A stretch of 64,000 nucleotides of DNA from Marsupella aquatica (lineage: Eukaryota > Plantae > Marchantiophyta): NCBI GenBank assembly GCA_973895155.1, contig OZ316897.1:23542318-23606317 (forward strand), read 5' to 3'. The notes below the pieces were generated by a model that was not told the DNA's origin, searched no databases, and saw nothing but the letters and a program-made list of their open reading frames with translations. Made by a program: the position numbers and the translations under genes. Shown here in pieces: positions 1-64,000 of this stretch (positions within the stretch are counted from its first letter, which is position 1; every line of letters starts with the position of its first letter).

Positions 1-3000
1 AAAGCCTTCCCGTCTCATTTGGAGACACAACCGATATGCTTCATGCCCACATCCATGTTGCGCAAGTCCTCCTATCATTACATTCCATGTGACTACATCG
101 CGTTTCTCCAGTCTGTCGAACACCAGGCGGGCATCATCTATACTCCCAGTCTTCGCATACATGTGAACCAGCGCACTACCCACACGCAAATCTGACTCTA
201 GTCCCGCTTTGCTAGCATGGCCATGAACTTCCTTCACCCATTCCAAAGCTCCCTCACTTGCAGATGCATTGAGAATACTAGCATAAGTAAATGCATTTGC
301 TTCGAAGCCTTCACGTCTCATTTGAAGAAACAGTCTATATGCTTCCTCCCCACATCCATGTTGTGCAAGTCCACCGATCATTATGTTCCATGTGAATACA
401 TCGCGTTTCTCCATTCTGTCAAAAACCAGTCGAGCATTAACTATACTGCCACTCTTTGCATACATGTGAACCAGTGCATTGCCCACACGCAAATCCGACT
501 CCAGTCCGGCTTTGCTAGCGTGGCCATGAACCTCCTTCACCCACTCCAAAGCACCCTCACTTGCAGATGCATTCAGGATGCTCAGATAAGTGATTGCATC
601 TGGTTCGAAGCCTTCCAGTCTCATTTGGAGAAACAATCGATATGCTTCATACCCACATCCATGTTGTGCAAGTCCCCCAATCATGGTATTCCATGTTACA
701 ACGTCACGTTTCTCCATTTTGTCGAAAACCAGTCGGGCATCATCTATACTGCCACTCTTGGTATACATGTGAACGAGTGCACTGCCCACACGCAACTTCG
801 ACTCAAGTCGGGCTTTGCTAGCGTGGCCATGAACCTCCTTCACCCACTGCAAAGCCCCCGGACTTGCAGATGCACTCAGAATACTCACATAAGTGAATGC
901 ATCTGGTTCAAAGCCTTCCCTTCTCATTTGGAGAAACAATCGATATGCTTCCTGCCCACATCCATGTTGTGCAAGTCCTCCTATCATTACATTCCATGTG
1001 ATTACATCGCGTTTCTCCATTCTGTCAAAAACCAGTCGAGCATTATCTATACTGCCACTCTTTGCATACATGTGAACGAGTGCATTGCCCACACGCAAAT
1101 CCGACTCCAGTCCGGCTTTGCTAGCGTGGCCATGAACCTCCTTCACCCACTCCAAAGCTCGCGCACTTGCAGATGCATTCAGGATGCTCAGATAAGTGAT
1201 TACATCTGGTTCGAAGCCTTCCAGTCTCATTTGGAGAAACAATCGATATGCTTCATACCCAAATCCATGTTGTGCAAGTCCCCCAATCATGGTATTCCAT
1301 GTTACAACGTCACGTTTCTCCATTTTGTCGAAAACCAGTCGGGCATCATCTATACTGCCACTCTTGGTATACATGTGAACGAGTGCACTGCCCACACGCA
1401 ACTTAGACTCAAGTCGGGCTTTGCTAGCGTGGCCATGAACCTCCTTCACCCACTGCAAAGCCCCCGGACTTGCAGATGCACTCAGAATACTCGCATAAGT
1501 GAATGCATCTGGTTCAAAGCCTTCCCTTCTCATTTGGAGAAACAATCGATATGCTTCATGCCCACATCCATGTTGTGCAAGTCCTCCGATCATTACATTC
1601 CATGTGATTACATCGCGTTTCCCCATTCTGTCAAAAACCAGTCGAGCATTATCTATACTGCCACTCTTTGCATACATGTGAACGAGTGCATTGCCCACAC
1701 GCAAATCCGACTCCAGTCCGGCTTTGCTAGCGTGGCCATGAATCTCCTTCACCCACTCCAAAGCACCCTCACTTGCAGATGCATTCAGAATGCTCAGATA
1801 AGTGATTGCATCTGGTTCGAATCCTTCCCGTCTCATTTGGAGGAATAGTCGATATGCTTCCACACCATGACCAGTTTCTGCATATGCTCTAAGCATCGCA
1901 GTCCATGTCACTCCATCACGTTTCTCCATTCTGTCAAAAACTAATCGGGCGTCATCGATACTGCCACTCTTTGCATACATCAGTAGGAGGGCAGTCCCTA
2001 CACGCACATCTGATTCAAAGCCAGTCTGTCGAATATACACATGTACTTCCTTTCCCCATTTTAGAGCTGACGGGTAGGCACATGCCTTCAGGATGCTCAG
2101 ATATGTGTTCTCATTAGGCTGTACGCCTTCTTGGCGCATTTGATTGAAAAGCTTTAAAGCAGATTCAGCATGATCATTCTTAGCATATCCTGCAATCATG
2201 TTGTTCCAAGTAATAACACTTTTCTTGTCAAGTTGATCAAAAACTCGGCGGGCATCCAACAATGCCCCACATTTGATATACACATTCAGGAGGGTTACCG
2301 CCACATATTCATTCTTATCCATTCCACTCTGGATGATGTGGTGTTGCACCTGCTTCGCCGCTAAAAGGTCTTTGTGTTTCGAGCACATCTGCAGAACTTT
2401 CACATATGTGTACGAGTTCGTAGTAATGCCTCGTTGTAGACGATTCTGCAACACAGTAACTGCTTGACTCGTGGTCCCCGCGCTATGCATGTCACTACTG
2501 CCATTCCGTTGTGCATTGTTTCGAGACCAATCTCTGCTGCCACAATTGGAAAGAGATCGCAATCCGCCTTGGCCAATCAAATCGAGCCCTGCCTCCCTCC
2601 AATTTTCTTTCCTGAGCAGCTCCTCGGTTATCAGGTGTTGCCTTCCTAAATTCTCAGTCACCGCTTCTTCACAGATAGCTGAAGATTGCTCCCCTTCCTC
2701 CCTGGATAGAGGTTCCGGCTCTCGAATATCTTGTACACCATCCGTTGTTATACATCTGGTTAATTTCGATTTTATGTCACCTGTTCGTTCGAGTTGCACT
2801 TTCAAGCTGTCAGTGTTCTGTTGACGTGATTCAATCCCACCAACGACTTTACGTGAAGGGTTCCGCTTATGCTCGATCATCTTTGCAGCTTCCCTCCACT
2901 TGGCAGCTCCTGGGCGAGTTTGAGGGGATGGTGCCTCCAGCCGTGCAATATGGTTGTCATGCCCCGTTACACTTTGAAAACCAGCGCGGGCTTCAGCTTC

Positions 3001-3276
3001 CCCGTTGTATTCAGGCTGTGCTGATTGAGCTTCCCTCCCATACAGCTCGACAACCTTCTTCTGAAGCCTCCACTGATCACGAAATGTGTCGAGCTCGTGC
3101 TGCACCCGCTGTAGGCACGGGCTGTAAATTTTTGCCACGCCAGACATCTGCCGGATGACGGGGCCCAAAATTCCATATGCACGAGATTCCAATCTGCCTT
3201 CAGTAATCAATTTGAGCCTTGCCTTCGCCCATGCTCTAGTGGAGCAGCCATCCACCCAAAGTGCTTTCCTTGTCAT
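1..3276 (-). CDS. PLS-class pentatricopeptide repeat protein (probable organellar C-to-U RNA-editing factor); runs off the window start, so the E/DYW domain is not visible
   Basis: The minus frame appears open from ATG 3276 (alternatively 3147) to base 1. After a non-repeat N-terminus it has 35/35/31-aa P-L-S motifs such as VVTWNTMIGGLAQHGCGYEAYRLFLQMRLEGFEPD / AITYLSILNASASEGALEWVKEVHGHASKAGLESD / LRVGNALVHMYAKSGSI..ARLVFDRMEKRD, with a 303-bp period. It is absent from the ORF track because there is no stop in the window. Confidence 0.92.
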   Translation of the reverse strand, partial: MTRKALWVDGCSTRAWAKARLKLITEGRLESRAYGILGPVIRQMSGVAKIYSPCLQRVQHELDTFRDQWRLQKKVVELYGREAQSAQPEYNGEAEARAGFQSVTGHDNHIARLEAPSPQTRPGAAKWREAAKMIEHKRNPSRKVVGGIESRQQNTDSLKVQLERTGDIKSKLTRCITTDGVQDIREPEPLSREEGEQSSAICEEAVTENLGRQHLITEELLRKENWREAGLDLIGQGGLRSLSNCGSRDWSRNNAQRNGSSDMHSAGTTSQAVTVLQNRLQRGITTNSYTYVKVLQMCSKHKDLLAAKQVQHHIIQSGMDKNEYVAVTLLNVYIKCGALLDARRVFDQLDKKSVITWNNMIAGYAKNDHAESALKLFNQMRQEGVQPNENTYLSILKACAYPSALKWGKEVHVYIRQTGFESDVRVGTALLLMYAKSGSIDDARLVFDRMEKRDGVTWTAMLRAYAETGHGVEAYRLFLQMRREGFEPDAITYLSILNASASEGALEWVKEIHGHASKAGLESDLRVGNALVHMYAKSGSIDNARLVFDRMGKRDVITWNVMIGGLAQHGCGHEAYRLFLQMRREGFEPDAFTYASILSASASPGALQWVKEVHGHASKARLESKLRVGSALVHMYTKSGSIDDARLVFDKMEKRDVVTWNTMIGGLAQHGFGYEAYRLFLQMRLEGFEPDVITYLSILNASASARALEWVKEVHGHASKAGLESDLRVGNALVHMYAKSGSIDNARLVFDRMEKRDVITWNVMIGGLAQHGCGQEAYRLFLQMRREGFEPDAFTYVSILSASASPGALQWVKEVHGHASKARLESKLRVGSALVHMYTKSGSIDDARLVFDKMEKRDVVTWNTMIGGLAQHGCGYEAYRLFLQMRLEGFEPDAITYLSILNASASEGALEWVKEVHGHASKAGLESDLRVGNALVHMYAKSGSIVNARLVFDRMEKRDVFTWNIMIGGLAQHGCGEEAYRLFLQMRREGFEANAFTYASILNASASEGALEWVKEVHGHASKAGLESDLRVGSALVHMYAKTGSIDDARLVFDRLEKRDVVTWNVMIGGLAQHGCGHEAYRLCLQMRREGF

Positions 3277-3592
3277 CTTATGATTAAAGTCAGTTGTTCT
3301 GGGCTTCCTCTGTGAGCACCACAACCCACGATCAGATCGACCAGCACAAAATGCAAGCGACTCCACTAGGTGCAATGAATTGTTTTTGATTTGTTTCTGC
3401 AGTCAAGACCATATTTCTACAATCAAACGCTAACAACAGGAAAGCAGACCGGTAAGTCCCTGGTTCTTGGGCTAGGACCCTACCTCCGTCCAAAGATATA
3501 TTTTCTTGTCTCCCGTGTCTGCTGCTATATTTCGTACGGAAAACGTGCAAAAGCGATATAACTCGGTTTCAATTGAGAGTAACGGCGATCTG

Positions 3593-5020
3593 TCAAGAAT
3601 GTAATGGTCTCAGAATATACGGAAATAATTGTGAGAGGCATATCCAGGTAGCTAAATAATCTATATGCTCGTTCACACTCCAGTACACTTTGCAGTCCTG
3701 GCCGTATGGAAATGCAGGGGAATCATTGTTTGGCAACTCGGTGATCACTGGATCAATGATGCCAGCGTTGGCCATATCCACATCTACACCTGAGAGTGTA
3801 AAAACCAAATACGAGAACAAATCCAACGTTAGGCATCAAGAAGAGTTGACTCATCCACATCAAACCAACGTAGAGATAACTCCCCAAAAATTAAATTCTC
3901 ACTAAAGCAAATCCACCTAACTAGGACAGAGTTGAGCTCTCTTCTAAAGGTTTTCCCTTCTCTACTAGGCCTTCCGCATGTTTGTATTAGAGCCTTTTCC
4001 CAAATTTTTGGATGCTGCACAACTCAAGGTACACCAGAATTTGTATTTCAATTACAAACAATTTTTAGTGAAAGCCCAATTCTTCTAGATTTTACACCAA
4101 CCACGCCGCTTGAAAGGGGCAAAACTAATTCATCGACTGTAATTGCTTAATTAAATCAACAATGCCAGTGCTGCAACGGCTCGTTATTTTCAACTGCTGC
4201 ATCTCCCTAATCATAACAGAACATGAAGAAATCATTTGTAGTAAGACATAGAAAAGTCACACACATCTTGCCTCATCGTATCCAATCTCTAGGCTCTGCC
4301 GCTCCAGAAGCTTGCCCACCACAACTGCTCCTTCCACTCCAGCATTTTGTGCTACGATGTACGCAGGCATCTGTCCAAATCATTTGACAAGTGTTGCTAA
4401 CACATTGTAGCAAGCCAAAATCACAAGCTGTCATGCTCCAAGCCCTTCAAACTTTCAACTTTTGGGAACTTAACAACTGAAATAAAATAAGGAGCTATAT
4501 AACCTCGGTCAAGCTTCGTGCCTTCCACTACTTCTAGTTCGTTGTAAAGATTCTTTCCGTCCTCCAACATCGCATTTATCTATACTTAACAGAAGAAAGA
4601 ACGACGGGAATTTCAGTGAGGTTTAAATAGGAGGACTAGGATCCGTAGGCAAGTTTGCAAAGGCCTCTGCCACCGTCACACCATCCCTACCAACTTTACG
4701 ATAACTAAAACTTTGCTCTGTAACCATATTTCGACCTTGGAAAAGAGTTACAGATTTACACAGCAATGAGTGACTAGTACAAGGATGTCGCGCACCTACG
4801 ACACACCTAGACATAATTTTATGAGGGGCGGACAATGTTTACGTTAAGCAGCTGTCTTCTATAACTTTGGGCCCATGGTATCCTTCTCAGCATCCGGTAA
4901 TTCTGCAACACTTTGGAGTGTAAGAGCCCTCGAATCGCCTCGACTCCAAACCTGGTATCCTTCGATCCATAATTTCGCACCAGTTTCGACCTGCAGCATT
5001 CTGCAATCTCAACTCCCAAT
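3593..5020 (-). pseudogene. CPN60: Degenerate mitochondrial-type chaperonin 60 (Cpn60/HSP60) with introns
   Basis: Exon-like pieces in the correct order: KDTRFGVEA..TMGPK (frameshifted), [72 protein letters not shown] and VDMANAGIIDP. The middle of the protein is missing. Confidence 0.8.
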
Positions 5021-6380
5021 CAGACCAACACATGAGCATCTGTCTGCTAGTTGCGTTAAGGACAAACGCTCGGGGTCAACTGCTACGATCTCAAACATAG
5101 TACAAATGGACGGAGAGTTACAATTCACCTCAAATGCTGTAATTCGAGAGTATGAGGTCGTGAACACTACTTCTTCACATGCTTCCTCGTTAGTACAATA
5201 CAACTATGTCTGCTAGCGACTCTACAATCTGCTCGATGGATAAAATCTACCGGCAGTGGACGGAATCTTTGGAACTAGGGAATTGAATAATCCAATCTAT
5301 CCAGGGCCAATTCAGTAGTGAACTATTCGGACAGGAGGGTTCGTAGTGCACATAGATACTGGAGTAACCTGCCACTTCCCATCGCGCTATTGAACGAATC
5401 GGGAATTCGTCTACATACACATGTGCTCGCTGTCACCCATGGCAAAGCCGAAGGATCTTGCTTGAAACACTATCTCACGATGTTTGAAATCATTCTTCTC
5501 TGCCCCGGGTGACTCTTGGGAGCCCTGAAATTATGAGATGGTTACGCCTACTGCGATTAGCGCCCTATTAGTACGCTAGAAGGTGAACGCCATACTCACT
5601 TGTTGAAGAGCAAATCTTCTGCAAGATGAAGCATGCCGAGGAAAGGGTCAGCAACTTAGTGGAGAATCGGAAACTCTAGCTATAAAACACATCTTCCCGG
5701 GTGATCTCTACACCTTCTAACGTTCACAAACACGTCCTAAAGTATCCCATATTGTCACCAATCCTCACTTCCTTATAGAAGACAGCGATTTCTCCGTGGA
5801 TTATTTTGTGCACAGTGACACTAGGGGAAGAAATGATGAAGAAGCTAAATATGTTTTCAAAGGCCTAACTCTGTAAATCCAAGCTCCCAGTTAGCAAATC
5901 CAGCTTATTCCACTACGTACCATGACCGAAATCTCCTGCCCTAAAACGATGCCCGGCAGCTCCCATACACTATTGTGTCCCAGAATACAGATCCCGGCTC
6001 ATACACAACCTCAGGAAAAGATAAACCCGGGACCTGATCACCTCTTCCGCTTACTACGACCGTGTCGCAGCAGGGATTCCAAAGACGAAGACAAAAGAAA
6101 AGGCACTAAGAGATGGGGTGAATAACCGACTGACAGCCAAGAATAGAAGAGCAAACACACCTTGCAGCACTCAAAATGTTGTCCCCGGCTCTGCATTGTC
6201 GCTGCCCGCTGACTTCTCGTATCATGAATTGGGCATGAAGCACTACTCCAAACCTGCATTTGTTGTATGTCATGTTGACAAGCCATATAACATACAGTAT
6301 GTCCATATGTTAAAATTTACACCATTTGAAATAAAATTCAGGTTTTCCACTTGAACCATTTTGCCATCAGTTTTGCAAGT

Positions 6381-6406
6381 TTAGGGTTTAGGGTTTAAAC
6401 CCTAAA
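6381..6406. repeat. Short inverted telomere-like tract
   Basis: ttagggtttagggtttaaaccctaaa. Confidence 0.6.
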
Positions 6407-6699
6407 TTTGAAAAAAAATTCTCAAGTGGGGTTTCCTTTTGTCTTTTAGATCCACTATTCTTATTACCTTATCACATCTATTTTGTCTCAAGCACTTTTT
6501 GCTACTCATCTCTATTGATGTTCAAAGAACGGGTAATGGGAGCTAGTATATCAAACTGCCAAAAAGCAAGAGGCGCTGAACTGGGAGACATGATCCCACA
6601 GACCAAAAACCCAGGGAGAACAAGAAAACTACCAAAAAGCCAAAAAGACCAGGCACTAGCCCAGCGTAAGGAAAACAAAAGACACTCCAACTGAAAACT

Positions 6700-7135
6700 C
6701 TACCTATCTGCAAATTGAAGAGTATGGTAAAGCCCAGGCATGAACTTCATAGGAGGGTCAACCAAGGGAATCCGACTAGATGCCTGGAATCCAACTGCCT
6801 CTCCTTGACAAAGAATAGTGAAGACTTGTGCTTGCTGAAGCGCAATAGACACCCGTTGTCTATAAAAGGCTGTAATAACAGACACGGGGGAATAAGCCCG
6901 TCACTCGACATAATGAATCGCACAAGAATGCAAGAAATGGTCAACTCAAAAAGTGGGTGCAACACTCCAAAGACCTCCACAGCAAACGGGTAGGAAAGGT
7001 CCCTCGGGTAACGCGTAGCATAAGCATCCTCAAAAACCTCCTTGAGGGACCTCCATCTACCCGAGGGACCTTTTCTACCCGTTTGCTGTGGAGGTCTTTG
7101 GAGCATTGCACCCGCTTTTTGAGTCGGCCATTTCT
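6700..7135 (-). mobile_element. 3' fragment of a CRE-like (RLE-type) non-LTR retrotransposon with an inverted duplication
   Basis: Frameshifted translations RYPRDLSYPFAVEVFGVLHP and FYRQRVSIALQQAQ resemble the C-terminus after the restriction-like endonuclease of CRE-clade elements. About 6940-7010 is repeated in inverted form at about 7058-7130. Confidence 0.5.
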
Positions 7136-7139
7136 CCTT

Positions 7140-9012
7140 GAAACCCTATCGGCCAACTTTCAAGCTGACCTGCGTAAGAAGGACGACATGCTCAATCAAA
7201 CCTACAAGAAGATGAATAAGATAGAGTTTGATGCTGTCCACGAGCTTAACGCAGAGCTGAGAGCAACCCAGGAGGAGAGGGCGGTCTTACGGAAGGAGTT
7301 GGACTAAAATCAGGAGTTGGAGGAAGCTCGCGGGGATTTAGACGAGACCCAAGAGGAGTTGGAGGAAGCCACGCGGAAAATGGAGAACTTGCAGAGGCGG
7401 GCGGACAACCAAACAGAGCGGCTGAAGAAACTAGCCGAGGAGTTAAATTGGCAGGCTAGAATAAGTGGACCCCCAGTGGCGGCAACAAGGTTGCAGGGCG
7501 TGGTACTGACCGAACAACAAGCCGAGGCACCCTCACTTGTGCCGGAAGTAATTGGCAAGGGGAAGGCGCCGGCTGCCTGGGAAGGTAAGGACAAGAAGAA
7601 TCAAAAACCTTCCGGGTCAGGGAGCAGCACGGTTCCTCAGGCCACCATGACTGAGGTAGAAAGCATGGCACCGGCCTTATGCGAGGTAGTGGTTGTCAAG
7701 GTGGCAGTCTTGGAGGTAGGCCAAGAAGACCAGTTGGGTGAGGCCATGACGGGCACGGACTCAAGGTTGCCAATCATTGATCGGCATCAACTGCAACCTT
7801 GGGAAGACGAGACAACCCGACTCATAGGACAAGCCTATGAGGAGGACCACTGCGACAAGATGGCCAATGTTGGGATTGACAGTGCCAAAGCCGCAAGAGC
7901 GGACCCACCACTGTTACAAGCCAGGGGAACACAAGCCGTGGAAACAAAAGCCGAGGTAGGAGTGGGGCCCGGTCACACCAAGGATGGGTTGACCCAATCG
8001 GGAGCTGGTAACCTATCAGAGGACGAACCGACTACATTGGCCGCCAAGGAAGGATTGGGAGCGTCCATTGAGGGCCAGCCATCAGTGTCATGATGATGGA
8101 GAAGGGCTGTCCCTTTTAGGGAGGGCAAACATGGAGGTAGGAGGCGTGAGTGGGCAAAGCGAGTGCGGACCTCCAAATTTAGGATTAGGATCAGGAGCAA
8201 GAAGCGGCCCTGACACTTAGATTAGTGGGATTACGGATCCACTGGTAAGAGCAACACTTGTGCTCTTGCCCCGTTGTACATACTTAGGTAGATTACACTT
8301 AGAGGTAGATTAGGCTTACGTAGCAAGGAAATAGGTAGATGCGCTGCCAGGATAAATATGTGTGCAACGGGGACTTCAGGGCCTTCTTCTTAAGCAAGTT
8401 TTTAGTGCACCAACAAGGCTAAGATCAATTAGTAAGAGGAGCTCTCGGTTAGTTATGCAGTGACTCCTGTGTATATTAATGTTTCCTCGTGCCTAAGAGC
8501 TGAATAGTTTTGGTCTTCCGACTTAGTTCACAGATCTTGTGTACGAGAAGTACTCTTTGTATGGCAGTTGCACAATATAACTTAGTCAGTATGAGTCATC
8601 TTTCTAGTTGTGTGTCGCATTAACTTGTGTGAAGATTGCCCACATCAACTATAGGAGAGAAAAGAAGTAAGTTAAGTCATCAGGAGCAGGAAGAGTTGGA
8701 TGTGTTGAGCTGAGAGGAATCTTAGCGGCTACCCAAGCCAATTGGGCATCATTCCGGGGGCGGAATCCAAACATACATGAAGGGAGACCAATAGAAGAGA
8801 ATAAGGAGAGGCCTAGAGTAGGTCGGTTGCATATCTCATGACCCGATGAAGCATCTGTCCAATATATGTGGGTAAAAAGTTGGTAAAGAGTTTTAGTAGC
8901 GTCCCATGCCGATAAGCCACAGAACCAGCCTTGGCAAGAGCAAAACTGGTGGGAATCGGCTTGTTCAGGGCAAGTTCTTGGGTTTAGAGAGCCATCAATG
9001 GGACGCACCACA
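7140..9012 (+). mobile_element. 5'-truncated, degenerate copy of TG..CA element family A
   Basis: Colinear with about 23590-25366 (LEEARGDLDETQEELEEATRKMENLQRRADNQTERLKK), with the same right end gggacgcaccaca. It is inserted into the family B copy. Confidence 0.85.
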
Positions 9013-9891
9013 CGATGCATGGTTAATTTGGCCACTACGACAGTGGCCACAGGTAAGCCGGATACTGAAGCCGGCTTCTTCCACTTCCTACCCCAAGATT
9101 GGCTCCCGGGGTGACTCATGGAGGGGGACATCTCCCCATCTTCTCTATTTGGTGTCAATATTGCTATCGCTGTAAGTACTGGTGCCGGGGCTGCAACCGT
9201 CACTATGTTGCCTATCGGGGGTGCCCCTCGGATTTGGGATTGGGATGGTGGCGCAATACCCATAACAGGTTGTTAGGTACCTGGTGGGTTGTGGTGAAGG
9301 GAAGGGGCTTCCTCATCCTCTGAGCTGAGGTTGACCGCATTCACCACGGACCGCACATGAGTAGATGATGCAACCGATGGGGGAGAGCGGCTTGAGGGTG
9401 CTCGGGGTGGTGTCTTGCTTGTCCTGATGCGGGCGAGTTGGCCATGGGTGCTGCTGGAGGAGGTGCCATGGGGCCCGGTATTCTCGCGGGAAAGCCGAGT
9501 GATGCTGCAATTGATGAAGGTTCGCTTGGGTTCGGACTATCGCCAAACCAACAGTCCAAGAAGGACTGCACTCTGGCAAGGATGTCGTCAAAGTGATGAT
9601 GTTGTAAGTCCATTGTGCTAGGGATCCTGAAGACCTTGTCCGGGAGTCAGGGGAGCGCTTCTCCAAAGCCGAGGTACTTTGATCCCTCAAAGAAGAACTC
9701 AACGATCTCTTTGTCCCGACAGTACTTGCTCTTGAACGGAACATTAAAGGTCATTGTTGTAGTGAGAATGCCCGTTCAAACGGATAAGCCATTCGTAATG
9801 CCTTTCGGCTTTGTACTTGCGTGGGTTGTGCTCGGCGAGTGAGGTTGCAAGAGCCGTATTACTTATTACCAACCGTGTTGGCGGTGTCACA
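9013..9891 (-). mobile_element. Partial, degenerate copy of TG..CA element family B
   Basis: Translations match 43636-44490 (REDGEMSPS..GLPVATVVVAKLTMHR; MDLQHHHFD). The terminus ggcggtgtcaca matches the reverse complement of the 43100 end. Confidence 0.8.
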
Positions 9892-10994
9892 GCGAGTGTC
9901 ACAGCTATACTACATGAAGGAAAAGTCTCAAGTATTTGAGATCTTCAAGGAGATTGTGGAAAGCCATGGTGGAGCTACAAATTGGGAAGGAGTTTAAGTG
10001 TGTTTGGTCAGATAACGGTGGCGAGTATAAGTCTAATGAGTTTGACCAATTTGGTCAAGACCTTGGCCTCAAGTGTCATTGCATTGTACCAGAGACCCCG
10101 CAATAGAATGGAGTAGCAAAATGGTTGAATCAGACATTATTGGAGAGAGCATGCAGCATGCTATATAGGTCCAAGTTGTCCAGTAATTTTTTGGCTAAAG
10201 CTGTCAACCAAGCTGCATATGTTTATGACTTGTCATCGCACAGTAGTCAATTGATGCAAACTCCGTTTGAGTTGTGGTACAAGAGACCTACTGATTACTC
10301 TAGACTCCGAGTTTTTGGTTGTGCTCCCTATGTTCATATTCAGTAGACACACAGGTCTAAGTTGGATCCTAAGTCTAAAAAATGTATTTTTCTAGGCTTG
10401 AGTCCTGGGCAAATTAAGGGACTATAAATTATGGGATCCTGTTGATTGCAAGGCAGTTGTGAACATAAATGTTGTTTTTGACAAAGAACGGTTGTCAAGA
10501 CCCCGGAATAATCAAGAGGAACAGGTGGAGGAACCCACTACAGTGGAGCTTGGTGGTGATGAGGAAGCTGCTGGTCCCTCTAGTAGAGGTGCAATTCCTC
10601 ATCCAAGGCACTCCACAAGGGCCAATGTTTTTTGCCAACCCCCTAATAGATTTGGTTTTGCAAATCCTCGTGTTCATGTGGTTGAGCACGACGATGATAC
10701 CGGTGTTATTTTGCTCACTGAAGATGGAGACCCCTCTAGCTATGAAAAAGCTATGTCCTTTCCAAAGAAGGATAAGTGGATGGAGGTGATGTTGAAGGAG
10801 ATGAATTCTTTGAAGAAGAATTCAACTTGGCGCTTAATTGACATGCCTCGTGGGAAGACGCTGATTCCGTGTAGATGATTATACAAGAAGAAGCAGGATG
10901 GCACCTACAAGGGATGCCTTGTGGCCAAAGGGTACACCCAGAAGGAGGGCTTGGACTACACATAAATTTTTCTCACCAGTTGTCAAACTCGCTA
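9892..10994 (+). pseudogene. Old Ty1/Copia pol fragment (integrase to start of RT); left part of the CACTA host
   Basis: SDNGGEY, PETP..NGVA, LRVFGC, SKLDPKSKKCIFLG, LVAKGYTQKEG and FSPVVKL, with stops and frameshifts. Confidence 0.85.
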
Positions 10995-11670
10995 CACTAG
11001 TAGAAAACAATGTATTTTATGACGGAAACAATGACTATTAATCAGGTCTTTTTAACAAAACAATGACGCAATCGTTCTTGTCTTTCCAGACGCGTCACAA
11101 CGGACATTTTGGTCACGGTCCTTTTGGACAAATGACGCTAAAAACATGTGGTCATTTCATACTATCCTAAATGACGGTTTTTAGATATGGTCATAAATGC
11201 TGAACGGTCCAAAATGACAACACAAATCACCATCGACGGTCAATTGCCGTTGACCGTCGACGGTCCCCGTACCCAATCACACAATGACACATGGCAATCA
11301 AAAAACAAATAACATTGGTCATTTTGGACTTGTCCAAAATGACGTACATTATATAACAAATCAAATAGTGACACATGGTTCAAAGAGGATTCACCATTTG
11401 GCAATATATTTGGGTCATTTTGGACATGTCCAAAATGACTATGATATAAACAAGTCATATTTAGACATGTGGTTCAATTAGGAGGAGACACATAAAGATA
11501 CACATTAGTCATTAATGACATGTCTTGAATGACATAAAATGAGTCATAGTGGACTTGTTTATAATGACCATGAGAGCGGTCATTGTATATGTCATTCTTT
11601 GAATCATTTAGTCTATGTCTTTAATGACCATAGTTGAGTCATATTGGTCACAAAGATAGTAGTGGATAAT

Positions 11671-14600
11671 TGTTATGAATACACAAGATGATAGTAGTCA
11701 ATAATCCCCACTCACTTCCATTATGCCAAGGACTTATATAGTCCAGAAGGGTTAACATGGTTGGGTTAATGTTAACCTATCCTATACTAGGGTTAAGTCA
11801 TATTATGGGTTATAACACTTCCCCTTGGTTACTTGGACGGGTGTCAAGGAACCACACATTTAACCCTAGTTTAAAAGTGGGAGTCACTTATGATGTAGCC
11901 TCATCAAACCTTGCTGCTTTCCTCTCAAGGAAGAGTACTACCATCATTACAATTTGTGGTCCCTAATTCAGAAAGTCTCTAATGTGTATGCTCTAAGTCT
12001 AAAAGTAGCCTATTACTGTCTAAGCCAGTGGGCTAATAGTAAGTAAGCGTTTATTTGTTACTCTAGTCGGGGTAGTATTGTATTCATGATGGGGGAACAT
12101 GTGTCTCTCTGTAAACTGTTCGTTAGATACTACGATTTAGTAGTTTGTCGAGGTTCTACTTCGATTTTGCGTTGGCTGTGTGTTCGTGTCGGGAGTTGTC
12201 GTTAGTCGAGGAGGTTAGGGAGGAGAGACGATGCATTCCAATGGCGCTGACGTGCTTTCGATGTGTAGTCGCTGGTAGCGGCTTGGTGAAGAGGTCGGCG
12301 CAATTGTCTTGTGAGCTTATCCACTTTACTTGTATTTGCTTTCCGCTGTGTTCGTGCGTAAAGAAAAATTTCGGGTCTATGTGCTTGGTTCGATCGGTCT
12401 TCATGTAGCCTGTAACTATCTGGTCGACGCATGCCCTATTGTCCTCGTAGATGGTGGTTGGATTTGTGAGTAAGGTTTTTCCTGTCTGTTTGAGTATATG
12501 TGTGATTATACTACGGAGCCAAATCGCTTCGCGGCATGCCTCATAGAGGGCAATTACTTCGGCGTGATTCGATGACGTTGTGGTTAGGCTCTGCTTCGTG
12601 CTTCTCCAAGATATGGCGGTTTTACCCTGCAAGAAGACGTATCCTGTCTGCGACTTTGAATCTTGGGGGTCTGAGAGGTATCCAGCGTCCGCGTATCCTG
12701 TAAGTTCATCCTCGCTTTCGTTGGGGAAGAATAGTCCCATGTCAATTGTTCCTTGGAGGTATCGGAATACTCGTTTTATGCCGTTCCAGTGGCGTATTGT
12801 CGGGTGCGCGCTATGTCGTGCGAGGAGGCTCACTGCAAAGGATATATCCGGTCGGGTGTTGTTGGCCAGGTAAAGGAGGGCTCCGATAGCCGATAAGTAT
12901 GGCTTATCTGAATCTAGTATTGGTTCGTTGTCCTGTCTTTGCCTGAACATGTCCTTCGCAGTGTCTAAGGATCTCAGCTCCATTGGTGTTGATACCGGGT
13001 ATGCCTTTTGCATATTGAATTGTTGGAGGATTTTGTTTGTATAGGTAGACTGGCTAATGAATGTGCCTGTCTGTAGGTGATCGAACTGAAGGCCGAGGCA
13101 GTAAGTCGGTTCTCCCAGTTCTTTCATCTCGAAAATGCCCTTCATTGTGTTGATTGTTTGTCGTAATAGTCGTTGTGTACCGAAGAGATTAATGTCATCG
13201 ACATATAGCGCTAACACGACGAACTCTGTGTCTACTCTTTTGATGAATATACAGGGCGCTATGTCTTCTGTAATAAATCCGAGTGCTTGTATTTCGGTTT
13301 TAAATTTCTGGTACCATATACGGCCGCTTTGTTTCAGGCCGTTTATGGATTTCAATACTTGCACAGCAAATGCCTGCTGTCCAGTCCTTCGTTTTCCGGG
13401 GTACTGGAGTGGTGCTTTCTGTGTGTTGCCACTGCTCAACACAAGGCCTTTACAATCATCATTAGGGATAATCTGGTCAATTCCCGACTTCATATCCTTG
13501 CTCAGGTTCGGGTATTGCTTCCCCTGAATGTGTTCTGCCACTCTTTCGAGTAATTCCTTTGGTGCTTTCATATGAATTTCGGAGTCTAAGACTCCATATA
13601 GGTATGCCGTTACTACGTCCATAAGGATATTGCATAATTGGTGTTTGCGAGAGAAAGCAATTAAATACCTGAATGTCGTCACGTCCATTACTGGTGAATA
13701 TGTTAGATCATAGTCCCTGCCTGGGATCTGGGTGTATCCTTTTGCTACTAATCGCGCTCTGTATCTGATAACATCACCTTTTGCATTTCGCTTTTTAATG
13801 AACGTAAATCGGCTGTCTGTATAGTCATTGTTAGGATCAACTTGTTTGACTGGTCCGAAGACTTGTCGATGGATTAGTGCATCCATTTCTGTGTCAATGG
13901 CCTCTTTCCAGTGTGGCCAATCTGACCTTGTTTGTGCTTCTTTGATTGTTAAAGGGTCCGAAGTATCATTGGTTATTTCTTGAGCTATATGGTAAGCAAA
14001 TTGTTCGTCGACAGTAGTGTTTTGTCTCGTGTAAATTTGTCCTGTATGCTTATACTGAATTGACATCTCCTCATTACCCGATATGTCTGGTGTCTCGGAT
14101 TCATTATTAATGAAGTGAAAAGTAGTTTCAGGAATTACCTGATGGGGGCGTCTTTGGCGGGGTCGGGTATCATGTGATCCTGGTGGCCTACCTCTTTTCG
14201 CCTTAGGGGCAGCTACTGTTGCTGGAGGAGTATTCATTTGTACTCTGGCTGGTACATTGGTTGCCTCGTTGTGGGATTTTGTAACATTTGCTGCATCATT
14301 AAATGCATCTGGGATCTTATCCAGCATCTCGTGGAGGTGGAGTAATCGTCTAACTTCTGCATCCGTTTGTTTCGTCCTCGGGTCCTGGTTGAGTAAGTTT
14401 CTGCTGTTCCAGTTGATCTGGTGTGGGTGCAAGTCCCCTGTCATTTGTTTGTCTATGCTTAGGGTGGGAAAAGTGTCTTCGTAAAAATGACAATCTGTAT
14501 GTCTGGCCTTAAACACATCGGCTGTTGTCGGTTCCAGGTAGCGAATGATCGAGGATGAGTCATTTCCGATGTAGATTCCTTCTTGTCTTTGAGGTCCGAT

Positions 14601-17462
14601 TTTTGTACGCTTGGGTCCCAGTATTGGGACCATGACTTTGCATCCAAATACCCGCAGGTGTGACAGGTCTGGAGGTAGTCCGAACGCTAAGTGGTGTGGA
14701 GTCTTTGTGTTGAACGCCGATGGTCTGTATTGAAGCAGTGTGGCAGCATGGAGGACTGCGTGTCCCCATGTGGATAGGGGTAACTTTGAATTCATTAACA
14801 GGGGTCTGGTTATCATCTGTATACGCTTGATAACGGATTCTGCCATTCCGTTTTGGAAATGGACATATGGGACTGAGTATTCAGTGTCAATGCCCGCTGC
14901 CCAGCAAAACTCATCGAATGCTTTTGAGGTGAATTCCCCTGCACCATCCACTCTCAGTTTCCGAATTGGATGTTCTGGGAATTGTGCTTTAAGCTTTAGA
15001 ATGTTGGCCAGTATCCTAGCGAAGACCAAGTTGCGTGTAGAGAGTAGAGATACTTGCAGCCATTTGGTCGAAGAGTCGATGATGGCCAGGAAATACTTAA
15101 ACGGTCCACTTGGTGGGTGGATCGGGCCGCATACATCTGCGTTCAGGTGTTCCAGGAAGTTCGGGATGGCATAGATTGTCTTCTGTATTTGTGGGCGTGT
15201 AATCAGCTTCCCCTGAGAGCACGCCAGGCATTGCCTTTGTTTTGTTGATGGGTTGACTCCTTGGGGGATTCCACGGGAGTCATGAATAATTCTGCGGTAC
15301 ATGTTTACTCCGGGGTGTCCCAGTCGACAGTGCCATAAGTATGTGATATCAGGTAAGTCTGCAGTGACATAGTGAGCTTGAATTTGAGTTGCGTAGAGGC
15401 CTGGTGGTATAAGGGGTAAGGTTTCTTTAATATGTATACCTTGTTCGGTAACCTCCACGATTTGGAGGGTATCTTCCTCGTCTATTTTCACTGTGCGCAG
15501 TTGATATTTATTTGCGACTATGTCTCGGAAGCTGATGAGGTTCCTTGTAGCTCGCGGGGCGAATATCGCTGCTTCGATGGCGAGTGCAGTGCCTCCTGGG
15601 AATATTACCGTGGCTGTGCCTTTACCCTCCTCAATCTGGTTTGTGCCTGAAATGGTGGTCATATGCCGGGCTGATGGGGTAATTGAGTGGAAATATTTCT
15701 TGTCCTTTAGTATTGTATGAGACGTACCGCTGTCAATTATGCCCAGATTGGGGTCTTGTAGTGTGTAGGGTCCTCTTGCTGGAGTTACTATGTGGGTCTC
15801 CACTTCATGAGGTTGTTCGGGGTCTTTGTAGGTGGCTATTGCTTCTTCTAGCTCCATGTAGTTCCCTGCTGGGTTTTGTTTGAGTCTAGCTCTTGATTCT
15901 GTATGTTTCCTGGCTATTTGGTCCGATGCCCAACAATTTTTCTTCAGGTGTCCTATTTTTCCGCATCGGTAGCACATCCTGTCATCTTTGGTGTTGTCCG
16001 ATGCATTATCACTCATCCTGCCTCTGCCGCCTACTCCCCTGCCTCTTGTGTTGTATGATTGTCGATATCCTCGACCTCTGTAGGATTGGTTTCTACCTCT
16101 GCCTTGGTATCCGCCTCTGCCTCTTGGTCGGCCTCGTCCCATGTTATCTCGCTGATAGTAATTTATCTCTGGTTTGTGTGGTGGTGGTTCTGTTCCCGCA
16201 GGTCTTTTTCGGGCGTTTTGCATGGCGACCACCTGTTGCTTCTCTTCTACAAGTAAATGTGCGATAAGATCTGAATATGTGGTGAATTGCATATTTCGGT
16301 ACTGTGTACCGAGTGCAATGTTTGATTCGGGGAATGTACTCAGTGTCTTGTCGATCTTATCTGCGTCTGGGACTGGATGGCCGCAGAGTTCTAGTTGAGA
16401 GGTAATTTTAAATAGAGCGCTGTTGTAGTTAGCAATGGAAGTATGATCCATCACTCGTAGGTTGTACCAATCGCGGCGAGCCTCAGGAAGCCATATTTCG
16501 CGCATATGGTCGAATCGGGCCTTTAACTTGTCCCACAGGAGTCGTGGATTGACTTCGTTCATGTATTGGGATTTTAGTGAGGGAACCAAGTGCTGGCGCA
16601 AAAGGAACACGGCCTTGGCCTTCTGTTGTAGAGTCAGATTTTGGTCTGTGATTAATGTATCTTCAAGCTCCAACGATGCGAAGTATGTTTCCGCATCTAC
16701 GGCCCATGTCAAGTAGTTGCTGCCGTCTACTAGTAGGGCTGGGAAATGTAACTTCTCCAATGTTGCCATGTCTATTTCGCCTGATTTTGGGCCTTATAAA
16801 TATATGGTGTTCCTTTGTATCAAATGCCTATGACTTTCGCCTTGTCCCGCCCGATCGATCGGCTGTTGTGATGGATCAAGTTAACCAAAAGAAAGAGAAA
16901 CGATAGCGATCCTTTCGCTCAAGGCACGGGACTCATCTGCCCCTTGAATCGCATCCAAATTGTCCCCGATGGAGTTCGTTCGTATGTCCTTGTGTGCGGT
17001 CCTCAAAGTTTTCAGTTTTCGCCAATGTCTTTTATTTTGTTTTTCGCGTCTCGTCGCGTTGTCTCCTTCGTTCAAGGTTGAGAATCTTCGCTCGTGATTA
17101 GGCTCGACGCTCTATGGCCAGTTCTTTGTTCTTCGATCATAAGCTTGTTTTCTCTATTCTCGGGAGGTAGTTAGGCGGTTATTCTCGCCATTAGAGCAAA
17201 AAACACACAACATTGTGTTGTTTTCTTTGTGTGGACCTCGATCTATTGAGTTGTCAGATTTTGGGGAGGGAGCACATGTAAAAAAAATGTAATTGAGCAA
17301 GTCGCGCTGATAACGTGTTATGAATACACAAGATGATAGTAGTCAATAATCCCCACTCACTTCCATTATGCCAAGGACTTATATAGTCCAGAAGGGTTAA
17401 CATGGTTGGGTTAATGTTAACCTATCCTATACTAGGGTTAAGTCATATTATGGGTTATAACA
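11671..17462 (-). mobile_element. Intact Ty1/Copia LTR retrotransposon, Bianca lineage
   Basis: Identical 147-bp LTRs (11671-11817, 17316-17462; TG..CA), TSD ATAAT, Bianca-type PBS CGTTATCAGCGCG and PPT AAGGGGAAG. Confidence 0.95.
12156..16769 (-). CDS. Copia Gag-Pol polyprotein (1537 aa)
   Basis: Uninterrupted ORF with Gag, zinc knuckle CYRCGKIGHLKKNC, protease IIDSGT, integrase (WHCRLGHP, DGAGEF, QNGMAE), RT YVDD and RNase H (GYADAGY, IYEDN, ADLFTK). Confidence 0.95.
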   Translation of the reverse strand: MATLEKLHFPALLVDGSNYLTWAVDAETYFASLELEDTLITDQNLTLQQKAKAVFLLRQHLVPSLKSQYMNEVNPRLLWDKLKARFDHMREIWLPEARRDWYNLRVMDHTSIANYNSALFKITSQLELCGHPVPDADKIDKTLSTFPESNIALGTQYRNMQFTTYSDLIAHLLVEEKQQVVAMQNARKRPAGTEPPPHKPEINYYQRDNMGRGRPRGRGGYQGRGRNQSYRGRGYRQSYNTRGRGVGGRGRMSDNASDNTKDDRMCYRCGKIGHLKKNCWASDQIARKHTESRARLKQNPAGNYMELEEAIATYKDPEQPHEVETHIVTPARGPYTLQDPNLGIIDSGTSHTILKDKKYFHSITPSARHMTTISGTNQIEEGKGTATVIFPGGTALAIEAAIFAPRATRNLISFRDIVANKYQLRTVKIDEEDTLQIVEVTEQGIHIKETLPLIPPGLYATQIQAHYVTADLPDITYLWHCRLGHPGVNMYRRIIHDSRGIPQGVNPSTKQRQCLACSQGKLITRPQIQKTIYAIPNFLEHLNADVCGPIHPPSGPFKYFLAIIDSSTKWLQVSLLSTRNLVFARILANILKLKAQFPEHPIRKLRVDGAGEFTSKAFDEFCWAAGIDTEYSVPYVHFQNGMAESVIKRIQMITRPLLMNSKLPLSTWGHAVLHAATLLQYRPSAFNTKTPHHLAFGLPPDLSHLRVFGCKVMVPILGPKRTKIGPQRQEGIYIGNDSSSIIRYLEPTTADVFKARHTDCHFYEDTFPTLSIDKQMTGDLHPHQINWNSRNLLNQDPRTKQTDAEVRRLLHLHEMLDKIPDAFNDAANVTKSHNEATNVPARVQMNTPPATVAAPKAKRGRPPGSHDTRPRQRRPHQVIPETTFHFINNESETPDISGNEEMSIQYKHTGQIYTRQNTTVDEQFAYHIAQEITNDTSDPLTIKEAQTRSDWPHWKEAIDTEMDALIHRQVFGPVKQVDPNNDYTDSRFTFIKKRNAKGDVIRYRARLVAKGYTQIPGRDYDLTYSPVMDVTTFRYLIAFSRKHQLCNILMDVVTAYLYGVLDSEIHMKAPKELLERVAEHIQGKQYPNLSKDMKSGIDQIIPNDDCKGLVLSSGNTQKAPLQYPGKRRTGQQAFAVQVLKSINGLKQSGRIWYQKFKTEIQALGFITEDIAPCIFIKRVDTEFVVLALYVDDINLFGTQRLLRQTINTMKGIFEMKELGEPTYCLGLQFDHLQTGTFISQSTYTNKILQQFNMQKAYPVSTPMELRSLDTAKDMFRQRQDNEPILDSDKPYLSAIGALLYLANNTRPDISFAVSLLARHSAHPTIRHWNGIKRVFRYLQGTIDMGLFFPNESEDELTGYADAGYLSDPQDSKSQTGYVFLQGKTAISWRSTKQSLTTTSSNHAEVIALYEACREAIWLRSIITHILKQTGKTLLTNPTTIYEDNRACVDQIVTGYMKTDRTKHIDPKFFFTHEHSGKQIQVKWISSQDNCADLFTKPLPATTHRKHVSAIGMHRLSSLTSSTNDNSRHEHTANAKSK

Positions 17463-20400
17463 ATAATGACCATTACATCAATCATTCTAGCCAGTCATTT
17501 AGGTGAAATATTCAATGATTTGGAGAAATTCAAATTTAAGTGATCATGATAAATAATATTTCATGTCATTCAAAAATCATACATTACAAAGCCATTCAAT
17601 AGATTTGCTGAATGAAAACTTAAAGAAACATTCCATATATATCACAAATCCAATTGACATTCATACAAGATACCTTCATAAGTCTCACAGTAACTATTGA
17701 ACTCAATACAAATTTATGAAACAAAATTACATTGGCATCAATAATATTAGATTGTCAATTGTTACAACCTGACATACCAATCACTCTGCATGTTTTATAG
17801 AAAAATAGAGCTGATTCTATCATGTCTAGTGTTTCTTGACAGAGTGCTATTTCTATTGCTTCTTAAGCAATCTAGAGTTCCATAGGGCATTCATCCCTTT
17901 CACATCAGATAATTTAGATTGTTTCTCCCCTGCATTGGCAAATGGCAATGCCACATCTACAAACACTTCAATCACACGCACTCGCAAGAAAGGGCTTTCA
18001 AAATCTGCACAATGAAACTTATCTTCTCCTGGCAGCCCTGTCACCTCACCTTCTGCCACTATCATGGAATTGTCCACAATGCTCTTCATCTTCACCAAAT
18101 CTCCTCTTGCAAACTGTGAACAACACATTTTGTTAAAAATGCAATAAACAGAAATTGAAAGATAGAAGATAGAAGAACACTCAAATCAAACACACATTTA
18201 CCTTTGCAATGGGGTTAGGAGACTGCATTGGTTTCTTCTGTGCAGGTGATGCATTTGCTAAAGATCCTTTCTTCCTTTTCTTCTTTCCCTTTCTAGTTGA
18301 TGGAGTGTCATCATGCTCACTTGGAACATGAGTTTCTTTTGGCAACTCAGATGATTCTGGGGTTACATCTGGTGTCAACTGAGTCAACTTATCCTCTGGT
18401 AACTGAAAGGCATCTGAAATGGCTTCTTTGGGCAACTTAGATGGCAAAAGGTTCACTTCCAATTCAGTTTGCTTCAGAGTACTGTTAGCTGTGTCAATTG
18501 GTCTTCCCTGCGACACAGGAGGCTCCCCTAAAGATGCTATCATAAAACACACACAAGAGAAATGCATAAACAAACATGTATACACCAGCAATATATAATC
18601 ACACTAGAACATGCAAGAACATTATAAACATACAATGACATATATACACCACAATAATTACATTGAATGGACAGTGAATAGATGATAGAAAATTTTACCT
18701 CCATTATCACCTGAAAAAGTAAGAGATCGTTTTCTACTACCTTCTTTGGTAGCTGTAGTCAACTTACTGTGACTAGGAACAAATGTTGGAACTTGTGCAT
18801 TACTGGAGTGATGTGCCATCCATATAGTCATCATGTTTGTCAACTCCTTCACAGTGCCTTTCAACTCATCGACATCCAATTTGACAGCCCCAATGGCAGT
18901 GATCTCTTCTTTTGAATGTGGGGTCTGTAAATGAACCACAAACCAACACAACATTCTCACTGTCAAACTAACAAACGACACAACACTATCAAATGGAAAA
19001 TGATGTACAAATCAGATTGGAATGGCAATACTCACAGCTGATCCATGTCTGTATCCTTGCCCCAGTAAGCTAGCGCTTTTACCCTCCCCACTTGCCAATG
19101 ACGGGCTCACCTTTGCTCCCAAAAAACTACCAGTCTGACCTTCTGCACTTGCCAATGATGGGCTCATTGTCACCTTTGGCAATGAGCCCTGACTACCAAG
19201 GTTTTCTTTCAGGTCAGATATACCTGGGCTTGATCCTCTCTTCTGCTTCTGTTCAAACACACAATGAATGAGAAACTCAGAGTCTGTTTTCATCAAGATT
19301 CACAAACAAGACAGAATTGATAGTGAAAATGATATAGATAGTTTACCATTCTCTTTGCTGCTGCAGCATGCCCTCCTCTACCAAAGTGACTGGTATCTTG
19401 CACTCGTGCTCTTTTATCAGTCATCTGTTTACTCAAAGATATCAATGCTGGACTGGTGAAATGAGATACCAAAGCTGCCCATTTCTTTGGATCAACACCA
19501 GATGGCCCAGGTTTGGTTGGATCCTCATTGCAAACTTTCTTCCAATAAACATGCATTTTATGGCGCTCTCTCTTCAATATGCCACGACAATGACTCTGGA
19601 ATTTGTTGTCAATAAATTCCCCACCCACATACTCCCACTCAGCTGCCATGTTCTTCCACACACTGGTTATATGAACTCGTGGATGATCAGTCCATTTTGG
19701 CTTTGATACATCAAAGATTCTGAGTACATTGCCACGAAGTTCCTCCAGCCAGTACTGTTTGTTGGGATCAGAATCATCAATATCATTGTCATAAATCTGC
19801 ATTTCACATGCAATGTCAATTCATAACTCTGGAATTTATGCATAGTCCAGGTTTTATACACACAATAACAGAGAGGATCTATGTCTAAATCTACATTCAA
19901 AAAAAGTACAATACTCACTTTAATGTGTTTGGGCAAATCTCCCTGATTCCTTCGTACTTTGGCAGCATTATCAAACATCTTCTTAGCATGCCTTTGTTCC
20001 CTGCGCATCTCAAAGGCCCCGCCTGCAATGCACACACATGCTTTCACTTAGAAAATATGTACATTGAAAAGTTGAGCAAATGCACTTGCATATGCATGAC
20101 GAGCAGATTTGTATTACCTGAAGATCCTCTGGAATGTAGTACGTCAGATTGACCTGATCTGCCTTCAGATGCTGATGGAACCACTAAACAAACACACACC
20201 ACCAAGCACTTCAGTGAATTTTAGGAAAATGTAGAATATCAACTTCCAAACACACTGAAAAGGTATATCAGTACAATCCACTCACTTTCATATAACAGTC
20301 CAGTGTCTGGGTCTTTCCAACATCTCACCAGCCCACCTCCACCAGGCCCAGTCTTCTTAGGACCACGATTTTGTTTCTGTACCTACATCATGGACAATGT

Positions 20401-20676
20401 AAGCATATCAGCATATAATTTGAAAAAGGGACAAGGATCCCTTCCTATTAGGATGATGAAGTTCAAGCATTACCTGTTGTTCACTCTCTGGTTCTGACCC
20501 TCCAATGTCACAATCCTCAGTGTCATACCCAGAAGGAGAACCATAGCCATCATCACCAGACTCTGCCATGTTCACCTTGGTCACTTCTGATAGTCTAGAG
20601 CTCCTCCTCTTTGGCAATGTTTCAGTTGAAGTACCTTTCACCAAAGCAGGCTTTCCTCTCTCTCGTTGTACATGTG

Positions 20677-23600
20677 TGTGATGCCTAGACAGGAATCACT
20701 CGGCCGGTTAAGTGGGTAAAGCAGGAAGGCACCCTAGGAACACCTTAGTATAGTGACAAAACAAGGAAAATATAAACAATTAGGGGCAACCATGGAACCC
20801 GGGCAGAGGCCGGAGGTAAGGCTGAGGGTGAAAACCCGATTAGGGTTAGGGCGCGTTAAGCGTCGGCGGCTAGGAAGGATCAACGGGAAGAAGGACCGGC
20901 AGAGGAGAGGGGTAAGGAGCGCTTGCAGGAGATGGTGGCTCATTTGCGAGCACGAACTAGGCAGACGACTACGGGAGGCCAACTACTGTCAGCTGCTTAG
21001 GCAAGCACTCGGGGAGAGAGTAGATACCGACGATCAACCTAAGGAGGGTATGAGCAACGTCAATCAAGCGGCACATTTCTGGGGATGCCTGTTCGAACGG
21101 GCAACTGAGTACATCAAGACTTACGAGGACGAGGAGTCAGAAAGGGCAGCTCGAGAACGGCAGGAGCTCGCTCGATTGTGGGAGCTGCAGAAGACGGCTT
21201 TCTTAGGAGGCGAACTCATCAAGGACGAGTTCCTGTGGACGCCTACTTCCAATCAACTCGACGATCTTCTGTTTTGCAAAGACAGCGTCGTCGGCATCCG
21301 AGAGGCCATCAAGAACTGCAACGACATACACTGGGAATTAAAGGGTAGCACGGAAAGGTGGACCCGGGCAACGGTGCTAGGAGAGACCTCCACGGCAGCA
21401 GAGATGAAGAGGAAGGGAGCCGTCAACGATGAAGCCACCCCGGCAAAAAGAACGAGGTCGGCGGCACCAAAGAAGCCAGCCGAGCAGCAGAGCAGGAGGC
21501 AGGGAGAAGCCGAAGAGGAGGAGGTCGATCCCATCAAGGCCATTCCAACCAGGGATGACACCTGGAAGGGCTGGGCGGCAACCCTACCGGTGGAGGTGCA
21601 ACTACATTTTGCACGGGAGGAGGATGCATGCTTTACGGCCATGCAGACCAAGAAGTACCAAGGCTTCATGGCCGGATCCGGCTTGGAGGCCTTTGTAAGA
21701 TTACCATGGCTGAAGCCGGAGGTACCGGAGTCAGACCTATTAGAATTCGTGGGGTCATGGGAACCCGAGACCAATTGCACGAGGATATATGGGAAGGATT
21801 TCTATCTTACTCCCAAGGTGATTGCCGAAGTGTTTGGCTTGCCGATGGGCAATAAGACCAAAGTTGATACCAGGAAGACCTTGCCTGACAAGGAGTTCCG
21901 GTCGTTCCCCGGGCCATCAACGAAGAATGGCTTCTTCCGGAACACCTGCACCAACCCGCACATAGGAGAGATGATCGACTTCTTGCGGGTGACCATGCAT
22001 TGTAACCTGCCGAGGGCAGAGATCGGCAAGGCACAGGTCTATCTGGCAGAAAGGCCAGACCCAAGCCGGGACTACAACGGGTACCTCCTCAACCAATTGA
22101 AGAAGATCTTAAAGGAGGAGCAGCAGGTAATCGGCATGGGGAGCGTGTCGCGGCTTGGCTATCACATGCCGCTGTTGTGCCGGTATGCCAGAGGTCAGAC
22201 TTTTGCCCCGGTACTTCCCCTGCAGGTAAGGGCACCCGAGGAAGCTCCAACGCCGAGGCCGTTGGCTGAGAAGCCTCAACCACCTGTTAGTCCTACGATC
22301 GAGCAGGTGTTTAGGCCCAGGAAGGAAGACTTGCCGATGCAGCAACCAGGCATGCAGAGTCTGCTGAAACTACTGGAGAAAGAAAAGAAATCGGCATCGA
22401 CAACAACAACAACAACGGCAACGGCAACAATGCAGGACACTACTACAGAGGTAGGCCTACACCGGCTCACAAGAGAAAACCCCTTTGCTGGAGACAAGGA
22501 GAGAATCAGGCCGGAATCCAAGCCAGGTGTTCGAATGTACGTGGGAACCTCAAGCTCCGAATCTGAGGCAGAATTGCCTGAAGCTCCTACCGAGGAAGAG
22601 GAGAGGGAGAAGCCGGAAATCCAAGAGGTAGAGGAGGCAGTGGAGGACTGCAGCCATGATAATTCCGGCTATGGGTCGGACCATTACGTTCCAGGAGTAA
22701 GGACCTGTGGCCGGTTTGTCCCCACACTTCCAAGGGTAGTGCGAGGGGACCCCAACCAGCAGAGTAGCCCTGAGTCTCCCCCACCAGATGTTGCTCCCCC
22801 GAGCTTCGACGGCATAAAACAGACAGTGCAGGAATTTCAGGAGCGAATCAAGCAAGAGGAAGAGGCCGCCCTGGCTAAGGAAAAGGATTTACCAGGAGGA
22901 GATTGGCCGGAGGACATCAGGCGGCTAGCCGAAAAAGGAAGCAAACCTCTAGCCACGATTGAAGAGATCCGCAGGACGGCTTGGGAGCAGAGGCCACGAT
23001 GGGCGATGCCGATCACTTCTACTTACTCCACCTACGCTAAGAATAGAGCCATGGAGTATGGTGAGATGTGTGGGGAACTTGCGCTCGGCATCTTTGGAGA
23101 GGAGTTGGAGGTAGGACCCTTTTTCCATAGGGAGCAGTTGGAGAAGCACCAATTAGAAGAAGCGGTGGCTTTAGAGAGAAGCAAGAAGGACGAGGTCATT
23201 CGGCGGCTTAGGAGGATGGAAGCCGAGATTGAAGATCTAAGGGCGGCCAAGAAAGCCCAAGATGAACTGCGGATTAAACGACATGAGCTGAACATCATGC
23301 AGGGGCAGTTGGACGCCGCGCAGGCTGATAATCAGAATATCAAGGATAAACTGACTCAGACGCAGGAAGAGTTGGCCGACACGATCAAAGAAAGGGAAAA
23401 GTGGAAGCAAGAGCTGAAGAATACAGAGGAGGCCCACATAACAGCCAACAGCCGGGCCATGGCAGAGACCCAAAGAAAGGAATGGGCGTTGAAAGGGGAG
23501 CTCGAGAAAATCCGCGGAGCCCTTGAGCAGAAGGAGGTCGAGTTAGGGAAATCCTATCAAGGGATTATGGCGCTGCAGCAGGAGCTTGCGTCCTTGACGG

Positions 23601-25366
23601 CCAGCTTTAAGGCCGACCTAAGGGAGAAGGACGAGATGCTCGAACAGACTTACGCCAAGATGAACCAGATGGAGTCTGTCATCATTGCAGAGCTCGACAA
23701 GGAGCTAAGAGCAACCCAGGAGGAGAAGGCTACCTTGAAGAAGGAATTGGAGGAAGCCCACAGGGAGCAGGAGGAGGCCAAAAACGAGCTGGAGGGGGCA
23801 CGTAAGGACCTGGATGAAACCCAAGAGGAGTTGGAGGAAATCACGAGGAAGATGGAGAACCTACAGCGGCGGGCCGACAACCAAACAGAGCGGCTGAAGA
23901 AACAAGCCGCAGTATTTAAATGCTTAGCTGCAACAGGTCCATCTCCCGTTGGGACAAACCAGTTACCAGGGGTGGTAATTGCCGAAGGACAAGCCGCGCC
24001 ACCTGCACCAGTGCCGGAAGTAAGTGGGAAGGGGAAGGGACCAGCTGCCGAGCCACCAACGAAGAAGAAGCGGAAACCTTCAGGGTCAAGGAGTAATACG
24101 ACTTCACAGGCCGTGGTGATCAAGGAGGTAGACCCAGCACCGACCCCAGACAGGGTCACGGCTAAGGATCCAACTACCCTAGGGGAAGGGGAAGCCGAAG
24201 CCGAGGGAGTGGCTGAAGCCGAAGCCGTGGGGTTGGCTGAAGCCGAAGCCGTGGGGGTGGCTGAGGCCGAAGCCGTGGGTATTGCCGAGGCCGGTGTCGA
24301 GGCTGAAGCCGAAGGTGGACCCAGTCAGGCCGATGGAGAGTTGACTCGGTCAAGGGCAGGTAATCTGTCAGTAGGCGGGCCAACGGCAGTGGCTGAGGAG
24401 GAAGTGTTGGGGGCGTCCATTGAGGATCCACCACCGGTGTCGTGACGGTGCAAGGGCGCCGTTCCTTTTAGGGAGGGCGGACGTGGAGGGAGGAGGCGTG
24501 AGTGGGCAGGGCGGGCACGGATCTCCACGTTTAGGATTAGGATCAGAACCAGGAGCGGCCCTGACACTTAGCTTAGTGGGATTGCGGTCCCACTGGTAGG
24601 AGCAACACTTGTGCTCCTGCCTTGCTGTACATAGGTAGATTCGGGTAAGTAGATTACTGTTAAGTAGATTAGGCTTACGATGCAAAGAATGGCGGATCCA
24701 CTACCAGGATAAGTACCTGGGCAGCGGGGAGCTCAGGGCCTCTTCTTTAGCAAGTTTTTAGTTTGCACCAGCCGGGCTGGGATCAAGTAGTACGAGAAGC
24801 TCTCGGTTAGTCATACAGTGACCCTTGTGTATATTCATGTTTCCTCATGCCTAAGAGCTGAATAGAGTTGGCCTCACGGCTTAGTTCGCAGAACTTGTGT
24901 ATGAGATGTACTGTTTGTATGGCAAGTGCATGGTATGACTCAGTCAGAATGAGTCATTTTGCTATTTGTGTGTCGCATTAACTTGTGTGAAGAGTGCCCA
25001 CATCAACAGAAGGAAGGAAAGTAAGCAGGGGAGTGAGAGTTGGATGTGTCGAGCTGAGAGAGGTCTTAGCGGCTTAACCAAGCCTATTGGGGATCATTCC
25101 GGCGGCGGAATCCAAACATACCTAACAAGACGGAGGGGAAGACAGGGGAAGACAGGGGAAGGCCTATATTAGGCCGGCTACGTATCTCATGACCCGATGA
25201 AGGATCTGTCCAGTATATGTGTGTAAAATGTTAATAGTAGTAGTAGAAGGTTAGCAGCGTCCCATGCCGCTAAGCCGCGGAAACGGCCTCGCCAAGCACG
25301 AAACCTGCGGGAATCGGCTTGAGCTGGGGGGTTTCTTGGGTTTAGGGAGCCATGGGACGCACCACA
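20677..25366 (+). mobile_element. 4690-bp TG..CA single-ORF element (family A; solo-LTR-like)
   Basis: Ends TGTGATGC..GCACCACA with 5-bp TSD ATGTG (20672-20676 and 25367-25371). No internal terminal direct repeats, RT or integrase. Confidence 0.88.
20753..24445 (+). CDS. Family A protein: plant-transposon-protein/PMD-like domain, acidic/Pro-rich linker, long coiled coil, KKKRK motif (likely start ATG 21050, about 1131 aa)
   Basis: Open for 1230 codons. Contains the motif GLEAFVRLPW..LLEFVGSW..RIYGKDFYLTPKVIAEVFGLP. TATAAA lies at 20771, and MSNVNQAAHFW loosely parallels the family B N-terminus. Confidence 0.8.
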   Translation: MTKQGKYKQLGATMEPGQRPEVRLRVKTRLGLGRVKRRRLGRINGKKDRQRRGVRSACRRWWLICEHELGRRLREANYCQLLRQALGERVDTDDQPKEGMSNVNQAAHFWGCLFERATEYIKTYEDEESERAARERQELARLWELQKTAFLGGELIKDEFLWTPTSNQLDDLLFCKDSVVGIREAIKNCNDIHWELKGSTERWTRATVLGETSTAAEMKRKGAVNDEATPAKRTRSAAPKKPAEQQSRRQGEAEEEEVDPIKAIPTRDDTWKGWAATLPVEVQLHFAREEDACFTAMQTKKYQGFMAGSGLEAFVRLPWLKPEVPESDLLEFVGSWEPETNCTRIYGKDFYLTPKVIAEVFGLPMGNKTKVDTRKTLPDKEFRSFPGPSTKNGFFRNTCTNPHIGEMIDFLRVTMHCNLPRAEIGKAQVYLAERPDPSRDYNGYLLNQLKKILKEEQQVIGMGSVSRLGYHMPLLCRYARGQTFAPVLPLQVRAPEEAPTPRPLAEKPQPPVSPTIEQVFRPRKEDLPMQQPGMQSLLKLLEKEKKSASTTTTTTATATMQDTTTEVGLHRLTRENPFAGDKERIRPESKPGVRMYVGTSSSESEAELPEAPTEEEEREKPEIQEVEEAVEDCSHDNSGYGSDHYVPGVRTCGRFVPTLPRVVRGDPNQQSSPESPPPDVAPPSFDGIKQTVQEFQERIKQEEEAALAKEKDLPGGDWPEDIRRLAEKGSKPLATIEEIRRTAWEQRPRWAMPITSTYSTYAKNRAMEYGEMCGELALGIFGEELEVGPFFHREQLEKHQLEEAVALERSKKDEVIRRLRRMEAEIEDLRAAKKAQDELRIKRHELNIMQGQLDAAQADNQNIKDKLTQTQEELADTIKEREKWKQELKNTEEAHITANSRAMAETQRKEWALKGELEKIRGALEQKEVELGKSYQGIMALQQELASLTASFKADLREKDEMLEQTYAKMNQMESVIIAELDKELRATQEEKATLKKELEEAHREQEEAKNELEGARKDLDETQEELEEITRKMENLQRRADNQTERLKKQAAVFKCLAATGPSPVGTNQLPGVVIAEGQAAPPAPVPEVSGKGKGPAAEPPTKKKRKPSGSRSNTTSQAVVIKEVDPAPTPDRVTAKDPTTLGEGEAEAEGVAEAEAVGLAEAEAVGVAEAEAVGIAEAGVEAEAEGGPSQADGELTRSRAGNLSVGGPTAVAEEEVLGASIEDPPPVS

Positions 25367-25811
25367 ATGTGTGGTTGGGCCTCTAAGGAACAATTAAAGC
25401 AATCATCAACATACACCAATGCAGATCAAACATACATGCAAAATGAATCTACAACACCGTAACACTAGTACTTATGTACAGGATCCATACTAGTATGAGA
25501 CCAATCTGGAATATAAAAACATAAAAGGAACCTGACAACTCCATCTACTGAATCAAATTTGCAACAGACATATTAACACACACATCAGCTTGCAGTCTGG
25601 CCCCAGTCCTAGATCACGCATAATTCTGACATTATGCTCTATGTTCCGATTTCGGGCCTCCTCATAAGGATTCACAGAATGTGACAACCCCTGCAATCTT
25701 CCTTTCACAGGCTGCATTCACCAACTGCACAAATGGGTAAACCATTAGTCTGATTTCATATATAGTCCATACATGTAGTCCATCTATGGACTTCACACAC
25801 CTAAAACCTAT

Positions 25812-28800
25812 TCACTGCTTATGCCTGCCCTTTCTTGCAGATCCCTTTGCATCTCTGCCTCGTTTGGGACCAGTCAATGGTCCTGGATTTGCTCTAGACC
25901 TACAGGCCTTAGCCAATTCGATGTGTAATTTGGCATTGTTTTCCATTGTAGCATGGAAATCAAAGTCTGTGTAATCACCTAACACCCTTGTGGACCTGGA
26001 TTCTTTGTGGAGGATTGTTCTCCATGCTATCCCCTTCTCATTGGGGTGGAAGAAAACCTGCTCCACTTGCTTTGGGAAAACGTAATCCATTTTCTTGGAC
26101 ACACCCAGTTCTCTATGGAAATTCACCTGCCAAAGACCAGACTCAGAATACCTCATACTGGCAGAGGATTTAGGAGTCCATGATGGATCTGCCCATTTCC
26201 CTTTGAAAAGAATCACCTCTTTCCTCAAGCTGCCATAATTCGGTACCAAGATATCTGTCAAGCCCCTACATACTGTACAGATTCTTCTATGGTTGCACCA
26301 GACCTGTCCACTCGCTTCTCAGTGAATGTAGAAGCCATCCCAGAATCAAAAGTGCTGAAAGCACCAGAATCACAATCACTCAAACACCCCAAGGATGGAA
26401 TAGTCCTCCAATGGTGCCCATAGGCTCTGCATGCCCTATACAGTCGTGCCTTCAAACTAGGTGGTGTGGAGTATACAGATAGTAATGACCGCTCAGACTC
26501 TTTCTCAAAATTATGGGTATTGACTAATGTTTGAAACCATTCCCTGAAAGGTGGCAATTCTTGGCAGTCAGCGGGAAATTCCACTGGTTTTCTTCGATTG
26601 GCAGGCTTCCTCATCCATTCCTTCTGGAAATCCACTCTTCGTTTGGTAACAGTCTCATTGGTAGCATCATATATCCTACATGGCAACAACAACACTGAAG
26701 ACATTAGTGCGTGATCCACCATGAATATACAAACACAATGGGGCAACATAATTTAGGGTTTATGTACCTGTACCATGGAGCCACTGTCTCTTCATTCTCC
26801 AATATATAATGATGCATGGCCATCATTTCAGACCAATCCAAAGTTATCGCCTTTGCAGCCCCTTCCAAAACAATGCCTGCAACGCCAGCATCCTCCTCCA
26901 ACTCCTAGGTTCGTTTTCCCTCTCCCTTTGCATCAATCATGTATTCAGAAAGGAATCCCAAAGACTCATCTAATACATAGCCTTCAGCCATAGAAGCCTC
27001 TGGACGTGCCTTGTTTCGTACATAACCCTTTAATACCTTCAGGTTCCTCTCTATTGGGTACATCCATCTGCCTGTAACTGGGCCACACAAGTCTAATTCC
27101 TCCACTAGGTGAATCATTAAATGGGTCATGACATCAAAGAAGCTTGGTGGAAAATGGATTTCCAAAATGCAGAGAGTGAATGCAACATCCATCATCAAAT
27201 TCTCATACATTGAAGGGTCCCACACCTTTGTACAGATCTGGCGATAGATATTGCTCACCCCAGCTATGGCCAAGCGAACCCCTTCATCAAGTAATCCCAT
27301 TGTTGCCAGAGGGAGAATCTGTTGCATGAGTTGGTGGAAATCATGTGATTTCAACCCAGAGAGTTTCTTGGATTTTGTAACACACTTCGCCAAAGAACTT
27401 GAAAAACCAGTGGGCCCTTTCAAGGTCAATAACACCTCCAAGAACCTTGTTCTTTCCTTCTTGCTCAGGCAATATGGGGCTGGGGGCATCAACAATTTGT
27501 CATCGTTACGCTTGGGAGCTGGATTGGGTACAAGCCATAGGTGTTGGCGCACCTGTAAGAGCTTCATGTCTTCTCTCACAGAAGGAGTGTCCTTGGTCCC
27601 AATGATAGTGTGCACAATGTTGTGTGCAAGATTCTTCTCACAGTGCATGGGATCTAGACAATGGTTAATGAGTAGTTTCTGCAGTGGACACACAATTCAG
27701 AAATTAGGGCATTGAATACAACTTTTGGCATCACTGGACAGTAGTTTGTGCAGTAGACACAATTCAGAAATTAGTGCATTGAATACAACTATTACAAAAT
27801 CTGGGCTACAGGAAGTATATGAAGAGAATATATTTCAAAGTCATATGAAGAGATTGCAGAAATTCATTGTAGTAGTATGGAGTCTTACATTCCAATAGGG
27901 CAACTTGTACAGACCAGTAGCCCTCTTCACTCCATGCACCTTTATGGGGCATTTCTCATCCTCAACCTTGGTTCCTCCCTTCTTCAAATATTCTGTTGTC
28001 TCGTCTCCCCACTTCTTTCTATCAGAGCTTGTCATTCTACATGGTGCAGGTCGACTCTCAATTGCACCATCAAAGTATTGTGCACTGTCTGGTCTACGAA
28101 AAAGATGCCTTGCTGCTAACCATCGACGGTGGCCACTGTACTCTAATTTCTGCAAGTGCTTAGAACCACGTGCCACACATTTTGGCCCACAGATGACACA
28201 TCCTTTGTATCCAGAGTGTTGTTGTCCAGATATTAAACCATATGCAGGGTAATCATTGATTGTCCACAATAGCATAGCCCTAAGGTTGAAGTGTTGAGAC
28301 AATCCTAGGCGTGGCAATTTGTCAAAGTAGGGCACTCCTTTCTTCCACAACAGCTCCAGCTCCTCATAGAATGGGCCCAATATTATGTCCAACTGTTCCT
28401 CTGTTACTGAATCAGGTCCTGGAATCAGCATAGCTAGCATGACAAAGAACTTCTTGGTGGTAAGCCAAGGAGGTAAGTTGTAATTCAACAACAGTATTGG
28501 CCAGGTAGACCAAGCTGTGGAATTATTCCCAAAGGGATTCACCCCATCAAGTGCCAACCCAAATCGCACATTCCTTGGTTCAGCTGCAAATTTCCAATCA
28601 ATATTTGTATCCACATGCTTCCAAGCCTTTGAATCTGTTGCGTGCCGAACCATGTTGTCTGTGCTTCTATTCTCATGATGCCAAGTCATGAGTTTAGATG
28701 TACCAGCAGTGGCATACAATCTCTTCAACCTAGGAATTATAGGGAAATACCGCACCACCTTCCTTGCCTGTAATGAATTCCCCACTCTCTTCATCTTGGG

Positions 28801-29772
28801 CTGCTGACACACTGAACAATTTTCTAACTTGGCATTCTCACCCCTAAAGAGCATGCAACCTTTCTCATAGAGAGGGATTCTCTCATAATCCAAGCCAAGC
28901 TTTCTCAATAGCTGCTTTGCAGCATATAAGTTCTTGGGCAGATTATGCTCTGCAGGCATACCATGCTCCCCCATCAAAGACAACAATGCATTCACTCCTT
29001 TGTTTGAGAATCCATGGCCATGACAGATGTTCAGCAGAAGCAACATGAATGACACAACATCTATTTTGCTGCGTGGGAACAAAGGTTGCATTGCTGCATC
29101 TAAAGATAACTATGCAGGATCAGTCTCCACAGGAGTTTCAGAGGTTTCAAGGGGGTTTACAGGATGGGCACCTTCTTCACTCTCATCATCCCCAAGTACA
29201 AAATCCAAGTCAAAATGGTCCTGATCATCTAGTTCATGTTCAGGGGATTCTTCACTGGTTCTCAGCAACGTTTCTTCTAGTAGAGCCCTGATATGTTCTT
29301 CGACATCTATAGTTGGATGTTCTTGAACATCCACAGTTGGATACTCTGGAACATCCACAGTTGGATACTCTGGAACGTCTACAAATAAATGTTCTTCAAC
29401 ATCTATAGTTGGTTGTTGTGCACAGGTTGCCTGCTGAAGGTTTGCTACCCTCAATGCCTCAGAGCCATGTTGTGACATGTAGTTAGCACCCCACTCTTCA
29501 TCAGAAGAGTCTTGTCCCTCTCCCACCCACACTCGACATGCAGGGTACCGACCATGTTTAATAAGGTGCAGTCTAGCAGTATTCCGATTAGTCCTATAAT
29601 TCCCTTTGCAATTCACACAAGGGCAGTACATCTTATGGTCCCCACTCTTGTGGCAGGCCTTCTGTTCTCGAACCCACAAAGCATCATCACGATGTTGTAC
29701 TCTAGCTGGATGGAAGAGCGGCAACTTTGGAGTTCTACCCACACCTAACGTATTTTGTGGCAATTGTGCCAT
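25812..29772 (-). pseudogene. CACTA TnpD/Tnp2 transposase, disrupted
   Basis: YCPCVNC, FAAEPRNVRFGLALDGVNPF, YNLPPW, TINDYPAYG, LDPMHCEKN, GLKSHDFH, RWMYPIER and FPKQVEQVFF. Introns at about 27682-27888 and 26678-26767, in-frame TAG at 29110 and 26905, and a frameshift at about 26260. Confidence 0.9.
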
Positions 29773-30356
29773 GCTAGCTTGATTGAAATTGTATTCAAAC
29801 TATGATTTTCAAACTGAATCAGTGTGACATGCATACAAAATTGGGCCTACCGTCACAGTTGTACAACCGATGCCAACCACAGTCCAATTGCTCAAACCCA
29901 CAGAGCCCAATTTCTCAAATCCACTGTAGTGGGGCACCGTCTCCTTCTTGCATACAAATAGAGCATCACATACAGTGTCATCAGAATGATACTATGAACG
30001 TAAATCTCTGTGCCTTCATCATTTCCAGTATTTGTTTGCCTATTAGGAATGTGAGCAGACAGGTCTAGAATAAGTAACGTTTGTGACATCAGTGACAAAT
30101 TTACAAGTGAAGTTTAGACATCACACTCAAAGCACATGCATGAAAATCGGAATCCTACCCTGGAAAAGATAGTAAAGTTGATTTCTCAAAATTAATTGCC
30201 TCAATCCGCAATGCACTGTCGTAGAGTGTGTATACATGAGGAGTTCATCAAACTGCATATAAATAGTTCACATGTTTTAGCACTCTGAAAATTGTTTAAG
30301 TCCACGTGAAACCATCAAAAAGCTCTATCTCAAGTTTGTGTTCCATCCAGCCTCAA

Positions 30357-30953
30357 TCAAATCCAAGATATGTGGCTCCTAGCAGGAGTGCCTAGTGTAG
30401 GGTCAATGTCATGGTCAGGACAGTAAAACATCCCCTTCTTGGGCTGCCCATGCGCTGAGTGATCCCAAATTGTTCGATCATGGGCAAATCCCCTCTGCTG
30501 GATAAACAACAGGCAGTCCTTGTGCCATGCCTTAGGACACCTCATGCACTGAACCAAAAAGCCATTAGCCCCATCATTGGGCCCCTGTCCACAAGTAAGA
30601 CAAATATGGAGTCCACATGATGCTATGCCAGGAACCAAACACTGCCGACAGTAAAACCGGGCACAGAGAGGGTCTGGACATTTTCTTACCTCTTCACCAA
30701 TTTTTCCAGACACATGGCACTTAAAGCAAGAATGTTCATCATTCTTGCAATCAACACAAAGCCATTCTCCAACATGGCCATCAGCCAGGGATATAGTTGG
30801 GCATAGCCATTGCTGTCCCAAAGGACAGGAAACATTCTTATGGAAATGTCGGTGGCAAGGCCCATCACAAACAATGAGATCCCCTCCCTCATCACAAATC
30901 GCACATACATGTGGACTATTTTGGTTAATCTCAATGTCTGAATATAAGGCCAA
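30357..30953 (-). CDS. EDM2-like composite PHD-finger protein inside the CACTA (start codon uncertain)
   Basis: VCAICDEGGDLIVCDGPCHRHFH..WLCVDCKNDEHSCFKC..KCPDPLCARFYC..HICLTC..QCMRCPKAWHKDC..YCPDHDIDPTLGTPARSHI follows the EDM2/NSD PHD cassette, including the YC..H.ID..LGTP.R.HI tail. Confidence 0.78.
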   Translation of the reverse strand: MALYSDIEINQNSPHVCAICDEGGDLIVCDGPCHRHFHKNVSCPLGQQWLCPTISLADGHVGEWLCVDCKNDEHSCFKCHVSGKIGEEVRKCPDPLCARFYCRQCLVPGIASCGLHICLTCGQGPNDGANGFLVQCMRCPKAWHKDCLLFIQQRGFAHDRTIWDHSAHGQPKKGMFYCPDHDIDPTLGTPARSHISWI

Positions 30954-33900
30954 TTGAGGTGCTTGAGAGATTCACCTCTGCAACGATTCATGGCCTTCTG
31001 CTTATTGCGAGCCATGGTCCTGCACACTCAGACCCTACATCAGATTGTGAAACAAGAAGGAATAACAGGGTGCAACATGACACAAAAGAATGAGGGTGCA
31101 ACATAAAATATGACATGTAACCACAAGGGAGCAGCATAAACCAATGCTTTATGGATGGCAAAGCACTAGGACTGAGCAACGCAAATAACCTTGGCCTATG
31201 ATTGGAAGCAATCACAAATATTGCAACCTGTATGCCTTCGCCTGCTGTCCAGCAGTGCTCACTCACCCTGCCTTTTTTAAATCTGTAAGGGCAACACAGA
31301 ACAAATAGCAATTGAGTTTCAGCAAAGCATTGGTTCTCAAGTTTTAAAATGGACAGACTTGTTTCATTGTCTGCCTTGTGCGCAGCAGGCTAGGACCGAT
31401 CAGGGCAAATAATTTATATATTCAAGTAGTGAGAGCTACAAAATTTGCTGGGACAGTTTTCTAGTTCTGGATCCTGCTACGCTTTATATACAGCAGCAAC
31501 CTGAATTCGATTTTTATAGACCAGCTTTTCACCACGGCTACGACTTCAAAACAATCACACAATGAAATCATGTAGAGGCATGAAGTAAACATGGGTCAAG
31601 GCTGTGAATAAAGTTCTCACCTTGTCCCTGCATAGCATCGGGAAATTCTACCCAGAGTCTAAAGCGGGAGATACCCAGGCGATGATCCATCCCAAGTTGC
31701 GTCAGGTCTAGGAAGGTTAGTACTCTCCTAATGTGACAAGACTTCTTCTGGATCATTCTCTGTAACAAAATTTATTTGTTTGAAGTAAACGACTGAAATC
31801 ATTTGATGGCAAATTCTCCATTTGGACTCTGTGGACAGTGGGGTATAATTTTGTAAGACATTCATTGCCAAACTCCATGAACTTACTAGTAGATTCTATG
31901 TTCAATTAGACAGCATTAAACAGACCAGCCTTCCACTCAGACAGAAACAATCCTGGCCCACTCAAGCATTAAACAGGGTCGATCTTGTCCTTCCCGTGTA
32001 CGCCTCAATGCTTATTGTATGTCATTCTAACAACATTCTTCATTTGTTTACTCAAAGGATTCTACTATTGGACGAGAGCATCACGAAAGGAGCAGATATA
32101 AGTAAAGTTGGTGGTAGCTGATGATGAATGATCGACTGATGTTATAATCCAAGGCAATGACAAAAAAATCGATCGTCTCCGACGAGAATTGGGTCTCATG
32201 GAAAAGGGCATGGTTTATGTGAAGGGACTATTAGAAAAATAGGTTCTCATAATTTTGGTGACAAGTTCAGGCAGAAGGTGGCTTTTAGAATTATAGATTT
32301 ATCCACTTCAACTTATGCACACCATATGAGAGGGGACGACTATCTAAGGTTGTGCAGAACTCCTGCCAAGGACATGAGCACATTTTTGTTCAATTTGGCG
32401 TTGGAACTCAAGCAGTACCATTCAGAGGGAAAATGACAATCAAACAATTGATAGGGACTGTCGGAAATCAACAGCAGACAGAATGGAAAACTCGGAAGAA
32501 CTGGTGCAACCTCGAGCAGTCACAGAGAGAGCTCTAGAGAGGGACCGAGAGGTTGAGGTAATAGTCTCGTGGCAATCGAAGGGTTCGGAACCTAACATAG
32601 CAGACACAAAAAATGTATGCTAAGCAGGAGGAGAAACAGAGCAATAGAGCAACATAGCAAGAAGGCAGGGGTAGCATGGCAAAAGGAAAGAGTAAATTGA
32701 AACTATGAAACATAGCCAGATTGAAGGGGAAGAAGCGCACAACCTCTTGCAGCTCCCGTTTCTCTTCCCGTAGCTCCTGATGTAACCTCCCGTAGCTCCC
32801 GCAACACGCTGACGAACGGTGAGACCTCCTGCAGCTCTTCCCGCAGATCCTGCCTGCTGTCACCTCCCGAAGCTCCACCAATGTGACCTCCCGCAACTCC
32901 ACCACTCCTCTGTAGCTTAGTTATCCCCAATCATAGCTTGCAGCTCCTTCCCAATGAACCCTTACTAAACTACTCCTCGCAGCCGAGCTTGCAGCTTATG
33001 ACCCGCAGGTTATCACCAATCATAGCTCGTCGCCCTTCGCTGAGGTAGCCTCCCGCAGCTCCTTCGTAATGTATTGTCCCAAGTCTCCTCCTCACCCACT
33101 GGTTATCATCGATCGCACGTCGTCGCCCTTTGCAGCTTTCTGAGACATATAGCTCCAACGTTAACGCCAAATGCTCCGCAATGTTGCGCGACACTGCAAC
33201 AATGGATTGGAGCTCTTCCGTGGTAGTAGCTCCCAAGTCCTACCGGCTCACCCTAAGCTTTCCTACTCCCCTGACCGCGCGCAGCACCCTGATACAGTTT
33301 GTGGGAAGAAACGGAGTGCGCACTCCACAAAGCTGTCTCAACTCGCAACTGAACTCAAATGCGCCCCGCACTCCATGCACATTGCCCACCGCCACATTCC
33401 TTTGATGAAAACGCGCACCTCAACTACAAAAACCCTACATTTCACAACTTGTGCTCGACTCGACATTTGCCGTTGTGCACCTCCAATGTAGATTTGTCGA
33501 CCACTTATGTTCCGAGGGCCTACTACAAGAACGCGGGAATTGGAGCACGATGTTGATTGTATGATCCAGGGTGTGATCTCAGCCGTTGGCACTTGTGTAG
33601 GTGCCAAAAATCTAATACCTCTCCACTAGGTTGGACAATTTAATACCTCTCCACTAGGTTATAAACTTAATACCTCTCCATTATTGGTTTGCAAAAAACC
33701 CAATGAAGGTTATGGTATATCCAATTTAAAGAGAGCCCTAAAGGTCATGGCTGTTTGTGTAGGTGCCAACAAGAATGTTAAGGACGCATGTTATATGTAA
33801 AAAATGATGCCTGCAATATAAAAGGTCCTTTTGGACCAAGGGAAAACCTTGGTTTTCTAACTTGGTGCTCTAGAGTTATGGCTAAAAATCACATTGACCC

Positions 33901-34399
33901 TAAACCCATAAGCTGCCCCTCATTTAAACAAATTAATCCTTCATGGGAGGTGAGGGTGTTGTGGATTACATTAGTGTAATTAACTATGTACCGGCCATGG
34001 TTTTTGAGTGATTATTATTAGTCTCACCATATGATAGTGATACTCATCCAAATGTTAGCATTTAATAGCTTTCCACTCGTGACTCAATTGAGAGAAACCT
34101 CAAGAGAAACCCTCAGTCATGACTCAAGCACATTTATAGGGCAACTATTAGTTTCATATAGACATATGTATAGTATGTGTACTTTTGTACATGCCCTTGC
34201 CAACACCCTCGTCTAGGGCCCACTTCACGGGCCCCTTACATGCTACATGACCACTACATATGAGGCTATGTTGTCTAAGAGTTTTTGAGAGCATTACACC
34301 AAAGCATTAACAAGTGAGCCTTCCCATGACTATATGACCTCCAATATGCCAACATTAATGGTTTCCAATATGACAGCGTGAGTGACCCCATGTTTAATC

Positions 34400-37300
34400 C
34401 TCAGATTGAAGCACCATTTAATTCAAATGACCCAATGAACTCCCTTGTACCTCCAAAGAGAACCCCCCAATAGCCTTTGTAAAGACCACATTTCCAGTCA
34501 TTTGGTACTTCTGACTTCTAGTATGACAACCAAGATTACCCTAATTTGAGGTGTTTTCATTAATGACCACATATGCAGTCAATTGCTCCAAATGACCTCC
34601 AATATGACTACCAAGATGACCCTTATTGTAGTCATTGGCATTAATGACAGATATTATGTGAAAATGACCCAATAAAGAGTATACTGCCTCTCAGAGTGCC
34701 CCCTTACAATTCCTTTGAGATTTAATAGAATATATCCAAAATCCAAATGTTGGCACAAACATGACATAGTTATATAGAAGGACATAGTCTTCCACTAGTA
34801 TTGCACTATATCTCTCTTGGAGAGACAAAAAAATAATTTGTTTGCCTTTGGAACGGATGGTATGCATGCATGGTGATACTTTTGGCAAATCACTCCAAAG
34901 TTGTATGACTTGGGAGTGATTTTCCCCAATGTTGGATCATCCCTTAAGTAATTGCAAAAACATGGCTCCAAAGTGCTCATGGTGCAACTAGTGGTTGGAG
35001 AATAGTGGGTATAGTACCCCGCACCTTGTGGAGTGGTTGCCACCTTCATGTAGGGACCCATGGCACACTAGGGCCACATTAAGCTCCTAGACCCAAAAGG
35101 GTCATTTTTTATGGTCCATAATGACACCATGAGGGACCTCTATCATGACCCCATATGGAGTCATTTGGCACAAATGACTTCCAAACGGACGGCCAAAATG
35201 ACCCTTACTGCAGTCTTTGGCATTAATGACACACTATTCCTCCAAAATGACCCAATGAAGATTACAACACCTACTCACAATGCCCCGACACTATTCATAT
35301 GCAAAATGGAGTATTCCCCATCCAAATACCGGCACAAACATGACACAATTACATCACAAGATGACAACCTTCCATTGGTGTTGCGCTACTTCTTGGAGAG
35401 ACAAAAAAATGGCTCCATTTGCGTTTGGATACGGTGGTATGCATCCATGGTGACACTTTTGGAAAATCACTCCAAAGTCGTATGACTTGGGAGTGATTTC
35501 CCCAAGGGTGCATCATGCATTAAGTAAACGCAAAAACATGTGTCCAAAGTGTTTATGTCGCAACTAGTGGTTGGACAATGATGAGTATAGTGTCCCGCAC
35601 CTAGTGGAGAATTTCTCACCTCTATGTGGGGCCACATGGCACTCTAGGGCCCACCTTCAACCCCTAGCCCCAAATTGGTCATTTGTGCTTCTGTTTAATG
35701 ACTGCATGGGGGACCACACAAATGACCCTATTTGTAGTCATTGGCACTTATGACACAACTTTGCGCAAAAATGACCCAATGGGGGCCATAGTACCTCCAA
35801 AGAGAGCCCGCTTTAGATTCCTTGGAAGGTCTGAATATTCCTCTTCTCTAAACCCGCACCCACACCATACCAGGAAGCACGACTCCCCTGCCCATTCCAT
35901 TGGTGCAACACTACCTCTTGGAGAACCAAAAAACAACTTTTATTTGCCTTTGGATGGGATGGTATACATCCATGGTTGCACTTTTGGCAAATCACTCCAA
36001 AGTCGTACGACTTGGGAGTGATTTCCCCAAAGGTGCATCATGTCTCAAGTAAACGCAAAAACATGTGTCCAAAGTGTTTATGTCACAACTAGTGGTTGGA
36101 CAATGATGAGTATAGTGTCTCGCACCCAATGGAGGGGTTCTCACCTCTATGTGGGGCCCCATGGCACTCTAGGGCCCACCTCAAGCCCCTAGCCCCAAAC
36201 TGGTCATTTGTGCTTTTCCTTAATGACTGCATAAGGGACCCCTCAAATGACCACAAATCGAGTCATTAGACTGATATGACACTCCATATGACAGTTTTAA
36301 TGACCCTACTTTTAGTCATTGGCATTTATGACGGGCCATTGCTCACATATGACCCAATAAAGGCCCTAGTACCTCCAACTAGAGCCAACTCTAGATTCTT
36401 TGCAAGATTGGAATATTCCTCTTTGCTAAACCCGCACCCACACCATACTGAGAAGCACGACTCCCCTGCCCATTCCATTGGTGCATCACTACCTCTTGGA
36501 GAACCAAAAAACAACTTTTATTTGCCTTTGGATGGGATGGTATACATCCATGGTTGCACTTTTGGCAAATCACTCCAAAGTCGTACGACTTGGGAGTGAT
36601 TTCCCCAAAGGTGCATCATGTCTCAAGTAAACGCAAAAACATGTGTCCAAAGTGTTTATGTCACAACTAGTGGTTGGACAATGATGAGTATAGTGTCCCG
36701 CACCCAATGGAGGGGTTCTCACCTCTATGTGGGGCCCCATGGCACTCTAGGGCCCACCTCAAGCCCCTAGCTCCAAATTGGTCATTTGTGCTTTTCCTTA
36801 ATGACTGCATAAGGGACCCCTCAAATGACCACAAATCGAGTCATTAGACTGATATGACACTCCATATGACAGTTTTAATGACCCTACTTTTAGTCATTGG
36901 CATTTATGACAGGCCATTGCTCACATATGACCCAATAAAGGCCCTAGTACCTCCAACTAGAGCCAACTCTAGATTCTTTGCAAGATTGGAATATTCCTCT
37001 TCGCTAAACCCGCACCCACACCATACTGAGAAGCACGACTCCCCTGCCCATTCCATTGGTGCATCACTACCTCTTGGAGAACCAAAAAACAACTTTTATT
37101 TGCCTTTGGATGTGATGGTATGCATGCATGGTGACACTTTTGGAAAATCACTCCAAAGTCATACGACTTGGGAGTGATTTCCCCAAAGGTGCATCATGCC
37201 TTAAGTAAACGCAAAAATATGTGTCCAAAGTGTTTATGTCGCAACTAGTGGTTGGACAATGATGAGTATAGTGTCCCGCACCTAGTGGAGGGGTTCTCAC

Positions 37301-37880
37301 CTCTATGTGGGGCCCCATGGCACTCTAGGGCCCATCTCCAGCCCCTAGCCCCAAACTGGTCATTTGTGCTTGTGTTTAATGACTGCATGAGGGACCACAC
37401 AAATGACCACAAGTCTCGTCACTTGACTCATATGACATACCATATGACAGTTTAATGACTCTACTTGTAGTCATTGGCATTATGACACAAATTTGTCTAA
37501 AAATGACCCAATAAAGATTACACTACATCCTTCATTGCTCTGTCACTATTCATTTGCAAAATAGAATATTCCCCATACAAACAAAGGCACAAACATGACA
37601 CAATTACAACAAAGGATGGCAACCTTCCATTGGTATTGCCCTACTTCTTGGAGAGACAAAAAAGTTTCATTTGCCTTTGGATACGATAGTATGCGCACAT
37701 CTATATATGGTGACAGTTCTGGAAAATCACTCCAAAGGTGTATGACTTGGGAGTGATTTCCCCAAAGCTAGGTGCATCATGCCTAAAGTAAATGCAAGAC
37801 ATGTGTTCAAATTGCTAATCCGCAACTAGTGGGAGGACAATGATGAGTATTATGTCCCGCACTTAGTGGAAGGGTTATCA
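34400..37880. repeat. About six tandem ~578-bp units in the CACTA right arm
   Basis: A palindrome recurs at about 34887, 35464, 35989, 36567, 37145 and 37724. ORF-track duplicates recur with a 578-bp period. Confidence 0.9.
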
Positions 37881-37959
37881 ACCATATCAATGACTCTACA
37901 ATTATGACCGGTGTCTGGAATGACTATTGAGTATTTTAATTTTCATATCTCTTGGGTTC

Positions 37960-38400
37960 TTTAATGACTCTATAAATAGTCATTTATGCAATAAGTCCAT
38001 AATGACTGTATGTTATTGTAAACATTGAATATCGTAATTTTTAGATTGACCCTATATTTAGTCATTTATGCGACAAGTCCATAATGACAGTATGTTATTG
38101 TAAACACCGATATATCCTAATTTCAAGAATGACTATGGAATTAGTCATTTATGAGAGAAGTCCATAATGACAGTATGTTCTTGTAAACACTGATATGTCC
38201 TAATTTCAAGATTGACCTAGAGTTAGTCATTTATGAGAGAAGTCCATAATGACGGTATGTTCTTGTAAACACTGATATGTCCTAATTTCAAGATTGACCC
38301 TAGAGTTTGTCATTTATGGGAGGAGTCCATAATGACAATATGTTGTTGTAAACACTAATATATTCTCATTTTCAGATTGACCCTATATTTTGTCATTTAA
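37960..38400. repeat. ~83-bp subterminal tandem repeat of the CACTA
   Basis: gtcatttatg..aagtccataatgac..tgtaaacac recurs about 5 times. Confidence 0.8.
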
Positions 38401-38787
38401 CACCGTTGGTTAAAATGACGGTAATACATTTTTTGTCATTTATCACCGTTGTCCAAAATGACCTAAATAGATTTTTGGTCATTTCTATCATTGTCTAGAG
38501 TGACTATAATGTTGCTAAACACTGAGTTATCATTGTTGTTATTATTTGCGTCATTTAAGACACGTGTCTAAATTGACCATTTAGGAAAATTGGGTCATTT
38601 TGGTCGCATCAGTCATTACAGACATTATACAAAATGACGCAAAAGTTAACATTTTGTCATTTTAGTCTATTGGTCATTGTGGACAGTCATTCCCCTGTCA
38701 TTCTTTTTGTGTCATTAGAAATTTTGGTCATTTATTCATCTCTGTCATTGGGTGATTGGTCATAAAGGGCCCTGTTTTCTTCTAGTG

Positions 38788-39190
38788 CTACTATCCATGA
38801 TTTACTTGCGATTGTGACATTCTATGATCTTGAGTTAGATCAAATGGATGTAATGACTACTTTCTTGTATGGATTGCTTGATGTTGAGATTTATATGACT
38901 CAACCTCTAGGTTTTATTTACGAGAAGACCAGACACTTGGTGTGTAAGCTCTTGCGCTCGTTATACGGATTGAAGCAGAGTCCCAGACAATGAAATAAGT
39001 TGTTTGATTCCTTCATGTTGTCCCAAGGGTTCACGCGGAGTGAACATGATTGTTGTATTTACATGAAGTTAGGAGAATGATGGAGAATTGCTCACGCTTT
39101 GGTTACATTGTGTTGGCACTATATGTGGATGACATGCTGATCCTGGCTGAGAATAAGTCTGATGTTGCCCATTTGGAAGCAATGTTGAGC
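38788..39190 (+). pseudogene. Continuation of the old host Copia RT
   Basis: LELDQMDVMTTFLYG, SLYGLKQSPRQ* and LYVDDML. Confidence 0.85.
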
Positions 39191-41177
39191 TGTTGAGCAT
39201 AGACGATATTCGTAACGGCAAGCCCATGAACCATCCAATGCACAAGAGTCGACACAGATAGATACGTGGTTCACCTCCACATGAGGCTACGTCCACGGGA
39301 ACACACAAGAGCTTTACTGTACTCTAGGCCCACCGGCCATACCAAGCATCCACAGCACAAGCTCTCCCTATCTCTCAACTAGCTCCGTAACAATGAGCCT
39401 AAGTTCCACCAGGGTCTGGCATCAGCCTTGGCTATATACATAATAAAACTACCGCTAACATTAGCTAAGTCCTAACCCAAGTTAGCCTAACTGTAGTTAG
39501 CTCATGAGTCACAAGACGAGCAATATCTAACAAACTCCCCCTTGACTCTTGTCTTGGGGACTGGACTAAATGCTACCATATGGAATCCTCAGCGGGAAGT
39601 TCTAGACAATCACCAAACCAGGTCTCCCCCTAAAAACCACAAGGGTTAACTAGAACTAAGCCGTAGCCAAACAGGAATGAGTAATCCATATACAAATAGT
39701 CACACATTGCTATATAACTCTACTTGCACTACAACTGCAAAACCTGCAAAGTAGCACGGTGTCTTGAGAAACTCTCCAAAGGAATCACTTTGGTAAAAGC
39801 ATCAGCGGGATTGAGCTTTCCATCAATCTTGACTAGCTCAAAAGTTTTATCAGACACTGCTTGCCTGATAAAATGGTACCTGATATCAATGTGCTTCACC
39901 CTGCTATCCATCACCTGGTTAGCAGCCAAGTGAAGAGCACTCTGACTATCACAGTTTAGAGTCATTTTGCCATGCTCTAAACCCATCTCTGCGATCAACT
40001 TATCCAACCAAATTGCTTCCTTTGCTGCTGCTTCTGCTGCTCCAACATACTCTGCTTCTGTAGTAGACTGAGATATGCACTTCTGCAAGGTAGATTTCCA
40101 ACTGATACATCCTCCTCCAAGAGTGTATACAAACCTAGTTGTAGACCTCCTTGTATCCAGACAACCTCCATAGTCAGAATCTACATAGCCAACTAACGTT
40201 CTATTTGATCTGTTATCAAATAGTAATCCATAGTCCTGTGTACCCTTGAGATATCTGAGAATCCATTTCACAGCTTCCCAGTGTACCTTTCCTGGATTTG
40301 ACATGAATCTGCTAACCTTGTCCATCGCTAGGGCCAAGTCAGGCCTAGTACAAGTCATCAAATACATCAGACTGCCTACTGCCTTCTCATAAGAAATCTT
40401 AGCCATCAAACCTTTCTCCACAGCATCCGTAGGAGAGAAAGCCAATGATAACTTAAAATGTGAAACTAAAGGAATACTCACTGGTTTACAGTTCTCCATG
40501 TTGAATTATGCAAGTACTTTCCTTGGATACTGGCCTTGATTCAAGCACAACTATCCAATCTCAGAGTTCCTAAAAATGTCCATCCCTAAGATCCTCTTGG
40601 CCTTACCAAGATCCTTCATCCTGAATTCAACACTCAATTTTGCCTTGAGACTCTCAACCTCAGATTGATCTTTAGCCACAATCAGCATGTCATCCACATA
40701 AATAACCAGAATGATGAAACCAAACACATCATTCTTGACTGATTTCATATACACACAAGGATCATACACCATCCTTGTAAAACCTTGAGCAAGCATAAAA
40801 TCATCAAACCGCTTGTTCCACTGTCTGGGAGACTGCTTCAATCCATACAAGGACTTGAGCAATCTGCAAACTAAGTTCTCTTGGCCCTTCTTCATAAAGC
40901 CTAGTGGCTGTCTCATGAAGATCAACTCTTCCACGTTGCCATAGAGAAAAGCAGTAACAACATCCATCTGATCCATCACCAGATCAAAAAACACAACAAG
41001 TTGACACAAGATCCGAATTGTGGAATACTTAGCCACCGGTGAAAAGACCTCATTGTAATCCACTCCTTTCTCCTGAGTGAATCCCTTGGCAACAAGCCTT
41101 GCCTTGTAGATCTTGTCTCCACCCTCTGAAGGATTGTCCTTCAACTTGTAAATCCACTTGCTGACCTCTTGGAAGCT
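39191..41177 (-). mobile_element. Second Copia: 3' LTR (39191-39532), PPT and RT/RNase H; truncated by the Gypsy-like insertion
   Basis: TGTTGAG..CTAACA followed by aactccccct. ORFs 40551-41183 (YVDDML) and 39729-40499 (GYVDSDY, KHIDIRYHF) are separated by stops. Confidence 0.85.
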
Positions 41178-42139
41178 TGTCACACCATTTAGAGTGGTAG
41201 TAAAGTATATCGTACTATCTAGGTATAGAGGTTTTGATGTGTGCTACATGAGCACTATGTTTAGTTTGAGTTGGTGTGAGGGATAGTTATCCCCTTGTGT
41301 TGGCTCAAAGGCCTCATCTTTCAATGTTGAGCCTTTGAGCATGAGCTTGGTGGCTATGGTGTGGCTGACCAGGTTGTGTGCATGTAACGTGGATTCCTTG
41401 AAGCACAAGGTGCGTTGGGCTTGACATACATGTGTGATCGCGTCGGATGGGATCGTTGTTGGATTAGCATTGATCGTTGTTCGATTTGCACTATTGAAGA
41501 AGATTACATTGAAAGATCAGCTTTGAATTCTGATGTACGGATCGTGCAAATAGAAGTTCGATTTCGTTGAGGTTTTGTTGTTGACGATTCATGGTATCTC
41601 GGATTGGGTTTTGTTGTTGAACGGATCGCTGGTATCTCGATCTGTTACAAGTTGGTGTTGAGAAAGCTCAAGTGGATGCGGAGCTTTGAGTTGTTGAGTT
41701 GTGCGTTTGGAGTTGTGATTTGCATCGATCTACATTGCAACATTTTGGAGGACTGAATGTGCGATCGATGATCGGAAGTTACCATCGATTGTTATGCGCG
41801 GATTGCTAAGAGTATTCGCTGCGGTTTTGTGAAGGCAAGTTGGTCGGACTTGTGATTGTTTGTGATTTTGGTTGGGGATGGTTCCAATCGGGGGTTGATA
41901 GTTGAAGTTGTATCTTGCGGATTTGAGATTCGTCAAGCTTAATGTTGACGGATAGTGCATTTCTTTGAAGAAAGCGACGTTGGATGTTGACAAATTGTGT
42001 CCCCTACGGCGACGTAGTGCACTGCGGAGAGGTGTGAGGTGCGGTGGCGACCTAGGGCACAAGGAAAACAACAAAGTGAGTGAACAGTGACTTTGTTCGG
42101 GAATTGCGGTGAGGTTTTCGCAGCAATAGGGTTGTGAAG

Positions 42140-42630
42140 GTCTTCCACGGAACACTGTTCCGTTGAGAGGGCATATTGGAGATTGGTTGACTGCGGTGTA
42201 CCATTCCGTCGTGGTAGTTTTGGGAAGATTGGTCTTCCACGGAACACTATTCCGTCGTGAATGCATATTGGAGAATGATCGGGTACAGATTACCATTTTG
42301 TTGTGATAATTTTGGGAAGATTGGTCTTCCACGGAATATTGTTCCGTCATGGGTGCATATTGAAGATTGGTCTGCCCCATTACACGTCTCGTCTGCATTG
42401 TGAAGAAGGGTTGGTTGCGGAACATTGTCCCGCAACTAGGCAGCTCACGGAACACTATTCCGCCAATTAGCTTGGCTATTGGTGATGGAGGGTTGCGGAA
42501 CACTGTCCCGCAACTAAGCAGTTTACAGAACACCATTCCGTCAATTGTCTTGGAGATTGGTGGTGGTGCATTACGGAACACCGTTCCGCGATTGAGTGAT
42601 GGGTATCCACGGAACACCATTTCGCCAATC
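42140..42630. repeat. Degenerate 92/78-bp tandem repeats in the Gypsy-like 5' UTR
   Basis: Recurrent ggaacac..ttccg cores. Confidence 0.65.
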
Positions 42631-43099
42631 GGTTGATTATTGATAGTGGTGAGTTGATGGTGACCATTTAGGGAAAATTGGTCATCACGGAGTCCTCTGG
42701 TGATACGGGGCTACCCGAGGGACGACGGTCTAGTTTCACTTGGAGTGGAGTGCAATTTCGGCCGACGATATTGTTAGTGGTTACAAGTGGGGTTTCAGAT
42801 AGTGATTCTAACGAGGACTTAGTAGCCAATTCTCCTCAACATCAAGTGACTGTGCCATTGTTGTGGGATATGGAAGAGATGTATGGGGCCACGAAAGGAC
42901 CGAGGAGATACTCTGGTGCAGTTGGCACGATTGATTTGGATGATTTCATCCAAGAGTTTGATACGTGGTGTGATATGCAGACAATGCGTAATGCCACATT
43001 GTTCACACCTTTCATGGTTTGGAAAGGGTTGTTTCAACATTTGGAGGGGCCACCCATGGATGACTACCATGAGTTTCGAAAGGCTCATTTAGTGGATAT

Positions 43100-46000
43100 T
43101 GTGACGCTGCCGGTACGGCGGTTAATGAGTGATTCGGTCTAACTGCGCTCGGCATGCACGTTAGGAGTGTCTTAGGCCGCTATTATTAGCATAACGACAG
43201 TATTTAGGTAATCATTATGGGTAGGATATCATTAGGCAATAAGGGGGAATTCAGGTTCGGACTGGCGGCTGGTCGCTATTCGCACACCCAGGTTACGAGC
43301 ATGGAGGGGCCCCTCCCTCGGGTCCGTATAACAAACTTACGGAAGCGGCCACTGACACGCGCTGACTCAGACCGGCGGAGTGGCCGGCACACCACAAGCG
43401 TGAGCGGTTCAGCCTATGGGCGTCGAGGAGACGTTGGGGGATCGACAAGCCCTCAAGGTATAAAAGGGGAGCCAACCCTTTGTAGTGCACCAGTCCATCA
43501 GTCCACGCGCCAGCTTCGACCCTAGCTCTCTCGTTCGCTCTAAGTCGCCACTACTATCTCCTCTGAATGTCGCACACGATCCTCTCCAGCTCGGCCATTT
43601 GATTTTGGACGCAGTTCCTATCTACCGGAAGGCACTTGGCCGACTCATTGAAACACGCCAACCCACGCCGATACGAAATCGAACGCGAGTACGAGAGAGC
43701 CATCCGCCTAGCAGGACGACACCACTACATCCTTAACTTTGACTACCCGTCTCAGAGCGAGCTTTATCGACCAGCAGAGATATCCGGGTACTTCTTCAAT
43801 GGAGACAAATATATCGGGTTCTGGGAAGCATTGCTTCGGCTTCTGGACGAGGTCTTCAATATCCCGGGTATGATCGACTTGCAACGACATCACTTTGACC
43901 ACATCCCTGCTCAGGTTCGGGCTATCATCAACAGCGAGTCCAGCACTACCCGTTCGACAAGGTCATCTGCACTCGCTTCGGAAAACTTCTACCAGCACCT
44001 ATAGAGCTTCATAGGAACTCGGCCAGCAACCAACATGACCAACTCAGTTGTACCCGTACCCGTACCTATACAACCTCAGGCTCAGCTTCAGCTTCAGCCT
44101 CAGCCGCGGCCTAGCCAAACCCCACCACCGATCGCCCAGCCAGCACAAGTACGCTCCGTCATCAACGCTGTGGATCTTAGCGATGATGACGAGGCTACCC
44201 TACCCTTGACCAGGCGGCCCAGAGGAACAAGCGCTCAGGGGGCCGACACTATATCGTCCCCACCCCCTGCTCTGACCCCAGGAGCAGCCCCGGCAGACAA
44301 CATGGTGACCGTGGCCGACCCGGGCCCGTTAATAACGGCAGTGGCACTACCCAGGCCCGATCGGGAGGATGGGGAGGTGTCACCTTCCCCGAGCCAGTCA
44401 CGGGGGAAGAAGAGGAAGGAATCCGCCACTGCATCCGGGTTACCGTTGGCCACGGTAGCCGTGGCCAAGGTGACGATGCACCGCATGGGGGAAAACGTTC
44501 ACAAAAACATCCTCCATCACAAGCATGCGGTGTACCTGAAGACTCAGGGATTCGAGCACCTCGCCTCCCTCCCCTGGAACACTTGCAGGTACTACGGGGA
44601 GGACATGACGGAGTTTGTCAGGAATTATGACGACGCGCATCAACATATTCGGCTGCGGGGAAGGAGTATGTCCCTCACGGAAGAACGGCTCAGGATGATC
44701 TTCGGGTTACCCGAAGGTGACCATCGAGTTGAATCACGGGCTCCCGAGGGCAAGGGAGCCAAGTACCAATCTTCAAGTTTTCCCTCAGAGGGAGCAGTGG
44801 ACAACGGGTTCGTGATGAAGACCTGCCTCATCCCCGAGATAGCTGAGCGACTGGAGTTCTAGAGGTACGCCCTCCACATGATGGAACCCCGGGGGGAGAT
44901 CTTCGCCGCCCAGGTTATCCAGGTCGAGAACTATCGACCTAGGAGGTGGGCGTCGTACTTCGCTAAGAAATTCCATGAAGAGATGGAGCGGCGAAGGAAG
45001 ACGCTGTACATTGGCGGGAAGGCGTATTTCGCTAGCCACATCGAGATCATTCTTGAGTGGTACGCCCGGTTTGATCGACGAAGTCTTCCCCGTGTCAACG
45101 TTACAAAGCTGGTCCTAGCTAGGTGGGTTTTCCCGGCCTTGGAGAGACGGCCACAACCCGAGGCCCGAAGTCCAGCGGACACGCCAGCTTCACCCACCCC
45201 ACCTCCATAAGTAGTTGTAGTCGTAACCGAAGAGGTACCGGATGGGTTGGTTGTCGCAACCGTTGATGCGACCCAACAAGCCGGGCTAAGTACAGAAGTC
45301 GGTACGACGGAGGTCTTACCAGAGCCAGGGTCTCCCAAAGACCCACCGGTGGCTATTCCGGAGAACCGGACATTGCTGCAGGAGGACACTCCAGCCCCTT
45401 CCAACGTTACGTCCCCAAGGCTGGACGTCATTGCCCCGGCCCCCGCGCGTGTTGATGTCTGCCCGTGCCCAACTCTGGACAGGCACAACCTGGACCACCC
45501 GGAACTCTTTGTACCGGGTACATTTCTGAACGGGCTTCTGGGAGATTTCTCTCATCAAATTGCCCAGGATACCGGGGAGTTCATGGCCCGGAAGGTAGCC
45601 TGTTTCTTCAATCAGGAGTTGGTTGCCGCAATAAAGGCAGGTCGGGCCCAGTCAGAGGCCCTTCAGAGGATAGAGTGGTACCGGGTGGAGTCAGTGTACC
45701 TAAAGAACGAAGTTGCGGCTCAAGAGGCTGAGCTTCTGCAACTACGACCCAAGGTTGCAGCCGCCGATGAGTTGTTAGCAAAGGCGCACGCTCTTACCGC
45801 CCTAGCCGAACAGGCCAAAGCTGGGAACGAGGCCGAGATTACACGACTCCGGAACCAGATTGATAGTTTGAAGAATCAAACTGTCACTTGGCAGAAAGAC
45901 CTGGAGGAGGCCGAGGAACGGGCCCAACGGGACACGGCGGAGATAGCCATGCTGCAGGCCGAGGTGGTGCGGCTCCAAACCGAGGCCGAGAAGCAGGACC

Positions 46001-47100
46001 AGCTAGCGGGTAAACTGACAAGTGACGCCTAGCAGCTGGAGGAGGCTTGTCAGGAGGCAGCAGAGGAGACGGATGCGGCGAGGCGAGAGAACGAATCTCT
46101 GCTGGACCAGGTCCAGCTCCTCAAGGCGGACAATGACAGGCTTCGAAGGCAGCGGGATGGCCGCTCCCATTCGGGCGGCTCTAGCAAGCGTGCCAGGCAT
46201 TAGCAGCGGAGTAGGAATAGATTAGGATTAGGACTGGCTTAGTCAGGCTCTTGGGACAGGCACCTGCCTTAGGTATAGCAGCGCTGCCGTGCTGTCCAGC
46301 CTGCGTAGATTAGGATTTTCTAATAAGACACAGCCGTTTTCCGGCCTGACTGTCAGCTTAGTTAGGACCTTAGTCAGCGAATCTTCGGCGAGAGGACACC
46401 CCGTCCCTCGTCCCTTAGTATTTAGTGCACCACTCGGAAGAGGCAGGGGGGGTTTTTAGTTGCAAAGTTGGGCGTCCGCGGTATGTGCGGGGAGTCCCGA
46501 CCTCTGGGAATGAAAGAGTACCAAGGGGAGGGGGTAGGACTAAGCTCGCCGGGCGAGTGCGGAGCCGGGCTCCGTTGTAGTGTGCACCCTCGGCCTTGAA
46601 CCTGTTCATTCCGGGGCTGTCGGGTCAACTAAGTGTACGCATATGTTCCCTTTGTAGTAAAATCCTTTCCCATCATTTTCCTTCGTGTAAATCGAGATTG
46701 TATGCATGTGCGCGTGTATGTGTGTGGGTTTCTCGTATATGGGTGGCAGCGCCAGGCCGAACGCACTACCCGAGACGTGCACAAGGTGCAGCCTGCGGGT
46801 AAGTGGTTGCGAGCACGGGTTGAGGACCTGTATCATCGAATCCGGATCGAAGGCGGACCGCACGAAGGCTTAGAAGCCCTTAAGCCGGGGTCGATCCTGC
46901 TATCGACTAAGGTACATTCCGGCGGCGGAACACAAACCATACCTAGGAGGTGTCCGTATTTAGCAGTATGCGCACTTAGCGCTAGTTTATGAGAATAAGG
47001 TGCATTACGTGCTTCCCTTCCTGCCCGAACCCTCAGATTTACGAGGGATGTGCCCGTCTAAGCTGAAGTCTGAGTTAAGGCCGCAGCCGATGACATGACA
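43100..47100 (+). mobile_element. 4001-bp TG..CA single-ORF element (family B; solo-LTR-like)
   Basis: Ends TGTGACG..CATGACA with TSD GATAT (43095-43099 and 47101-47105). Removing it restores the host gag frame. Confidence 0.9.
43567..46203 (+). pseudogene. Family B protein (about 878 codons) broken by five in-frame stops
   Basis: ORFs at 43636, 44035, 44878 and 45247 share one frame with ATG 43567. TATAAAA lies at about 43459. Contains GFEHLASLPW..EFVRNY..RLRGRSMSLTEERLRMIFGLP, a coiled coil and a SKRARH end. Confidence 0.8.
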
Positions 47101-48720
47101 GATATTGAGGCATGGAGACAGCATTGGTCACCAAATCATATGTCCATCACTTATGGCACAAGTGCGGTTTCCCAACCCATTGCTACAGCTGCGGCTTCTT
47201 CTAGCAGCACTAGCCAGAGTGGCACTCCATCAGCATCCACCGCTACTCCTACCGGTGTGATTGTGGCTGGGAGTGGAGCTGCGCCAACATTTAACCCTGT
47301 GATGAAGTTCTTTGAAGTATTGAAGCAGAACTACCAGGGTGTGAGAACCGATAAGTTGAAGGGTCTTCAGGAGTTCCAGCGCAAGACTGGAGAGAGCCTA
47401 CGTGAGGCATACACTCGTATGCGAAGGTTGATTACGGTCACACAAGGAGTGACAGAGGCCCAAGCGGTCCAATTTTGGTATGCAATTCTAGATAGGGAGT
47501 TGCGTTGTAGAGTGAGAGATGCCACTCTACTGAGGGATTCAGATCCCACATTGGCTATAGTTTTTGCACTTGCTGAGCGCTTTGAGCTCAATATGGTGAA
47601 TGAGAAGGTGGTGACTTCCGGATTTGCCAAGGAAGCACCAAAGGTTGCATCAACGCCCACACCGCAACCTACTGCACGTAAGAGCCAGAGAGAGAAGCCT
47701 ACAACATGGGAATCTACTAGTCAAAGACCTATGCCTTCTTATGCTAGACAACAGTCAGGATGTTGGACTTGTGGTGGGGATCATGCACAAAGATATTGCC
47801 CGGATAATAGGGGGCAAGGAGGGGCATCTACACCTGATCAACGACAGTGTGATCATTGTGGAGTTTCTGGACACACCAAAGATAGGTGTTTTGTACTTCA
47901 TCCTGAACTACGATAGGGAGGACCACATGCGTATGATCAGGGAAGAGGAGGTAGAGGTGGTGGACGTGGTCGAGGCATGCCACATGCAGGGAGGTGATGT
48001 TGCTCCTATCATTACCACAGATCCTAAGGATGCAAAGATTGCTCAATTGGAGCAACAACTAGCTGCAATGGCTAGTTCTCAAGTTAGACCTACTGCTAGT
48101 GATGGGGCTTCTACATCCTATGGAGCTTCAATCTCTTATGGAGTTGATGGAGATCTTGCCATCATGGGATTTATGTGTGGCACTGCGCATGTTGATGCAT
48201 CAGCAGCTTTGACTCGAGGAGCAGTTAAAGCCCTTGAGCCACAAGGAGCAGTGGTAGAGTTGGATCCTCAGAGAGGGGATATTCGTCGTCAAACAAAGCT
48301 TCCCCAATCGTTTACATTGTTAGAGGTAGTTCAAACTACCTCTATGAATCCGGTTCGGACTAACCCAGGTGGAAGTAAGTTGGCGGATTCAAGTGATGTT
48401 GTGACAGGGATGACAAGTACCCTGTTGGGGGCGGCCACTACTATAGTGCGCACACCATTATTTTCAGCTACGGATATGTTGACATTGGGAGTTAGTCCAG
48501 CAGAGGTGTTCAGATTGGCGGCCACATTATGCGAGGACACTCCAACTGTTGCTTTGCGTGCAAAAGCAACGCCCAATTCTGAAGCAGTGGAGTTGAATCC
48601 ACCTATTGCCAGTAATGAAACATGGCATGCAGTAGCGGCAAGGTTGATAGATTTACCAGCGCGCCCTGCTTATGAGAGGACTAGGTTTAAACCTAGTGTC
48701 ATATCATTGGATAATCGGAG

Positions 48721-48760
48721 TTTAGGGTTTAGGGTTTAGAGTTTAGGGTTTAGGGTTTAG
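48721..48760 (+). repeat. Interstitial telomeric tract (TTTAGGG)5-6
   Basis: tttagggtttagggtttagagtttagggtttagggtttag. Confidence 0.9.
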
Positions 48761-49394
48761 AACACAGGAAGTAAAATTGCTTTTGTGCAAATCTTTTGAG
48801 TTGTGATGATAGATTCCTTTTTGGTGATTCATTACAATCTCTTGAGTTCTTAAAGTTAACTCGTTGAGTTTGTGTCTCATTGAAATTGATGGATTTTCTT
48901 TCGTTTTGCTCAGTACCATCTAAATGTTGAAGTAGCTACCTTTTAGATCTTATCTGAGTACTACTTAGAAAGAAAGGATAAGACATGTTGAAGGCATTTT
49001 AAAAGGTACTCTAGTAAGCATTTTAGATCTGAAAAGCAATATGGATTTAAATCCTTAAGTCTTTTCATTTTGACTTATGCCTAAGGAGCAACCTTGGTCA
49101 ATTCCAGACTCCCTTAGCATACTTTGAGATTATTTTCCTTGTGTTTTGTTAATCATTCCCTTTTCATTAATTTATGTTTATCTGATGCTGAGTTATCATT
49201 GAAAACCACTCACCGCTGTGGAGCGATCTTCAAAATACCTTATTAAAGTAATCAAACTTGATTACTATGTGTGGAAAACATCTTTAGTTCTTTATTATTG
49301 TTTAAATTTATCAAACCAACCCCATCTTGTTCTTTACGGGAACGAATACCGAGTTTGAAGACCTTTAAGTGTGTTTTTGGTTCTTCATAGCAAA

Positions 49395-50371
49395 CTACAA
49401 CAGCTGAGTTAGCCGAGGTGAAAGATGGCCATGTGGCACAAATTCTCCAGATGGAGTACAAGGCCACGCAGCTGAGGGATGAGTTCTTGGAAACTGCAGC
49501 CGAAGTAGAGACCGCACAAGCAAGCGTTGCGGAATTGGAGGAGCAGGTGGCAATCTTGCAGAGGGATCGTGACCGTTACAAGGAACGGGCACGATGTGCG
49601 TCTGGCTATGAGAGCTCGGCAAAACGGTCCCGCAATAGGGGGTAGTGGGAGGGGCCCACAATTTTTGTTAGGTTAGAACTAGATAAGTAATGTAGGAATT
49701 AAAACGGAGTAGTTAGAAGTACAAAAATAATATATATATATATAGGGAATCCCTTGGTAGGAGGTGGGGGGGATCCTGATTGTCAAAGCATTAGTGTTAT
49801 TATAGTGAAGTAAGGAGTCTCACATGGAGGAGCCAAGTGTACTAAGGAGTACACTCTAGCTTAGTGAATCTTGTAGGGCAAGTACGAAGCCGGGCTTCGT
49901 TAAAGCTTAGGGTCTACTGCCATTAGGCATTGTCTCTTTCGAGTTCATCAAGTCAACTATAAGTGTAAGGCTATGCTTGGCTGTAAGGAATTTTCCCCCA
50001 TCAATCCAAGAGTTACTCAGTATTACCAGGAGTTGAGGTATATGTGTATGTGAATGAGAAAGTATACGGGCAAGGATTGGAGACTGGAAGGATTAGTCGC
50101 ATGGACTGCTAGGGGTAAGTCATGGTTTAGTAGCTATCCGGGACCAAGCTTAGCCATGAGTGTATACGATGAAGCATAGAAGACCTTAGGCTGGGCCGGT
50201 GTAATACATTGGTTGAGGTATATTCTGGTGGCGGAATAGAAAATATACCTATGTTGATAAATGTATGTTTGAGAAAGAAGTAGTAAAGTAGTTTGCGGGA
50301 ATGATTCATGATTTTGTTCAATCTTTGTGTAGATATAGGTCCATCCTAACACTATGTAGACATCCTTGACA
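49395..50371 (+). mobile_element. 3' remnant of a third TG..CA family (C)
   Basis: Coiled-coil ORF ending SAKRSRNRG, a decayed shared motif at about 50222, and a probable end CCTTGACA. The left boundary is unknown. Confidence 0.5.
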
Positions 50372-51130
50372 CTAAGGTGCTAGAGAAGGTGCTTTGGCCC
50401 TTTGGGTCTGTTTATCTCTATGTCCACAACTGGTCTTTGTGTTGTGGTGGTGGTTAGAATATATTGGGTGCATTGTCACTCTTGTTTAAAGATTACATAT
50501 AGAAAACACAATGCATAGAAACTAGAGTTAGTTGCCATTGTAGTTAGAAGTCTTGGAAGGTATATATCATTTGGGGTTTTAATTTGGAGATTTTATAATG
50601 ACAACATACTCCTCAAATAATATATCATGTCAATTTATTTGGATATAGTTTTGTTTCATTGGTAAGGAAAAGAACACCCTTTGAGGCCAAAGATTAGGGT
50701 GGGCTTGGTTATATGGGCACTAGGTAAGGCTGCACTGAAGCTAGTGGGTGATGACTGATGATCAAGCAAGAGGCTAGATTGAAGATAGTCAAGCTCAAGT
50801 AGAGTGTGCAATCAAAATAGCCACCCACAAAGAAGCTATACTTAAGAGCAAGCTTAAGTTGATAGGAGACCTGAGCTAAAATAAGCCCCCTTATCTAACG
50901 TCAGATTATATATTGTGCATCTGGGAAAATAATGCCAAAGTAGCAAAGGCAGACCACTGCACATGGTTGAGCATATTGGGTTCTCACATCATTGTATGCT
51001 GTGGTCATTCTTTGCTATTTAGGAAGGAAAAAATGCAATTATTGTCATTCAATAATGTACATATTTATGACATGCATTTGTTATTATTGCATTGTTCTCC
51101 ACGTTGCACACCTACCCAATATTGGAAGTA

Positions 51131-52746
51131 TATGGTGAATTAGGATGATCCTGTCGGCTGGAATTTTATTTGTTTGCCTTATACTAAAGGTACATACCAT
51201 GAAGTTCGCCCACCTAAGTTCAAGCTCTGAGGTGCATGATTACATAGTTCCAAGATTCCATTAAGGAGTGTTAAAGCATAGATGTCTCTCCCTTTCTTGA
51301 AGCTCAAATTGTTTTTCCTTCCCTGCCCTCCCTCAAGTTTTTTTCCCTAGCGCCTGAAGTTGGAGTTTTTTTCCTTCCCCCCTGAAGGTGAAGTTTTTTT
51401 TTCTTCTTGGAAAAAGCTGAATTTTTTTCGCTTGCTTTGGTTTTTGCTATTTTTCTTCTCTCCCACTTTCACATTATGTAGGTTTACATCATATGTGAAA
51501 CAAACTAGAATACAATGTATGGATTTGATGCAAAAAATCACCCCTGGTTTAGGGAACTAATACAGAGCAGGTAAATTTAGGCATGTACTTCGGCCAGTAT
51601 TTGTCCATGCAATACCCAAAATGTTGGTCTAGTGAGGTTTAGGGTCTTTTCAGTATGTTCGGAGTCCTTCTGCCGGCGCGGGGCGCCTTCATGGGGTTCC
51701 CTGCCTGCTTTGTTGCTTGCTATGACTAATAAAATTACCCTCATTAATAAGAGTACCCTCATGCACAAGGCCCAACACAAGGGTACCCTTAGGAGATAAG
51801 AGTACCCTCACTGATAAGGGTACCCTCATTATCAAAGTACCATTGTTGATAAGTGTACCCATTGATAAGAGTACTCTTGCTGATATAAGAGTATCCTCAT
51901 TGATAAGAGTACCCTCATACGCAAGGGTACCCTCAGGAAATAAGAGTATCCTCATTGATAAGGGTACCCTTATTGATCAAAGTACCATTATTGATAAGCG
52001 TACCCATTGATAAGAGTACCCTCGCTGATAAGAGTACCCTCACTGATAAGAGTACCCTCAAGCACAAGGGTACCCTCAGGAGATAAGAGTACCCTCATTC
52101 ACACGGGGAGCAATGAAAATAGGGATAATTGTAACCATGTCCAAAAGGTGACATCTTTGATAGCCATTCAAAAATAATGTCCTTCAAAACCTTGAGGACT
52201 TTAGTTTAAGAACTTTTCTAACAAAAAGTTCAAGAATATTTCATAATAAAGAATCCAATAAAGTGTAAACTTCAATTTTATGGTGTCAATTTTTTTAGAT
52301 CTTCCCACACTGTAGCAAACAAATCCACATAAATTTTTTCAAGATTTTAATTCCAATTCAGTAAAAATTATAATTCCGGTTAAATAGTACACGAACCATT
52401 TCAGATCTGAGTACCGAAATGCAGCTGTAAGTTGTAATTTTTATCATTAGATTTATGAATATTTTAACATGTACTAGGTGGGAAGAAAGGGGGAATTTTG
52501 ATGTTAAGGTACTCACCTTCATAAATCTACTATTGATTTGTCCCAAGGAGTGTACAGTTCTTTCCTTGGTCTCGCCTCAATATTTGTACATGGTGAATTA
52601 GGATGATCCTGTCTGCTGGAATTTTATTTGTTTGCCTTATACTAAAGGTACATACCATGAAGTTAGCCCACCTAAGTTCAAGCTTTGAGGTGCATGATTA
52701 CATAGTTCCAAGATTCCATTAAGGAGTGTTAAAGCTGCATAGATGT
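51131..52746. repeat. ~155-bp direct repeats (about 51131-51285 and 52590-52746) flanking a GATAAGAGTACCCTC minisatellite (about 51730-52100)
   Basis: Near-identical atggtgaattaggatgatcc..catagatgt copies. Confidence 0.85.
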
Positions 52747-52901
52747 AACTCAATTATTGCTCAGGTCATAAAACACTATTACAGTCAAGACAAAATCACT
52801 ATGGGCTACCAAAATACGAATCCCATAACACTTTGATTTATTTTTTTGGACTGTAACACTTTGACACGCTCTATTCATCCTTTTGGATTGCTCTACGCTA
52901 A

Positions 52902-52956
52902 AGGGTTTAGGGTTTAGGGTTTAGGGTTTTTAGGGTTTAGGGTTTAGGGTTTAGGG
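52902..52956 (+). repeat. Telomeric tract (TTTAGGG)~7 at the satellite boundary
   Basis: Read directly from the sequence. Confidence 0.92.
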
Positions 52957-55900
52957 TGTCATCCCCAGTTTTCACATGTGGCATACCAGTTTTTTAAGTA
53001 CTGGTATGATTATTGAATATTGGGGGTGAGTTTGACCCCCAGTTTGTTGTGTGCGCATTTTGGAGGGGCTAGGGGTGGGGGTACCCCGCAATTTTCGGGG
53101 TGCGTGTACCAGGGGGCGAGTGCCACCCTACTGTAGCTTTTGGGGGTGTAACGAGCTGGGGGTGAGGGTGGGGGAGGGGTTCCATGGGGGTTGAGGGTGA
53201 GGGTGGCCCCCAGTTTTGGGGGTGCGTGCACATGGGGGCCTGTGCAACCCTAATTGAGCATTGGGGGTGTAACGAGCTGGGGGTGAGGGTGGGGGAGGGG
53301 TTCCATGGGGGTTGAGGGTGAGGGTGGCCCCCAGTTTTGGGGGTGCGTGCACATGGGGGCGTGTGCAACCCTACTGTAGCATTGGGGGTGTAACGAGCAG
53401 GGGGTGAGGGAGGGGGAGGGGTTCCATGGGGGTTGAGGGTGAGGGTGGCCCCCAGTTTTGGGGGTGCGTGCACATGGGGGCGTGTGCAACCCTAATTGAG
53501 CATTGGGGGTGTAACGAGCTGGGGGTGAGGGAGGGGGAGGGGTTCCATGGGGGTTGAGGGTGAGGGTGGCCCCCAATTTTGGGGGTGCGTGCACATGGGG
53601 GCGTGTGCAACCCTAATGTAGCATTGGGGGTGTAACGAGCTGGGGGTGAGGGTGGGGGAGGGGTTCCATGGGGGTTGAGGGTGAGGGTGGCCCCCAGTTT
53701 TGGGGGTGCGTGCATTGGGGGTGAGGATGGTCAAGATTGGGGGTGAATCACCCCCAATGTATGCATACTAGGAGTGAGTCCACGCTCCTATCGCGACGAG
53801 GTGATCACAACTAGGGGTACGAGTAGTTGGCTTTTTATGTAATTTTGACTTTTTTAAAGTATTGGTAAAACGTTTCATTTTGGTGGATTTGCGCAAATAG
53901 CACGTTTTGGAACGTTACGTGCTCGCCTAGCACGTTTTTTTGACAAGTATAGCAAAAAGAAAAAAAAGGGTTAGCGTTTAGGGTTTAGGGTTTATGGTTT
54001 AGGGTTTACAGTGTCATCCCCAGTTTTCACATGTGGCATACCAGTTTTTTAAGTACTGGTATGATTATTGAATATTGGGGGTGAGTTTGACCCCCAGTTT
54101 GTTGTGTGCGCATTTTGGAGGGGCTAGGGGTGGGGGTACCCCGCAATTTTCGGGGTGCGTGTACCAGGGGGCGAGTGCCACCCTACTGTAGCTTTTGGGG
54201 GTGTAACGAGCTGGGGGTGAGGGTGGGGGAGGGGTTCCATGGGGGTTGAGGGTGAGGGTGGCCCCCAGTTTTGGGGGTGCGTGCACATGGGGGCGTGTGC
54301 AACCCTAATTGAGCATTGGGGGTGTAACGAGCTGGGGGTGAGGGTGGGGGAGGGGTTCCATGGGGGTTGAGGGTGAGGATGGCCCCCAGTTTTGGGGGTG
54401 CGTGCACATGGGGGCGTGTGCAACCCTACTGTAGCATTGGGGGTGTAACGAGCTGGGGGTGAGGGTGGGGGAGGGGTTCCATGGGGGTTGAGGGTGAGGG
54501 TGGCCCCCAGTTTTGGGGGTGCGTGCACATGGGGGCGTGTGCAACCCTAATTGAGCATTGGGGGTGTAACGAGCTGGGGGTGAGGGTGGGGGAGGGGTTC
54601 CATGGGGGTTGAGGGTGAGGATGGCCCCCAGTTTTGGGGGTGCGTGCACATGGGGGCCTGTGCAACCCTACTGTAGCATTGGGGGTGTAACGAGCTGGGG
54701 GTGAGGGTGGGGGAGGGGTTCCATGGGGGTTGAGGGTGAGGGTGGCCCCCAGTTTTGGGGGTGCGTGCACATGGGGGCGTGTGCAACCCTACTGTAGCAT
54801 TGGGGGTGTAACGAGCTGGGGGTGAGGGTGGGGGAGGGGTTCCATGGGGGTTGAGGGTGAGGGTGGCCCCCAGTTTTGGGGGTGCGTGCACATGGGGGCG
54901 TGTGCAACCCTAATTGAGCATTGGGGGTGTAACGAGCTGGGGGTGAGGGTGGGGGAGGGGTTCCATGGGGGTTGAGGGTGAGGATGGCCCCCAGTTTTGG
55001 GGGTGCGTGCACATGGGGGCCTGTGCAACCCTACTGTAGCATTGGGGGTGTAACGAGCTGGGGGTGAGGGTGGGGGAGGGGTTCCATGGGGGTTGAGGGT
55101 GAGGGTGGCCCCCAGTTTTGGGGGTGCGTGCACATGGGGGCGTGTGCAACCCTAATTGAGCATTGGGGGTGTAACGAGCTGGGGGTGAGGGAGGGGGAGG
55201 GGTTCCATGGGGGTTGAGGGTGAGGGTGGCCCCCAGTTTTGGGGGTGCGTGCACATGGGGGCGTGTGCAACCCTACTGTAGCATTGGGGGTGTAACGAGC
55301 TGGGGGTGAGGGTGGGGGAGGGGTTCCATGGGGGTTGAGGGTGAGGGTGGCCCCCAGTTTTGGGGGTGCGTGCACATGGGGGCGTGTGCAACCCTAATTG
55401 AGCATTGGGGGTGTAACGAGCTGGGGGTGAGGGTGGGGGAGGGGTTCCATGGGGGTTGAGGGTGAGGATGGCCCCCAGTTTTGGGGGTGCGTGCACATGG
55501 GGGCCTGTGCAACCCTACTGTAGCATTGGGGGTGTAACGAGCTGGGGGTGAGGGTGGGGGAGGGGTTCCATGGGGGTTGAGGGTGAGGATGGCCCCCAGT
55601 TTTGGGGGTGCGTGCATTGGGGGTGAGGATGGTCAAGATTGGGGGTGAATCACCCCCAATGTATGCATACTAGGAGTGAGTCCACGCTCCTATCGCGACG
55701 AGGTGATCACAACTAGGGGTACGAGTAGTTGGCTTTTTATGTAATTTTGACTTTTTTAAAGTATTGGTAAAACGTTTCATTTTGGTGGATTTGCGCAAAT
55801 AGCACGTTTTGGAACGTTACGTGCTCGCCTAGCACGTTTTTTTGACAAGTATAGCAAAAAGAAAAAAAAGGGTTAGCGTTTAGGGTTTAGGGTTTATGGT

Positions 55901-58900
55901 TTAGGGTTTACAGTGTCATCCCCAGTTTTCACATGTGGCATACCAGTTTTTTAAGTACTGGTATGATTATTGAATATTGGGGGTGAGTTTGACCCCCAGT
56001 TTGTTGTGTGCGCATTTTGGAGGGGCTAGGGGTGGGGGTACCCCGCAATTTTCGGGGTGCGTGTACCAGGGGGCGAGTGCCACCCTACTGTAGCTTTTGG
56101 GGGTGTAACGAGCTGGGGGTGAGGGTGGGGGAGGGGTTCCATGGGGGTTGAGGGTGAGGGTGGCCCCCAGTTTTGGGGGTGCGTGCACATGGGGGCCTGT
56201 GCAACCCTAATTGAGCATTGGGGGTGTAACGAGCTGGGGGTGAGGGTGGGGGAGGGGTTCCATGGGGGTTGAGGGTGAGGGTGGCCCCCAGTTTTGGGGG
56301 TGCGTGCACATGGGGGCGTGTGCAACCCTACTGTAGCATTGGGGGTGTAACGAGCAGGGGGTGAGGGAGGGGGAGGGGTTCCATGGGGGTTGAGGGTGAG
56401 GGTGGCCCCCAGTTTTGGGGGTGCGTGCACATGGGGGCGTGTGCAACCCTAATTGAGCATTGGGGGTGTAACGAGCTGGGGGTGAGGGAGGGGGAGGGGT
56501 TCCATGGGGGTTGAGGGTGAGGGTGGCCCCCAATTTTGGGGGTGCGTGCACATGGGGGCGTGTGCAACCCTAATGTAGCATTGGGGGTGTAACGAGCTGG
56601 GGGTGAGGGTGGGGGAGGGGTTCCATGGGGGTTGAGGGTGAGGGTGGCCCCCAGTTTTGGGGGTGCGTGCATTGGGGGTGAGGATGGTCAAGATTGGGGG
56701 TGAATCACCCCCAATGTATGCATACTAGGAGTGAGTCCACGCTCCTATCGCGACGAGGTGATCACAACTAGGGGTACGAGTAGTTGGCTTTTTATGTAAT
56801 TTTGACTTTTTTAAAGTATTGGTAAAACGTTTCATTTTGGTGGATTTGCGCAAATAGCACGTTTTGGAACGTTACGTGCTCGCCTAGCACGTTTTTTTGA
56901 CAAGTATAGCAAAAAGAAAAAAAAGGGTTAGCGTTTAGGGTTTAGGGTTTATGGTTTAGGGTTTACAGTGTCATCCCCAGTTTTCACATGTGGCATACCA
57001 GTTTTTTAAGTACTGGTATGATTATTGAATATTGGGGGTGAGTTTGACCCCCAGTTTGTTGTGTGCGCATTTTGGAGGGGCTAGGGGTGGGGGTACCCCG
57101 CAATTTTCGGGGTGCGTGTACCAGGGGGCGAGTGCCACCCTACTGTAGCTTTTGGGGGTGTAACGAGCTGGGGGTGAGGGTGGGGGAGGGGTTCCATGGG
57201 GGTTGAGGGTGAGGGTGGCCCCCAGTTTTGGGGGTGCGTGCACATGGGGGCGTGTGCAACCCTAATTGAGCATTGGGGGTGTAACGAGCTGGGGGTGAGG
57301 GTGGGGGAGGGGTTCCATGGGGGTTGAGGGTGAGGATGGCCCCCAGTTTTGGGGGTGCGTGCACATGGGGGCGTGTGCAACCCTACTGTAGCATTGGGGG
57401 TGTAACGAGCTGGGGGTGAGGGTGGGGGAGGGGTTCCATGGGGGTTGAGGGTGAGGGTGGCCCCCAGTTTTGGGGGTGCGTGCACATGGGGGCGTGTGCA
57501 ACCCTAATTGAGCATTGGGGGTGTAACGAGCTGGGGGTGAGGGTGGGGGAGGGGTTCCATGGGGGTTGAGGGTGAGGATGGCCCCCAGTTTTGGGGGTGC
57601 GTGCACATGGGGGCCTGTGCAACCCTACTGTAGCATTGGGGGTGTAACGAGCTGGGGGTGAGGGTGGGGGAGGGGTTCCATGGGGGTTGAGGGTGAGGGT
57701 GGCCCCCAGTTTTGGGGGTGCGTGCACATGGGGGCGTGTGCAACCCTACTGTAGCATTGGGGGTGTAACGAGCTGGGGGTGAGGGTGGGGGAGGGGTTCC
57801 ATGGGGGTTGAGGGTGAGGGTGGCCCCCAGTTTTGGGGGTGCGTGCACATGGGGGCGTGTGCAACCCTAATTGAGCATTGGGGGTGTAACGAGCTGGGGG
57901 TGAGGGTGGGGGAGGGGTTCCATGGGGGTTGAGGGTGAGGATGGCCCCCAGTTTTGGGGGTGCGTGCACATGGGGGCCTGTGCAACCCTACTGTAGCATT
58001 GGGGGTGTAACGAGCTGGGGGTGAGGGTGGGGGAGGGGTTCCATGGGGGTTGAGGGTGAGGGTGGCCCCCAGTTTTGGGGGTGCGTGCACATGGGGGCGT
58101 GTGCAACCCTAATTGAGCATTGGGGGTGTAACGAGCTGGGGGTGAGGGAGGGGGAGGGGTTCCATGGGGGTTGAGGGTGAGGGTGGCCCCCAGTTTTGGG
58201 GGTGCGTGCACATGGGGGCGTGTGCAACCCTACTGTAGCATTGGGGGTGTAACGAGCTGGGGGTGAGGGTGGGGGAGGGGTTCCATGGGGGTTGAGGGTG
58301 AGGGTGGCCCCCAGTTTTGGGGGTGCGTGCACATGGGGGCGTGTGCAACCCTAATTGAGCATTGGGGGTGTAACGAGCTGGGGGTGAGGGTGGGGGAGGG
58401 GTTCCATGGGGGTTGAGGGTGAGGATGGCCCCCAGTTTTGGGGGTGCGTGCACATGGGGGCCTGTGCAACCCTACTGTAGCATTGGGGGTGTAACGAGCT
58501 GGGGGTGAGGGTGGGGGAGGGGTTCCATGGGGGTTGAGGGTGAGGATGGCCCCCAGTTTTGGGGGTGCGTGCATTGGGGGTGAGGATGGTCAAGATTGGG
58601 GGTGAATCACCCCCAATGTATGCATACTAGGAGTGAGTCCACGCTCCTATCGCGACGAGGTGATCACAACTAGGGGTACGAGTAGTTGGCTTTTTATGTA
58701 ATTTTGACTTTTTTAAAGTATTGGTAAAACGTTTCATTTTGGTGGATTTGCGCAAATAGCACGTTTTGGAACGTTACGTGCTCGCCTAGCACGTTTTTTT
58801 GACAAGTATAGCAAAAAGAAAAAAAAGGGTTAGCGTTTAGGGTTTAGGGTTTATGGTTTAGGGTTTACAGTGTCATCCCCAGTTTTCACATGTGGCATAC

Positions 58901-61900
58901 CAGTTTTTTAAGTACTGGTATGATTATTGAATATTGGGGGTGAGTTTGACCCCCAGTTTGTTGTGTGCGCATTTTGGAGGGGCTAGGGGTGGGGGTACCC
59001 CGCAATTTTCGGGGTGCGTGTACCAGGGGGCGAGTGCCACCCTACTGTAGCTTTTGGGGGTGTAACGAGCTGGGGGTGAGGGTGGGGGAGGGGTTCCATG
59101 GGGGTTGAGGGTGAGGGTGGCCCCCAGTTTTGGGGGTGCGTGCACATGGGGGCCTGTGCAACCCTAATTGAGCATTGGGGGTGTAACGAGCTGGGGGTGA
59201 GGGTGGGGGAGGGGTTCCATGGGGGTTGAGGGTGAGGGTGGCCCCCAGTTTTGGGGGTGCGTGCACATGGGGGCGTGTGCAACCCTACTGTAGCATTGGG
59301 GGTGTAACGAGCAGGGGGTGAGGGAGGGGGAGGGGTTCCATGGGGGTTGAGGGTGAGGGTGGCCCCCAGTTTTGGGGGTGCGTGCACATGGGGGCGTGTG
59401 CAACCCTAATTGAGCATTGGGGGTGTAACGAGCTGGGGGTGAGGGAGGGGGAGGGGTTCCATGGGGGTTGAGGGTGAGGGTGGCCCCCAATTTTGGGGGT
59501 GCGTGCACATGGGGGCGTGTGCAACCCTAATGTAGCATTGGGGGTGTAACGAGCTGGGGGTGAGGGTGGGGGAGGGGTTCCATGGGGGTTGAGGGTGAGG
59601 GTGGCCCCCAGTTTTGGGGGTGCGTGCATTGGGGGTGAGGATGGTCAAGATTGGGGGTGAATCACCCCCAATGTATGCATACTAGGAGTGAGTCCACGCT
59701 CCTATCGCGACGAGGTGATCACAACTAGGGGTACGAGTAGTTGGCTTTTTATGTAATTTTGACTTTTTTAAAGTATTGGTAAAACGTTTCATTTTGGTGG
59801 ATTTGCGCAAATAGCACGTTTTGGAACGTTACGTGCTCGCCTAGCACGTTTTTTTGACAAGTATAGCAAAAAGAAAAAAAAGGGTTAGCGTTTAGGGTTT
59901 AGGGTTTATGGTTTAGGGTTTACAGTGTCATCCCCAGTTTTCACATGTGGCATACCAGTTTTTTAAGTACTGGTATGATTATTGAATATTGGGGGTGAGT
60001 TTGACCCCCAGTTTGTTGTGTGCGCATTTTGGAGGGGCTAGGGGTGGGGGTACCCCGCAATTTTCGGGGTGCGTGTACCAGGGGGCGAGTGCCACCCTAC
60101 TGTAGCTTTTGGGGGTGTAACGAGCTGGGGGTGAGGGTGGGGGAGGGGTTCCATGGGGGTTGAGGGTGAGGGTGGCCCCCAGTTTTGGGGGTGCGTGCAC
60201 ATGGGGGCGTGTGCAACCCTAATTGAGCATTGGGGGTGTAACGAGCTGGGGGTGAGGGTGGGGGAGGGGTTCCATGGGGGTTGAGGGTGAGGATGGCCCC
60301 CAGTTTTGGGGGTGCGTGCACATGGGGGCGTGTGCAACCCTACTGTAGCATTGGGGGTGTAACGAGCTGGGGGTGAGGGTGGGGGAGGGGTTCCATGGGG
60401 GTTGAGGGTGAGGGTGGCCCCCAGTTTTGGGGGTGCGTGCACATGGGGGCGTGTGCAACCCTAATTGAGCATTGGGGGTGTAACGAGCTGGGGGTGAGGG
60501 TGGGGGAGGGGTTCCATGGGGGTTGAGGGTGAGGATGGCCCCCAGTTTTGGGGGTGCGTGCACATGGGGGCCTGTGCAACCCTACTGTAGCATTGGGGGT
60601 GTAACGAGCTGGGGGTGAGGGTGGGGGAGGGGTTCCATGGGGGTTGAGGGTGAGGGTGGCCCCCAGTTTTGGGGGTGCGTGCACATGGGGGCGTGTGCAA
60701 CCCTACTGTAGCATTGGGGGTGTAACGAGCTGGGGGTGAGGGTGGGGGAGGGGTTCCATGGGGGTTGAGGGTGAGGGTGGCCCCCAGTTTTGGGGGTGCG
60801 TGCACATGGGGGCGTGTGCAACCCTAATTGAGCATTGGGGGTGTAACGAGCTGGGGGTGAGGGTGGGGGAGGGGTTCCATGGGGGTTGAGGGTGAGGATG
60901 GCCCCCAGTTTTGGGGGTGCGTGCACATGGGGGCCTGTGCAACCCTACTGTAGCATTGGGGGTGTAACGAGCTGGGGGTGAGGGAGGGGGAGGGGTTCCA
61001 TGGGGGTTGAGGGTGAGGGTGGCCCCCAGTTTTGGGGGTGCGTGCACATGGGGGCGTGTGCAACCCTACTGTAGCATTGGGGGTGTAACGAGCTGGGGGT
61101 GAGGGTGGGGGAGGGGTTCCATGGGGGTTGAGGGTGAGGGTGGCCCCCAGTTTTGGGGGTGCGTGCACATGGGGGCGTGTGCAACCCTAATTGAGCATTG
61201 GGGGTGTAACGAGCTGGGGGTGAGGGTGGGGGAGGGGTTCCATGGGGGTTGAGGGTGAGGATGGCCCCCAGTTTTGGGGGTGCGTGCACATGGGGGCCTG
61301 TGCAACCCTACTGTAGCATTGGGGGTGTAACGAGCTGGGGGTGAGGGTGGGGGAGGGGTTCCATGGGGGTTGAGGGTGAGGGTGGCCCCCAGTTTTGGGG
61401 GTGCGTGCACATGGGGGCGTGTGCAACCCTACTGTAGCATTGGGGGTGTAACGAGCTGGGGGTGAGGGTGGGGGAGGGGTTCCATGGGGGTTGAGGGTGA
61501 GGGTGGCCCCCAGTTTTGGGGGTGCGTGCACATGGGGGCGTGTGCAACCCTAATTGAGCATTGGGGGTGTAACGAGCTGGGGGTGAGGGTGGGGGAGGGG
61601 TTCCATGGGGGTTGAGGGTGAGGATGGCCCCCAGTTTTGGGGGTGCGTGCACATGGGGGCCTGTGCAACCCTACTGTAGCATTGGGGGTGTAACGAGCTG
61701 GGGGTGAGGGTGGGGGAGGGGTTCCATGGGGGTTGAGGGTGAGGGTGGCCCCCAGTTTTGGGGGTGCGTGCACATGGGGGCGTGTGCAACCCTAATTGAG
61801 CATTGGGGGTGTAACGAGCTGGGGGTGAGGGTGGGGGAGGGGTTCCATGGGGGTTGAGGGTGAGGATGGCCCCCAGTTTTGGGGGTGCGTGCACATGGGG

Positions 61901-64000
61901 GCCTGTGCAACCCTACTGTAGCATTGGGGGTGTAACGAGCTGGGGGTGAGGGTGGGGGAGGGGTTCCATGGGGGTTGAGGGTGAGGGTGGCCCCCAGTTT
62001 TGGGGGTGCGTGCACATGGGGGCGTGTGCAACCCTAATTGAGCATTGGGGGTGTAACGAGCTGGGGGTGAGGGAGGGGGAGGGGTTCCATGGGGGTTGAG
62101 GGTGAGGGTGGCCCCCAGTTTTGGGGGTGCGTGCACATGGGGGCGTGTGCAACCCTACTGTAGCATTGGGGGTGTAACGAGCTGGGGGTGAGGGTGGGGG
62201 AGGGGTTCCATGGGGGTTGAGGGTGAGGGTGGCCCCCAGTTTTGGGGGTGCGTGCACATGGGGGCGTGTGCAACCCTAATTGAGCATTGGGGGTGTAACG
62301 AGCTGGGGGTGAGGGTGGGGGAGGGGTTCCATGGGGGTTGAGGGTGAGGATGGCCCCCAGTTTTGGGGGTGCGTGCACATGGGGGCCTGTGCAACCCTAC
62401 TGTAGCATTGGGGGTGTAACGAGCTGGGGGTGAGGGTGGGGGAGGGGTTCCATGGGGGTTGAGGGTGAGGATGGCCCCCAGTTTTGGGGGTGCGTGCATT
62501 GGGGGTGAGGATGGTCAAGATTGGGGGTGAATCACCCCCAATGTATGCATACTAGGAGTGAGTCCACGCTCCTATCGCGACGAGGTGATCACAACTAGGG
62601 GTACGAGTAGTTGGCTTTTTATGTAATTTTGACTTTTTTAAAGTATTGGTAAAACGTTTCATTTTGGTGGATTTGCGCAAATAGCACGTTTTGGAACGTT
62701 ACGTGCTCGCCTAGCACGTTTTTTTGACAAGTATAGCAAAAAGAAAAAAAAGGGTTAGCGTTTAGGGTTTAGGGTTTATGGTTTAGGGTTTACAGTGTCA
62801 TCCCCAGTTTTCACATGTGGCATACCAGTTTTTTAAGTACTGGTATGATTATTGAATATTGGGGGTGAGTTTGACCCCCAGTTTGTTGTGTGCGCATTTT
62901 GGAGGGGCTAGGGGTGGGGGTACCCCGCAATTTTCGGGGTGCGTGTACCAGGGGGCGAGTGCCACCCTACTGTAGCTTTTGGGGGTGTAACGAGCTGGGG
63001 GTGAGGGTGGGGGAGGGGTTCCATGGGGGTTGAGGGTGAGGGTGGCCCCCAGTTTTGGGGGTGCGTGCACATGGGGGCCTGTGCAACCCTAATTGAGCAT
63101 TGGGGGTGTAACGAGCTGGGGGTGAGGGTGGGGGAGGGGTTCCATGGGGGTTGAGGGTGAGGGTGGCCCCCAGTTTTGGGGGTGCGTGCACATGGGGGCG
63201 TGTGCAACCCTACTGTAGCATTGGGGGTGTAACGAGCAGGGGGTGAGGGAGGGGGAGGGGTTCCATGGGGGTTGAGGGTGAGGGTGGCCCCCAGTTTTGG
63301 GGGTGCGTGCACATGGGGGCGTGTGCAACCCTAATTGAGCATTGGGGGTGTAACGAGCTGGGGGTGAGGGAGGGGGAGGGGTTCCATGGGGGTTGAGGGT
63401 GAGGGTGGCCCCCAATTTTGGGGGTGCGTGCACATGGGGGCGTGTGCAACCCTAATGTAGCATTGGGGGTGTAACGAGCTGGGGGTGAGGGTGGGGGAGG
63501 GGTTCCATGGGGGTTGAGGGTGAGGGTGGCCCCCAGTTTTGGGGGTGCGTGCATTGGGGGTGAGGATGGTCAAGATTGGGGGTGAATCACCCCCAATGTA
63601 TGCATACTAGGAGTGAGTCCACGCTCCTATCGCGACGAGGTGATCACAACTAGGGGTACGAGTAGTTGGCTTTTTATGTAATTTTGACTTTTTTAAAGTA
63701 TTGGTAAAACGTTTCATTTTGGTGGATTTGCGCAAATAGCACGTTTTGGAACGTTACGTGCTCGCCTAGCACGTTTTTTTGACAAGTATAGCAAAAAGAA
63801 AAAAAAGGGTTAGCGTTTAGGGTTTAGGGTTTATGGTTTAGGGTTTACAGTGTCATCCCCAGTTTTCACATGTGGCATACCAGTTTTTTAAGTACTGGTA
63901 TGATTATTGAATATTGGGGGTGAGTTTGACCCCCAGTTTGTTGTGTGCGCATTTTGGAGGGGCTAGGGGTGGGGGTACCCCGCAATTTTCGGGGTGCGTG
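52957..64000 (+). repeat. Higher-order G-rich subtelomeric satellite: ~450-bp frame plus n x 121 bp
   Basis: Unit lengths are 1055, 1902, 1055, 1902, 1055, 2870 and 1055 bp, which equal 450+121n with n=5, 12 or 20. Each junction has an A-tract followed by degenerate telomere repeats. Confidence 0.95.

Follow-up and report, generated by a model that had tools for sequence, protein, structure and literature searches.

The 64,000-nucleotide stretch of Marsupella aquatica DNA analysed here (the window) holds two complete units with TG..CA ends, elements A and B, and three partial copies, A', B' and C.

20677..25366, + strand: element A, 4690 bp, complete from TG to CA and interpreted as a solo LTR (ends, ATGTG duplication, empty site, depth step at both ends)
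20672..20676 (left) and 25367-25371 (right), + strand: target-site duplication ATGTG of A (duplication and empty site)
43100..47100, + strand: element B, a complete 4001-bp TG..CA unit with a GATAT duplication, splitting a Gypsy gag frame
7140..9012, + strand: A', the 3' portion of an A-type copy that has diverged and lies inserted in B'
9013..9891, - strand: B', the 5' portion of a B-type copy, with most of the promoter region missing, adjoining Copia integrase remnants
49395..50371, + strand: C, 3' part of a third family, comprising the coiled-coil end and the 3' region with the shared 3' motif

Element A starts with TGTGATGCC, ends with CACCACA and has ATGTG on either side, while B runs from TGTGACG to CATGACA between two copies of GATAT; spans, ends and duplications are as the earlier note on this DNA had described them. 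The empty site of A, with a single ATGTG, is present in public contigs of runs X2 and X3. The TG..CA ends, the 5-bp duplications and the empty site of A establish that A and B are real integrase-type insertions. The partial copies reported previously are also present in the window, and A' is 77% identical to A over 1086 bases.

When the first 600 bases of each element were compared with its last 1000 bases, the best local scores were 19 in A and 22 in B, equalled in 197 and 75 of 200 shuffles, respectively; the short terminal direct repeats that, according to the earlier note, would speak against its proposal are therefore absent, both scores lying within the shuffle range. Pfam gave no family above cut-off inside A or B, and hence no RT, integrase or gag, in agreement with the claim that the units carry neither of the first two. 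Their inverted termini are short, with only 5-7 of the first 7-9 bases pairing. TRIM/LARD and Ginger elements share with A and B the TG..CA ends and the lack of enzymes within the unit. However, A and B differ from the former in having no terminal direct repeats, from the latter in having no 40-270 bp inverted repeats, and from both in carrying a large gene under selection.

The gene and the non-coding 3' region

20771..20776, + strand: TATA-like box of the A gene, marking a putative promoter (sequence)
21050..24445, + strand: gene of A, encoding 1131 aa from the start that homology supports; the frame is open from 20792
21050..21385, + strand: N-terminal helical domain of A, common to B and Calypogeia proteins (a profile built without A scores A at E 8e-8)
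21572..22213, + strand: central domain of A, modelled as a VANC21-like DNA-binding fold (65 homologues, predicted model)
23160..23900, + strand: long coiled-coil region of A, limits approximate (sequence; sub-threshold coiled-coil Pfam matches)
24446..25366, + strand: 3' non-coding part of A, 921 bases, TTAGG-rich (sequence)
24848..24878, + strand: stretch complementary to 20972-21003, possible 5'-3' pairing (score 35, 0/200 shuffles)
25096..25123, + strand: motif near the 3' end, common to A, A', B and C (sequence)
43567..46203, + strand: gene of B, with the three-part layout of A, five stops and a TATA box at 43459

The A frame had been taken to start at 20792; homology supports 21050 instead. 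That a single ORF fills 65-75% of each unit holds for A (72%, 1131 aa) but not for B, where five in-frame stops break the frame. The A gene is intronless. For genes of the A/B type dN/dS is 0.15-0.24, and it is 0.15 for the coiled-coil region of A against A' over 95 codons, which shows that the gene in each element is conserved by purifying selection.

The protein was left unnamed in the earlier note, and its central domain has now been modelled (pLDDT 90). In a comparison covering 48,161 chains, VANC21 was the only structure to match this model above Z 2.2 (Z 9.0, rmsd 4.0, 207 aligned; next best 2.2), and Foldseek paired the two with prob 0.91 and E 0.078, at a sequence identity of 8-10%. 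The central domain is thus predicted to have a VANC21-type fold, a likeness that by itself shows no function. The N-terminal domain reached a best Z of 6.7, spread over many helical bundles and without a clear match among them. Sequence searches gave fainter leads: DUF1985, a VANC domain, is matched by 1 of 39 homologues and Transposase_32 by 2 of 39, both below the Pfam cut-off, the latter being a weak lead, as is ATHILA (Atlas scores under 0.9). In A and B themselves neither DUF1985 nor DUF287 is matched by sequence in Pfam; a PDB sequence search returned coiled-coil and designed proteins only, a viral fold library had no match at E 0.001, and a word-index search with A residues 250-500 found none among 605 candidates.

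Relatives are present in liverworts, and many such units appear in Calypogeia fissa as unnamed proteins. In Calypogeia, two gene copies that are almost identical and separated by ten accessions were not taken as an LTR pair, since by accession order they look inverted relative to each other. A search for longer proteins yielded 3 Riccia matches among 4402 candidates, none with gag or pol domains, which is weak evidence on fusion. Gene models of Riccia sorocarpa combine this central domain with a PIF/Harbinger DDE_Tnp_4 domain, so it is carried by DNA transposons as well.

VANC21 of Arabidopsis VANDAL21 (PDB 9lnj/9lnk; PMC5735166) is like the A and B proteins in predicted central fold, in having a coiled coil and in the short motif repeated in non-coding parts of its element. 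VANC belongs to Mutator-like DNA transposons and is described as specific to dicots (PMC13547354). By contrast, A and B are bryophyte sequences with an intronless gene, a probable retrotransposon LTR, an extra N-terminal domain and 8-10% identity to VANC21, and they differ from the Mutator-like VANDAL carriers in their 5-bp duplication, their TG..CA ends and the lack of a transposase.

The non-coding part also carries repeated signals. The window has four copies of a 28-29 base motif, one in each of A', A, B and C, compared with 0 in 100 shuffles; a metagenome scan with it found 4 loci, none resembling the window. Within 3384 non-coding bases there are 23 TTAGG, whereas shuffles give 7.1 and none of 1000 gives more than 16. 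This pentamer also resembles the host telomere box. B has no counterpart to the possible 5'-3' pairing of A.

Copies of A and their flanks

Public read contigs, whose evidence on copy number and flanks concerns A only, include 15,599 that align to A in run X1 and 27,117 that do so in X2, and depth changes abruptly at both ends of the element. In runs carrying four organism labels A is present in many copies, and its ends are fixed across them; differing ends were another observation that the earlier note held would undermine its proposal. Copies of A are nested within one another as well as within other transposons. Most flanks are unrelated, agreement within small flank sets fitting all-different sequences.

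A minority of right flanks appear to share a sequence. Among 41 of them in X2, agreement was 0.37 (random mean 0.337, 97.5% point 0.354), which fits about 4-7 flanks with one common sequence. The majority lines of X2, X3 and X6 are alike (P 0.002 over all 30 columns), the likeness fading beyond about 15-20 bases. At a common 4-base offset behind CA, they match the presumed tRNA-Asn primer site at 12/17 positions in X2, 9/17 in X3 and 8/17 in X6; the log likelihood ratio is about 15, a value that 0 of 20,000 random TGG-17-mers reach. The TGG is imperfect: two of the lines have C,C in place of its two G and the remaining line has A,C, at a cost of about 2 log units. This motif is read from majority lines of pooled contigs, not from single sequences, and the reading assumes how many contigs share it and how ties are resolved. 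A decayed form of this motif follows C:

50375..50384, + strand: AGGTGCTAGA, a 10-mer 3 bases behind the proposed end of C, matching the presumed tRNA-Asn primer site at 8/10

Matches of 8/10 or better occur at 0.26% of window positions, and the end of C is unfixed by a duplication. The earlier statement that every terminus abuts unrelated DNA stands for most flanks but not for C, where the primer-site-like 10-mer comes after 3 bases. We liken the motif behind the A 3' ends and behind C to a tRNA-Asn primer site whose sequence we take as given; the tRNA-Asn end was not found in papers, supplements or prokaryote and viral collections, and the window contains no tRNA gene. The complement of the shared flank core, which self-priming would use, is absent from A within 2 mismatches. 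The pooled left-flank lines are G-rich 5-16 bases before TG: three runs together have 14 G where 6.0 would be expected, and four runs have 16 where the expectation is 8.3 (P 0.007). These purine-rich flanks could also stem from nesting in other GA-rich A copies, and the joints show such nesting.

On account of the primer-like motif behind the A 3' ends and C, together with the purine-rich left flanks, we read A and B as gene-carrying LTRs. They are likely multi-copy solo LTRs of an Athila/Tat-like Gypsy retrotransposon, with an extra gene in the LTR that encodes a predicted VANC-like DNA-binding protein. Of the two options in the earlier note, the coding solo LTR has thereby gained support, and an independent integrase-mobilised class is now less likely.

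Under the latter option, which we consider improbable, A and B would be non-autonomous units that move whole by short att-like ends, with RT and integrase from another retrotransposon, and never form LTR pairs. It agrees with the single, duplication-flanked state of both complete window copies, the differing flanks of most contigs, the possible 5'-3' pairing in A and the lack of a parent element in the data examined. In the window and the short contigs neither paired LTRs nor a gag-pol came to light beside A, B or C, and the 2.5 kb that follow C contain no remnant of gag; this weighs against the gene-carrying LTR reading. Scans for related loci in viral and prokaryote collections confirmed nothing, and a viral scan for the end plus primer motif gave 2 chance loci only. 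Against the independent class, neither unit has an internal repeat, primer site or purine tract from which both ends could be regenerated, and the primer-like motif is common to C and a minority of A 3' ends.

It is less probable still that A and B are LTRs of a giant non-autonomous element of the TRIM/LARD kind, with a non-coding internal region and a Gypsy partner to move it. The DNA after the primer-like motif of C lacks a Pfam match, and right-flank agreement fades after about 15-20 bases, both as this reading would have it. Against it, the DNA behind C is old and possibly deleted, and a very short internal region would give a 25366-to-20677 joint, which is not among the 15 of 112 joints listed. 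Cut-and-paste of non-autonomous DNA transposons by a Ginger-like integrase-type transposase, the accessory gene being as in VANDALs, would account for the TG..CA ends and for the Riccia sorocarpa fusion. We regard it as very improbable, given that in Ginger elements the inverted repeats span 40-270 bp and the duplications are mostly of 4 bp (PMC2836005), compared with 5-7 of 7-9 terminal bases pairing here, and that it does not accommodate the primer-like and purine-rich signals of the flanks.

A probable gene-carrying LTR and its predicted protein

If A and B are LTRs, a full element, on the gene strand, would consist of an LTR, a tRNA-Asn-type primer site, an internal region, a polypurine tract and a second LTR, and would be copied by reverse transcription. 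Recombination between its two 4-5 kb LTRs would leave a single one with promoter, gene and 3' region intact. The 921-base non-coding part of A would supply the terminator and putatively the genomic promoter, R and U5; we favour a position of the gene in U3, as a captured 3' extra ORF, over one in R-U5.

MMTV sag and HIV nef are retroviral coding sequences of about 200-320 aa in U3, expressed from spliced or upstream-started RNA. A and B likewise have coding sequence inside a probable LTR, but theirs extends to about 880-1130 aa and 66-72% of the repeat, with its own TATA box upstream. Athila/Tat/Ogre/Retand Gypsy elements are similar in their 5-bp duplication and LTR length of up to about 5 kb (PMC6317226; PMC7264820), a length that non-chromovirus LTRs reach, and tRNA-Asn primers are known in Athila, TatII and Retand, where a minority use them (PMC6317226). 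Their accessory proteins, with an Athila-ORF1/Transposase_32-like domain and a coiled coil, also resemble those of A and B, on leads only, and the putative own promoter is shared with Grande gene23. However, the extra ORFs of these elements are described as internal, in most cases placed after pol and ahead of the 3' LTR, and disappear on solo-LTR formation (PMC6317226; PMC7264820), whereas in A and B the whole gene sits between the TG and CA ends. Judged by titles and abstract openings, this layout was not found in the literature on whole genes inside plant LTRs.

We tentatively propose, at somewhat under an even chance, that the protein binds short motifs of its own LTR, TTAGG being a candidate type, oligomerises by way of the coiled coil and acts against silencing in the manner of VANC in VANDAL transposons. 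Alternatively, the LTR reading may be correct and the protein may tether particles or integration complexes to chromatin, or regulate genes like MAIN/plant-mobile-domain proteins. We think this rather unlikely overall, and a possibility of some weight once the LTR reading is granted. It fits the identity of 8-10% to VANC21, the nesting of A in other A copies and other transposons, and the structural relation of VANC to MAIN, a silencing factor (PMC13547354). The arrangement of the protein, which like VANC has a globular domain, a variable linker and a coiled coil, and the short motif repeated in the element's own non-coding parts argue against it.

An Athila/Tat-like Gypsy element whose LTRs carry a gene is thus the probable origin of A and B, rather than a new class mobilised by integrase. 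Plants delete retrotransposons mainly by forming solo LTRs, and all genes are normally lost in the process. A gene inside the LTR survives it, in many copies, and its protein may remain active once the other parts of the element have gone. More speculatively, and in our view doubtfully, bryophyte retrotransposons may have brought a gene for sequence-specific anti-silencing inside the LTR. Every solo LTR that host recombination leaves would then be a self-contained counter-defence cassette, binding motifs of its own family and keeping that family active in trans, and the VANC fold would be an old accessory module common to retrotransposons and DNA transposons far beyond dicots. Units of this kind would be missed or mis-annotated as host genes, as the unnamed Calypogeia fissa proteins illustrate. 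What the extra ORFs of plant elements do is a long-standing question (PMC7264820), and the predicted VANC21-like fold would make a direct test of it possible.

Structure, copies and setting of elements A and B

The features discussed are as follows.
20677–25366: A, complete gene-carrying TG..CA element
43100–47100: B, complete gene-carrying TG..CA element
7140–9012: A′, partial A-type copy
9013–9891: B′, partial B-type copy
49395–50371: C, partial copy of a third family
11671–17462, minus strand: intact Copia element with identical 147-bp LTRs, an ATAAT duplication and an open polyprotein of 1537 aa

A and B were inserted by a retroviral-type integrase. As the earlier note had described, both have TG..CA ends, short imperfect inverted tips (5–7 bases pair) and 5-bp duplications, which are perfect, and neither contains an LTR pair, reverse transcriptase or integrase: no Pfam family exceeded the cut-off, and a shuffle-scored comparison detected no short terminal direct repeats of the TRIM/LARD kind (197/200 shuffles for A and 75/200 for B score equally). 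The two have no long DNA similarity and share a protein layout of N-terminal domain, central domain (26% identical; tblastx E 6e-15) and coiled coil, followed by ~900 non-coding bases, in which a conserved motif recurs in A, A′, B and C (4 matches versus 0 in 100 shuffles). The claim of one large ORF per element held for A. Its gene start is probably 21050, which lies 279 bases downstream of a TATA-like box at 20771, as an N-terminal profile built without A aligns from its Met87 (E 8e-8). The claim failed for B, whose frame has five stops and was translated with X at these positions.

A exists in many copies, with a conserved gene between its ends. A is present at least partly in 14 of the 16 sequencing runs listed, 6 of them with at least half its words, under four organism labels. 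Among contigs aligned to it from five runs, 15,599 came from run X1 and 27,117 from X2, and summed depth in X1 rises sharply across 20677, from 62 to ~260,000. This depth is not a copy number, and the source of the window itself may be among the runs. A is a multi-copy unit with fixed ends. Its empty site was found in contigs of X2 and X3, and among the 15 joints listed of 112, those that connect 25366 or 20677 with interior positions of A indicate A copies nested in A copies.

Sequence comparisons indicate that the gene inside A is under selection. The proposed dN/dS comparison across copies, run on A versus A′, gave 0.15 for 95 codons of the coiled coil and 0.24 for 129 codons. In the contigs, 14 of 27 coding variants are synonymous (8.2 expected; P 0.015) and none is a stop, the 27 being those among 40 variant rows listed, with 753 further rows outside the count.

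The window has plant-type content (TTTAGGG arrays, Copia/Gypsy/CACTA remnants and a PPR gene). B interrupts a Gypsy gag frame, and A is flanked by CACTA remnants. A and B have CpG observed/expected ratios of 0.69 and 0.87, versus 0.24 in the CACTA genes and 0.45 in the interrupted gag, which fits youth or low methylation. The intact Copia element is a very recent insertion. An inverted repeat of ~200 bp (6933–7135, 78% self-complementary) cuts off A′ on its 5′ side, and at the 5′ end of B′ (9880–9910) the B-type start TGTGACA has a second occurrence 12 bases from the first, where one copy perhaps inserted just inside another. At 29800–34500, NSD-type PHD-finger gene remnants (minus) and a CCB1 fragment (plus), possible captured host fragments, adjoin CACTA transposase genes. 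Direct repeats of ~160 bp (96% identical) at 51128–52746 flank an 18-bp tandem array (51727–52099), possibly as a small non-autonomous element. A higher-order satellite occupies 52900–64000, with arrays of a 121-bp GC-rich unit, short TTTAGGG blocks between them and repeats 97–99.6% identical.

The encoded protein and its relatives

Searching 1.84 billion proteins with a two-sequence profile gave 65 relatives at E 0.001. The 20 looked up comprise 12 from Calypogeia, 1 from Riccia and 7 unnamed. Both named sources, Calypogeia fissa and Riccia sorocarpa, are liverworts, which makes a bryophyte host probable. In Riccia sorocarpa gene models (P0082–P0098), the central domain is often fused to a PIF/Harbinger DDE_Tnp_4 domain, suggesting that liverwort DNA transposons carry a VANC-like accessory gene.

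The central domain model (pLDDT 90, built on 35 sequences) has one good fold match among 48,161 chains, DNA-bound VANC21, the anti-silencing protein of the Arabidopsis transposon VANDAL21 (Z 9.0, rmsd 4.0, 207/214 residues; next Z 2.2). VANC21 is also the top Foldseek hit (probability 0.91, TM 0.51, E 0.078); the two comparisons are not independent, and sequence identity is 8–10%. For the N-terminal domain, no clear fold match emerged. Below cut-off, 39 homologues yielded DUF1985 in 1 and Transposase_32 in 2, and Atlas leads (Transposase_32, ATHILA) scored under 0.9; these weak links agree with the VANC21 match.

According to published work, VANC proteins bear DUF1985 and bind a short motif that recurs in the non-coding DNA of the element carrying them, which they demethylate (PMC5735166, PMC10398659); VANC is related to MAIN, is called dicot-specific and, like the Athila domain, is modelled as a coiled-coil oligomer (PMC13547354). 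TTAGG ranks first among 5-mers of the non-coding sequence in A, B and C (23 versus 7.1; 1000 shuffles, maximum 16) and is a candidate protein target or host telobox.

Solo LTR or independent unit

The earlier note offered two options, coding solo LTRs or an independent integrase-mobilised class. We consider the former probable, whether or not the parent has gag-pol, and an Athila/Tat-like parent slightly less so; the independent class is not favoured.

Flanks were read as the majority line of contigs running past an end, pooled rather than single sequences. In simulation, small flank sets (2–5 contigs) fit all-different flanks; agreement of the 41 X2 right flanks is above random (0.37 versus 0.337) and fits ~4–7 with one common sequence. 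The right-flank lines of X2, X3 and X6, under three organism labels, are alike (P 0.002 over 30 columns, one-shared-sequence model); simple pair counts gave P 0.02–0.08 over 30 columns and 0.0005–0.006 over the first 18, a range picked after seeing the data.

The motif behind A resembles the plant tRNA-Asn primer site. It matches 12, 9 and 8 of 17 positions in X2, X3 and X6, all at offset 4, the best offset, with a log likelihood ratio of 14–15 that none of 20,000 random TGG-17-mers reached, so that P < ~0.003 after correction for ~60 tRNA types. Against the solo-LTR reading, the GG of TGG is missing from all three lines, both the alphabetical tie rule and the number of contigs sharing a flank are assumed, and searches of papers, supplements and prokaryote and viral collections did not yield the tRNA-Asn end. 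At the window's 3′ ends, A, A′ and B match the fixed primer motif at 5/10, 4/10 and 5/10 at best, and C at 8/10 (offset 3), as do 0.26% of window positions, the motif having been fixed beforehand; no gag was found in the 2.5 kb behind C, which also counts against solo LTRs. On the left, the four lines at 20677, to which the test was confined, are G-rich 5–16 bases upstream of TG. Outside the test are two more lines, at 20675, and three divergent contigs that each stand alone; the latter lack a purine tract. Purine-rich left flanks could instead arise where A copies sit inside other, GA-rich A copies. The absence of any paired element among the contigs is a further point against solo LTRs.

Origin and possible role of the proposed coding LTR

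According to PMC6317226, tRNA-Asn primes 12% of Athila, 15% of TatII and 4% of Retand elements, duplications are mostly 5-bp, and LTRs reach ~5 kb; unequal recombination is reported as commoner with longer LTRs (PMC7251063). Athila/Tat-type extra ORFs, described in two reviews as of unknown function (PMC7264820, PMC6317226), sit in the internal region, whereas the A/B gene lies between the TG and CA ends. In a literature search, mostly outside subscription journals, no report of a plant LTR holding an entire gene came up; ORFs located in LTRs may be listed in additional files 1 and 3 of PMC6317226.

As solo LTRs, A and B would descend from elements in which the LTR came to include a sense extra ORF together with its promoter; the simplest route would be a longer U3, produced when the plus-strand priming site shifted. 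Replication of complete elements would be normal, and LTR–LTR recombination would then leave cassettes such as A and B. By analogy with VANC proteins, the encoded protein would bind motifs in the LTRs of its own family and, putatively, counter silencing.
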